In this document: positions 1-64,000 of the stretch, piece by piece
How positions within the stretch are numbered: position 1 is the stretch's first letter
Layout of the letters: the number at the start of each line of letters is the position of its first letter
Source of the DNA: Macrostomum hystrix
Lineage: Eukaryota > Animalia > Platyhelminthes
NCBI GenBank assembly: GCA_950097015.1
Contig: CATNEN010000038.1
Span: 31,000,001 to 31,064,000, forward strand
DNA length: 64,000 nucleotides
Direction of reading: 5' to 3'
Made by a program: the position numbers and the translations under genes
The notes under the pieces: model-generated
Database searches by the model: none
Told to the model about the DNA's origin: nothing
The model's input: only the letters and a program-made list of their open reading frames with translations

Positions 1-1580
1 ACCTAGTCCCTGAGCCTAAGGCTCCAGATCATAGCAGCAGGCAACTACCTGCTAGTGCCCTTAAGCGCAAGCCACCTCTTTAGGTGCGCTCCAAATTGAG
101 CCTTGAGCTCCCTGCAGTCTGGCCCCTTGCCAACTGTACTCAGCAATCCCCCACCTATTCCCCTGTTCATTTGCATTCCCAGCGAGACCAACGGCCTGCA
201 GCCTGTCAACCAGCATCGCAGATAAGTAACCCGCGTAGCGGACTTTTATTGCTATCCCTAAGGGATTTATTACTTAGCTAGTGGGCAATCGGGGCGAGGG
301 CAGGATTTGATTCTAGCCTAATAAACTATTATTCATCTTAGTCGCCAATCATTTAACTATTAGGCAATTTAGTAACAATTTAAATCACTTTCTATCATGC
401 TGTTATTTCCCCTTTATTTTATCATTAGACAGCCCTCAATCATGAGTGGCTAATTCACTAGGGGTGGGCTCTGGTGATGCCGAGCCGAAAGCTGCGGCAG
501 GAAGACAGCTGTGAGCGCGCATGAGAGCAATATGGAGCTAGGGATTTGCGAGCTAAATGCGGGATGTAGCGTGTGCATTTCTGCCTACGAGGTGGGGGAT
601 TCCTTGGCCGGCTTTCCTCACTCTCTCGGCGGGTTCCAGTGTATGCGTCAAGTTCCTTTGCCAATTTGAATTCTCCCTCTTTTCCCCGCCTTTCGCAACC
701 GCGGCCATGGGAGCGAGAGGCGTGATCTAATAATTTCCTGCTTGCATAATCACTCAGCCAGTGTTCAGCTTAATCTCTCCTGCCTCTGTTCTCCTCAACT
801 CACACAGAATCGGCTTGCTAGTTATCTAATGAGTAGGCTGCAGTCTAATGTACGGAATGTGTCTAATGTCTCATGAGTAGGATTCTGGCTATGGATTTCT
901 CATTCGGGTTCGGAGTACCACCTTCCTAGACCACTGTAGCGCAGTTTCAGGAATCCCCTTGTGAGGCGTGACTCGATCCATTCTGGGGTTCTCACCCTAG
1001 TCTAAAACGGAAGTTACAGAATGCTCTATTTTTCGGCTTGTCTAAGATCTGTGTGACAAACTGGGAGCTGCGAGCTCCGGGGACCCAAGTTCCCAAATGT
1101 CTGCGGTGGCAACGTAGGCGCATTGGGTGGTGGCGCTACCTTCGATCATTATCCGCTTGCCGATAGCCTTTCCGCATTTCTAAGACAAGAGCCTAGGCCG
1201 AGTCGACCACTGCTACCAAAGTTAGGAGTCAGTTACGAACATGCTACTGACGGCAGTAGGCTATCTAGCCCTGTCCTATTCGCTTGCGGGTAGTCCGACA
1301 TCTATTTAGACTTTTAGCCGGTTTCGAGCACTGCTTGGGGTGGGCACGGCAGTCATGCCTGTGGCCTATGGGTTGGGTGGGACTGGCCAGCCTGAGGCCA
1401 ATAGGACCACTCACTTGCATCCTTTGTACCGCTTCATCTCTCCCTTCATCCCTCCCTTCGTCATCCCTCTCTGCGACAGCTCGCGGCAGCAGCGATCGAC
1501 CTCCGACTCTATCGTCGTTTTCCACACTCCTATCTTTCATGAGGGCGGTCATCGGCTAGCAAAAGACCCGCACTATTTCA
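1..1580 (+). repeat. 5' LTR (partial, cut by window start)
   Basis: Matches 10712-12291; ends in CA immediately before the PBS. Confidence 0.95.
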
Positions 1581-1581
1581 A

Positions 1582-1602
1582 TGGTGGCATCGAGGTGGGA
1601 TT
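1582..1602 (+). promoter_or_regulatory. Primer-binding site, probably tRNA-Leu
   Basis: TGGTGGCATCGAGGTGGGATT starts 1 nt after the LTR end and resembles the complement of a tRNA-Leu 3' end (TGGTGGCAGCGGTGGGATT). tRNA identity is from memory and imperfect. Confidence 0.7.
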
Positions 1603-2905
1603 TAGAAAGGGCGCGAAACGAACCTGAATATTTTTCAATTGTTAGTTTAGCGCCGCAGATTTCTGTGGTAGTTAGCCGTAAGGGCTTCTTCTAGATTTCA
1701 TTTTCCGTATGCCTAAATCTTATCTCTAGAGACTGGACTTCAGTTCGAGTAACCGTCAAATTAATTTTCCGAACAGTTACAATTTGTTTTCAATTTAATT
1801 TAGGCTTTTGTTAGAGTTTCCAAAATTTCTGATTAGTGACTTTCTACTAAGAGTAGGCTGTGTGAGCGGACTTCATGCTAGAGTGTCTTCGGGTTATGTG
1901 GCTGCTGCAGGAGTCAGGGACTGTCTGTGGGGTTTCCCGCGTGACTGTTCTGGGAGGGGCCAATCTTAACGAAGGACCGGGCCATGCCGGTCAGGCCTCC
2001 TAACCGAGCGAAGTGAGCCCCCGGCAATGCAGCCGGGAACCGATGACTCGCTGAGCACCGGGGGTTGGTTCTCTTGGGCAGCTTGTAGGCCTGCTTACGT
2101 GTACCTGATTCTGAAAGTGTCACATAGCTTTGATCAAGTCTGACTTTGGTGGGGGACAGTTAGGGAGGTGGGACCTTCTGGGAGGTCTAGCGACCCCCGT
2201 GCCCGCCTCTCGAAGCTGCCTACTTTAAGTATGGGCTAGAATTCGGTCGGCGCGTCTTTCTAAGAAACTCTCTGAGGGATGGTCTAAACGGAGAAACCGG
2301 GCTCTAAGCCACGGGCCCCTAACCGAGCGAGGTCTCAGATGTATAATTCCTGGGATCCCCAGCCTCGTAATCGCGGAGGCGAAGCCCCCGGCCATCCCAA
2401 CCGGGAAGGGCCCTCTGAGCGAATCGGGGATTAGCCTTCTTTGAATGACTTTTTGAGTCGCGTGCTTTCCAAGGTAGGGAGATAGGCTGCTGCAGGCGCA
2501 AGCTTGCAGTAGTACTGGCCCCGCCGTACCTATAGTGTAACAGTCTGCTATAGGGTTGCTGAATGAGTGCTAGGTTAAAACCTAGACTTCTATGTCCCAA
2601 ACTTAAGTGCGCGCAAGCAGTTGTCGGTAGCCAAGGCTGGAAGCAAAGCTAGCCAGGGCCCTGGGCCCTTTTTCTCTCTCATTGACCTTTGATCTCATCT
2701 TTGCTGCAGGATTGTTTGCTAAGAGTAGGGAATTTGCTCGCGTCATCAATTAGGGCTGGATTTGACAACTCAGGCCCATTCTCTTTCCCTCTCGCACGAC
2801 CCCCGGTCGTGATCTGTGTTCCCCTTTCTCCCCTTCCCCATTGTTGCATTAGCGACAAACACCCCTTTTCAATTCGCAAAACCCTCATTTCTCTTTTGGC
2901 CGAAA

Positions 2906-5900
2906 ATGTCCGACCAGGAGGATGAGGTCGTCGAGGCAATCGGCGCCCCCCGTCCAATCAAAAATCGGGCTGTCTCCGCAGAGAGATGCCAGGAGAGGCG
3001 CCCCCTTCCTGCAACTGCAGCCTCGGATACCTCTAGAACGGATCCGTGGAAGGTCCATCGGCACCTTCTTGAGATGCTACAATCAATTAAGTCCGATTTG
3101 CAATCGCTTAACGGCCCAGTGCACTCCCCGGGGTCGTGGCACTCGGTTGCCACCCAGACGGAAGGTGAGCGTCCACAGGTTGTCAGGCCGGCGTACGGTT
3201 TCCGAATCCCGGTGGAGCCATTCGACCAAGGTCGCACCGACATTGCCTCCTGGATGCTTCGGCTGGAGGCAAAATTCCAATTTGAGGAGGTCGCCGATGA
3301 TAAGGCCAAGAACGTGACCTGTTACAGCCTGCTGCCGGAGGAGATGCAGCTAGAGTGTCTCCTGACGGTTGATTTTGATGGCCCCTTTGAGCACTTCCGA
3401 GCCAAAGTGTTAGACGGCTGCCTGGATTCCAGGTTGCCGTTAACTAAGAAGCGCACGGTCGAGCGCCTGCAGCCACGTTCAGGGGAGACTCCTGAGGTGT
3501 TCCTAGTGCGGCTGAGGAAGCTCGTGGAGTGGGCTTATGCCGAATACCCAGAGGACTGGCGACAGAACGAGCTCAAACGGCTCTATCTGCAGAACGGCCA
3601 CTTCGGCTACAACTTTGCCTTCGAGGCATTCCAGGCGAAGGACTGGACCCCGGAAGGCACGGTGTTTGAGCAGCGGAGGTCCGAGGAGGCTGACCGCGTC
3701 GCGCACGAACTCGAAAGCGAGCGACTAAGTTCAGCCTCTGAGGGTGCTTCGGTGTATCAGAGCTGTGCGTCCCCGGTGAGCAGCCCTCCTCGAGCCGCGG
3801 TCAGGGGGGTAGAGGCAGCTGACGAAGCTGGCCCCGCAGAACTCAGAAATGGAGTGGAGAAGGTGGGAGTCGGCTCCCAACTAACGGCTGAGCAGGAAAG
3901 GCAGCTGGGAGACTTGTTGCGGGCCAACGCCGACTTGTTCGCCGACCAGGAGGAGGACCTGACGGTCACGAGCGTGGTCCAGCATGAGGTCACGCTGACT
4001 GACCCCCGGCCCGTGAAGTCGGCGCCGCGGAGGATTCCCCAGGCCTACCTCGAGGAGGTGCAGCAGATGGCAAGGGAGTGGTTGGAGACCGGGAAGGTCA
4101 GCCGCTCGACCAGCTCTTACTGCTCGCCGCTGGTGCTGGTCAAGAAGAAGGACGGCTCTCTACGGGTCTGCATCGACTATAGGGAGCTCAACGAGCGGAG
4201 TGTGTCAGAGGTCACGCCGCTGCCACGCATCGACGAACTGTTGGCATCGTTGCATGGGTCCTCTTACTTCACCACCCTGGACCTCCGCAGCGGGTACCAC
4301 CAAGTGCCCATGCACGAAACTTGCAAATCATACACCGCATTCGCCGTCCCGGGAGTCGGGTTACTGCAGTGGAATGTGATGCCATTCGGGCTGAAGGGTG
4401 CACCAAGCACATTCTCCCGCTTGATGAACCTGGTGCTGGCAGGCGTGCCACAGCATGAGGCCATGGCGTACATCGACGACGTCATCGTGCACTCTGCTAC
4501 CTTCGAGGGACACCTAGTCCGGCTCCAGAAGACATTCGATCGTCTTCGGGCGGCTAATTTGAAGATGAAGCCATCAAAGTGCTTCCTCGCGCAGCCCGAG
4601 ATCTCTTTCCTCGGACATACGGTGTCGGGAACAGGCATCGCGACTGACCCTCATAAAACATGTGCGTTGACCACGTGGCCACGGCCGCGTACAGCCACTG
4701 ACGTCCGCTCATTCTTAGGCGCGGTGGGCTACTACCGTGATTTCGTGCCCGAGTACAGCCGCCTCTCGGCACCTCTTTGTGAACTCACCAAAAAGGGCCT
4801 CGTGGATATAGAACCCCTCTGGGACGACCGGCACGAGGCCGCGTTCGAGGAGCTGAAGGCGCGGATGGTCGAGGCGCCAGTGCTGGCCCACCCGAGTTTC
4901 GAAAAGGGCGCAGGGCGTTTCATCCTCGACTGTGACGCCAGTCTGGAGTCCTTGGGGGCGGTGTTGAGCCAAGAACAGCCGGACGGGACGGAGAGGGTCT
5001 TGGCCTATGGCAGTAAGGCCTTATCCGCATCTCAGCGGAACTACTGCGTCACTAAGTTAGAAATGCTGAGCCTCGTGTACTTCACTAGGAAGTACAGGTA
5101 CTACCTACTGGGCCGCCGGTTCTTGGTCCGAACCGACCACAGTTCCCTCCAGTGGCTGCGGAGCTTTAAGGAGCCAACTGGCATGTATGCTCGGTGGGTG
5201 CAGCACCTGTCGCTATACGACTTCGACCTGGAGTATAGGAAGGGCAGCCTCCATACCAACGCCGACGCATTGAGTCGCCGGCCTAGACAGAGACACGGAG
5301 ATTGCCCCGTCTGTCGGCCGCTGGAGCCCGGCAGCGAGGAAGAAAGTGAGGACGAAGGGATGGTGGTAAACGCCGTCGCGGCAGTCATGGAGCCGCCGCT
5401 GCAGCCCGAGGAGCTGCTGGCCCAGCAGGTCGCCGACCCGGTGATCCATTGGATACTGCAAGCGAAGGTCAACGGTCTGGCCGCCCCAGTTCCGGCCGCG
5501 GTCCCGGAGTTGACCGCCAAGCAGAAGGTTGCGTTGAAGAAGGTGGTGCCCTACTGGGACCTCTTGAGAGTGGAGGAGCAGTTGCTCAAAATTCAGGTGC
5601 ACGCTCCCCCCCGGCCGCCGCTGTGGGTGCTCCCAGCAAGCCTCGACGAACAGGCTTTTCACTCGTGCCATAACGGGAGTTTAGCCGGGCATTTCGGGCG
5701 TCAAAAGACTCTGGCGCGTGTCGCCCAGCGGTTTTGGCGACCAGGACTCCGCGCTTCGATGCAGAAGCTGTGCGCGCAGTGCCACGCCTGCCTGTGCAGC
5801 AAGAAGGGCCGCAGAGCTCAGGCTCCGCCGCAGCCATGGGAGAAAAGCCCGAAGTTCTCACGGATCCACCTAGACTTTGTCGGCCCCCTCGGTCGCGGCG

Positions 5901-7045
5901 GTCAGAGCATCCTCACGATCGTGGATAGCTACTCCGGCTGGGTCGAGGCGTTTCCTGTGGCCAGCCAAACCGCTAAGGCAGTCACGAGGATCCTGTCCAC
6001 AGAGTTCATCCCACGGTTCGGGGTGCCCGATTGGATCCACAGTGACCAGGGCGCTCAATTCGAATCGAGCCATTTCCGCGACTTTTGTCGGAAGCTGGGC
6101 ATTCGAAAGACCAGGACCACGCCCTACCACCCACAAGGCAACGGCATGGCGGAATCCCAGCACCGCACCCTGAAGGCGCTGTTGACAACGGCCGTGGGCC
6201 GACACCACGAGAAGTGGAAGGCTCACCTGGGCGCTTGCCTTGCCGCCATGAGGTCCGCCGAACACTCCTTGACCGGATTTTCACCTTTCTTCTTGGTGTA
6301 TGGGCAGGAAGCCCGGCTGCCCGTAGACGTGGCACTGGCCGCGCCGGCCGAAGCACCTGCGCCCCATCATTACGCGGAGCAGCTCTTGCAGAACCTGGAG
6401 GAGGCTCAAGTGCAGCTGCAGGAGCAATTTAACCAGAAGCTCCAGGCGCAGGCCCGAATGGGGGACAGGCAACGAAAGACGGAGCTCGAGGTAGGGGCCG
6501 TTGTGTACCTGGCCCGCCATCAGATCGAAGGCTGGGAGATTCCCAAATTTCACCAGGCCTACTCGGGACCGTGGAAGGTGGTCGCGAAGCCGGGCGTGTC
6601 GATTTACGACGTCGCGCCGGTGACCCCGCAGCCCGGCCGACAACAGACATACCGGGTGCACCGCGACAACTTGCGCGCTGTCCCCAAGGAGGCCGGGGAA
6701 GTCCGACCAACCCAGGAGGCGGGCGAGAGGCAACCAAGGCAGGTGCAGCGTGGGCCCGGGCGGCCACCCGTGCGGCCCAGGCCAGCCTCACCCCCGCCGA
6801 GGATGTTAAGGGCGGAAAGCGAGCCCGACGACCAGTGGAGCGACGGCTCCTCTGATTCCGGGGAGTACTGGATTGACCTCGAGGAGCCGCCGCCGCAAGG
6901 GATGGACGAAGGCCCGCGGGTGTTGAGGCCCCGGGAAGGCATCCGACCCCCCGAGCGCTGGGGCTATGCCCGGAGGATTCTCCTCGGCGAGCCCGAATCT
7001 GACCCGGAATCCTGGGCGAGGACCCACGGCCACGACCCAGGCTAG
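2906..7045 (+). CDS. Gag-Pol polyprotein (Gag capsid-like, RT, RNase H, integrase); no aspartic protease motif seen
   Basis: First ATG at 2906 (MSDQED). RT: SPLVLVKKKDGSLRVCIDYR, LDLRSGYHQ, MPFGL, YIDD. RH: DCDAS, TDHSSL, NADALSR. IN: HHCC, HLDFVGP, HSDQG, NGMAE, GPW. No stops or frameshifts. Confidence 0.96.
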   Translation: MSDQEDEVVEAIGAPRPIKNRAVSAERCQERRPLPATAASDTSRTDPWKVHRHLLEMLQSIKSDLQSLNGPVHSPGSWHSVATQTEGERPQVVRPAYGFRIPVEPFDQGRTDIASWMLRLEAKFQFEEVADDKAKNVTCYSLLPEEMQLECLLTVDFDGPFEHFRAKVLDGCLDSRLPLTKKRTVERLQPRSGETPEVFLVRLRKLVEWAYAEYPEDWRQNELKRLYLQNGHFGYNFAFEAFQAKDWTPEGTVFEQRRSEEADRVAHELESERLSSASEGASVYQSCASPVSSPPRAAVRGVEAADEAGPAELRNGVEKVGVGSQLTAEQERQLGDLLRANADLFADQEEDLTVTSVVQHEVTLTDPRPVKSAPRRIPQAYLEEVQQMAREWLETGKVSRSTSSYCSPLVLVKKKDGSLRVCIDYRELNERSVSEVTPLPRIDELLASLHGSSYFTTLDLRSGYHQVPMHETCKSYTAFAVPGVGLLQWNVMPFGLKGAPSTFSRLMNLVLAGVPQHEAMAYIDDVIVHSATFEGHLVRLQKTFDRLRAANLKMKPSKCFLAQPEISFLGHTVSGTGIATDPHKTCALTTWPRPRTATDVRSFLGAVGYYRDFVPEYSRLSAPLCELTKKGLVDIEPLWDDRHEAAFEELKARMVEAPVLAHPSFEKGAGRFILDCDASLESLGAVLSQEQPDGTERVLAYGSKALSASQRNYCVTKLEMLSLVYFTRKYRYYLLGRRFLVRTDHSSLQWLRSFKEPTGMYARWVQHLSLYDFDLEYRKGSLHTNADALSRRPRQRHGDCPVCRPLEPGSEEESEDEGMVVNAVAAVMEPPLQPEELLAQQVADPVIHWILQAKVNGLAAPVPAAVPELTAKQKVALKKVVPYWDLLRVEEQLLKIQVHAPPRPPLWVLPASLDEQAFHSCHNGSLAGHFGRQKTLARVAQRFWRPGLRASMQKLCAQCHACLCSKKGRRAQAPPQPWEKSPKFSRIHLDFVGPLGRGGQSILTIVDSYSGWVEAFPVASQTAKAVTRILSTEFIPRFGVPDWIHSDQGAQFESSHFRDFCRKLGIRKTRTTPYHPQGNGMAESQHRTLKALLTTAVGRHHEKWKAHLGACLAAMRSAEHSLTGFSPFFLVYGQEARLPVDVALAAPAEAPAPHHYAEQLLQNLEEAQVQLQEQFNQKLQAQARMGDRQRKTELEVGAVVYLARHQIEGWEIPKFHQAYSGPWKVVAKPGVSIYDVAPVTPQPGRQQTYRVHRDNLRAVPKEAGEVRPTQEAGERQPRQVQRGPGRPPVRPRPASPPPRMLRAESEPDDQWSDGSSDSGEYWIDLEEPPPQGMDEGPRVLRPREGIRPPERWGYARRILLGEPESDPESWARTHGHDPG

Positions 7046-7249
7046 GGAAAGGTAGCTCCCGCTGCGGGTGCCCCGAAGCACTCACTCGGCCGTGCTAGGC
7101 GACCGAGCCCCACTGGGGACCTCGTTGGGGGAGCGATCCCCCATTCTGTCACCCTTTTTGCTCCTTTTCTCCTATCGTGCACGCCTTCTCTTTTTCATCA
7201 AAGCCGCCTTGGCACAAAAATCTCACACAAAAATTCTTATAATTTTAGC

Positions 7250-7860
7250 CAAAACCGCAAAAATACACATAGTGGGGTGAAATTCCCCTGATACTTTTTA
7301 CATAAGATGCTTCTCTAATTGTAGCAAACTAGGGTATGCACCTTCTTTTCTTAAAGAGCATTTTACTTTAATCGCACCACATCATGCATGGCACCTCTGC
7401 CTTATCTTGTTCATATTGGTGGGTCCGTGGGAGTTCAATTTAGGACAACTTCTAAATTAGGAGGGACACCAACCCGCTAAAGTGAGCGGGGTGGTATGCC
7501 ATGGGAAATTCTATGTTTCTTTAAGGGAGGGAAGGCGGTTTCAAATCAAAAAGGCCATCTCGGCGCCAAAACCTCTTAAAAACTTATATAAACTAATCAA
7601 AATCCAAAAACATATTTAGTGGGGTGAAATTCCCCTTCGTAAAAATTTTCGCATGAAACATTTTCGTAATAACTGCCGCAAACTAGGGTTCGCACTTACT
7701 TTTCGCAAAACTTGCTTATCCTACATGTTCTCTATGCTTGGTTTCGGGAGTTTAGCTATGCCGGCTTCTATTTAGGGGGTATACCAACCCGCTAAAGTGA
7801 GCGGGGTGGTATGTTTCGGGAGTTTTTCTTAATGTTTGTTTAAAGAGTGGGCGGTTGTAA
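7250..7860 (+). repeat. Two diverged ~315-350-bp direct repeats with conserved hairpin blocks in the retrotransposon 3' region
   Basis: TAGTGGGGTGAAATTCCCCT at ~7270 and ~7617; AAACTAGGGT at ~7326 and ~7680; identical 31-mer ACCAACCCGCTAAAGTGAGCGGGGTGGTATG at 7468-7498 and 7783-7813. Confidence 0.85.
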
Positions 7861-8309
7861 ATCAAGAAGCCGGTAGGGTCAGGTATTCAAATTCTAGGGG
7901 AGACAATCTGGCTGTTTCAATGAGCGGCAGATTTCAAAATGATAATTTTTCTTTTGTTAGGGCTAGAAAAGACAAAAAGAAACATTATTTAGGAGCCAGA
8001 AGCTAGCAGCTAGGAGTTCAAATCTAGGTACCTAGGTAGTAATAAATCGTATGAATTAAGGTTCCAGACGTTTCAAAAACTCATTAACAGTCTATCAGTT
8101 TTTTTGTTACTAGGCAGTTGTAAAATTTGAGCAGTGGTATTTCATCTAAGAAAGGAAGTCGGACACAGATGGCGAATTCTCGTTTTACATTTCCAATGGT
8201 GGCGTTTGCTTTATTCGTATAGAAAGTTGGGTTTATTTGTACAGGGCACAATGGCAGACACGCATATGGTTAGGTTCAGATTAACGAGTCAGCAAGTGAC
8301 CTTGGGTTG

Positions 8310-8947
8310 TCACAGCAGGAAAACCAGTACCAGCAGTAAGATGGCCGCGAACGCCACTCCGGCAGCCAGGGCCGTGCCCAGCGGGCCCCGAATGAAACTA
8401 GAAACGATGGCCGCCAGGTCGGCCTCCCGGCCTTCGGGCACGTTTATGTCTGCAAAAACAAGGTGGAGGAGTAGTTTAGTGAGGCGCAGTGGCGTTCTGC
8501 AGGCGGAAGTTTCAAATGGTGACACCCAGAGTGTGGGGGGGAAGTGTAGGTTTATCAATGCCAACTTACTCATCACAAACGACACCGATATGGGGCCACC
8601 CGACGCGGTCCGGCGTCGAGGCTCCGGTTCGAAGGCACCGAGCGGGTAGCTGCTGAAAGCGAAGAGTGGTGTAGTCCGATTAGGAATGGAAGAATAGAGG
8701 TGGCAATCGCAGACTAAGTAACTTTCAATTTAATCAATCATTAACTCAGGAAGGGTTCCTTTTTCGCAGTTTTGGGGTCGGGGTCAATTTCAGATTCTCG
8801 GGATAAATGGCGTGCCGTGGGTAGGGGGAACTCTAGTTATCCTAATTATTATGACATAACCCGCGCAATTATCCTTAATAACCGGCCTTGGGGGGCCGAG
8901 TAGAAGCAAATAACTCACCTTTCGTCTTCAGGTTGCTGCTGGGCCAT
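8310..8947 (-). CDS. Predicted antisense three-exon accessory gene inside the retrotransposon; 83-aa protein with C-terminal TM helix (exons 8947-8919, 8652-8570, 8449-8310)
   Basis: Minus strand: ATAATGG start; donors AG|GTGAGT (8918) and A|GTAAGT (8569); acceptors CTCTTCGCTTTCAG (8653) and TTGTTTTTGCAG (8450); phases join in frame; AATAAA at 8232-8237 and 8210-8215. Confidence 0.72.
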
Positions 8948-9127
8948 TATGTAGTCAAGACGTACGCGATAGTTGGTATCGATGCTGGTCACAGTGTAGA
9001 CTTAGATGGCAAATGTGTAGTTTTTCCTTCTTGCCGTTAATCACAAGGATGTTAGGTTCAGTATGGCGGAATTAGCAGTTGTTTAGGAGATAAAGAGGCT
9101 TTGGGTTAATGGGGCGTCAAGTGTTTG

Positions 9128-9177
9128 CTTTTATAGGGCTAATTTAGGGAGACGTGGCGGTCTAACCGCCAGCCAAT
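9128..9177 (-). promoter_or_regulatory. Putative antisense core promoter: TATAAAAG (9135-9128) plus CCAAT (9173-9177)
   Basis: Canonical TATA ~180 nt upstream of ATG 8947, with no other ATG in between on the minus strand. Confidence 0.6.
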
Positions 9178-10060
9178 GGGAGCAAAGTGGGAATTCCGGG
9201 CAGAACCAGTTTAGGGGGCTCATGGTAACAGTTTAGTTGTTGGGGCCCTGACCTTTTCGGTGAGGAGACACCTCGGCCGGCAACAGCATCACAAGCGGCC
9301 TGAGCAGCGGTTTCCCCAGCTGCGACCAGCTGCAGCGCCGATTGGGCCGCGCGCAACGGCTAGGCAACCGGCCCGACGAGAATTTTCGGGCCCGGCCAGC
9401 TGAAAACACCTGGGCGCGCGGCGAATCAGAGGCTACCACGGCCCGGCAACGGAATCGGGAAGGCGCGAACGGACCAACCAACCCGGAGCCACCTGGGGAA
9501 GAGCACGGCCGGACCCTCGGACTTAAGGAGAAAACGGCCGGAGCCTCCCGGGATTGCGCAACCGAGACCAAGCCGGGCAGGGAAAGACGGGGACAGCTGC
9601 AGCCACCTGGAGGAGAAGGCGAATCGGGACACGGCACCCCGGGACAGCGAGAACAACTCTAACTCAGCCGGAATGCGCACCCACCTCCCCTCAGGACTCT
9701 ATCCCTTAGTTGCTAGGGGCGCCGACCTTTACACTCTCGCACACAATCTATTTATAGCAGTATTGTTACGTACGATGACCTAGGATTTCTTCTCTAGCGG
9801 ATTTCTTCTTAAGGTTCTTTACGGTATACAGTAGGGTAATGTAAGTTTTTGCCCCCTCGATTCGCGGCACACCCCACTACTGACAGTAAGCACGTAAGTG
9901 CCTTACGTGAAAGTGAGCAAGGGCGGTGTGATGTGGAGTGTACTTCGGAATCGAGTGGGGTTGTGAGCCAGCCAAATTTTTCCATTTTTAGCAAGTTAAT
10001 AATCGCGACCCACATAGCAGCTGGCCGCAGAACACCATCATTAATCTTAGGGCCAGACTT

Positions 10061-10070
10061 GGGGCGGAGG
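10061..10070 (+). promoter_or_regulatory. Polypurine tract
   Basis: GGGGCGGAGG immediately before TGAA, which is the inverted partner of the LTR end TTCA. Confidence 0.7.
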
Positions 10071-12291
10071 TGAATTAAGTAGCCGCCGATTCCCTTTGTC
10101 TCGGATCTGTCTAGTCCCCTGTAGGAGTGACTGATCGCGGAAATAGCAATACTGTATGGACTAGTTTAGGTTATAATTCCCCTCCAAACCGCGATCAGAT
10201 TGTCGGGATCACTCATGCGTTTAGAGTGAGCTTTAATTCTTCATGTCCCTCTTCTTTACTGTAACCCGAGCCGAAGCTCGATTATGACCTTTCCCCCTTT
10301 AGATACATGTAACGACACTATAGGCAGGTCGGCGCCTGCGCTTCCCATATCCCGGCGGGATCACAATCATTGGCCGACTGCCGGCAGACGCTCCTAGTGG
10401 GGCATCTGGCGATTCTCGCCGCCGCTTCAGTGGGCAATTGGGGTGGCATTATGCCGACCCGATTCCTCGCTGACAGGCCGGCGAGCATGTGGGTTATTTT
10501 GATGAATGCGGGGTTGGCGGAGCTGCAGGACTATTTAAGAGAGCGCGCTGCGCTGCCCCTAGAACAACCTTTTCCTTTTTCCGGGAGCCTTTCCCGGCGA
10601 CCTACCTTTAACCTTGCCCAGGACCTTCCCTCCACCCTGGACTAAAACCTACCCCCCCTTCCTGTCTGGTCCCGGAACTCGGTCCGTGGACTCTCCCCCT
10701 TCTAGGCTAGCACCTAGTCCCTGAGCCTAAGGCTCCAGATCATAGCAGCAGGCAACTACCTGCTAGTGCCCTTAAGCGCAAGCCACCTCTTTAGGTGCGC
10801 TCCAAATTGAGCCTTGAGCTCCCTGCAGTCTGGCCCCTTGCCAACTGTACTCAGCAATCCCCCACCTATTCCCCTGTTCATTTGCATTCCCAGCGAGACC
10901 AACGGCCTGCAGCCTGTCAACCAGCATCGCAGATAAGTAACCCGCGTAGCGGACTTTTATTGCTATCCCTAAGGGATTTATTACTTAGCTAGTGGGCAAT
11001 CGGGGCGAGGGCAGGATTTGATTCTAGCCTAATAAACTATTATTCATCTTAGTCGCCAATCATTTAACTATTAGGCAATTTAGTAACAATTTAAATCACT
11101 TTCTATCATGCTGTTATTTCCCCTTTATTTTATCATTAGACAGCCCTCAATCATGAGTGGCTAATTCACTAGGGGTGGGCTCTGGTGATGCCGAGCCGAA
11201 AGCTGCGGCAGGAAGACAGCTGTGAGCGCGCATGAGAGCAATATGGAGCTAGGGATTTGCGAGCTAAATGCGGGATGTAGCGTGTGCATTTCTGCCTACG
11301 AGGTGGGGGATTCCTTGGCCGGCTTTCCTCACTCTCTCGGCGGGTTCCAGTGTATGCGTCAAGTTCCTTTGCCAATTTGAATTCTCCCTCTTTTCCCCGC
11401 CTTTCGCAACCGCGGCCATGGGAGCGAGAGGCGTGATCTAATAATTTCCTGCTTGCATAATCACTCAGCCAGTGTTCAGCTTAATCTCTCCTGCCTCTGT
11501 TCTCCTCAACTCACACAGAATCGGCTTGCTAGTTATCTAATGAGTAGGCTGCAGTCTAATGTACGGAATGTGTCTAATGTCTCATGAGTAGGATTCTGGC
11601 TATGGATTTCTCATTCGGGTTCGGAGTACCACCTTCCTAGACCACTGTAGCGCAGTTTCAGGAATCCCCTTGTGAGGCGTGACTCGATCCATTCTGGGGT
11701 TCTCACCCTAGTCTAAAACGGAAGTTACAGAATGCTCTATTTTTCGGCTTGTCTAAGATCTGTGTGACAAACTGGGAGCTGCGAGCTCCGGGGACCCAAG
11801 TTCCCAAATGTCTGCGGTGGCAACGTAGGCGCATTGGGTGGTGGCGCTACCTTCGATCATTATCCGCTTGCCGATAGCCTTTCCGCATTTCTAAGACAAG
11901 AGCCTAGGCCGAGTCGACCACTGCTACCAAAGTTAGGAGTCAGTTACGAACATGCTACTGACGGCAGTAGGCTATCTAGCCCTGTCCTATTCGCTTGCGG
12001 GTAGTCCGACATCTATTTAGACTTTTAGCCGGTTTCGAGCACTGCTTGGGGTGGGCACGGCAGTCATGCCTGTGGCCTATGGGTTGGGTGGGACTGGCCA
12101 GCCTGAGGCCAATAGGACCACTCACTTGCATCCTTTGTACCGCTTCATCTCTCCCTTCATCCCTCCCTTCGTCATCCCTCTCTGCGACAGCTCGCGGCAG
12201 CAGCGATCGACCTCCGACTCTATCGTCGTTTTCCACACTCCTATCTTTCATGAGGGCGGTCATCGGCTAGCAAAAGACCCGCACTATTTCA
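10071..12291 (+). repeat. 3' LTR (~2221 bp, TGAA...TTCA)
   Basis: 3' part matches the 5' LTR. Start inferred from the PPT and terminal TG...CA. TATA-like TATTTAAG near 10532. Confidence 0.85.
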
Positions 12292-13309
12292 GTAGGTATT
12301 TTTCAAGAGTTTTATTAAGACAGTGATGTCGACCGTTTTCCACGTCTTGCTTAAGAAGGCGCTACCGGCACCGGGCCTCATGACTCCGTAACTACTTCAC
12401 CTCGTATGATGATATTGCTAGCTTTTGATGTGACTTATAGTGGCCAAGATCCCTGGGACAAAGGGGAAAAGACCTGGGTTGTTAGAGGGTATAACCAGCT
12501 GCTAGGCAGGGACAACCGATTGACCCTGACAAAACGGGGCTTCCGCTTTAATAGAGATAGTTCTTTGGGCTCATCGCCACGGTCCATGGCTGGAAACAGG
12601 GATTCTATGCGAGGTATTCTCAGGGAGTAGACGGTTCAGCAAGAGAGAGGACTTTTGCATAGGGGAAGACAGATCGAGGGCCCAAACCAAGGTCGAGAGT
12701 GTCCAGAGCATTTACTCCTGGTCACAAGGCCCCAACGATGCAAGTACAGGTTAAGGATCGGCTTCCATGTAGTCTCGTGCACAATGCCTAACTTAACTAA
12801 ACCTAAGAGTACATCAGAATAAAATTCAATTGAGGCTTCGCATGCACATTAGTCTCCTCACTGTCGATTGAATTCGGCTCTGTGCTGTGGAGTCATCCAT
12901 TCTAAGTAATCATGGCCTCATTCTTTGGCCCTGCAAGCTTACTCGCTCTTCGCCATTCAAAATTAACGAAGTAAAGCAATTAAAAAAGATTTAGTTCTTT
13001 GGTTTTTAGATTATTCCCCTATTAGATTTCAAAGCTCACCTATAGTAATTACGTTCTAATTAACCTTGAACGAATAATTAGTACACATAGGATTTGGGTT
13101 TCGTAAAAAAACTCGTAAAAAGCCGTAAAAAGCGTAAAATAAGGACTCAGATCTAGAGAGTATGAGAAGCTAACCGTTAACTGGCCCAATTAAAGGCTAA
13201 CCCTGCATAGAGCGTAGGACAATGCCAAGTAAGAGGGACTCACCGATCTGGCGACGCGACTGGTTGATTGGTGCGATGGACGAGCGGTGTGGCGACTGTG
13301 CCTAGGAAA

Positions 13310-16010
13310 ACTGGGCCACGACGTTCGACTACGTCGCGCTTAACGATGGCTCCTTCACCAGAATCAGCCCCAGAGGCCTGACCAGCGCCCCGGACGTGAC
13401 CTTCGTCCCGGCCAACTGGCAAGACCGGATGACCTGGAAGACGGAGGCACACATCGGATCCGACCATCTCCCTATTGTTATCGAGATTCGTAACAGCTCC
13501 AAGAGGCCCCCAAAGCGGAAACGGGTGACCCGCCTCGCCTACCATAGGCAGACTGGACCATATTCCGCGAGCTCATTACCGAAGAACTCAAGCACTGGCA
13601 GCACCGCCCACCACGCTCTGTCGCTGGTGCAACCGATAAAATGAACCACGCCATCCGTACAGCCGCTCGCGGAGCGATTCCGCAGGGTTCGAGCCGAGCC
13701 CCAGTAGCATGGTGGTGCCCAGAGGCCGAAGCCGCGTGCACCGCCAGACGTCAGGCCCTCGAAGCTCTCCGCACGGATCCTGACAACGACGAGCTCGCCG
13801 CGGCGTATCAAGCCGCGGGTGCTTTCGCCACCGCGTCCATCCGTAGGGCCAAGGAGGCACTCTGGCAAGAGTTCATATCCGACAACCACAATAAACTGGA
13901 CTCGGCCGCGATCTGGAGAATAATCCGAGTTCTCGACGCGCGGACAACGGCGGCCAGACCATCCGCAGCCTCATGGACTCGGCCAACCGCTGCGCCACCA
14001 TGAACTCACAAAAGGCCAACCTTTTCTGTAGAGAGTACGCAACGGTCGCGCAACTTCCTAAAGACAAAGTGCGGGACCACAAAGTCAAACTTGAGGCCAG
14101 GAGAGCCCTTGATGAGCCCTGTGCGTGCAACGGACAACGCCTGGGAATGTGTGCTGACTTCGACCTAGAGGCGCTCACCCGAGCCCTCCGCGCCATCCCG
14201 AGCCGGTCCGCCCCAGGGCTAGACGGGATATCCAACTTGATGCAGAAGAATCTGCCGCCAAAGGGGATCGAGCTCCTCCTCTTCACCATCAACCTTTCTT
14301 GGCGAAGCGGCCAGTGTTGCGCCGCCTGGAAAATCGGCGACATCAGGCCGATATACAAGCCTGGGAAAAGCCCGGACGCGACCTCCAGCTACCGCCCTAT
14401 CTGCCTCCTTTCCTGCACGGCGAAAGTCGCGGAACGTCTGGTTAACGAACGCCTCACGCACTACCTGGAGTCCGAGAACCTCATCCACCCGGCCCAGGCC
14501 GGCTTCCGCCTCGGTCGCTCTACCGAAGAGCAGATTGCCGCGGCATCCCAGTACGTCTTCGACGGCTTCCAGAAGAAAAAACCAGCAAACCGTGCAGCGA
14601 TGCTGTTTGGGGACTTCTCGCATGCCTACGAGCGCATGTGGCGACAGGCCCTCATCGCTAAGTTACGCCGTACGAAAGTCCCGACCTGCACGCGCCGCTG
14701 GATTCACTCGTATATTTCCGATCGACGGGCCATTGTGACCTGGGACGGCAACCAGAGCCCCCAACGCCTCTTCCCTGAGGGCCTCCCCCAAGGCTCCGTC
14801 ATCGCCCCGACTCTGTGGACGGTGTTCGTCGATGACCTGTTGGAGGATGCCCCAGAGGACATCTTCTCTCTGGCGTAAGCCGACGATACGACCTTTGGCG
14901 CACAAGGCATGAATTTGAAGACCTGTGAAGCAAGACCGCAAAGCGCGGCGAACTGGCTCGTCGAGTGGTGCACGACTTGGAAAGTTGACCTGAACAAATC
15001 CAAAACAGTTGTCAACTACTTCTCCCTCGACCCACGTGAGACAAACGGCAAGGCGAGACCGAATATCAGACTCGGAGACACGCCATGCAGCCCCACGCGA
15101 GGGCGTGTACCTCGATTCACAGCTCACGTTCCGCCACCATGCGGCGGTCCAAAAGCGCAACCTGCAGAAGCGGACAGGCGCCATGATGTGCCTTGCTGGT
15201 CGAGACTGGGTGCGCGACCCGAGATCTCTCAGACAGCTTTACCGCACCTACGCGGAAGCGGCGGTCCTACACGGTGCCTCCTCTTGGATGAGCTTTGCGT
15301 CCGACGCCTGCCGCCGGGAAGTTGAGACCAGCACCTCGCCGCAGCGCGCGTTATCTCGGGGTGCTGCCGATCCACCCCGACTGCCGCGCTCCTCAAAGAG
15401 GCCGGACTGACTCCACTCAACACCTCGGCGACGGCCGCTGCGGCTACGCTGATGGAGAAAACCCGGCGAGCAAGACAACAGACACCGCTCAGAACGCTGG
15501 CCGAACTCGACGTTCAACCGAGAATCCACGCTCACGGCAACCACGGCGATTTCAGACGCAACTGGAGGACGGAGGCCAACGGCTTGATCACCCGCGCGGG
15601 CCTCGCGGGAGTGTGCCCTCCGCATTGGTCTCCTCGCAGCCCTGGAGCGCGTCCCATGGCCCGGTACGGCAGAACTGCGTTGCACCACTGATTCGCAGGC
15701 CCTCATCCGATCGCTCGAACAAGGCCCGCACTCTCACCTGTCCCCCTGCTGACGGGACATCTGGCGCCTCCTCCTCAAAGTCCCCGCGGACCACCACGTG
15801 CCTACGAAGCGTGCCTACGAGGCTCGCGCTGCCTACGAAGCGGACCAGCACTGCCGGACGCACGGCGCTGCCTTCCGCGACGACCGCAGATCGGAGGCGA
15901 CTCTCAGCAGACGCGAGCTGATCACGCTAGCGCAACTTTGCACGGGCCACTCGCCTCTGCTGACCCGACCCCCGGACCTGCCCGGCCAGGAACGTATAAC
16001 TAACTAACTA
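13310..16010 (+). mobile_element. 5'-truncated, decayed non-LTR retrotransposon of the I/Ingi group (APE C-terminus, RT, RNase H remnant)
   Basis: APE motifs LNDGSFTR/APDVTF/GSDHLPI. RT motifs YRPICLLS, QAGFR, LPQGS; YADD is mutated to stop-ADD at 14876. DSQAL and AQLCTGHS follow. (TAAC)n tail. 15-bp TSD ACTGTGCCTAGGAAA at 13295-13309 and 16011-16025. Several frameshifts. Confidence 0.9.
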
Positions 16011-16249
16011 ACTGTGCCTAGGAAACCGTGATGACGAAGGCGCCGAAGGTTGTCAGACGACGAACGATGTCAGTATCGTGACCGATGAAACGTCACAGAC
16101 AGGAACCGAAGCCGGACAATGGAATGTAATGGAACGGAAACGGATGACGACGAAAGATCAACCAAACGTAACGAAACGAAGGAATGTCGAAAACGATAAC
16201 ACGCGAATAACGAAGACACGATAACGATAATACAAGAACAATAAGACGC

Positions 16250-17190
16250 AAGCCGCGAGGTCCGTCGCGACAGGGCCCTGGAGCTGCTGGACCCCGGAGT
16301 GATCGGAGCTTCACCGGAGCGATCCGCCGTACCTTCAAGTCTGGACAGACGGTGCGGCGGACTAAGGCTTTAGGAACGGCGGAGGGGGGCACGTCATCCG
16401 GCGGCAGGCGATCGGGTTGGACGTCAAGGGCAGCATTCCGACCGGCCGTTAGACCAGTTCGACTTCCTCTGAAGCAGCCGGGGCGGCAGCGGAGCTCGAG
16501 GCAGCCCGAGGTATTCTGCGTGAAAAGTCGAGCTCGGCGGTCTGGCCGCTATTCGACTCCGGAGCCTTGCACCAACGGCAACTGCAGTCGATGACCAAGT
16601 GCCTGGAGGACCACGCCACCGCGCAAGCCGCGATTCTGCTTGTCAGCAAGGACAGACTCACTATCATCTCATCACCCTATGTCGCCCCACTGCCGGGTTC
16701 CGGCCGGACACGCTATGAACGAGACAGCGGACGAGATGGCCAGGAGGGGCTGTGCCACGCCGCAGGACCCCCAACCGATTCCAGAGACGGCCGCCAGAGC
16801 CGCGCTCCGCCCCAGGGACGGGCTGCCGAATCGGACCAGTAATAAACCAGCCAGGTCCCATCTGACCATCCCCAAAGGCTCTTTGGCGGAACGCAGCTAG
16901 TCCACCGACGATGCGGCCCTGTACCATCTGCAGGCGAACCGGGCGCCTTTCTTGCAGGCCACCCGGAACCGCGCTTGCCCGCACTACAATGTCCCCCCGT
17001 AGAGGACACCCGGCAATTCCTGTGCGACTGCCGCAGGTGGGCGGAGGAGCGCTGGTTTACCTCCGGCCCGGGGGGGTCAACAACGGCTCGCTGTCTCCAC
17101 TGCAGGACGACCTAGAAGGGGTGCGTAACATCATTTGGGCAAACGCGCCCCCCGTTTGCCTAGCGAGGGATCCGTACCAACACACACATA
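16250..17190 (+). mobile_element. Second degenerate 3' fragment of an RNase H-containing non-LTR element (ends approximate)
   Basis: VWTDGAAD*GFRNGGGG, AELEAA and GHAMNETADEMARRG match RNase H motifs; disrupted by stops and frameshifts. Confidence 0.65.
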
Positions 17191-19979
17191 ACACGCCGAA
17201 CGAAGATACGGCCGAGGTACGAAATAAAACCCAGAGTCACGCGCTCATGCCGTGATCGCGTGATCAGCCCGAACTTGCAATTGACCTGTTTGTAGGACAG
17301 CCAGATCACGTGCCTCGCCAGCCGATCGGTGATTGGTGATTAGAGGGTAGTGGGGTGGGTGCGAGACTGCAAAAGAAAATTAGTTATTACTTTGGAGGGA
17401 GGTGGTCAGGTGCGCGATTACGTGACAAGACATATGATTAAGAGAACAAATGAATGGAGGCAGGTGGGTGTGTGATCTAAAAAGAAGAGATAAGTTGTGA
17501 CTATGTGCGCAATAAAAATTGAGGAAGGGGTGGAGCGCTTGACAAGTGGAGAGAAGTCATCATCACGCAAAAACGAGGGGTTGGGCGCATGTTGACAGCA
17601 AGAAGGGGAAAATTATTATTAACGACATGAAAAGAATTTGACAGGTCAATATCATGCAGATGCAGCGTGAGTCATCAGGGCAGGGAAGCTGGGACGTGGG
17701 AAGAGCAATGGGACTATTCTAAAAAAATAAAACTAATATTCTAAAGTCCCTGGTACATCAACAGTAAGACCGTGAGCCAATTACTACTTTTGAGTCTGAC
17801 TAAACCTTCACCGATTCTCTAATCCCTTCTCTGAGTCACCAATCATTTCTCTGATTCACTAACCCGGCCTTCTCTGATTCAAGCGTGCCAGAAATTATCA
17901 TGTCAATCTTGGTTATAATTGTCTCTTGAATTTTGAGTGAAATCCAGTAATAAAAATAATAATCGAATTAAAACTCAAATCAGAGGCCGCTTGAAGGCCT
18001 GGTCACCGCCACTTCTCCCCATTGTTTATCCGCAGATGATCAATTCAACCAAGGAACACCAGACAACGCGGGCCCCTAAAAATCAGTGGCTCAATACAAT
18101 TTAGTTCATGGGTCAGTTTGGTTGCATTTGTAGCGTGGCGCTGCGTCCTGCAATCAATATGCGTGCCCACGCTAAGGTCCGCTGTAGTACTCAGAAACTT
18201 AAAATAAATTTATAACAGTAATAACTGTTATACTAGAGTGGTCCTACAGTGGTTCTTGCTCATTCACGTACCACTTATCGCTGAATAAAAAGGACGGCTT
18301 TTAAGCAAGTCAAGCACCTTTCTTTATTGATTAGTGTTTATATATTTTTTTCTGACATGTTTTTTCATTTGCCTTTTACCTTGACAGTCAAGCTTTTGTT
18401 ATGCTTAACGATTTAAATAAGTTATTTTGAAAAAATATTTGTGTTTGATCGATCAGTCGTGTTCGTTCGAAGGAACCCTTTATCCTTAATTCTATTCGGC
18501 TCCCCTACTTGTTAAATTTCAATTTGTGGCTCTTCTTCATTTACAAATTAACAAACCAAGTGCCTCGAGCATGTCTTTCCAATAAATGACAATGTTATCT
18601 CTCAGGTTACATAATAAATGTAACCTAATAAATGTAATTGGGACCTGAGTATAGGGCTTTTCAAATATATCTCCACACGACCATGCATTGGCATTGTGAT
18701 AGCTAGTCTGGACCATGTAGTTTATGCCCAAAATTTCGGCCGTGCATTAGTCTTTGCCTTGCCTGCTTAATTTGTTGTGCACTTGCCCTACACTGATTTC
18801 TTGGCATGTGCACAGTGCACAGTACACGGTACACCTAGGCTAGATCTAGTAGTACTAGGCTTTAACCTAACCAAAGAATGTAAAACTGACTTTGCTTTGC
18901 TGGCTTTTTTTAGATTTTTAGATAAAAAATAGCCTCTAGTTTAAAGGCTATAGACTAATAGATGTTAAGATTTTATTCATGTTGTCATATGTAATTTTCT
19001 TATATGCAATACTCTACTATTATTAAACTTGAGTTTTTAAGCATTCACTCTAGCCTTCCATATTTGTGGGTTAGGCCCTACACACTTACACTCAGCTTTA
19101 TCTAATTATCTGCACTATTGCCTATGAAGTTTTATTTTTTTAATTGGATTAGTTAAATTTTCTTATGTAGCTAATGCATTATAATTTATAATTATGTTAT
19201 TTCTAGTTAGAAACATTCCTAGGCCTATAGGGCTCATGTCTTATGTAGTAAATTACTTATAACTGTTTTCTATAACTTGGCTTTTGATTTATCATCATAT
19301 CTTAAATAGAAAATCTGTCGCTTAGGTTTGAAGATAAAAAAATACACATTCTTGTTTGGTTGATGATACATTACATGTTAAGGCATTGATACATTACATG
19401 TATCATCAACCAAACAAGAGGTAGCAGTGTTGCAGCAGTGCAGTTGAGAATAGGAACCCACTGGTGCACACCTTAGTGGTACTTTTGATGATCAAAGTAG
19501 GATTTATAAATCTCCACTTCTTTATCAGGACCACTAAGTTCTACCAGATGATCAATCAGGTACTGGGCACAGATGTCAGTGATAAATTTTTGCCAGTCAA
19601 CAATTGCATTATGGCTGACATAGACTGCCATTGGCACTCACCCTGTTTTGCTTCTGTAGCCTACCACCAGATGAGATCCAGCAGCTGATGCAGCATGGGA
19701 TAGCTGGTTTAAAAAAATAAGCCTTTTCGAATTGACACCTGGGCATGACAGTTGGTGCATACCTAGGCAAGCCTATCCAAACATTGGTAGCCTACATTCC
19801 ACTGTAATAAGATGGTATTTCATGTACTAGTTGATGATGTCCTGAGGTGTTGCTGTGGTGTTGGTGAACTCCTGCATGGTTGAAGTTAATATTGCATAGC
19901 TCCAGTGTGGAGCGTACTTGCCCACAGGCACAATAAACATAGGTGCTGATAAGTGACTAGCTATGTATACTAGATAAAT

Positions 19980-20283
19980 TGATTGATTGATTGATTGATT
20001 ACACCTGCCCCAATCGGGTCAGATGTGCAGCCAACAGCACAGCCGCAGCTATTGCGCGGCGCATCTGAAGGCTGCGTACGGCTGTTCAGTCCATGGACTG
20101 GGGGGACGCCACACCCACCTTCAATTATCCCAGCTGATGCTGGTACCCATTTAACAGCTGGGTGAACTGAAGCAATGCAGAGTTAAGTGTCTTGCTAAAG
20201 GACACAAATTGTTCAGGGGAGTCGGGAATCGAACCCCCGACCTTCAAGTCGTGAGTCCGACGCCCTAACCACTAGGCTACAAC
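19980..20283 (-). mobile_element. tRNA-derived SINE with CORE-like central block and (AATC)n tail
   Basis: Minus head GTTGTAGCCTAGTGG...GGTTCGATTCCC (A and B boxes); TGTGTCCTTTAGCAAGACACTTAAC block; (AATC)n tail; 10-bp TSD CTAGATAAAT at 19970-19979 and 20284-20293. Confidence 0.88.
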
Positions 20284-20471
20284 CTAGATAAATACAATGC
20301 AGTTACAATCTGATCTAACTGAGTTAAAGAAATTTTATAAGTTATTTACTCCTTCCCCTGAATTACCACAATAGATATGCATAATTTCTATTACTTTGGT
20401 TTTATACATGTTACACATTCAATCCTTCATTCTTTCTATCAACTTTTGGAATTTTATTGGTATAGGCTTAA

Positions 20472-20743
20472 CATACATGCGCAACACCCGGCCGAACCGG
20501 CCGGGTGAAATGAAGGCCAAGCAAGGTAATTGGCAAAAACCAATCGACCAAGCGCAAAAAAATTAAAGGGGGGACCAAGGGACAAAAAAGGTAGGCGTGA
20601 AGAAAAGGAAAAAGGGGAGAGAAAAAGAGAGCAAATGAGAGCAAACTAAGTCGTAAATAGAGCAATGAAACGAACTAAGTCGCAAATGAGAGCAAAAACT
20701 AAGTCACATGGCCGGCTAAGATTTGGGAGGTTGCGCATGTATG
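20472..20743. mobile_element. Non-autonomous DNA transposon (MITE), hAT-like
   Basis: Perfect 14-bp TIR CATACATGCGCAAC/GTTGCGCATGTATG; 8-bp TSD AGGCTTAA at 20464-20471 and 20744-20751. Confidence 0.88.
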
Positions 20744-21301
20744 AGGCTTAATAATTTTCGATTTCAGTATTTTGTTTTAATATAAAATTGCATCCAACTT
20801 TACAAAAACCTTAGGTCATGATATATGGCCTCCTGTTTCTATATTTATAAGTTACAATATAATGACTATTATACTACTAGGTAGCTATGCCTAGCTAATT
20901 GTTACACAATCAAGGATAGGTTATATCAATGTTTTTAAGGATATGTCTCACTATTGTAAGTCTAGTTACATTATAATAGTATAGACCTGTCCTATTTATA
21001 TTACCCATGTCTAACATTTCTTTCTAACACTAGGCTGGGTTTCATGCTTTGTCTTAAAGGCACTGGGTGATCAATGTTATCCAAAGTCCAAATAAGATGA
21101 GGAACAATCTGATAAGACTGACTTTTCAAAACTTTATTTGAATTGGAATTAGGATTTGTATAGTCAACTAGCAATTTAGCTCCCTTCCGGGTGGCCTTCC
21201 ATCAGAATAAAGAAAGTGTCATTAAATCGTTTTAAAGGACTTTATTATTTACTAAAAATGTGTCACTACAAGCCAAACTGTGCCTATAATCTTCAGCCAA
21301 A

Positions 21302-24300
21302 ATGGGTCGAGTGATTCGCTCCCAGCGCAAGGGTGCCGGCAGTGTGTTTCGGGCTCACACAAAGCGCAGAAAGGGTGCAGCCCGTCTAAGACCAATTGAC
21401 TTTGCCGAGCGCAATGGCTACATTAAGGGCGTTGTTCGCGACATTATTCACGATCCGGGTCGCGGCGCTCCCCTAGCCAAGGTGGCCTTTCGCGATCCCT
21501 ACAGGTACCGACAGGTTACGGAGACTTTTGTTGCCGCCGAGGGTGTCCACACTGGCCAGTTTATCTACTGCGGAAAGAAGGGTAAGGTCATTGTGCTTGT
21601 GCCTAGCCGGTTTCCTGGAGTCATTTTCGTAGACGTGTCATATATTTTTTCCTGGGATTGATAGGTAGACTAGATAACTCGTAGAAAAGGGGTTAGAAAC
21701 TTACTAGATCATTGTGGTAGATAGAGTGGTAGACCATAGACTATCATTGTGGTAGATAGAGTGGTAGACCATAGACTAGATCATTGTGGTAGATAGAGTG
21801 GTAGACCATAGACTAGATCATTGTGGTATATAGAGTGGTAGACCATAGACTATCATTGTGGTAGATAGAGTGGTAGACCATAGACTAGATCATTGTGGTA
21901 GATAGAGTGGTAGACCATAGACTAGATCATTGTGGTATATAGAGTGGTAGACCATAGACTATCATTGTGGTATATAGAGTGGTAGACCATAGACTAGATC
22001 ATTGTGGTAGATAGAGTGGTAGACCATAGACTAGATCATTGTGGTATATAGAGTGGTAGACCATAGACTATCATTGTGGTAGATAGAGTGGTAGACCATA
22101 GACTAGATCATTGTGGTAGATAGAGTGGTAGACCATAGACTAGATCATTGTGGTATATAGAGTGGTAGACCATAGACTATCATTGTGGTATATAGAGTGG
22201 TAGACCATAGACTATCATTGTGGTATATAGAGTGGTAGACCATAGACTATCATTGTGGTATATAGAGTGGTAGACCATAGACTATCATTGTGGTAGATAG
22301 AGTGGTAGACCATAGACTAGATCATTGTGGTATATAGAGTGGTAGACCATAGACTATCATTGTGGTATATAGAGTGGTAGACCATAGACTATCATTGTGG
22401 TAGATAGAGTGGTAGACCATAGACTAGATCATTGTGGTAGATAGAGTGGTAGACCATCGACTAGATCATTGTGGTATATAGAGTGGTAGACCATAGACTA
22501 TCATTGTGGTATATAGAGTGGTAGACCATAGACTATCATTGTGGTAGATAGAGTGGTAGACCATAGACTAGATCATTGTGGTAGATAGAGTGGTAGACCA
22601 TAGACTAGATCATTGTGGTATATAGAGTGGTAGACCATAGACTATCATTGTGGTAGATAGAGTGGTAGACCATAGACTAGATCATTGTGGTAGATAGAGT
22701 GGTAGACCATAGACTAGATCATTGTGGTATATAGAGTGGTAGACCATAGACTATCATTGTGGTATATAGAGTGGTAGACCATAGACTATCATTGTGGTAG
22801 ATAGAGTGGTAGACCATAGACTAGATCATTGTGGTAGATAGAGTGGTAGACCATAGACTAGATCATTGTGGTATATAGAGTGGTAGACCATAGACTATCA
22901 TTGTGGTAGATAGAGTGGTAGACCATAGACTAGATCATTGTGGTAGATAGAGTGGTAGACCATAGACTAGATCATTGTGGTATATAGAGTGGTAGACCAT
23001 AGACTATCATTGTGGTAGATAGAGTGGTAGACCATAGACTAGATCATTGTGGTATATAGAGTGGTAGACCATAGACTATCATTGTGGTATATAGAGTGGT
23101 AGACCATAGACTATCATTGTGGTATATAGAGTGGTAGACCATAGACTATCATTGTGGTATATAGAGTGGTAGACCATAGACTATCATTGTGGTAGATAGA
23201 GTGGTAGACCATAGACTAGATCATTGTGGTAGATAGAGTGGTAGACCATAGACTAGATCATTGTGGTAGATAGAGTGGTAGACCATAGACTAGATCATTG
23301 TGGTAGATAGAGTGGTAGACCATAGACTAGATCATTGTGGTAGATAGAGTGGTAGACCATAGACTATCATTGTGGTAGATAGAGTGGTAGACCAAAGATT
23401 AGATCATTGTGGCAGATAGAGGATTAGAACACTGACTAGATCATTGCAGTAGATCGAGAGTGAGACCATCGACTAGATCATTGTGACAAGATAGACAAGA
23501 AGACCCCAGAATATATTTAGACCTCCTAAAGGAGGCTAGACCTCTACGCAGCTCTCGCTGTCCGTCAAAAAGAAATGATGCTTACTATAATGCTACACTT
23601 TGATCCGAGCGGCCTCGCTGCGCCTGTCGCAGTTTGATCGGCCCTAGTGACGTTAAAGCTAAACAATTTTTATGCTAATAAACTAGTTTATTAAGCACTG
23701 ATAATATGACGGCGGAATATAAAATATGCGCGCTCATTATACTACTCATTTATCTGAAAAGTAGTGTGTAAATTAAAAATCTGTTCCACAGCCAAGCTGC
23801 AGGTGGGCAATATTCTACCGCTGAGCGCCATGCCAGAAGGTACTATCATCTGCTGCGTGGAAGAAAAGGCCGGCGACCGCGGCCGTCTGGCCAAGGCCTC
23901 CGGCAACTACGCCACACTGATTGCCCACAATCCGGATACAAAGCGATCGCGCATGAAGCTGCCCAGCGGTGCGAAAAAAATTGTGCCATCCGCCTGCCGA
24001 GCTATGGTTGGTGAGTAACGAGTCCGCGTTCGGTGTTTTTACTGTCTAGTCAATCGATCGATAAGACTAGTGTGAAACATGAAAACCCAAGACATGACCA
24101 TTCTGTACAATAACATAAACACATTTTACCACAACATGCTCAACATGTACCAAAACCTGCTCAGCATGTACCAAAACCTGCTCAGCATGTACCAAAACCT
24201 GCTCAGCATGTACCAAAAACCTGCTCAGCATGTACCAAAACCTGCTCAGCATGTACCAAAAACCTGCTCAGCATGTACCAAAACCTGCTCAGCATGTACC

Positions 24301-25050
24301 AAAATATGTTCTAACCTGTACCAAATCCTGTTCAGCATGTACCAAAACCTGTTCAGCATGTACCAAACCCGTTCAGCATGTACCAAAACCTGTTCAATCT
24401 GTACCAAAATATGTTCTAACCTGTACCAAAACCTATTCAGCATGTACCAAAACCCGCTCAGCATGTACCAAAACCTGTTCAATCTGTACCAAAATCTGTT
24501 CAGCATGTACCAAAACATAAGCACACTGTACCAAAACCGAGTTACCGAGGCCTGAACACATTGTACCAAAAAAGAAGCACCCAGTACCAAAACATGATAA
24601 ATTTGCACAAAAACCTGAGCACACTATACCAAAACCTGTTCAACCTGTGTAGCAAAACCTAGGAACCTGTACTAAGAGTTGAGAAGTCTTGCCGAATGTC
24701 CTAAGCATCCCGAAATGCCTAAAAGCACGAATCTGGAAGCCCTATTCCCTATATCCGCTCCCGCAGGCATCGTGGCCGGCGGCGGTCGCATCGACAAGCC
24801 GATTATGAAGGCCGGCCGAGCCTACTGGAAGTACAAGGTCAAGCGGAACTGCTGGCCCAGGGTGCGCGGTGTCTGCATGAACCCCGTGGACCATCCGTTC
24901 GGCGGTGGTAATCATCAGCACATCGGTAAGCCTAGCACCATTCGTAGAGACGCCAGCGCTGGTCGCAAGGTCGGCCTGATCGCCGCTAGACGCACCGGTC
25001 GCCTGCGCGGCACCAAGGTCATTGTGGAGAAGAAGAGCGATAAGGAATAG
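21302..25050 (+). CDS. RPL8: 60S ribosomal protein L8 (uL2); exons 21302-21581, 23792-24010, 24767-25050; 260 aa
   Basis: [55 protein letters not shown] phase-1 introns. AATAAA at 25139-25144. Confidence 0.97.
21700..23460. repeat. 35/39-bp minisatellite in RPL8 intron 1
   Basis: Tandem (TAGA)TCATTGTGGTAGATAGAGTGGTAGACCATAGAC with two length variants. Confidence 0.95.
23562..23712 (+). ncRNA. Candidate intronic box C/D guide RNA (scaRNA-like) for U2 snRNA 2'-O-methylation
   Basis: C box ATGATGC 23575-23581; guide ATGCTACACTTTGAT 23590-23604 followed by D' CCGA; C'-like GTGACGT ~23647; D box CTGA 23698-23701; terminal stem CCGTCA/TGACGG; D box 90 nt upstream of the 3' splice site. Confidence 0.75.
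24130..24660. repeat. ~21-bp minisatellite in RPL8 intron 2
   Basis: Tandem CATGTACCAAAACCTGCTCAG. Confidence 0.93.
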
Positions 25051-25304
25051 AGATGTGACTTTAATCAGTTATCAAATGGTTCGGGTTGTGCTGTTTTATG
25101 TTGTCTGTGCGACTCGCAAACACAGTTCTAGTAAGGAAAATAAACTGCAAACCGCAAAGTGCGCTTCTCGCCGTGTGTGTGTTTTATGAAATGCACACCT
25201 AAGCCATTGTGTCAGATTTGGGTGTTTTTGGATGCAAATTGGTTGCTGCTGTTTCACAATTTCTCGTTTTTTTCAAGTTAATTTATTGCATCAGCACTGT
25301 GAGT

Positions 25305-27750
25305 TTTATTGAGATTTCAGCTAGATTGTCAGTGAGATTTCAGCTAGATTATCAGTAACATTTCAGCGAGATTATCAGAGAGATTTCAGCTATATTGTCA
25401 GTGAGATTACAGCTAGATTATCAGTGAGATTTCAGCTAGATTATCAGTGAGATTTCAGCTAGATTATCAGTAATATTTCAGCTAGATTATCAGTGAGATT
25501 TCAGCTAGATTATCAGTGAGATTTCAGCTAGATTATCAGTAATATTTCAGCTAGATTATCAGTGAGATTTCAGCTAGATTATCATTGAGATTTCAGCTAG
25601 ATTATCAGTAACATTTCAGCGAGATTATCAGAGAGATTTCAGCTATATTGTCAGTGAGATTACAGCTAGATTATCAGTGAGATTTCAGCTAGATTATCAG
25701 TGAGATTTCAGCTAGATTATCAGTAATATTTCAGCTAGATTATCAGTGAGATTTCAGCTAGATTATCAGTGAGATTTCAGCTAGATTATCAGTAATATTT
25801 CAGCTAGATTATCAGTGAGATTTCAGCTAGATTATCATTGAGATTTCAGCTAGATTATCAGTAACATTTCAGCGAGATTATCAGAGAGATTTCAGCTATA
25901 TTGTCAGTGAGATTACAGCTAGATTATCAGTGAGATTTCAGCTAGATTATCAGTGAGATTTCAGCTAGATTATGAGTAACATTTCAGCGAGATTATCAGA
26001 GAGATTTCAGCTATATTGTCAGTGAGATTTCAGCTATATTGTCAGTGAGATTTCAGCTAGATTATCAATCAGATTACAGCTAGATTATCATTGAGATTAC
26101 AGCTAGATTATCAGTGAGATTACAGCTAGATTATCAGTGAGATTACAGCTAGATTATCAGTGAGATTACAGCTAGATTATCAGTGAGATTACAGCTAGAT
26201 TATCAGTGAGATTACAGCTAGATTATCAGTGAGATTACAGCTAGATTATCATTGAGATTACAGCTAGATTATCAGTGAGATTACAGCTAGATTATCATTG
26301 AGATTACAGCTAGATTATCAGTGAGATTACAGCTACCGGGTGGCCCATGCGTTTAAGGACAACCTTAAAAATAGAAGAAAGCAAAGCCAGCGGTAGCTAG
26401 AGCATAATAGTTTTGGTCATAGACAAAATAGTATCTATATAGTCTGTAGCTGCCGCGAAAATTTTCGGCAACTTAGCATTAGCCATGAATCGCGCTAAAC
26501 GTTTGATGGTGGTAGACCAGCTCGCGCGGGGTATAAGCCCAGCACAGGTACCAGCTGGAGTGAAAATCAACTCAGCCGAGTACATCCGCATGCTGCAGGA
26601 TCATGTACTGCCATGGATTCGACACAACTTTGCCCCAGGTACGTTTGTTTTTCAGCAGGACGGCGCTCCTGCCCACACGGCTGTCGCTACTCAAGAATTT
26701 CTTCGCCGGGAGCTCGGCGAGGACTTCTGGGATGCGACCACTTGGCCACCATCGAGTCCAGACTGTTCCCCTCTCGATTACTTTGTGTGGAACAACGTGG
26801 CCCGCGTTGCATGTTTAACAACTTATGCTACCGTGGAGACTCTCCAAGTTGCTGTTAGTGCTGCCTGGTCAGCTCAGGGCCCTGCCGTCATCAGAGGTGC
26901 CTGTACCAAGTTTCGGTCTCGCATTGAAGCCGTGTATGCAGCGGAGGGGGGCTACACTGAGTAAATGTTATTTTTAGTTGCCATCTAGACATTATGGCGG
27001 TCAGTTAAAATGTTAAAGTTTTCGTTTGTTGGTTGTTTTTATAATAAAAATGTATATACATTTTATTATTTTTAAGTTGTCCTTAAACGCATTGGCCACC
27101 CGGTAGATTATCAGTGAGATTACAGCTAGATTATCAGTGAGATTACAGCTAGATTATCAGTGAGATTACAGCTAGATTATCGGTGAGATTACAGCTAGAT
27201 TATCAGTGAGATTTCAACTGGAGTTGTAGTTAGATTATCAGTGAGATTACAGCTAGATTATCAGTGAGATTTCAACTGGATTTGTAGTTAGATTATCAGT
27301 GAGATTTCAACTGGAGTTGTAGTTAGATTATCAGTGACATTACAGCTAGATTATCAGTGAAATTACAGCTAGATTATCAGTGAGATTTCAACTGGAGTTG
27401 TAGTTAGATTATCAGTGAGATTACAGCTAGATTATCAGTGAGATTAAAGCTAGATTATCAGTGAGATTACAGCTAGATTATCAGTGAGATTAAAGCTAGA
27501 TTATCAGTAAGATTTCAACTGGAGTTGTAGTTAGATTATCAGTGAGACTACAGCTAGATTATCAGTGAGATTACAGCTAGATTATCAGTGAGATTAAAGC
27601 TAGATTATCAGTGAGATTACAGTAGATTGTCAGTGAGATTTCAGCTAGATTATCAGTGACATTTCAGCGAGATTACAGCTAGATTATCAGTGAGATTACA
27701 GCTAGATTGTCAGTGAGATTTCAGCTGGAGTTGTTATTCGATTATCAGAG
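25305..27750. repeat. 23-bp minisatellite interrupted by a transposon
   Basis: Tandem CAGTGAGATT(T/A)CAGCTAGATTAT. Confidence 0.95.
26336..27103 (+). mobile_element. Internally deleted Tc1/mariner-superfamily (maT-like) transposon; ORF 26485-26964
   Basis: 28-bp TIR CCGGGTGGCC(C/A)ATGCGTTTAAGGACAAC; TA TSD on both sides; motifs FQQDGAPAH and WPPSSPDCSPLDY. Confidence 0.95.
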
Positions 27751-28369
27751 ATTTAATTGAAGTGACACGGATAGTTTTGACTCGAAAATGGCATAACGAT
27801 GATTCAGCAAAAATTCTTTTTTTGCTCCACACCTAGGTGTTTTATAGTTCTCCTGATTCTTGAAGTGAAGTCAAAGGGTTTATTGAGGCCTGGGGGGCTG
27901 ATATATTAGCGTACAGCGAGTTGAATTGTTCATTCTTCTAATGCAGATAATGGCCTTCCATTGTTGGGTGTTGGCCATGGGTCTGTGCTACATACATGGC
28001 CCTGAGGCCTGCCATTCACGCACAAGTAAGTAGACTGTCAGTTTTCCATCTGACAGTTGCCAATCGATGCATAGTTTTTGACGTTTACCAACACATCCCG
28101 CCTTAATGACTTATTTCAATATCCCACTTTTGCGACATAATGGAGTCATTAAATTTATCGTTTTTCTATTTCCATCTAAACAACTTCAGGTCTGACTTTA
28201 TAGATTTCATGCGCGATAATGCAAAAGCTATTAATTGAGAATAGTTTCAGAGTATGAATCTTCAATTAATTTACTCCTACGGTTACTTTTTTTCACCGTG
28301 AAAGTCCTGAAATTTTGTTTGACTAACTTTCCAGTTGCTTTTGTTTATTTCCGTTTCCAAGATTCCAGG

Positions 28370-29960
28370 GCCTCATTATTTCAGTATCCATCATTCCAGA
28401 TGTTCAATATTTCAGTTTCCATCATTCCAGATGTTCCATATTTCAGTATCCATCATTCCAGATGTTCAATATTTCAGTTTCCATCATTCCAGATGTTTAA
28501 TATTTCAGTTTCCATGATTCCAGGGCCTCATTATTTCAGTTTCCATGATTCCAGATGTTCAATATTTCAGTATCCATCATTCCATATGTTCCATATTTCA
28601 GTATCCATCATTCCATATGTTCCATATTTCAATATCCATCATTCCAGATGTTCAATACTTCAGTATCCATCATTCCATATGTTCCATATTTTAGTATCCA
28701 TCATTCCATATGTTCCATATTTCAGTATCCATCATTCCATATGTTCCATATTTCAATATCCATCATTCCAGATGTTCAATACTTCAGTATCCATGATTCC
28801 AGATGTTCAATATTTCAGTTTCCATGATTCCAGATGTTCAATATTTCAGTATCCATCATTCCAGATGTTCAATATTTCAGGATCCATCGTTCCAGATGTT
28901 CAATATTTCAGTATCCATGATTCCAGATGTTCAATATTTCAGTATCCATCATTCCAGATGTTCAATATTTCAGGATCCATCATTCTAGATGTTCAATATT
29001 TCAGTAATTATCATTCTAGATGTTCAATATTTCAGTATCCATCATTCCAGATGTTCAATGTTTCAGGATCCATCATTCCATATCTCTAATATTTCAGTAT
29101 CCATCATTCCATATCTCCAATATTTCAGTATCCATCATTCCATATCTCTAATATTTCAGTATCCATCATTCCATATGTTCCATATTTTAATATCCATCAT
29201 TCCAGATGTTCAATACTTCAGTATCCATGATTCCAGATGTTCAATATTTCAGTCTCCATGATTCCAGATGTTCAATATTTCAGTATCCATCATTCCAGAT
29301 GTTCAATATTTCAGGATCCATCGTTCCAGATGTTCAATATTTCAGTATCCATGATTCCAGATGTTCAATATTTCAGTATCCATCATTCCAGATGTTCAAT
29401 ATTTCAGGATCCATCATTCTAGATGTTCAATATTTCAGTAATTATCATTCTAGATGTTCAATATTTCAGTATCCATCATTCCAGATGTTCAATGTTACAG
29501 TTGCCATCATTCCGTATCTCCAATATTTCAGTATCCATCATTCCAGATGTTCAATATTTCAGGATCCATCATTCCATATCTCTAATATTTCAGTATCCAT
29601 CATTCCATATCTCCAATATTTCAGTATCCATCATTCCATATCTCCAATATTTCAGTATCCATCATTCCATATCTCCAATATTTCAGTATCCATCATTCCA
29701 TATCTCCAATATTTCAGTATCCATCATTCCATATCTCCAATATTTCAGTATCCATCATTCCATATCTCTAATATTTCAGTATCCATCATTCCATATCTCT
29801 AATATTTCAGTATCCATCATTCCATATCACTAATATTTCAGTATCCATCATTCCATATGTCTAATATTTCAGTATCCATCATTCCATATCTCTAATATTT
29901 CAGTATCCATCATTCCATATCTCTAATATTTCAGTATCCATCATTCCATGTCTCCAATAT
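28370..29960. repeat. 31-bp minisatellite
   Basis: Tandem TTTCAGTATCCATCATTCCAGATGTTCAATA. Confidence 0.95.
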
Positions 29961-30849
29961 TTCAGTTTGAATCAGCATTCAGCATCATATGTCTGCTTCC
30001 AACCTTACCAGTGGAGAGTTAGTGCCATCACACAGTTCAATCACTTGCCTTTATTTGATAAAGATTTCTTTCAGCCAGCTGTTTATTAAAAATTTTTGGC
30101 CTACTCAACAGAAAATTGTCTGTCACACTTCTATGGGCCACTATGGCAATGTTGTTAATGACACATTGATAGTTTAAGTTAACAGTTTTGCCCTGAATTG
30201 TATACGAGGCCTGCAGATTGCTGGATTGACAATTCAGTTGCTGAGTGTCCACTTCACTCCTTGGGTATCGCTATCGACTGTATTGGAACTACAGCAATGA
30301 TTTGTATAAACTGAGAATCCACTGCTGCTTCTAGTGGACAGGCAGTATAAGTATTTACCTGTTTGTGTATCATTGTGGGGTATTGCGCCGTGTAGTTTTG
30401 TCTGTTTGAGTAGTGGGTGGGGTTGATTTGACGACTTGCATTTTGGCGCGCGCACACACACACACACCTGTCATCTGCAAATTGCAACATTGATAAGCCC
30501 CACAATAAAGAGTTGTAGGCGGCAGCTAATATTCATGAAACAATTGCGATAGATTTTATCTATAGGAGACGCGTATAATTTCGAGGTGGCAACCTATTGG
30601 AGCAATCAAAACGATTTGATTGAGCGCATTGTTGAAGCACACGTGACGATTTCTCAGAGTTACAAAAGTAATCGATTTAGGACCAGAAATTGTTGAATTA
30701 GTGTTGGTTGGGCTAGCGAGTTGCTTTGTATCTAATTGACTGCAATTAGTAGCAGCTCAAACTATATGACTCTGTCTAAAGAGTGACAGAAAGACAAACA
30801 TGCGAGAAGCAGACAGTAAGACATGAGACGGTAGACAAAAAGATGTTAA

Positions 30850-31165
30850 TAATAAAAATTACATGAGGGCTGCGGGCAGTGGCACATCATTTGGTGACAC
30901 TAGACTGGCAGCCAGTAAGGAGGCAATTCTGCCCATTTCGCTGACTCCTGAGCACACACTCGCACAGGTGTGTATTTCTGCCCTGCCTGTCTACTCGTCA
31001 GGCAGTGTACACTCTCACTGTGCCTTGGAGGTTGGCCCTCAATGGCGTAAATTGTACGACAAGCCCCCAAGCCTTCTCTCCAAATCAGTGTGGCCTCGCC
31101 GCGGAATCGAGCTCAGGGATCTTGGCGCGAGAAGCGAACGCGTTAGCCACTCTGCCACTCACCCC
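30850..31165 (-). mobile_element. tRNA-derived SINE, family 2
   Basis: Minus head GGGGTGAGTGGCAGAGTGGCTAACGCG...CTCGATTCC; body shared with copies at ~33575-33935 (+) and ~35855-36061 (-). Confidence 0.75.
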
Positions 31166-31319
31166 AGTTAGATTGAGAAGTAGATAATAAAATATGCAAG
31201 CATTAGACTTGAAGAGAATGAAGACACGATAGACCATTTCGAATTTGGCAACGGGAAAATTGGCTGAAATAACTGTAAACAGAAACTACTAAAATACTTG
31301 ATTCCTTTGACATTCTACG

Positions 31320-31375
31320 GACCAATCGGCTACCTAGTAGAACAGTAGCCAATCAGCGACGAGCTGTATTAAATG
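31320..31375 (+). promoter_or_regulatory. Putative Sox promoter: two CCAAT boxes and TATTAAA
   Basis: CCAATC at ~31322 and ~31349; TATTAAA ~31367, about 100 nt before the ATG. Confidence 0.5.
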
Positions 31376-31472
31376 CGCTTCTCATTCTAAGCGGATATAC
31401 GCTCGTATTGTCTTAAAATGATCCCAGATCCATTGGAGATAATAAAAAAACATCAAGCCGAATTTCTTAGCC

Positions 31473-32599
31473 ATGCAGAGAACCTACTCAAACTGCTCAG
31501 CGATGCAAATGATGGGAGAAATCCCATTGCCGACTGAGAAGAGTCAGCTCAACACCGAGACGCCAATCGAGGCGAAAGCCGATCCGTTGTCGGACGAGGC
31601 GAGTTCTTTGGCGGAGGCTCGCGTTAAGCGCCCGATGAACGCCTTCATGGTTTGGTCGCGCAGTCAGCGGCGCCTTCTGGCCAGAGCCAATCCGCGGCTG
31701 CACAACTCGGAGATCAGCAAACGCCTCGGCGTGCAGTGGCGACGCATGACCGACGATGAGAAGCGACCGTTTGTTGACGAGGCCAGGCGGCTGCGCGCCG
31801 ATCACATGCGGGCGCATCCGGGATACAAGTACAGGCCTAGGCGACGTCCGCGATGTTCGCCGGGTTCGGGTTCGGGGTCGGCAGACGCCGCCGCGATGGG
31901 GCCGGAGAAGGGGGGATATTTTTCGCCGGCTCTCTTTTTCCCGCCGCCAGGTGAGACCGAGAATTGGTGTCAGACACAGACACTAGAATTCTGAAATATC
32001 ACAAGCTGCACTTTATTATACAACTTCAATGCCAAGGGCATGCAAAATTAACGAAATTAAATAATTGATTTAAAATGCAATGCAGAGTTATGTGCCAATT
32101 GCTGAAGAATTACTAGTGCTCGTTGGGCACAAATTGTTCTGGAATCGAACCCCCGACCTTTAAGTCACGAGTTCGAAGCTCTAACCACTAGGATAAAACA
32201 GCTTTCATGTTGTGCTTTTATTACTGAAACTTAGGCCTGCAGCTGCCACTGATGTCGCAGTTCTTCGGTCTGCCACCACAGCCGGACTATCGCCTGCTCC
32301 GCGAAGGAGCCCCACAAACCAGCGCAGCCTTCTACCATTCACCACCGCTGCCGCCTCCATCTGTCACCATGGCAGCCGCGTCTAGTGCTCAATCGGATTT
32401 CAGCAGCGCCAGCAGTCTCTACAATCGCTACATCGCTGCAGCCGCAGCCGCCGCCGCCATGTCGGCCGCACTAGGCGCGCCACAGCTGCCGCCTCCACCG
32501 CCGCCGCCGCCACCACCACCACCGCCGCCACCGCCAATGCTGCCCCAGTTTTGTAGTCTGATATCGTCGATTGGACTTGGAACTAATCGTATTATGTGA
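31473..32599 (+). CDS. SoxB-group HMG-box transcription factor; exons 31473-31950 and 32235-32599; ~280 aa
   Basis: [14 protein letters not shown]...[10 protein letters not shown]...[11 protein letters not shown]|GTGAGA donor and TTAG acceptor in phase 1. Poly-Ala/poly-Pro C-terminus. Confidence 0.9.
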
Positions 32600-33574
32600 T
32601 ATATGTAGTTTTCTTAGCAAATTGATCTGCATGTAGCAGATTAAAGTCTCTGAAACCACAGTTTCAAAATTTTTGTATATTCCATTCTGGGCACAGTCCT
32701 GTCTGCTGTAGTCGTACTATTGACTATTGATGGATATGGTTTCACCCTCTACTTTTCTCACTGGGCCTCAGTGTACGTTCACTCTTCTCTCTTACCCCCT
32801 GCGATAGTGTACATTCATGCACCCTCACGAGACTTTATCAGCTCCAGCGTACACTCTCGTCTCCTTCCTGTCTATAACCTTGCTCCAGTTATCGATTTAA
32901 TTCAACCCCTTCTCTCCCGCCGGCACTAATGTACATTCATTCAATGTCTTGGTTTACACAAACCCACAAATTATCGTATCTACCCTTGGAGCGTTCAGTT
33001 GACAAAAAGCATATTATATTCTTTTCTCATTTAAATTTTAATAAACAGATCAATTTCAATTGATCTCTTTTTTTCTGAAATGTAATATTCAAAGCTTTAT
33101 CGATGACAAATTGCTAAATTTAAAAAAATCATTAAAATTGTCAAGCTAAACAAAGAAACAAATAAACTAATATAAACAGACTACTGTTAAAAAGCGGTTT
33201 TATTAGTTTTTGAATTCCAAATTTTCAATTTTGCTGTGCTAATTTGTACATTTCATGAAAAAGAAATAAAGATTAATCAATTTAATATATTTTATCCAAA
33301 AATGTAAATTACCGGTTTAGTCGTAATTCAGAAATTTGTAACTGTAAGTAACGTAATTAGAAATTAGTATGCTTTTTTCTTTTAAAATTGAACATACATA
33401 ACATACATGCTTACTCGTACTTGTATTTCATTCTGTTTCAAAATCTAACACACAATGTTTTCTTTAAAAAAGACGGGGCTTTAGTATCCCTAAGTCCACA
33501 CAGAAAATTGCAAGTAATGATTTCCATGATCAGTAAAGCAGTTTGTCAGTTTATATCTATCGTATCGCATTCGG

Positions 33575-33935
33575 GTAGTGATTGGCAGAGCTCTGGTCAA
33601 TTGGTCCATATGAGCTCGTCTCCGCGGTGGGGCCACATTCATTTGGGGCGCAGCAGCGGGGAGAAGGTGGGGTCTTGTCGTACAATTTACACCCTTAAGG
33701 GCCAATCTCCAAGGCACAGTGAGAGTGTACACTGCCTAACGATGAGAAAGTCTGGGCAGATGTACACCTGAGTGAGCATGTGCCTGCGTTTGGTGCCTGT
33801 ATTTGTGTGTGCTCAGGAGTCAGCGAAATGGGCAGAATTGCCTCCTCTCGCTGGCTGCGGATCTAGTGTCACCAAATGTCAAATGATGTGGTTTTGTCCG
33901 CAGCCCCCTGGCAATTATTATTTTTTCATTTTTTT
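33575..33935 (+). mobile_element. SINE family 2 copy (degenerate head)
   Basis: Shares GTCGTACAATTTAC, GTGAGAGTGTACACTGCC and GCTCAGGAGTCAGCGAAATGGGCAGAATTGCCTCC with the reverse complement of 30850-31165. Confidence 0.7.
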
Positions 33936-34829
33936 ATTTTCTTATCCAGTTGCTTTTTAAATAAAGTGGACTTTATTTTACAGAGTACCGAGCATTTTTG
34001 GTCGGCTGTGTGAACATCTCAACTTGAGTTACGCAACAGTTTAGTGATGGAACAAGTGAACTAACTTTATTTTAACTCTCATGGATGCACTAGATCACGA
34101 TTTTTTGTCAAATTTTCCATTTTACTTACATCATATCCTATTAATTCAGTATCCCAATTTCCTATAAACCTACATTCTCCCAATCCCATTTCTCTTATAC
34201 CTCAATTCACATCCCAACTAAAATTCAATTGTTTATTTACACAACCAAAATCTTGTCCAGCTACAGCTAGCACACGATTATTTTGTAACGGTACTTAGGT
34301 CCAGTCACACCTGGAATCCGTATTGTTATTGAGCCAGCAGATTTCACTTTTCAGTCAGTTAAACAAATCATCAGTTAAGGCTAATCCTGCGCAGAGGCCC
34401 TGAAGATGGGAGAGCTTTGTTATTTCAGACCTCATTATCAATCAGAACTGGTACAGTAGAAATTGATTCAACAGCAAATGCTTCATTGAAAGTTATAGTT
34501 TAAATTTGTACAACCAAAGCACACAGCATTATAACAAACTTTCAGCAGAAAAAAACATTTTAGATTATATTATGTGTCAGCCCACTTTGCAAATGCGATG
34601 TTTATACACGTGCAGAACTCCTTAAACCAGACTTAACCAAATTGCACTACCATAAATAAATGTTCAGTCATGCTTGCATTTTAGAAGCGTCAACAGCTGT
34701 TCAATTGAAGACACATGGGGCATAACCAGCATATTGCAGTTTAACTGCTGTTTTTTTATATAAACACTGTTTAGAGCACAATAGTGCACCTTCCTATGTA
34801 TTCTCCTCTCCTCTTTTTAGCACACCATC

Positions 34830-35640
34830 CTATCTACCCTTCTGACTCTCTACCCTTCTGACTGTCTACCCTTCTGACTGTCTACCCTTCTGACTATCTA
34901 CCCTTCTGACTCTCTACCCTTCTGACTCTCTACCCTTCTGACTGTCTACCCTTCTGACTGTCTACCCTTCTGATTGTCTACCCTTCTGACTCTCTACCCT
35001 TCTAACTGTCTACCCTTCTGACTCTCTACCCTTCTGACTCTCTACCCTTCTGACTGTCTACCCTTCTGACTGTCTACCCTTCTAACTGTCTACCCTTCTG
35101 ACTCTCTACCCTTCTGACTCTCTACCCTTCTGACTGTCTACCCTTCTGACTGTCTACCCTTCTGACTGTCTACCCTTCTGACTATCTACCCTTCTGACTC
35201 TCTACCCTTCTGACTCTCTACCCTTCTGACTGTCTACCCTTCTGACTGTCTACCCTTCTGACTCTCTACCCTTCTGACTCTCTACCCTTCTAACTGTCTA
35301 CCCTTCTGACTCTCTACCCTTCTGACTCTCTACCCTTCTGACTGTCTACCCTTCTGACTGTCTACCCTTCTAACTGTCTACCCTTCTGACTCTCTACCCT
35401 TCTGACTCTCTACCCTTCTGACTGTCTACCCTTCTGACTGTCTACCCTTCTGACTGTCTACCCTTCTGATTGTCTACCCTTCTGACTCTCTACCCTTCTA
35501 ACTGTCTACCCTTCTGACTCTCTACCCTTCTGACTCTCTACCCTTCTGACTCTACCCTTCTGACTCTACCCTTCTGACTCTCTACCCTTCTGACTCTACC
35601 CTTCTGACTCTACCCTTCTGACTCTCTACCCTTCTGACTT
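34830..35640. repeat. 16-bp pyrimidine-rich minisatellite
   Basis: Tandem TCTACCCTTCTGACT(C/G). Confidence 0.95.
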
Positions 35641-35854
35641 TCCTTCCATTTCTCTCTTCTAACATTTTGTGTACCAAATATTGTCTTAATTTTCCAGTCT
35701 TATGATTGCATGCGTATACTTATATGATAATAAAATGTTAACAATACTACTAGAAAGTACTGTAGAGAACTGTACGAAATATCAGTCTTTTTTACTAGAG
35801 CTTTAAAATAGTTTTAATCAACTGAAAGCATTGTGATGACAAAGTTCATCCAGA

Positions 35855-36061
35855 GTTCTCAAGAGCACACAAACACAGGTGTGTACATCCAACCTGACAT
35901 TCTCATCTTCAGGCAGCGTACACTCTCACTTTGGAGGTCGACCATTTTCAAGCCTTCTCTCCGCGGCTGCTCCCAAAATGAATATGGCCCCGCCGCGGAA
36001 TCGAGCTCACGGACCTTGTTGCGAGAGGCGAACGCGTTAATCGCTCTGCCACTCACGCCCC
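35855..36061 (-). mobile_element. SINE family 2 fragment
   Basis: CGCCGCGGAATCGAGCTCA...GCGAACGCGTTA...CTCTGCCACTCAC matches 31097-31165. Confidence 0.7.
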
Positions 36062-36448
36062 GTTTATATTTATGGGTTATATTTCTAGCCTATATAGAAG
36101 ACTGTACATTTATACAATCCTGTGCATTTCTGGGCATAACACTCGCAGGCAAGTTCTGTCAAGCAAAAGCTATGTGATAAATTATCCGTTCATTCTTCTA
36201 TAAGTGTCTCACTATGCATTTACCCACCCCTTGTACTGTCCTATACCAAGCTTGCAATGCGCACATTTTGATTAGACAACTACAAATATGATAAGAAGTC
36301 TAAAAGAGAGAGTATTGCGTACTGAAGTCTACAAAAAGGGTAAGTGGTTAAATACCGTAAAGAATATTTGTTGTTACTGCCAGGTTTTCGTAAATTTGAT
36401 ACTCGAAGTACTACAATAATAAAAATATAGCTTCTTTTAATTTGCAGA

Positions 36449-37888
36449 ATGTCCGTCAGTCTGTTCAACAGCACTCCATTTCATCTGGAGATCGAAGTCT
36501 GCGAGCGAGGCGGAGGTGTGAAGGCCAGGTTTCATTTGAACCCCGTCAAAGACCGCTCCTTGTTGATTCAGAACGAGACCATGCAGCTGGAGCGTCCATT
36601 GCTACGAATCAAAGCAAACGACTCGCTTGGGAAAACACTGAAATCAGTGGAATTCTACACCCAATGCAACCACTCGTGGATCATTTCTGACAGTGAAGTC
36701 AGGCGCCAATTGAGTGACTCGCAGTTGCACGTTTCCGATTGCTATTCCGAGAAAGAGAAGGAGAGCTACTACTGCTGGGATCCAGACTACAAGTGGAAGT
36801 ACTGCAGAGAGATAAAACAGTACAGTTGGGATGCTGTCGGAGGAATTCCTTGCCTCTGCATCGGTGCTGTTGATACCTGCCATCCGGCCTTCAAGATGGT
36901 CGTCAAGACGGAAGCACTCGCAACTCATCGCTCTGGTGACAGTGCAGCAAACAAGAAAACAATCAACATATTCAACGACTCGCCATACTATCTGGACATC
37001 AGCATGGAGGACAGATCAAGTCATCGGCTGTACTGGAATGATCCAGAGAGTAATCGGGTGACTCCGCTCCAGACCAATGACGCTTATCCCCTCATAAAAA
37101 TCACCGCATGCGACTCCATCGGTCAGCAGGTGAAGAGCGCCTCATTCTACACTAGGAACGACTTCTCCTGGGTGGTGACAGACGAGTGCATTGTGCGGCA
37201 GAAGCCAGGAGCTGCTCCGTACGCTGCACTGCCATATGAGGCTAGTCAGATCATCTCCGAATGCAGTAGGGATAGGTGCGACGAAGCGATGCGGTACAAC
37301 TGGTTGATCGACACCGACAAGGACTTGACGCTGCGTAGAATGGACGAGCCAGGCGATAGCAGCTTGACGATGGGCAGTGCTGAAGAGCAGCGTGTGACAG
37401 AAGATCACGAGCCGGGTGGTGTTTTCTTCGACATGGCCCATCCCAGTGGATTCAGCAGCATGACAGCCAAAGAGAGCAAAGCTGCTCATGAGTTAGTGGA
37501 ATGGATAACATTCGATCGACTGTGCCGAGGAAAGGCTGGAACCCTGTATGAGGAAAGCAATTTTCGGTTGGACTTGCAGAGAATCCAAAGCGAGCCTCGA
37601 CCATATACGGTGTTTGCTATTCAGTCGGGAAACAGACATTTCGCTACCGTCTACATTCACAATGACTTAATCAATGGCGGAAAAATAGCAAACGGTGTTT
37701 TGCGCAAAGCCTTCACAATGTCACTACTTGATGGTAAGGAGATCTGGATATCCGTCGATTCAGCGGGTGACAAGCCGCCAACTGGACCTCCCGTTGGCGA
37801 TGCAAAAATGCAGTTCAAGCTAGTGCTTAGTATCAAGGACGTCGGTAATAATCGCGTGCGCATATGGCGTCGAGATGATCGAAAGTAG
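36449..37888 (+). CDS. Uncharacterised 479-aa single-exon ORF with an N-terminal tandem domain duplication
   Basis: Long non-repetitive ORF in AT-rich flanks; acceptor-like TTTAATTTGCAG directly before the ATG; no family recognised. Confidence 0.8.
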   Translation: MSVSLFNSTPFHLEIEVCERGGGVKARFHLNPVKDRSLLIQNETMQLERPLLRIKANDSLGKTLKSVEFYTQCNHSWIISDSEVRRQLSDSQLHVSDCYSEKEKESYYCWDPDYKWKYCREIKQYSWDAVGGIPCLCIGAVDTCHPAFKMVVKTEALATHRSGDSAANKKTINIFNDSPYYLDISMEDRSSHRLYWNDPESNRVTPLQTNDAYPLIKITACDSIGQQVKSASFYTRNDFSWVVTDECIVRQKPGAAPYAALPYEASQIISECSRDRCDEAMRYNWLIDTDKDLTLRRMDEPGDSSLTMGSAEEQRVTEDHEPGGVFFDMAHPSGFSSMTAKESKAAHELVEWITFDRLCRGKAGTLYEESNFRLDLQRIQSEPRPYTVFAIQSGNRHFATVYIHNDLINGGKIANGVLRKAFTMSLLDGKEIWISVDSAGDKPPTGPPVGDAKMQFKLVLSIKDVGNNRVRIWRRDDRK

Positions 37889-38444
37889 ATTTAAAAGGGA
37901 AAAACTTCGTGCTACGTATTTAATTCCACTAGTTTAGATATGTGTCATGCAATTTAAGCTTGTTTTGACAATATTACTAAATGTTGATTTGGATAATTTT
38001 AATAAGTGTCGAAAAGTATATACGATTAGTGTAATGTATTTGCCTATCTATTTTTCTATCTGTCTATCTAATAAATCAATCAATAAGTCAAGTAAAAGTT
38101 CGCGCGCTGCTTCAGCACTCTAGATGATTTAGCATAGTTTCAAACGGAGGCCTTGAATTTCATTTTCATTACATTAGGGCAGTTTAAAACGGAACAAAAT
38201 GAAAACGAAAATTTGAACCAGACGAAACATTTGATATGATAATATGCAAACACTTCCCGTTTTAAACATTAGCGGCAGAAATGTATTTGGATTACTAAAT
38301 TACGCTACAATAGAGCCACAAAACTAGCTTTTGTGGCTTTTAGATCAATTAAGGTATATTAGTTTATTCTAAGACACGTCATTCCTAACGATGCATTTAT
38401 TTCGAGTCGGAGTGTTTTCCGATAATCAATAATCGATTTAGTGT

Positions 38445-39570
38445 ACGAGTTTTGTGGGGTTAGACCGCGGAGTGGCTTCGTACATTTGGGGTAGGAGGGG
38501 TAGGAGTTTGGTAGGGTTAGGCTGCGGAGTGGCTGCGTACATTTGGGGTAGGAGTTTTGTAGGGTTAGGCTGCGGAGTGGCTGCGTACATTTAGGGTAGG
38601 AGTTTTGTAGGGTTAGGCTGCGGAGTGGCTTCGTACATTTGGGGTAGGAGTTTTGTAGGGTTAGGCTGCGGAGTGGCTGAGTACATTTGGGGTAGGAGTT
38701 TTGTAGGGTTAGGCTGCGGAGTGGCTTCGTACATTTGGGGTAGGAGTTTTGTAGGGTTAGGCTGCGGAGTGGCTTCGTACATTTGGGGTAGGAGTTTTGT
38801 AGGGTTAGGCTGCGGAGTGGCTTCGTACATTTGGGGTAGGAGTTTTGTAGGGTTAGGCTGCGGAGTGGCTTCGTACATTTGGGGTAGGAGTTTTGTAGGG
38901 TTAGGCTGCGGAGTGGCTTCGTACATTTGGGGTAGGAGTTTTGTAGGGTTAGGCTGCGGAGTGGCTGAGTACATTTGGGGTAGGAGTTTTGTAGGGTTAG
39001 GCTGCGGAGTGGCTTCGTACATTTGGGGTAGGAGTTTTGTAGGGTTAGGCTGCGGAGTGGCTGAGTACATTTGGGGTAGGAGTTTTGTAGGGTTAGGCTG
39101 CGGAGTGGCTGAGTACATTTGGGGTAGGAGTTTTGTAGGGTTAGGCTGCGGAGTGGCTGAGTACATTTGGGGTAGGAGTTTTGTAGGGTTAGGCTGCGGA
39201 GTGGCTTCGTACATTTGGGGTAGGAGTTTTGTAGGGTTAGGCTGCGGAGTGGCTTCGTACATTTGGGGTAGGAGTTTTGTAGGGTTAGGCTGCGGAGTGG
39301 CTTCGTACATTTGGGGTAGGAGTTTTGTAGGGTTAGGCTGCGGAGTGGCTTCGTACATTTGGGGTAGGAGTTTTGTAGGGTTAGGCTGCGGAGTGGCTGA
39401 GTACATTTGGGGTAGGAGTTTTGTAGGGTTAGGCTGCGGAGTGGCTTCGTACATTTGGGGTAGGAGTTTTGTAGGGTTAGGCTGCGGAGTGGCTGAGTAC
39501 ATTTGGGGTAGGAGTTTTGTAGGGTTAGGCTGCGGAGTGGCTACGTACATTTGGGCTGGAGTTTGATGTG
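38445..39570. repeat. 48-bp G-rich minisatellite
   Basis: Tandem GTGGCT(TC/GA)GTACATTTGGGGTAGGAGTTTTGTAGGGTTAGGCTGCGGA. Confidence 0.95.
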
Positions 39571-39766
39571 GTTTGGCCTTTGAGTGGCTGCGTAACATGA
39601 TGCTTTAGCAGAAGTCGTTGCACTTTAAGAATGTACTTCGTAAACAAATACGCATACAGAAACTGCTAATAAAAATTCAACGAATTGAAAATTGCCCAGA
39701 CTTAGTTAGGACTTAATCATGTGTGTCAAAGAAGTCCACTTGACGGATTGATAATTTTTCCGATTT

Positions 39767-41887
39767 CTAATCGCGGCTAGTCTCGCCCTTGGCGGCTTGG
39801 CCGGACCTCAGTCTAGCTCGATAGTTGATCCACAGACGGTGCAGCAGCTCTTTGAGCACTGGTTCGCCAGCGTTTTTACCAATCATACGCAAAATGAAAG
39901 CTCCGTCGGAGTCCACGTGATCGTTGAAGAATCGGTCGCGATCGGCCCTAGTAGAGCTGTCGATCGATGATAGATCGGCGTCGTCAAAAGAAGCGGATGC
40001 GGCGGCGGCGGCGGAAGTTCTGGACAGTTTCGCGATTTCAACAGATTCCAGCAGGCGTTTCAGGGTGGCGAATCGCCTGTTGGGCAGGAAGGCCCAGGCC
40101 AGCCAGAAGAGTGCGTCCAGGATAGTTACCACGGACACGAACAGCAGCATGAACCAGAGAAAGATAAATATCTGCGTGAGTGAGAGTAGGCAAGGAGAGA
40201 GTAGAGTGGGGAGATAGAGAAGTGTAGAGAGGAGAGTGAGAGGTGGAGACAGGAAAATGAGAAGTGGAGACGGAGATTGAGAAGTGGAGATGGGAATGTG
40301 AGAAGTGGAGATGGGAGTATGAGAAGTGGAGACAGGAGAGTGAGAAAGGGAGACAGTGGTGTGAGAAGTGGAGACGGAGAGTGAGAAGTGGTACAGGAGA
40401 GTGAGGTGAGTGAGAAGTGGAATGAAGAATTAGAGTAAGGAAAAAATAAAAGAAAGAGAAGTTCTTTTAAGAGAATAGGGTAAAACTATTAAAGATCATG
40501 CGCAAATGTTTTAACCAATTAACCTTTTCATTGAGTAGGTTGACGACCAGAACGCACTGCAGAGTCCTCGGGTGGCTGTTGCCAATGACGCGCACATTAA
40601 AGTCGCACAGAGTCACCCTGGGGAAGTGCCCCGAGTGGCGCCAGTCGCGATTGTGCCAGAGATCGTGCAGCACCCCCAGACCATAGAAGTTGTAATCTGT
40701 GCCGAGGAAGGCGTTTAGCAGAAAGAATTGGCCGACAACGTTGGCGATGTACAGCAGCTTGATGGTCAGGTAGACATTGATGAGGTACCTGCCGTAGGCT
40801 GCCTTGCCAATCAGCAGGTACCGAATTAGCACCTGCTTCAGGTTGTGGTAAAACCCGGAGTCCTTGCCGCTCTTCTTCACGATGGAAGTTTGGAAGTGCC
40901 AGGCCAAGCTCTTCACCTTCTCGTCGCGCTTGTCTGGATTGTCGTCGATGCAGTTGACGGCCATGCCGACCAGTGTCTTGATCTGGACGCCTGTGGCGAG
41001 GCGTTGGACTAGCACTGACACAATGGATTCACAAACACTGACACAATGAATTCACAAACACTGACACAATGGACACACAAACGCTGACACAATGGACACA
41101 CAAACGCTGACACAATGGACACACAAACGCTGACACAATGGACACACAAACGCTGACACAATGGACACACAAACACTGACACAATGGACACACAAACGCT
41201 GACACAATGGACACACAAACGCTGACACAATGGACACACAAACACTGACACAATAGACACACAAACACTGACACAATAGACACACAAACACTGACACAAT
41301 GGACACACAAACGCTGACACAATAGACACACAAACACTGACACAATAGACACACAAACACTGACACAATGGACGCACATTGTGTCAAACAATGGGGCAGC
41401 ACATCAGATTCTCGCACTAAAGTCCCCCAGTTCGCAGCCACGCAGAGAACACTTAGTTTGCGCATTTGAAGGTGAATAAATTACCAGACTGCCAATTAAG
41501 CAGCTTCCAGATGACGCTAGGCAGGTAAAACAACAGCGCCTGAACGGCCAGCATGAACGGCACCCACTGATAGTACTTGAGCTCCTCGCTTTTCCTATCA
41601 ACCTGGTCTCCGGGAATGCTGCCATTGGGCGGTACAAAGTAGGTGTTCTTCAGCCAGCAGTAAGTTTCGGCGTACTGCTCCCAGGCCGGCTTGAACTCTG
41701 GCGGAATCCAGCACTGAACCGGGTCGCCGATGAGGTACATCTTGGTCATGACAATGGACGACATGATCACAATTAGCACAGGAGCATAGTAAGAGTTGAT
41801 TCTGTCAATGGCGTCGTCATCGGAGATGCGGTGCTTCCGACTGGTGAATTTGAAGCCGCTGACCGCCTTAAAGAATCCTGTGTCCAT
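39767..41887 (-). CDS. Innexin (gap-junction protein); exons 41887-41485, 40990-40524, 40171-39767; 424 aa
   Basis: DDDAIDRIN, GDPVQCW, YCW, YYQWVP, FPRVTLCDF, QCVLVVNLLNEK|IFIFLWF; GT-AG introns in consistent phase. Confidence 0.95.
41015..41375. repeat. 23-bp minisatellite in innexin intron 1
   Basis: Tandem GACACAATGGACACACAAAC(A/G)CT. Confidence 0.92.
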
Positions 41888-43062
41888 TGAGGACTGGAAG
41901 ATTTCTCGAACGACACTAGGCGAATGCTCAGGTTTCAACACTTCCAATTGCTGTCTCTGCCGGCTTAATGCCGTCCCGCCTTAATTAGTAAGGTTTGTAT
42001 CGGGTTAAACTCTTATCTGTATAGCTTCTTCTAAAGATTCACGCATTCTCTCCAATGCGACTAGCCGTTAACTGCTCTTTATCGGAAAATTCTACTTCTT
42101 TACCATGGAGAGACACGTGACAAGCTTGTGTGGAAGATTGCTTCATTGTGCACAGCTCTTGGAGATAAAACCATGAAGGCGGAAAGCTATAGACAGCGAG
42201 GCAGAAGACACCAAGTACAGTCTTTAAGGGGCTGTAGCCTAGTGGACTCACGACTTAAACGTCGGGGGTTCGATTCTCGACTGGGTACCAGAATTAGCTG
42301 TGCTGCTTCTGGGCCAACTCTTTGTTGCGCATCTTCTGAAACAAGAATCAAGTCACCAGCTCTCTTTAGACCGTCGAGATATTCAACGGTTCTGGCGGAA
42401 GGTCTGATTTTTCCCATAAGAGCCCCTTATCCTATCATACACCCCTATTCACGATTTAGCACTGCGCCTCAGTGCGGCCTTGCCAGGCCTTTAAAATTAA
42501 TCAGCATGCCACCCGAATGTGCCTGCATCATCTCCGTCTTCGGTGGTCCAGCAAGAAGGACTTGCTGGACCTACAAGGGCAACAACAGGTGGAACTAGGC
42601 CACAATGGACACCCTGACGCGACTTTCTCAAATTTCACTGATTAAGCTAAAATACTAGGAGCAGCTCGACAACAAGACACCATCGCCAAGTCTGTCAGCC
42701 AATCAGTCAGCCAGTCAGTCGCCATTGCCACCGCCAGTACATGTGATCCCACGGAATTGGGTGTGAATTCTAGTTCACATATCGGTTATAAACAAATCAA
42801 TCAATGAAGGATTTTAATTATAACAAGCAAACGTTAAGGATTCAGATGAGAAATAGATGAAAGCCAGTTACTTTACACATTTCGATATATATTATTTATT
42901 AACTAAATGAATAACTGTAAACGTAAAGCTGAAATTTGATAAAATAAACAAAATGCGAATTTTAGACAACATATAATAATTATTGGCAAATATATCTACA
43001 AACATGAGTTTATTTGGTTACATTCTGTCATTGGAATTATTTGGACAGCAATTAGGACCAGA

Positions 43063-44811
43063 TCAAACATCCCTCCTGCCAGCAGCCGGGAACACAAAAC
43101 AACCCGGCTGCGACTGTGCACACCTGCCAGGATCTTCAATGGCTGCCAGCACAGCCTTGGCCAGACAGCCGTGGACCTCATCAATCGAAGCATCAGCGTT
43201 GACAGTCAGCCAGCGGTTGCCGCCGTCTCCATCCTGCAGGCGCATCAGCTTGGCGTAGGCGTCGGCAACTCGGCGTTGAAATTCGGCCACTTCGTAGCGC
43301 TCGGCGCCGAAGCCACCACGGCTGGCCTGAGCCTCCGGGCTTAACGATAGGAAGATCTGGCACAGGGGACGGGAATGGGATTCTGATAGAGATCAACATT
43401 CCCGATCCCCATACTGTTATATAACATCCCTATTTCCAATGTCCTGTAATATCCCATAAGGTCCGTCTTGTAAGATACCGTATTCCCATCTTGTATTTCA
43501 CTATCCTATTCTCTCTTATCAATTTGTGTCATCCAATACCTCTATCTCTATCTATTTGCAGGGGGGCCTGGGGCACTTGTACCACAAGCGACGGAGCGGC
43601 ACGCCCCCAGACCGGCGAACTATACGCTTAGCGCCCATCGCGCCGCCTCCCCTGAGCAGGCACCACACACAGCAGCACAGACCAGCCGGGGAGGGCAGGA
43701 GGCACCCAGAATAGGCAGCAGTGCCCCCACCCCAGCCCCACACGCACAGAGCAGACCAAGCCGGGGCGGAAGGCTGATAAGAAATCAGTCCTCAGGGGGG
43801 GCCGGGTGATGAGTGTACACTTATCCAATCGCGCTGACGGAAATCCAGAAAGCGCGCGGCGGTGTACACCCGCTCCTCAGCCACCCCCCAAGGCCTCACG
43901 CCCCAGCGCCAACGCACACAACTCACAGAACAGGCACACAGAAGGTAGGAGCGAAGCTATTATTTCAAGCTTTGATTGCACAAAATATGGTGCACCTCCG
44001 CCGGTCGCTACTGTCCAAACCCCTCAACAAGTCCCGAAATTAATCGTGACTTGAAGGGAGAATCGAACTAGCGTCTATTGGAGTGCGAGGCAGCGACGCT
44101 AGCCGCTGACCCACTCGCCCCCTCGGAATCCAATACCTAATGATACCCTAATCCAATATCCAATGATACCCTAATCCAATGTCCAATACCCAATGATACC
44201 CTATTCCAATACCCAATGATACCCTATTCCAATACCCAATGATACCCTATTCCAATATCCAATGATACCCTATTCCAATACCCAATGATACCCTATTCCA
44301 ATACCCAATGATACCCTATTCCAATACCCAATGATACCCTATTCCAATACCGAATGATACGCCAATCCAATATCCAATTATACGCTAATCCATTGCCCAA
44401 TAAGCAGCAGTGGCTCACCTTCAGATCAGGCGCGGGTAGACCCACCTCCGGCATGCAGCACCAGTCAAAGTCAGGTCCAGCCGCCTTAGCCGATGTGAAC
44501 GCGATGCCACTATAAGAGTAGCGATCGCACAGTATGTTAACGCCGCTAGCTAATGTGCTCAAAATTTTCGACCGAAACTCCCAACGATTGGCTGAGAACA
44601 GCAGGTGTACTGCGTGATCGTCTAGATCGATTTTGTTTTCCAAATACTGGCCAATCAGATTTCCGATGGCAGAATCGCGCTCCGGAAAGCGCATTAGTTG
44701 AGTGCTGTGCCCCAGATTGTTCAGGTAGTCCACCAACTTGCGGCATTGGGTGGACTTTCCAGCCCTGTCCATGCCCTCTAGCACTATGAATAGGCCGCGT
44801 TTGGTTGTCAT
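43063..44811 (-). CDS. DTYMK: Thymidylate (dTMP) kinase; exons 44811-44419 and 43356-43063; ~228 aa
   Basis: P-loop LEGMDRAGKSTQ, RFPER, HLLFSANRWE, DRYSYSG, PAPDL, RGGFGAERYE; phase-0 GT-AG intron. Confidence 0.93.
43540..44125 (-). mobile_element. tRNA-headed SINE-like insertion in the DTYMK intron
   Basis: Minus head GGGGCGAGTGGGTCAGCGGCTAGCG...AGTTCGATTCTC; simple-repeat-like tail; ends approximate. Confidence 0.55.
44130..44400. repeat. 23-bp minisatellite in the DTYMK intron
   Basis: Tandem CCAATACCCAATGATACCCTATT. Confidence 0.9.
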
Positions 44812-44929
44812 GGCAACTGAAAGGTTAGGTAAGACACCAGGTGAAACAATTAGCAGTGAAATAGGTGAAATAGTGAGGCAGTGAGACACCATTATTTCAC
44901 TGGTGCATCCCTGTATGAGGTAACAGTGA

Positions 44930-47080
44930 TACAGTAGGACTGTACAGGTGAGACAGTAGGACAGCACAGGTGATACAGAATGAAAAGCACAGGTGAGACA
45001 GTAGGACAGCACAGGTGAGACAGTAGGACAGCACAGGTGAGACAGTAGGACAGCACAGGTGAGACAGAAAGACAGCACAGGTGAGACAGTAGGACAGCAC
45101 AGGTGAGACAGAAAGACAGCACAGGTGAGACAGAAAGACAGCACAGGTGAGACAGAAAGACAGCACAGGTGAGACAGTAGGACAGCACAGGTGAAACAGT
45201 AGGACAGCACAGGTGAGACAGTAGGACAGCACAGGTGAAACAGTAGGACAGCACAGGTGAAACAGTAGGACAGCACAGGTGAGACAGAAAGACAGCACAG
45301 GTGAGACAGTAGGACAGCACAGGTGAAACAGTAGGACAGCACAGGTGAGACAGAAAGACAGCACAGGTGAGACAGTAGGACAGCACAGGTGAAACAGTAG
45401 GACAGCACAGGTGAGACAGTAGGACAGCACAGGTGAGACAGAAAGACAGCACAGGTGAGACAGTAGGACAGCACAGGTGAGACAGAAAGACAGCACAGGT
45501 GAGACAGAAAGACAGCACAGGTGAGACAGTAGGACAGCACAGGTGAAACAGTAGGACAGCACAGGTGAGACAGTAGGACAGCACAGGTGAAACAGTAGGA
45601 CAGCACAGGTGAAACAGTAGGACAGCACAGGTGAGACAGAAAGACAGCACAGGTGAGACAGTAGGACAGCACAGGTGAAACAGTAGGACAGCACAGGTGA
45701 GACAGAAAGACAGCACAGGTGAGACAGTAGGACAGCACAGGTGAAACAGTAGGACAGCACAGGTGAGACAGTAGGACAGCACAGGTGAGACAGAAAGACA
45801 GCACAGGTGAGACAGTAGGACAGCACAGGTGAGACAGAAAGACAGCACAGGTGAGACAGAAAGACAGCACAGGTGAGACAGTAGGACAGCACAGGTGAAA
45901 CAGTAGCACAGCACAGGTGAGACAGTAGGACAGCACAGGTGAAACAGTAGGACAGCACAGGTGAGACAGTAGGACAGCACAGGTGAGACAGAAAGACAGC
46001 ACAGGTGAGACAGTAGGACAGCACAGGTGAGACAGAAAGACAGCACAGGTGAGACAGAAAGACAGCACAGGTGAGACAGTAGGACAGCACAGGTGAAACA
46101 GTAGCACAGCACAGGTGAGACAGTAGGAGAGCACAGGTGAGACAGAAAGACAGCACAGGTGAGACAGTAGGACAGCACAGGTGAAACAGTAGGACAGCAC
46201 AGGTGAGACAGAAAGACAGCACAGGTGAGACAGTAGGACAGCACAGGTGAAACAGTAGGACAGCACAGGTGAGACAGTAGGACAGCACAGGTGAGACAGA
46301 AAGACAGCACAGGTGAGACAGTAGGACAGCACAGGTGAGACAGAAAGACAGCACAGGTGAGACAGAAAGACAGCACAGGTGAGACAGTAGGACAGCACAG
46401 GTGAAACAGTAGGACAGCACAGGTGAGACAGTAGGACAGCACAGGTGAGACAGTAGGACAGCACAGGTGAAACAGTAGGACAGCACAGGTGAGACAGAAA
46501 GACAGCACAGGTGAGACAGTAGGACAGCACAGGTGAAACAGTAGCACAGCACAGGTGAGACAGTAGGAGAGCACAGGTGAAACAGTAGGACAGCACAGGT
46601 GAGACAGTAGGACAGCACAGGTGAGACAGAAAGACAGCACAGGTGAGACAGTAGGACAGCACAGGTGAGACAGAAAGACAGCACAGGTGAGACAGAAAGA
46701 CAGCACAGGTGAGACAGTAGGACAGCACAGGTGAAACAGTAGGACAGCACAGGTGAGACAGAAAGACAGCACAGGTGAGACAGTAGGACAGCACAGGTGA
46801 AACAGTAGGACAGCACAGGTGAGACAGTAGGACAGCACAGGTGAAACAGTAGGACAGCACAGGTGAGACAGTAGGACAGCACAGGTGAAACAGTAGGACA
46901 GCACAGGTGAGACAGTAGGACAGCACAGGTGAGACAGAAAGACAGCACAGGTGAGACAGTAGGACAGCACAGGTGAGACAGAAAGACAGCACAGGTGAGA
47001 CAGAAGGACAGCACAGGTGAGACAGTAGGACAGCACTTGTGACACAGTAGGACAGCAGTGGAAAAGCACAGGTGAGACAA
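44930..47080. repeat. 22-bp minisatellite upstream of the DTYMK acceptor
   Basis: Tandem ACAGCACAGGTGA(G/A)ACAG(TAG/AAA)G. Confidence 0.95.
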
Positions 47081-47499
47081 CCAGCATAATAGTAAATAAA
47101 GTAAAAACAACAAAATGAGAAATTTCCGATTCCATAGCAAATATATTTCTCAGTCGCATTCAGAGCTAAATCAGCTTAGTAAGACAAAACTTGGTTGCTG
47201 AAAATGCCAAAAGTGGTTTGTTGCAAAGTCAAGCAGCTGGATGAAACAAATTGCGCCTCTGTTAAAGTTTGGAAATCTCAAAAGATGTTAACAACTAATT
47301 TAAAAAAGCATTATGATTGAACAATTCCTGAAAAAACCTGAACCAACAACTTATAAAGGATTTCATATTAAATAACACGAATCATAAGAGTCAAATAGTT
47401 TTTATTTCATTTTTATATTCATAGATGAGATGAAAAAAATCTAAACAGGGACTGGAGACTATCGGGATTATGTCTATTCGGAATTGAGAATATTTAAAA

Positions 47500-48505
47500 A
47501 TGGGAAGATTCTGGATTTGGAAGATTCTGGATTTGGAAGATTCTGGATTGAGAAGATACTGGACTGGGAAGATCCTGGATAGGGAAGATCTTGAATAGGG
47601 AATATTCTGGATTGGGAAGATCCTGGACTGGGAAGATTCTGGATTTGGAAGATTCTGGATTGAGAAGATACTGGACTGGGAAGATCCTGGATAGGGAAGA
47701 TCTTGAATAGGGAATATTCTGGATTGGGAAGATCCTGGACTGGGAAGATTCTGGATTTGGAAGATTCTGGATTTGGAAGATTCTGGATTTGGAAGATTCT
47801 GGATTTGGAAGATTCTGGATTGAGAAGATACTGGACTGGGAAGATCCTGGATAGGGAAGATCTTGAATAGGGAATATTCTGGATTGGGAAGATCCTGGAC
47901 TGGGAAGATTCTGGATTTGGAAGATTCTGGATTGAGAAGATACTGGACTGGGAAGATCCTGGATAGGGAAGATCTTGAATAGGGAATATTCTGGATTGGG
48001 AAGATCCTGGACTGGGAAGATTCTGGATTGGGAAGATTCTGGACTGTGAAGATTCTGGATTGGGAAGATTTTGGATTGGGAAGATCTTGGATTGGGAAGA
48101 TTCTGGATTGGGAAGATCCTGGACTGGGAAGATTTTGGATTGGGAAGATTCTGGATTGGGAAGATTCTGGATTGGGAAGATTTTGGATTGGGAAGATCTT
48201 GGATTGGGAAGATTCTGGATTGGGAAGATCCTGGACTGGGAAGATTTTGGATTGGGAAGATTCTGGATTGGGAAGATTCTGGACTGGGAAGATTCTGGAC
48301 TGGGAAGATTTTGGATTGGGAAGATTCTTGACTGGGAAGATTCTGGATTGGGAAGATTCTGGACTGGGAAGATTCTGGATTGGGAAGATTTTGGATTGGG
48401 AAGATTCTGGACTGGGAAGATTCTGGACTGGGAAGATTCTGGACTGGGAAGATTCTGGATTGGGACGATTCTGGACTGGGAAGATTCGGGATTGGGAAGA
48501 TTCTG
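47500..48505. repeat. ~16-bp minisatellite downstream of the TRAP1 stop
   Basis: Tandem TGGGAAGATTCTGGA(T/C), with a larger repeating block in the left half. Confidence 0.93.
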
Positions 48506-48646
48506 TGTCGTCTATATTTGTATGAAGAATGCGACAAACATACATTGGTCAGATTCAGAAGATTTATAGTTTCAGGCAATTTTCGGTAAAAATCAATCCT
48601 AATAATAAGTAAAGAGAGTTCTCAAGACAGCTTCAACAACTAGAGT

Positions 48647-51600
48647 CTAAGGCATCTTCTCAGCAACCTCAGTTAGCAGCTTATTTATCCTATCGATCAT
48701 CGCTCTCGGATCCTCCAGCACGCCAGCAATAATCAGGGCATTATCGCAGAGCTGCATTGCGAATAGCCTAGCAAGTTCGGGATCGGCTGATCGCATAGTA
48801 GACAGCTTGCGGATTATGGGATGCTTGGTGTTGATCTCCAGCACAGGATCCATTAGGCGTAGGCGCTCTTCCGCCGGTCTAAAATTGTTCAGTTGAATTA
48901 AAATGTCTATTGCTTGATACTGCTTACAGTAGAAAAAAGGATGTTTACATTTAACTTCGTTAGAAACAAGAAAAACCGGTTAAATGGCGTTTAAGTTCAT
49001 TTATATTTCGTAAAAAATTGAGACATGTTTTGTGCCGCAATACCCCTTCATTTACTTTTATGAGCCGCAATACCCTTCAGATTCTTTGATGTGCCGCAAT
49101 ACCCTTCAGATTGTTTGATGTGCCGCAATACCCCTTCAGATTCTTTGATGTGCCGCAATACTCCTTCAGATTCTTTGATGTGCCGTAATACCCCTTCAGA
49201 TTCTTTGATGTGCCGCAATACCCCTTCAGATTCTTTGATGTGCCGCAATACCCTTCAGATTGTTTGATGTGCCGCAATACACCTTCAGATTCTTTGATGT
49301 GCCGTAATACCCCTTCAGATTCTTTGATGTGCCGCAATACCCTTCAGATTGTTTGATGTGCCGCAATACCCCTTCAGATTCTTTGATGTGCCGCAATACC
49401 CTTCAGATTGTTTGATGTGCCGTAATACCCCTTCAGATTGTTTGATGTGCCGCAATACCCCTTCAGATTGTTTGATGTGCCGCAATACCCCTTCAGATTC
49501 TTTGATGTGCCGCAATACCCTTCAGATTGTTTGATGTGCCGTAATACCCCTTCAGATTGTTTGATGTGCCGCAATACCCTTCAGATTGTTTGATGTGCCG
49601 CAATACCCCTTCAGATTCTTTGATGTGCCGCAATACCCTTCAGATTGTTTGATGTGCCGCAATACCCTTCAGATTCTTTGATGTGCCGTAATACCACTTC
49701 AGATTCTTTGATGTGCCGCAATACCCCTTCAGATTCTTTGATGTGCCGCAATACCCTTCAGATTCTTTGATGTGCCGCAATACACCTTCGAATCCTTTGA
49801 TGTGCCGCAATACACCTTCGAATCCTTTGATGTGCCGCAATACACCTTCAGATTCTTTGATGTGCCGCAATACTCCTTCAGATTCTTTGATGTGCCGCAA
49901 TACCCTTCAGATTGTTTGATGTGCCGTAATACCCCTTCAGATTCTTTGATGTGCCGCAATACCCTTCAGATTGTTTGATGTGCCGCAATACCCTTCAGAT
50001 TGTTTGATGTGCCGCAATACCCCTTCAGATTCTTTGATGTGCCGCAATACCCTTCAGATTGTTTGATGTGCCGCAATACCCTTCAGATTGTTTGATGTGC
50101 CGCAATACCCCTTCAGATTCTTTGATGTGCCGCAATACTCCTTCAGATTCTTTGATGTGCCGCAATACCCTTCAGATTGTTTGATGTGCCGTAATACCCC
50201 TTCAGATTCTTTGATGTGCCGCAATACCCTTCAGATTGTTTGATGTGCCGCAATACCCTTCAGATTGTTTGATGTGCCGCAATACCCTTCAGATTGTTTG
50301 ATGTGCCGTAATACCCCTTCAGATTCTTTGATGTGCCGCAATACTCCTTCAGATTCTTTGATGTGCCGCAATACCCTTCAGATTGTTTGATGTGCCGCAA
50401 TACCCCTTCAGATTCTTTGATGTGCCGCAATACCCTTCAGATTGTTTGATGTGCCGCAATACTCCTTCAGATTCTTTGATGTGCCGCAATACCCTTCAGA
50501 TTGTTTGATGTGCCGTAATACCCTTCAGATTGTTTGATGTGCCGCAATACCCCTTCAGATTCTTTGATGTGCCGCAATACCCTTCAGATTCTTTGATGTG
50601 CCGCAATACCCTTCAGATTGTTTGATGTGCCGTAATACCCTTCAGATTGTTTGATGTGCCGCAATACCCTTCAGATTCTTTGATGTGCCGCAATACCCTT
50701 CAGATTGTTTGATGTGCCGCAATACCCCTTCAGATTCTTTGATGTGCCGCAATACTCCTTCAGATTCTTTGATGTGCCGTAATACCCCTTCAGATTCTTT
50801 GATGTGCCGCAATACCCTTCAGATTGTTTGATGTGCCGCAATACACCTTCAGATTCTTTGATGTGCCGTAATACCCCTTCAGATTCTTTGATGTGCCGCA
50901 ATACCCTTCAGATTGTTTGATGTGCCGCAATACCCCTTCAGATTCTTTGATGTGCCGCAATACCCTTCAGATTGTTTGATGTGCCGTAATACCCCTTCAG
51001 ATTCTTTGATGTGCCGCAATACCCCTTCAGATTGTTTGATGTGCCGCAATACCCCTTCAGATTCTTTGATGTGCCGCAATACCCCTTCAGATTCTTTGAT
51101 GTGCCGCAATACCCTTCAGATTGTTTGATGTGCCGTAATACCCCTTCAGATTCTTTGATGTGCCGCAATACCCTTCAGATTGTTTGTTGTGCCGCAATAC
51201 CCCTTCAGATTCTTTGATGTGCCGCAATACCCTTCAGATTGTTTGATGTGCCGCAATACCCTTCAGATTCTTTGATGTGCCGTAATACCCCTTCAGATTG
51301 TTTGATGTGCCGCAATACCCCTTCAGATTGTTTGATGTGCCGCAATACCCTTCAGATTCTTTGATGTGCCGCAATACACCTTCAGATTCTTTGATGTGCC
51401 GCAATACACCTTCAGATTCTTTGATGTGCCGCAATACCCCTTCAGATTCTTTGATGTGCCGCAATACACCTTCGAATCCTTTGATGTGCCGCAATACACC
51501 TTCGAATCCTTTGATGTGCCGCAATACACCTTCAGATTGTTTGATGTGCCGCAATACCCCTTCAGATTCTTTGATGTGCCGCAATACCCCTTCAGATTCT

Positions 51601-54600
51601 GTGATGTGCCGCAATACCCCTTCGAATCCTTTGATGTGCCGCAATGCCCTTCAGATTGTTTGATGTGCCGCAATACCCCTTCAGATTCTGTGATGTGCCG
51701 CAATACCCCTTCGAATCCTTTGATGTGCCGCAATGCCCTTCAGATTGTTTGATGTGCCGTAATACCCTTCAGATTGTTTGATGTGCCGCAATACCCCTTC
51801 AGATTCTTTGATGTGCCGCAATACCCTTCAGATTCTTTGATGTGCCGCAATACCCTTCAGATTGTTTGATGTGCCGTAATACCCCTTCAGATTCTTTGAT
51901 GTGCCGCAATACCCTTCAGATTGTTTGATGTGCCGCAATACCCTTCAGATTGTTTGATGTGCCGCAATACCCCTTCAGATTCTTTGATGTGCCGCAATAC
52001 TCCTTCAGATTCTTTGATGTGCCGCAATACCCTTCAGATTGTTTGATGTGCCGTAATACCCCTTCAGATTCTTTGATGTGCCGCAATACCCTTCAGATTG
52101 TTTGATGTGCCGCAATACCCTTCAGATTGTTTGATGTGCCGCAATACCCCTTCAGATTCTTTGATGTGCCGCAATACCCTTCAGATTGTTTGATGTGCCG
52201 CAATACCCTTCAGATTGTTTGATGTGCCGCAATACCCCTTCAGATTCTTTGATGTGCCGCAATACTCCTTCAGATTCTTTGATGTGCCGCAATACCCTTC
52301 AGATTGTTTGATGTGCCGTAATACCCCTTCAGATTCTTTGATGTGCCGCAATACCCTTCAGATTGTTTGATGTGCCGCAATACCCTTCAGATTGTTTGAT
52401 GTGCCGCAATACCCTTCAGATTGTTTGATGTGCCGCAATACCCCTTCAGATTCTTTGATGTGCCGCAATACCCTTCAGATTGTTTGATGTGCCGCAATAC
52501 TCCTTCAGATTCTTTGATGTGCCGCAATACCCTTCAGATTGTTTGATGTGCCGCAATACCCTTCAGATTGTTTGATGTGCCGCAATACCCCTTCAGATTC
52601 TTTGATGTGCCGCAATACCCTTCAGATTCTTTGATGTGCCGCAATACCCTTCAGATTGTTTGATGTGCCGTAATACCCTTCAGATTGTTTGATGTGCCGC
52701 AATACCCTTCAGATTCTTCGATGTGCCGCAATACCCTTCAGATTGTTTGATGTGCCGCAATACCCCTTCAGATTCTTTGATGTGCCGCAATACCCTTCAG
52801 ATTGTTTGATGTGCCGCAATACCCTTCAGATTCTTTGATGTGCCGCAATACTCCTTCAGATTCTTTGATGTGCCGTAATACCCCTTCAGATTGTTTGATG
52901 TGCCGCAATACCCCTTCAGATTCTTTGATGTGCCGCAATACCCTTCAGATTCTTTGATGTGCCGCAATACACCTTCAGATTCTTTGATGTGCCGCAATAC
53001 ACCTTCGAATCCTTTGATGTGCCGCAATACACCTTCGAATCCTTTGATGTGCCGCAATACACCTTCAGATTGTTTGATGTGCCGCAATACCCCTTCAGAT
53101 TCTTTGATGTGCCGCAATACCCCTTCAGATTCTGTGATGTGCCGCAATACCCCTTCGAATCCTTTGATGTGCCGCAATGCCCTTCAGATTGTTTGATGTG
53201 CCGTAATACCCTTCAGATTGTTTGATGTGCCGCAATACCCCTTCAGATTCTTTGATGTGCCGCAATACCCTTCAGATTCTTTGATGTGCCGCAATACCCT
53301 TCAGATTGTTTGATGTGCCGTAATACCCCTTCAGATTCTTTGATGTGCCGCAATACCCTTCAGATTGTTTGATGTGCCGCAATACCCTTCAGATTGTTTG
53401 ATGTGCCGTAATACCCCTTCAGATTCTTTGATGTGCCGCAATACCCTTCAGATTGTTTGATGTGCCGCAATACCCTTCAGATTGTTTGATGTGCCGTAAT
53501 ACCCTTCAGATTGTTTGATGTGCCGCAATACCCCTTCAGATTCTTTGATGTGCCGCAATACCCTTCAGATTCTTTGATGTGCCGCAATACCCTTCAGATT
53601 CTGTGATGTGCCGCAATACCCCTTCGAATCCTTTGATGTGCCGCAATGCCCTTCAGATTGTTTGATGTGCCGTAATACCCTTCAGATTGTTTGATGTGCC
53701 GCAATACCCTTCAGATTGTTTGATGTGCCGCAATACCCCTTCAGATTCTTTGATGTGCCGCAATACCCTTCAGATTGTTTGATGTGCCGTAATACCCCTT
53801 CAGATTCTTTGATGTGCCGCAATACCCCTTCAGATTGTTTGATGTGCCGCAATACCCCTTCAGATTCTTTGATGTGCCGCAATACCCTTCAGATTCTTTG
53901 ATGTGCCGCAATACCCTTCAGATTGTTTGATGTGCCGTAATACCCCTTCAGATTCTTTGATGTGCCGCAATACCCTTCAGATTGTTTGATGTGCCGCAAT
54001 ACCCCTTCAGATTCTTTGATGTGCCGCAATACCCTTCAGATTGTTTGATGTGCCGCAATACCCTTCAGATTCTTTGATGTGCCGTAATACCCCTTCAGAT
54101 TCTTTGATGTGCCGCAATACCCCTTCAGATTCTTTGATGTGCCGCAATACCCTTCAGATTCTTTGATGTGCCGCAATACACCTTCAGATTCTTTGATGTG
54201 CCGCAATACACCTTCAGATTCTTTGATGTGCCGCAATACCCCTTCAGATTCTTTGATGTGCCGCAATACACCTTCGAATCCTTTGATGTGCCGCAATACA
54301 CCTTCGAATCCTTTGATGTGCCGCAATACCCCTTCAGATTGTTTGATGTGCCGCAATACCCCTTCAGATTCTGTGATGTGCCGCAATACCCCTTCGAATC
54401 CTTTGATGTGCCGCAATGCCCTTCAGATTGTTTGATGTGCCGTAATACCCTTCAGATTGTTTGATGTGCCGCAATACCCCTTCAGATTCTTTGATGTGCC
54501 GCAATACCCTTCAGATTCTTTGATGTGCCGCAATACCCTTCAGATTGTTTGATGTGCCGTAATACCCCTTCAGATTCTTTGATGTGCCGCAATACCCTTC

Positions 54601-57600
54601 AGATTGTTTGATGTGCCGCAATACCCTTCAGATTGTTTGATGTGCCGCAATACCCCTTCAGATTCTTTGATGTGCCGCAATACTCCTTCAGATTCTTTGA
54701 TGTGCCGCAATACCCTTCAGATTGTTTGATGTGCCGTAATACCCCTTCAGATTCTTTGATGTGCCGCAATACCCTTCAGATTGTTTGATGTGCCGCAATA
54801 CCCTTCAGATTGTTTGATGTGCCGCAATACCCCTTCAGATTCTTTGATGTGCCGCAATACCCTTCAGATTGTTTGATGTGCCGCAATACCCTTCAGATTG
54901 TTTGATGTGCCGCAATACCCCTTCAGATTCTTTGATGTGCCGCAATACTCCTTCAGATTCTTTGATGTGCCGCAATACCCTTCAGATTGTTTGATGTGCC
55001 GTAATACCCCTTCAGATTCTTTGATGTGCCGCAATACCCTTCAGATTGTTTGATGTGCCGCAATACCCTTCAGATTGTTTGATGTGCCGCAATACCCTTC
55101 AGATTGTTTGATGTGCCGCAATACCCCTTCAGATTCTTTGATGTGCCGCAATACTCCTTCAGATTCTTTGATGTGCCGCAATACCCTTCAGATTGTTTGA
55201 TGTGCCGCAATACCCCTTCAGATTCTTTGATGTGCCGCAATACCCTTCAGATTGTTTGATGTGCCGCAATACTCCTTCAGATTCTTTGATGTGCCGCAAT
55301 ACCCTTCAGATTGTTTGATGTGCCGTAATACCCTTCAGATTGTTTGATGTGCCGCAATACCCCTTCAGATTCTTTGATGTGCCGCAATACCCTTCAGATT
55401 CTTTGATGTGCCGCAATACCCTTCAGATTGTTTGATGTGCCGTAATACCCTTCAGATTGTTTGATGTGCCGCAATACCCTTCAGATTCTTTGATGTGCCG
55501 CAATACCCTTCAGATTGTTTGATGTGCCGCAATACCCCTTTAGATTCTTTGATGTGCCGCAATACCCTTCAGATTGTTTGATGTGCCGCAATACCCTTCA
55601 GATTCTTTGATGTGCCGCAATACTCCTTCAGATTCTTTGATGTGCCGTAATACCCCTTCAGATTGTTTGATGTGCCGCAATACCCCTTCAGATTCTTTGA
55701 TGTGCCGCAATACCCTTCAGATTCTTTGATGTGCCGCAATACACCTTCAGATTCTTTGATGTGCCGCAATACCCCTTCAGATTCTTTGATGTGCCGCAAT
55801 ACACCTTCGAATCCTTTGATGTGCCGCAATACCCCTTCAGATTCTGTGATGTGCCGCAATACCCCTTCGAATCCTTTGATGTGCCGCAATGCCCTTCAGA
55901 TTGTTTGATGTGCCGTAATACCCTTCAGATTGTTTGATGTGCCGCAATACCCCTTCAGATTCTTTGATGTGCCGCAATACCCTTCAGATTCTTTGATGTG
56001 CCGCAATACCCTTCAGATTGTTTGATGTGCCGTAATACCCCTTCAGATTCTTTGATGTGCCGCAATACCCTTCAGATTGTTTGATGTGCCGCAATACCCT
56101 TCAGATTGTTTGATGTGCCGTAATACCCCTTCAGATTCTTTGATGTGCCGCAATACCCTTCAGATTGTTTGATGTGCCGCAATACCCTTCAGATTGTTTG
56201 ATGTGCCGTAATACCCTTCAGATTGTTTGATGTGCCGCAATACCCCTTCAGATTCTTTGATGTGCCGCAATACCCTTCAGATTCTTTGATGTGCCGCAAT
56301 ACCCTTCAGATTCTGTGATGTGCCGCAATACCCCTTCGAATCCTTTGATGTGCCGCAATGCCCTTCAGATTGTTTGATGTGCCGTAATACCCTTCAGATT
56401 GTTTGATGTGCCGCAATACCCTTCAGATTGTTTGATGTGCCGCAATACCCCTTCAGATTCTTTGATGTGCCGCAATACCCTTCAGATTGTTTGATGTGCC
56501 GTAATACCCCTTCAGATTCTTTGATGTGCCGCAATACCCCTTCAGATTGTTTGATGTGCCGCAATACCCCTTCAGATTCTTTGATGTGCCGCAATACCCT
56601 TCAGATTCTTTGATGTGCCGCAATACCCTTCAGATTCTGTGATGTGCCGCAATACCCCTTCGAATCCTTTGATGTGCCGCAATGCCCTTCAGATTGTTTG
56701 ATGTGCCGTAATACCCTTCAGATTGTTTGATGTGCCGCAATACCCTTCAGATTGTTTGATGTGCCGCAATACCCCTTCAGATTCTTTGATGTGCCGCAAT
56801 ACCCTTCAGATTGTTTGATGTGCCGTAATACCCCTTCAGATTCTTTGATGTGCCGCAATACCCCTTCAGATTCTTTGATGTGCCGCAATACCCTTCAGAT
56901 TGTTTGATGTGCCGCAATACCCTTCAGATTCTTTGATGTGCCGTAATACCCCTTCAGATTCTTTGATGTGCCGCAATACCCCTTCAGATTGTTTGATGTG
57001 CCGCAATACCCCTTCAGATTCTTTGATGTGCCGCAATACCCTTCAGATTCTTTGATGTGCCGCAATACCCTTCAGATTGTTTGATGTGCCGTAATACCCC
57101 TTCAGATTCTTTGATGTGCCGCAATACCCTTCAGATTGTTTGATGTGCCGTAATACCCCTTCAGATTCTTTGATGTGCCGCAATACCCTTCAGATTGTTT
57201 GATGTGCCGCAATACCCCTTCAGATTCTTTGATGTGCCGCAATACCCTTCAGATTGTTTGATGTGCCGCAATACCCTTCAGATTCTTTGATGTGCCGTAA
57301 TACCCCTTCAGATTCTTTGATGTGCCGCAATACCCTTCAGATTCTTTGATGTGCCGCAATACACCTTCAGATTCTTTGATGTGCCGCAATACACCTTCAG
57401 ATTCTTTGATGTGCCGCAATACCCCTTCAGATTCTTTGATGTGCCGCAATACACCTTCGAATCCTTTGATGTGCCGCAATACACCTTCGAATCCTTTGAT
57501 GTGCCGCAATACCCCTTCAGATTGTTTGATGTGCCGCAATACACCTTCAGATTCTTTGATGTGCCGCAATACACCTTCAGATTCTTTGATGTGCCGCAAT

Positions 57601-60600
57601 ACCCCTTCAGATTCTTTGATGTGCCGCAATACACCTTCGAATCCTTTGATGTGCCGCAATACACCTTCGAATCCTTTGATGTGCCGCAATACCCCTTCAG
57701 ATTGTTTGATGTGCCGCAATACCCCTTCAGATTCTGTGATGTGCCGCAATACCCCTTCGAATCCTTTGATGTGCCGCAATGCCCTTCAGATTGTTTGATG
57801 TGCCGTAATACCCTTCAGATTGTTTGATGTGCCGCAATACCCCTTCAGATTCTTTGATGTGCCGCAATACCCTTCAGATTCTTTGATGTGCCGCAATACC
57901 CTTCAGATTGTTTGATGTGCCGTAATACCCCTTCAGATTCTTTGATGTGCCGCAATACCCTTCAGATTGTTTGATGTGCCGCAATACCCTTCAGATTGTT
58001 TGATGTGCCGCAATACCCCTTCAGATTCTTTGATGTGCCGCAATACTCCTTCAGATTCTTTGATGTGCCGCAATACCCTTCAGATTGTTTGATGTGCCGC
58101 AATACCCCTTCAGATTCTTTGATGTGCCGCAATACCCTTCAGATTGTTTGATGTGCCGCAATACCCTTCAGATTGTTTGATGTGCCGCAATACCCCTTCA
58201 GATTCTTTGATGTGCCGCAATACCCTTCAGATTGTTTGATGTGCCGCAATACCCTTCAGATTGTTTGATGTGCCGCAATACCCTTCAGATTGTTTGATGT
58301 GCCGCAATACCCCTTCAGATTCTTTGATGTGCCGCAATACTCCTTCAGATTCTTTGATGTGCCGCAATACCCTTCAGATTGTTTGATGTGCCGCAATACC
58401 CCTTCAGATTCTTTGATGTGCCGCAATACCCTTCAGATTGTTTGATGTGCCGCAATACTCCTTCAGATTCTTTGATGTGCCGCAATACCCTTCAGATTGT
58501 TTGATGTGCCGTAATACCCTTCAGATTGTTTGATGTGCCGCAATACCCCTTCAGATTCTTTGATGTGCCGCAATACCCTTCAGATTCTTTGATGTGCCGC
58601 AATACCCTTCAGATTGTTTGATGTGCCGTAATACCCTTCAGATTGTTTGATGTGCCGCAATACCCTTCAGATTCTTTGATGTGCCGCAATACCCTTCAGA
58701 TTGTTTGATGTGCCGCAATACCCCTTTAGATTCTTTGATGTGCCGCAATACCCTTCAGATTGTTTGATGTGCCGCAATACCCTTCAGATTCTTTGATGTG
58801 CCGCAATACTCCTTCAGATTCTTTGATGTGCCGTAATACCCCTTCAGATTGTTTGATGTGCCGCAATACCCCTTCAGATTCTTTGATGTGCCGCAATACC
58901 CTTCAGATTCTTTGATGTGCCGCAATACACCTTCAGATTCTTTGATGTGCCGCAATACCCCTTCAGATTCTTTGATGTGCCGCAATACACCTTCGAATCC
59001 TTTGATGTGCCGCAATACACCTTCGAATCCTTTGATGTGCCGCAATACACCTTCAGATTGTTTGATGTGCCGCAATACCCCTTCAGATTCTTTGATGTGC
59101 CGCAATACCCCTTCAGATTCTGTGATGTGCCGCAATACCCCTTCGAATCCTTTGATGTGCCGCAATGCCCTTCAGATTGTTTGATGTGCCGTAATACCCT
59201 TCAGATTGTTTGATGTGCCGCAATACCCCTTCAGATTCTTTGATGTGCCGCAATACCCTTCAGATTCTTTGATGTGCCGCAATACCCTTCAGATTGTTTG
59301 ATGTGCCGTAATACCCCTTCAGATTCTTTGATGTGCCGCAATACCCTTCAGATTGTTTGATGTGCCGCAATACCCTTCAGATTGTTTGATGTGCCGTAAT
59401 ACCCCTTCAGATTCTTTGATGTGCCGCAATACCCTTCAGATTGTTTGATGTGCCGCAATACCCTTCAGATTGTTTGATGTGCCGTAATACCCTTCAGATT
59501 GTTTGATGTGCCGCAATACCCCTTCAGATTCTTTGATGTGCCGCAATACCCTTCAGATTCTTTGATGTGCCGCAATACCCTTCAGATTCTGTGATGTGCC
59601 GCAATACCCCTTCGAATCCTTTGATGTGCCGCAATGCCCTTCAGATTGTTTGATGTGCCGTAATACCCTTCAGATTGTTTGATGTGCCGCAATACCCTTC
59701 AGATTGTTTGATGTGCCGCAATACCCCTTCAGATTCTTTGATGTGCCGCAATACCCTTCAGATTGTTTGATGTGCCGTAATACCCCTTCAGATTCTTTGA
59801 TGTGCCGCAATACCCCTTCAGATTGTTTGATGTGCCGCAATACCCCTTCAGATTCTTTGATGTGCCGCAATACCCTTCAGATTCTTTGATGTGCCGCAAT
59901 ACCCTTCAGATTGTTTGATGTGCCGTAATACCCCTTCAGATTCTTTGATGTGCCGCAATACCCTTCAGATTGTTTGATGTGCCGCAATACCCCTTCAGAT
60001 TCTTTGATGTGCCGCAATACCCTTCAGATTGTTTGATGTGCCGCAATACCCTTCAGATTCTTTGATGTGCCGTAATACCCCTTCAGATTCTTTGATGTGC
60101 CGCAATACCCCTTCAGATTCTTTGATGTGCCGCAATACCCTTCAGATTCTTTGATGTGCCGCAATACACCTTCAGATTCTTTGATGTGCCGCAATACACC
60201 TTCAGATTCTTTGATGTGCCGCAATACCCCTTCAGATTCTTTGATGTGCCGCAATACACCTTCGAATCCTTTGATGTGCCGCAATACACCTTCGAATCCT
60301 TTGATGTGCCGCAATACCCCTTCAGATTGTTTGATGTGCCGCAATACCCCTTCAGATTCTGTGATGTGCCGCAATACCCCTTCGAATCCTTTGATGTGCC
60401 GCAATGCCCTTCAGATTGTTTGATGTGCCGTAATACCCTTCAGATTGTTTGATGTGCCGCAATACCCCTTCAGATTCTTTGATGTGCCGCAATACCCTTC
60501 AGATTCTTTGATGTGCCGCAATACCCTTCAGATTGTTTGATGTGCCGTAATACCCCTTCAGATTCTTTGATGTGCCGCAATACCCTTCAGATTGTTTGAT

Positions 60601-63600
60601 GTGCCGCAATACCCTTCAGATTGTTTGATGTGCCGCAATACCCCTTCAGATTCTTTGATGTGCCGCAATACTCCTTCAGATTCTTTGATGTGCCGCAATA
60701 CCCTTCAGATTGTTTGATGTGCCGTAATACCCCTTCAGATTCTTTGATGTGCCGCAATACCCTTCAGATTGTTTGATGTGCCGCAATACCCTTCAGATTG
60801 TTTGATGTGCCGCAATACCCCTTCAGATTCTTTGATGTGCCGCAATACCCTTCAGATTGTTTGATGTGCCGCAATACCCTTCAGATTGTTTGATGTGCCG
60901 CAATACCCCTTCAGATTCTTTGATGTGCCGCAATACTCCTTCAGATTCTTTGATGTGCCGCAATACCCTTCAGATTCTTTGATGTGCCGTAATACCCCTT
61001 CAGATTCTTTGATGTGCCGCAATACCCTTCAGATTGTTTGATGTGCCGCAATACCCTTCAGATTGTTTGATGTGCCGCAATACCCTTCAGATTGTTTGAT
61101 GTGCCGCAATACCCCTTCAGATTCTTTGATGTGCCGCAATACTCCTTCAGATTCTTTGATGTGCCGCAATACCCTTCAGATTGTTTGATGTGCCGCAATA
61201 CCCCTTCAGATTCTTTGATGTGCCGCAATACCCTTCAGATTGTTTGATGTGCCGCAATACTCCTTCAGATTCTTTGATGTGCCGCAATACCCTTCAGATT
61301 GTTTGATGTGCCGCAATACCCTTCAGATTGTTTGATGTGCCGCAATACCCCTTCAGATTCTTTGATGTGCCGCAATACTCCTTCAGATTCTTTGATGTGC
61401 CGCAATACCCTTCAGATTGTTTGATGTGCCGTAATACCCCTTCAGATTCTTTGATGTGCCGCAATACCCTTCAGATTGTTTGATGTGCCGCAATACCCTT
61501 CAGATTGTTTGATGTGCCGCAATACCCTTCAGATTGTTTGATGTGCCGCAATACCCCTTCAGATTCTTTGATGTGCCGCAATACTCCTTCAGATTCTTTG
61601 ATGTGCCGCAATACCCTTCAGATTGTTTGATGTGCCGCAATACCCCTTCAGATTCTTTGATGTGCCGCAATACCCTTCAGATTGTTTGATGTGCCGCAAT
61701 ACTCCTTCAGATTCTTTGATGTGCCGCAATACCCTTCAGATTGTTTGATGTGCCGTAATACCCTTCAGATTGTTTGATGTGCCGCAATACCCCTTCAGAT
61801 TCTTTGATGTGCCGCAATACCCTTCAGATTCTTTGATGTGCCGCAATACCCTTCAGATTGTTTGATGTGCCGTAATACCCCTTCAGATTCTTTGATGTGC
61901 CGCAATACCCTTCAGATTGTTTGATGTGCCGCAATACCCTTCAGATTGTTTGATGTGCCGCAATACCCCTTCAGATTCTTTGATGTGCCGCAATACTCCT
62001 TCAGATTCTTTGATGTGCCGCAATACCCTTCAGATTGTTTGATGTGCCGTAATACCCCTTCAGATTCTTTGATGTGCCGCAATACCCTTCAGATTGTTTG
62101 ATGTGCCGCAATACCCTTCAGATTGTTTGATGTGCCGCAATACCCCTTCAGATTCTTTGATGTGCCGCAATACCCTTCAGATTGTTTGATGTGCCGCAAT
62201 ACCCTTCAGATTGTTTGATGTGCCGCAATACCCCTTCAGATTCTTTGATGTGCCGCAATACTCCTTCAGATTCTTTGATGTGCCGCAATACCCTTCAGAT
62301 TGTTTGATGTGCCGCAATACCCTTCAGATTCTTTGATGTGCCGCAATACCCTTCAGATTGTTTGATGTGCCGCAATACCCTTCAGATTGTTTGATGTGCC
62401 GCAATACACCTTCAGATTGTTTGATGTGCCGCAATACACCTTCAGATTGTTTGATGTGCCGCAATACCCTTCAGATTCTTTGATGTGCCGCAATACACCT
62501 TCAGATTCTTTGATGTGCCGCAATACCCCTTCAGATTCTTTGATGTGCCGCAATACCCTTCAGATTGTTTGATGTGCCGCAATACCCTTCAGATTGTTTG
62601 ATGTGCCGTAATACCCCTTCAGATTCTTTGATGTGCCGCAATACCCTTCAGATTGTTTGATGTGCCGCAATACCCTTCAGATTGTTTGATGTGCCGCAAT
62701 ACCCTTCAGATTGTTTGATGTGCCGCAATACCCCTTCAGATTCTTTGATGTGCCGCAATACCCTTCAGATTCTTTGATGTGCCGCAATACCCTTCAGATT
62801 CTTTGATGTGCCGCAATACCCTTCAGATTGTTTGATGTGCCGTAATACCCTTCAGATTGTTTGATGTGCCGCAATACCCTTCAGATTCTTTGATGTGCCG
62901 CAATACCCTTCAGATTGTTTGATGTGCCGCAATACCCTTCAGATTGTTTGATGTGCCGCAATACACCTTCAGATTGTTTGATGTGCCGCAATACACCTTC
63001 AGATTGTTTGATGTGCCGCAATACCCTTCAGATTCTTTGATGTGCCGCAATACACCTTCAGATTCTTTGATGTGCCGCAATACCCCTTCAGATTCTTTGA
63101 TGTGCCGCAATACACCTTCGAATCCTTTGATGTGCCGCAATACACCTTCGAATCCTTTGATGTGCCGCAATACACCTTCAGATTGTTTGATGTGCCGCAA
63201 TACCCCTTCAGATTCTTTGATGTGCCGCAATACCCCTTCAGATTCTGTGATGTGCCGCAATACCCCTTCGAATCCTTTGATGTGCCGCAATGCCCTTCAG
63301 ATTGTTTGATGTGCCGCAATACCCTTCAGATTGTTTGATGTGCCGTAATACCCCTTCAGATTCTTTGATGTGCCGCAATACCCTTCAGATTGTTTGATGT
63401 GCCGCAATACCCTTCAGATTGTTTGATGTGCCGTAATACCCCTTCAGATTCTTTGATGTGCCGCAATACCCTTCAGATTGTTTGATGTGCCGCAATACCC
63501 TTCAGATTGTTTGATGTGCCGCAATACCCTTCAGATTCTTTGATGTGCCGCAATACCCCTTCAGATTCTTTGATGTGCCGCAATACCCTTCAGATTCTTT

Positions 63601-64000
63601 GATGTGCCGCAATACCCTTCAGATTCTTTGATGTGCCGCAATACCCTTCAGATTGTTTGATGTGCCGTAATACCCTTCAGATTGTTTGATGTGCCGCAAT
63701 ACCCTTCAGATTCTTTGATGTGCCGCAATACCCTTCAGATTGTTTGATGTGCCGCAATACCCTTCAGATTGTTTGATGTGCCGCAATACACCTTCAGATT
63801 GTTTGATGTGCCGCAATACACCTTCAGATTGTTTGATGTGCCGCAATACCCCTTCAGATCTATTTTTACACTCAATATATGCAGAAATACCTTTAATTTA
63901 TGCCGCAATAGCCCTTCGCCTAAGCCTCACCTGTCGTGCATAGTAGTCCTGAGCAGGTGCCTGACAGCGCCCAGATCTTTAATGCAGGCAACGCAGGGAT
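48647..64000 (-). CDS. TRAP1: TRAP1 (mitochondrial HSP90), last two visible exons: >64000-63931 and 48878-48647
   Basis: PCVACIKDLGAVRHLLRTTMHDR|PAEERLRLMDPVLEINTKHPIIRKL...DNALIIAGVLEDPRAMIDRINKLL resembles the TRAP1 C-terminus; AG|GTGAGG donor and TTTTAG acceptor in phase 2. Confidence 0.88.
49030..63860. repeat. ~14.8-kb 29/30-bp satellite filling the last TRAP1 intron
   Basis: About 500 units of GATGTGCCGCAATACCC(C)TTCAGATT(C/G)TTT with recurring variant blocks. Confidence 0.98.

Follow-up and report, generated by a model that had tools for sequence, protein, structure and literature searches.

A probable spliced antisense gene for a small, predicted tail-anchored membrane protein in a Gypsy retrotransposon of Macrostomum hystrix

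Results

A recently inserted Gypsy element without a detectable protease

The window, that is, the whole stretch of 64,000 nt from Macrostomum hystrix analyzed here, begins within a Gypsy LTR retrotransposon whose sense genes lie on the plus strand. The 5' LTR (1-1580, plus strand) is cut by the window start and matches 10712-12291 at 100% identity in blastn, with the first mismatch at 1581; since the LTRs are identical over 1580 nt, established reasoning makes the insertion a very recent one. With part of the 5' LTR lying outside the window, neither a clear PPT nor the 5' end of the 3' LTR can be fixed: 10712-12291 (plus strand) is the fixable part of the 3' LTR, its true start lies further upstream, and 10071 is an unproven candidate for that start. 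The LTR is unusually long (at least 1580 nt, and ~2.2 kb with a start at 10071), and the 10071-12291 LTR region contains a TATA-like motif at 10532 and an AATAAA at 11031.

By sequence inspection, a PBS-like site starting with TGG (1582-1600, plus strand) lies 1 nt after the LTR end. A single ORF of 1379 aa (2906-7045, plus strand) encodes a probable Gag region followed by reverse transcriptase (RT), RNase H and integrase, with the Pfam domains RVT_1, RT_RNaseH, Integrase_H2C2 and rve. The two LTRs, the PBS-like site and the RT-RNase H-integrase order place the element among the Gypsy retrotransposons. Among the 120 matches listed from the protein collection, relatives of the pol region share 33-50% identity, and the collection thus contains no close family member. 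Related loci with the integrase region were sought in metagenome contigs (48 pattern matches, none confirmed) and those with the RT in viral contigs (3 pattern matches, none confirmed). None of the sense ORFs tested downstream of pol has a family match. A diverged, non-coding two-unit duplication follows pol at 7250-7869 (self matches 7250-7350/7598-7704 and 7449-7553/7765-7869, 71-76%). The 1.3 kb before the gag-pol ATG (1581-2905) holds 13 upstream ATGs, and a site resembling a donor at 1678 and one resembling an acceptor near 2710 could delimit a sense-strand leader intron in the same region.

The aspartic protease that precedes RT in autonomous Gypsy elements was not found in the 2906-7045 ORF. 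Of 105 homologs with the RT anchor, 62 have a protease motif 236-408 aa ahead of it, and an HMM built from these 62 homolog segments matched 102 of 121 proteins at E<1e-3; the same HMM gave a best E of 5.5 on the six frames of 1-12300, where a strict motif was not found either. The stretch at the usual protease position is weakly Gag-like. A search for a Gag capsid returned a weak match to DUF7041 (E 0.008, below the cut-off), no CCHC knuckle was found in the polyprotein 2906-7045, and the Gag region gave no homologs among 3436 candidates, a blank PDB search and a single-sequence fold model with a pLDDT of 41. This copy is either mobilized in trans or a member of a protease-less lineage; a literature search listed no paper on such a case. 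The absence of a protease despite identical LTRs raises the question of how this family matures its polyprotein.

The remainder of the window contains a non-LTR retrotransposon that is broken and retains an RT fragment (PF00078; 13240-16900), an HMG-box (Sox-like) ORF (31473-31994) between inverted repeats at 30918-31069 and 33668-33846, a 479-aa ORF without Pfam match (36449-37888), an innexin fragment (40467-40964) and long satellites with periods of 22 nt and 29-30 nt (44850-64000). The HMG-box ORF and the innexin fragment identify the host as an invertebrate animal.

Anatomy of the antisense gene

A first-pass annotation had described an 83-codon gene on the minus strand downstream of pol, with a TATA box, an ATG-free leader, two introns and two AATAAA signals, and we could rebuild this model from its coordinates base for base. 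Reading along the minus strand, the TATA box TATAAAAG (9135-9128) is followed by 180 nt that contain no ATG (8948-9127) and hold the predicted 5' leader; 4.1% of 5000 shuffles of this stretch were equally free of ATG. The coding part of exon 1 (8919-8947, 29 nt) opens with the start ATG at 8947. The predicted intron 1 (8653-8918, 266 nt) is of the GT-AG type (GTGAGT...TTTCAG) and has a branch-point-like CTAAT at 8683; if it is left in place the frame stops after 10 aa, which makes its splicing a requirement. Its acceptor is a CAGCAG tandem; exon 2 (8570-8652, GC 0.66) can therefore be 83 nt or, with the downstream CAG, 80 nt long, and an 82-aa form is equally possible. Intron 2 (8450-8569, 120 nt, GTAAGT...TTTTTGCAG) is also of the GT-AG type, and as its length is a multiple of three and it is stop-free in frame, its retention would give a protein of 122-123 aa. 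Exon 3 (8310-8449, 140 nt coding, GC 0.64) ends with TGA at 8310 and encodes the predicted transmembrane tail at about 8384-8313; two AATAAA signals (8237-8232 and 8215-8210) mark the end of the predicted 3' UTR. The spliced CDS is 252 nt long and encodes 83 aa plus the TGA.

The CDS (8947-8310) lies between the end of pol at 7045 and 10712 and overlaps no sense gene. The position between pol and the PPT that had been assigned to it is likely. The CCAAT at 9173-9177 had been listed among the signals in the correct order; this needs a small correction, since the motif reads on the plus strand and is reversed relative to the antisense gene. The GC content is 0.55-0.66 in the exons, 0.45-0.51 in the introns and 0.40-0.43 in the flanks. 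The plus-strand ORF 8251-8649 is read as a shadow of the antisense exons.

Shuffles and codon usage argue against a chance arrangement

A rule-based scan that requires a TATA box, its first ATG, consensus introns, at least 60 codons and an AATAAA found the antisense gene as the only model on both strands of 1-44800. Not one of 1000 dinucleotide shuffles of 7046-10070 gave such a model, even when one intron sufficed and no transmembrane segment was demanded; the scan criteria were fixed after the gene had been seen, which somewhat overstates this significance. We also scored synonymous codons with a measure trained on the pol of the element. The CDS scores 0.143 per codon, compared with 0.168 for pol windows, and exceeds every one of 3223 overlapping non-coding windows in the element (mean -0.169, maximum 0.09); when its nucleotides were shuffled 2000 times, 17 shuffles reached its score. 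The introns of the antisense gene score negatively. The GC content by codon position is 0.70/0.48/0.73 in the CDS and 0.65/0.46/0.75 in pol. The +1 frame scores 11.86 against 11.87 for the annotated frame, so the codon test points to a coding-like composition and not to a particular frame.

One assembled contig contains the predicted intron 2 junction

The public data consist of four runs from one study (X1-X4; library type not on record), which contain 60-66% of the words sampled from the sequence. Contigs were compared over 7900-9900 at 85% likeness and show neither strand nor expression level. One X1 contig joins 8449 directly to 8570 and thereby omits exactly the 120 nt of the predicted intron 2, with CT..AC ends and no microhomology. 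Among the 10 joints listed in 7900-9900, this is the only one with canonical ends, and it coincides with the intron predicted beforehand, where 1413 minus-strand GT..AG pairs would have been possible. The joint comes from a single contig in one of four runs (depth 8.66), its shorter side measures 30 letters against the 31 asked for bridging, and its record carries the entry "between: not known". Such an exact loss implies that spliced minus-strand RNA existed at some point, whether the run represents RNA or DNA. As to the two splice junctions proposed as a check of the model, 8570/8449 thus occurs in one contig, and no joint skipping intron 1 (8919/8652) is among those listed for the four runs. 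The depth is zero over 8972-9038 in all four runs, and since the filter may drop records we do not use this as evidence.

Taken together, the anatomy, the intron 2 joint, the codon usage and the shuffles make a separately promoted, spliced, antisense coding gene in an env-less Gypsy element likely, as the first-pass annotation had proposed, and we consider it very probable that the gene is real. The reading that no gene exists, and that chance signals, a hydrophobic tail and a contig joint artefact together mimic one, draws on the single contig, the post-hoc criteria of the scan and the absence of a homolog. It is the least probable of the explanations considered here, because the joint matches to the base a prediction made without these data, is the sole canonical joint, and is accompanied by the codon usage and the shuffle scan.

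The gene varies among copies of the element

Several features speak for selection on the coding exons. An X3 contig diverged by ~10% covers 8312-8498 and differs at 19 positions without a gap. Its alignment is then lost over the 3' UTR (joint 8185-8312, three of four runs), and for other diverged contigs the match ends with the first base of the start codon (joints 8947-9087 in two runs and 8947-9079 in one). The 12 indels listed all lie outside the exons (29 further indels and 101 substitutions are recorded besides), and intron 1 contains all 13 distinct places given for 8698-8870. Other features speak against it. Joints fall on CDS ends in only three of the nine listed besides that of intron 2: joint 8207-8349 (two of four runs) breaks inside exon 3, joint 8943-9101 (one of four) inside exon 1, and joints 8907-9096 and 8910-9154 have a breakpoint within intron 1 and pass over exon 1 at 85% likeness. 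A contig over 8475-8664 has one gap at an unseen position.

Another variant, covered more deeply, joins 8100 to 8826 (depth 78 in X3 and 141 in X4, values that do not translate into copy number). Going by the lengths of the records, ~184 nt stand in place of the 725 nt of 8101-8825, which is too short for exons 2 and 3; the deeper-covered variant therefore likely lacks the gene body, and it appears to lack exons 2 and 3 together with the poly(A) signals. As to the proposed conservation among copies, the picture is mixed: exon 3 is gap-free in the ~10% diverged contig, and the deeper-covered variant appears to lack it.

A GC-rich block with E-boxes lies upstream

A GC-rich block upstream of the gene contains a cluster of seven E-box motifs (CAGCTG/CACCTG; 9317-9609), which we regard as a predicted enhancer; shuffles contain 0.28 such motifs on average and none of 5000 reached seven. 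Long contigs cover 9167-9579 without a difference in X2, X3 and X4 (depths 72-189), and 9120-9529 is covered in two pieces in X1. In deep contigs, the GC-rich block (9250-9760) shows no differences over about 410 nt even where the flanks differ by 10-15%. A second minus-strand TATA-like motif occurs at 9750-9756, and the stop-to-stop ORFs of the block (9233-9783) have no Pfam match and are read as shadows of the promoter block. This block seems to be common to variants with and without the gene, and the predicted enhancer may drive either the antisense gene or the LTR promoter.

The predicted product is a small tail-anchored protein

The hydrophobic C-terminal helix that had been attributed to the product is evident in its sequence. 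The Kyte-Doolittle mean over 19 residues is negative in the first 18 windows and rises to a single terminal peak of 3.05 (residues 65-83); K, R, D and E are all missing from the last 25 residues. By this hydropathy scan, the protein has the single C-terminal hydrophobic helix and the lack of a signal peptide that characterize tail-anchored proteins. A long, very hydrophobic last helix without trailing charge directs such proteins to the ER and the secretory path rather than to mitochondria. The N-terminal half is polar and net acidic (seven D/E and four R in residues 1-47), the cytosolic part would hold an acidic patch with Ser/Tyr near the start and a run of Arg, and residues ~50-63 are moderately amphipathic. 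Five small-xxx-small motifs occur in the last 30 residues; such motifs are common in Ala/Gly-rich helices. A sequence scan of the small protein found no Cys, no Lys and no myristoylation, late-domain or YxxL-type motif.

Homolog searches, for which the queries were the unspliced window frame or exon 3, yielded none among 201 candidates (76-244 aa), and Pfam and Atlas were blank. The only match in 1.84 billion representatives, P0121, is a 2435-aa repeat protein with no scoring stretches; its alignments reach 24 bits and lie partly on intron-derived residues, and we rejected it as spurious.

Discussion

LTR retrotransposons of plants and Botrytis are already known to carry an additional gene downstream of pol, ahead of the 3' LTR and on the antisense strand. 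Such additional ORFs (aORF-3R) occur in Grande of maize (gene23), RIRE2 of rice, Retand of Silene, PvRetro13 of bean and Boty of Botrytis (brtn) (PMC7264820, PMC11963269, PMC8365987). The gene described here shares with them the antisense strand, the position (8947-8310 within 7045-10712), an own internal promoter (predicted here, and present in gene23) and the lack of a database homolog. The retention of the gene among copies is mixed: gap-free in the ~10% diverged contig and apparently absent from the deeper-covered variant. The aORF-3R products, as far as these sources describe them, are nuclear or carry TRP28- or SMC-like domains, whereas the gene here encodes 83 aa with a terminal membrane helix, contains two introns and resides in an animal. 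What is new is the animal host, the tiny payload with its predicted tail anchor, the upstream E-box cluster and the Gypsy polyprotein without a detectable protease, flanked by identical LTRs. In our literature search (full-text, judged mostly from listings, with subscription papers outside it), no animal Gypsy element appeared with a tail-anchored protein encoded by a spliced antisense gene, and the main text of PMC12801592 mentions neither antisense nor protease, transmembrane, splicing or ORF.

Several membrane proteins of other elements and viruses invite comparison. Antisense protein (ASP) of HIV-1 is likewise an antisense-encoded membrane protein of an LTR retroelement, as is predicted here, but it has about 190 aa with two predicted TM segments, and its gene shares sequence with env and is expressed from the 3' LTR (PMC10186651), whereas the gene here overlaps no sense gene and its 83-aa product has one helix. 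Rotifer retroelements carry ORF3s with TM segments, on the sense strand as far as described (PMC5408684). The product also differs from Env in its small size (83 aa), its minus-strand origin and its lack of an ectodomain. Us9 of alphaherpesviruses is a small tail-anchored sorting protein with an acidic phosphorylated cluster that is essential for spread (PMC2361720). The product predicted here resembles Us9 in its small size, its tail anchor and a cytosolic acidic cluster that bears Ser/Tyr; Us9 belongs to an enveloped DNA virus, a sequence relation was neither found nor expected, and the acidic patch here is short.

The best overall explanation, to which we assign a probability of roughly 40%, is that the element carries a spliced antisense gene for an 82-83-residue tail-anchored membrane adaptor that serves particle transport. 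Its parts differ in strength. The gene would very probably be transcribed from its internal antisense promoter, spliced and translated, and its introns would survive copying because the genomic RNA reads them backwards. Going by targeting rules, the tail would probably be inserted into the ER after translation and move along the secretory path with its N-terminus cytosolic. By a weak analogy with Us9, the cytosolic acidic patch, the Arg run and the amphipathic helix might bind Gag or host sorting factors; the link between particles or Gag and membranes is a guess drawn from that analogy. The E-box cluster would restrict expression to certain cell types, and copies without the gene would rely on supply in trans or have no need of the protein. 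A bolder version, in which a protease-less animal Gypsy lineage docks its particles on membranes through an E-box-driven spliced antisense tail-anchored protein and passes them to neighbouring (germ) cells, is unlikely as matters stand; if true, it would represent a third cell-to-cell route of retrotransposons, independent of Env and sORF2.

The same gene and the same tail-anchored protein could instead act on the host, by binding receptors, channels or restriction factors or by forming a small channel. Vpu and papillomavirus E5 are small hydrophobic viral accessory proteins that act on host membranes in this manner. The five small-xxx-small motifs, typical of helix-helix packing, would suit such a role, an own promoter with an E-box cluster would allow expression uncoupled from gag-pol, and the persistence of a variant without exons 2 and 3 fits a dispensable host-conditioning factor, but no homolog or motif links the protein to families of the Vpu/E5 type, and we hold this reading to be possible but doubtful. 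Fusion of cells, by contrast, seems very unlikely, and the earlier suggestion of a gene in the env position with a part in cell fusion loses ground. A fusogen of the FAST/MDG1 sORF2 type replacing Env would agree with the length (83 aa, within the 63-107 aa range of sORF2-like proteins), the single TM segment and the env-less element, and Drosophila MDG1-group elements indeed combine an env-less Gypsy with a small single-TM accessory protein. Yet sORF2, according to Voichek et al. (bioRxiv 10.1101/2025.03.14.642691), is encoded on the sense strand by unspliced RNA and has an ectodomain, a central TM segment, a polybasic tail and, in most cases, a myristoylation motif, none of which is present here, and the 105 sORF2/FAST-like candidates of that work are all in forward orientation. 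The product here has no MGxxxS/T motif, its TM segment is terminal with no residues beyond the helix and no polybasic tail, and the gene lies on the minus strand, which leaves the fusogen idea weak.

Two further readings give the protein no use to the element, and both seem improbable to about the same degree, less so than fusion. The transcript might act as an antisense RNA that pairs with the 3' genomic RNA and tunes silencing or packaging, with an incidental peptide. PMC7264820 describes non-coding antisense transcripts of the retrotransposons micropia and TART as well as a dsRNA route, and the ORF is short; against this stand the exons with their pol-like codon bias and GC pattern, which the introns lack, the gap-free exon 3 at 10% divergence next to an unalignable UTR, and the end of the RNA, which would lie more than 1.1 kb from pol. 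Alternatively, the element may have captured a host gene of small size, or part of another mobile element, in reverse orientation with promoter and introns, and carry it as a useless passenger. The complete, host-like gene anatomy, the retention of introns that antisense capture allows and the variant without most of the gene would agree with this, but no cellular homolog appeared among the proteins searched, the gene is present in ~10% diverged copies with the exon 3 frame kept, and the upstream block is identical in the deeper-covered variants.

The role of the antisense extra genes of LTR retrotransposons is described as an open question in PMC7264820. Those known so far suggest nuclear roles; an animal element with a tiny membrane-anchored product would point instead to particle trafficking or to the manipulation of host membranes. 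Screens based on ORFs, like that which uncovered sORF2, would overlook a gene as short as this one that is also spliced and antisense, and genes of this kind may be common yet unannotated.
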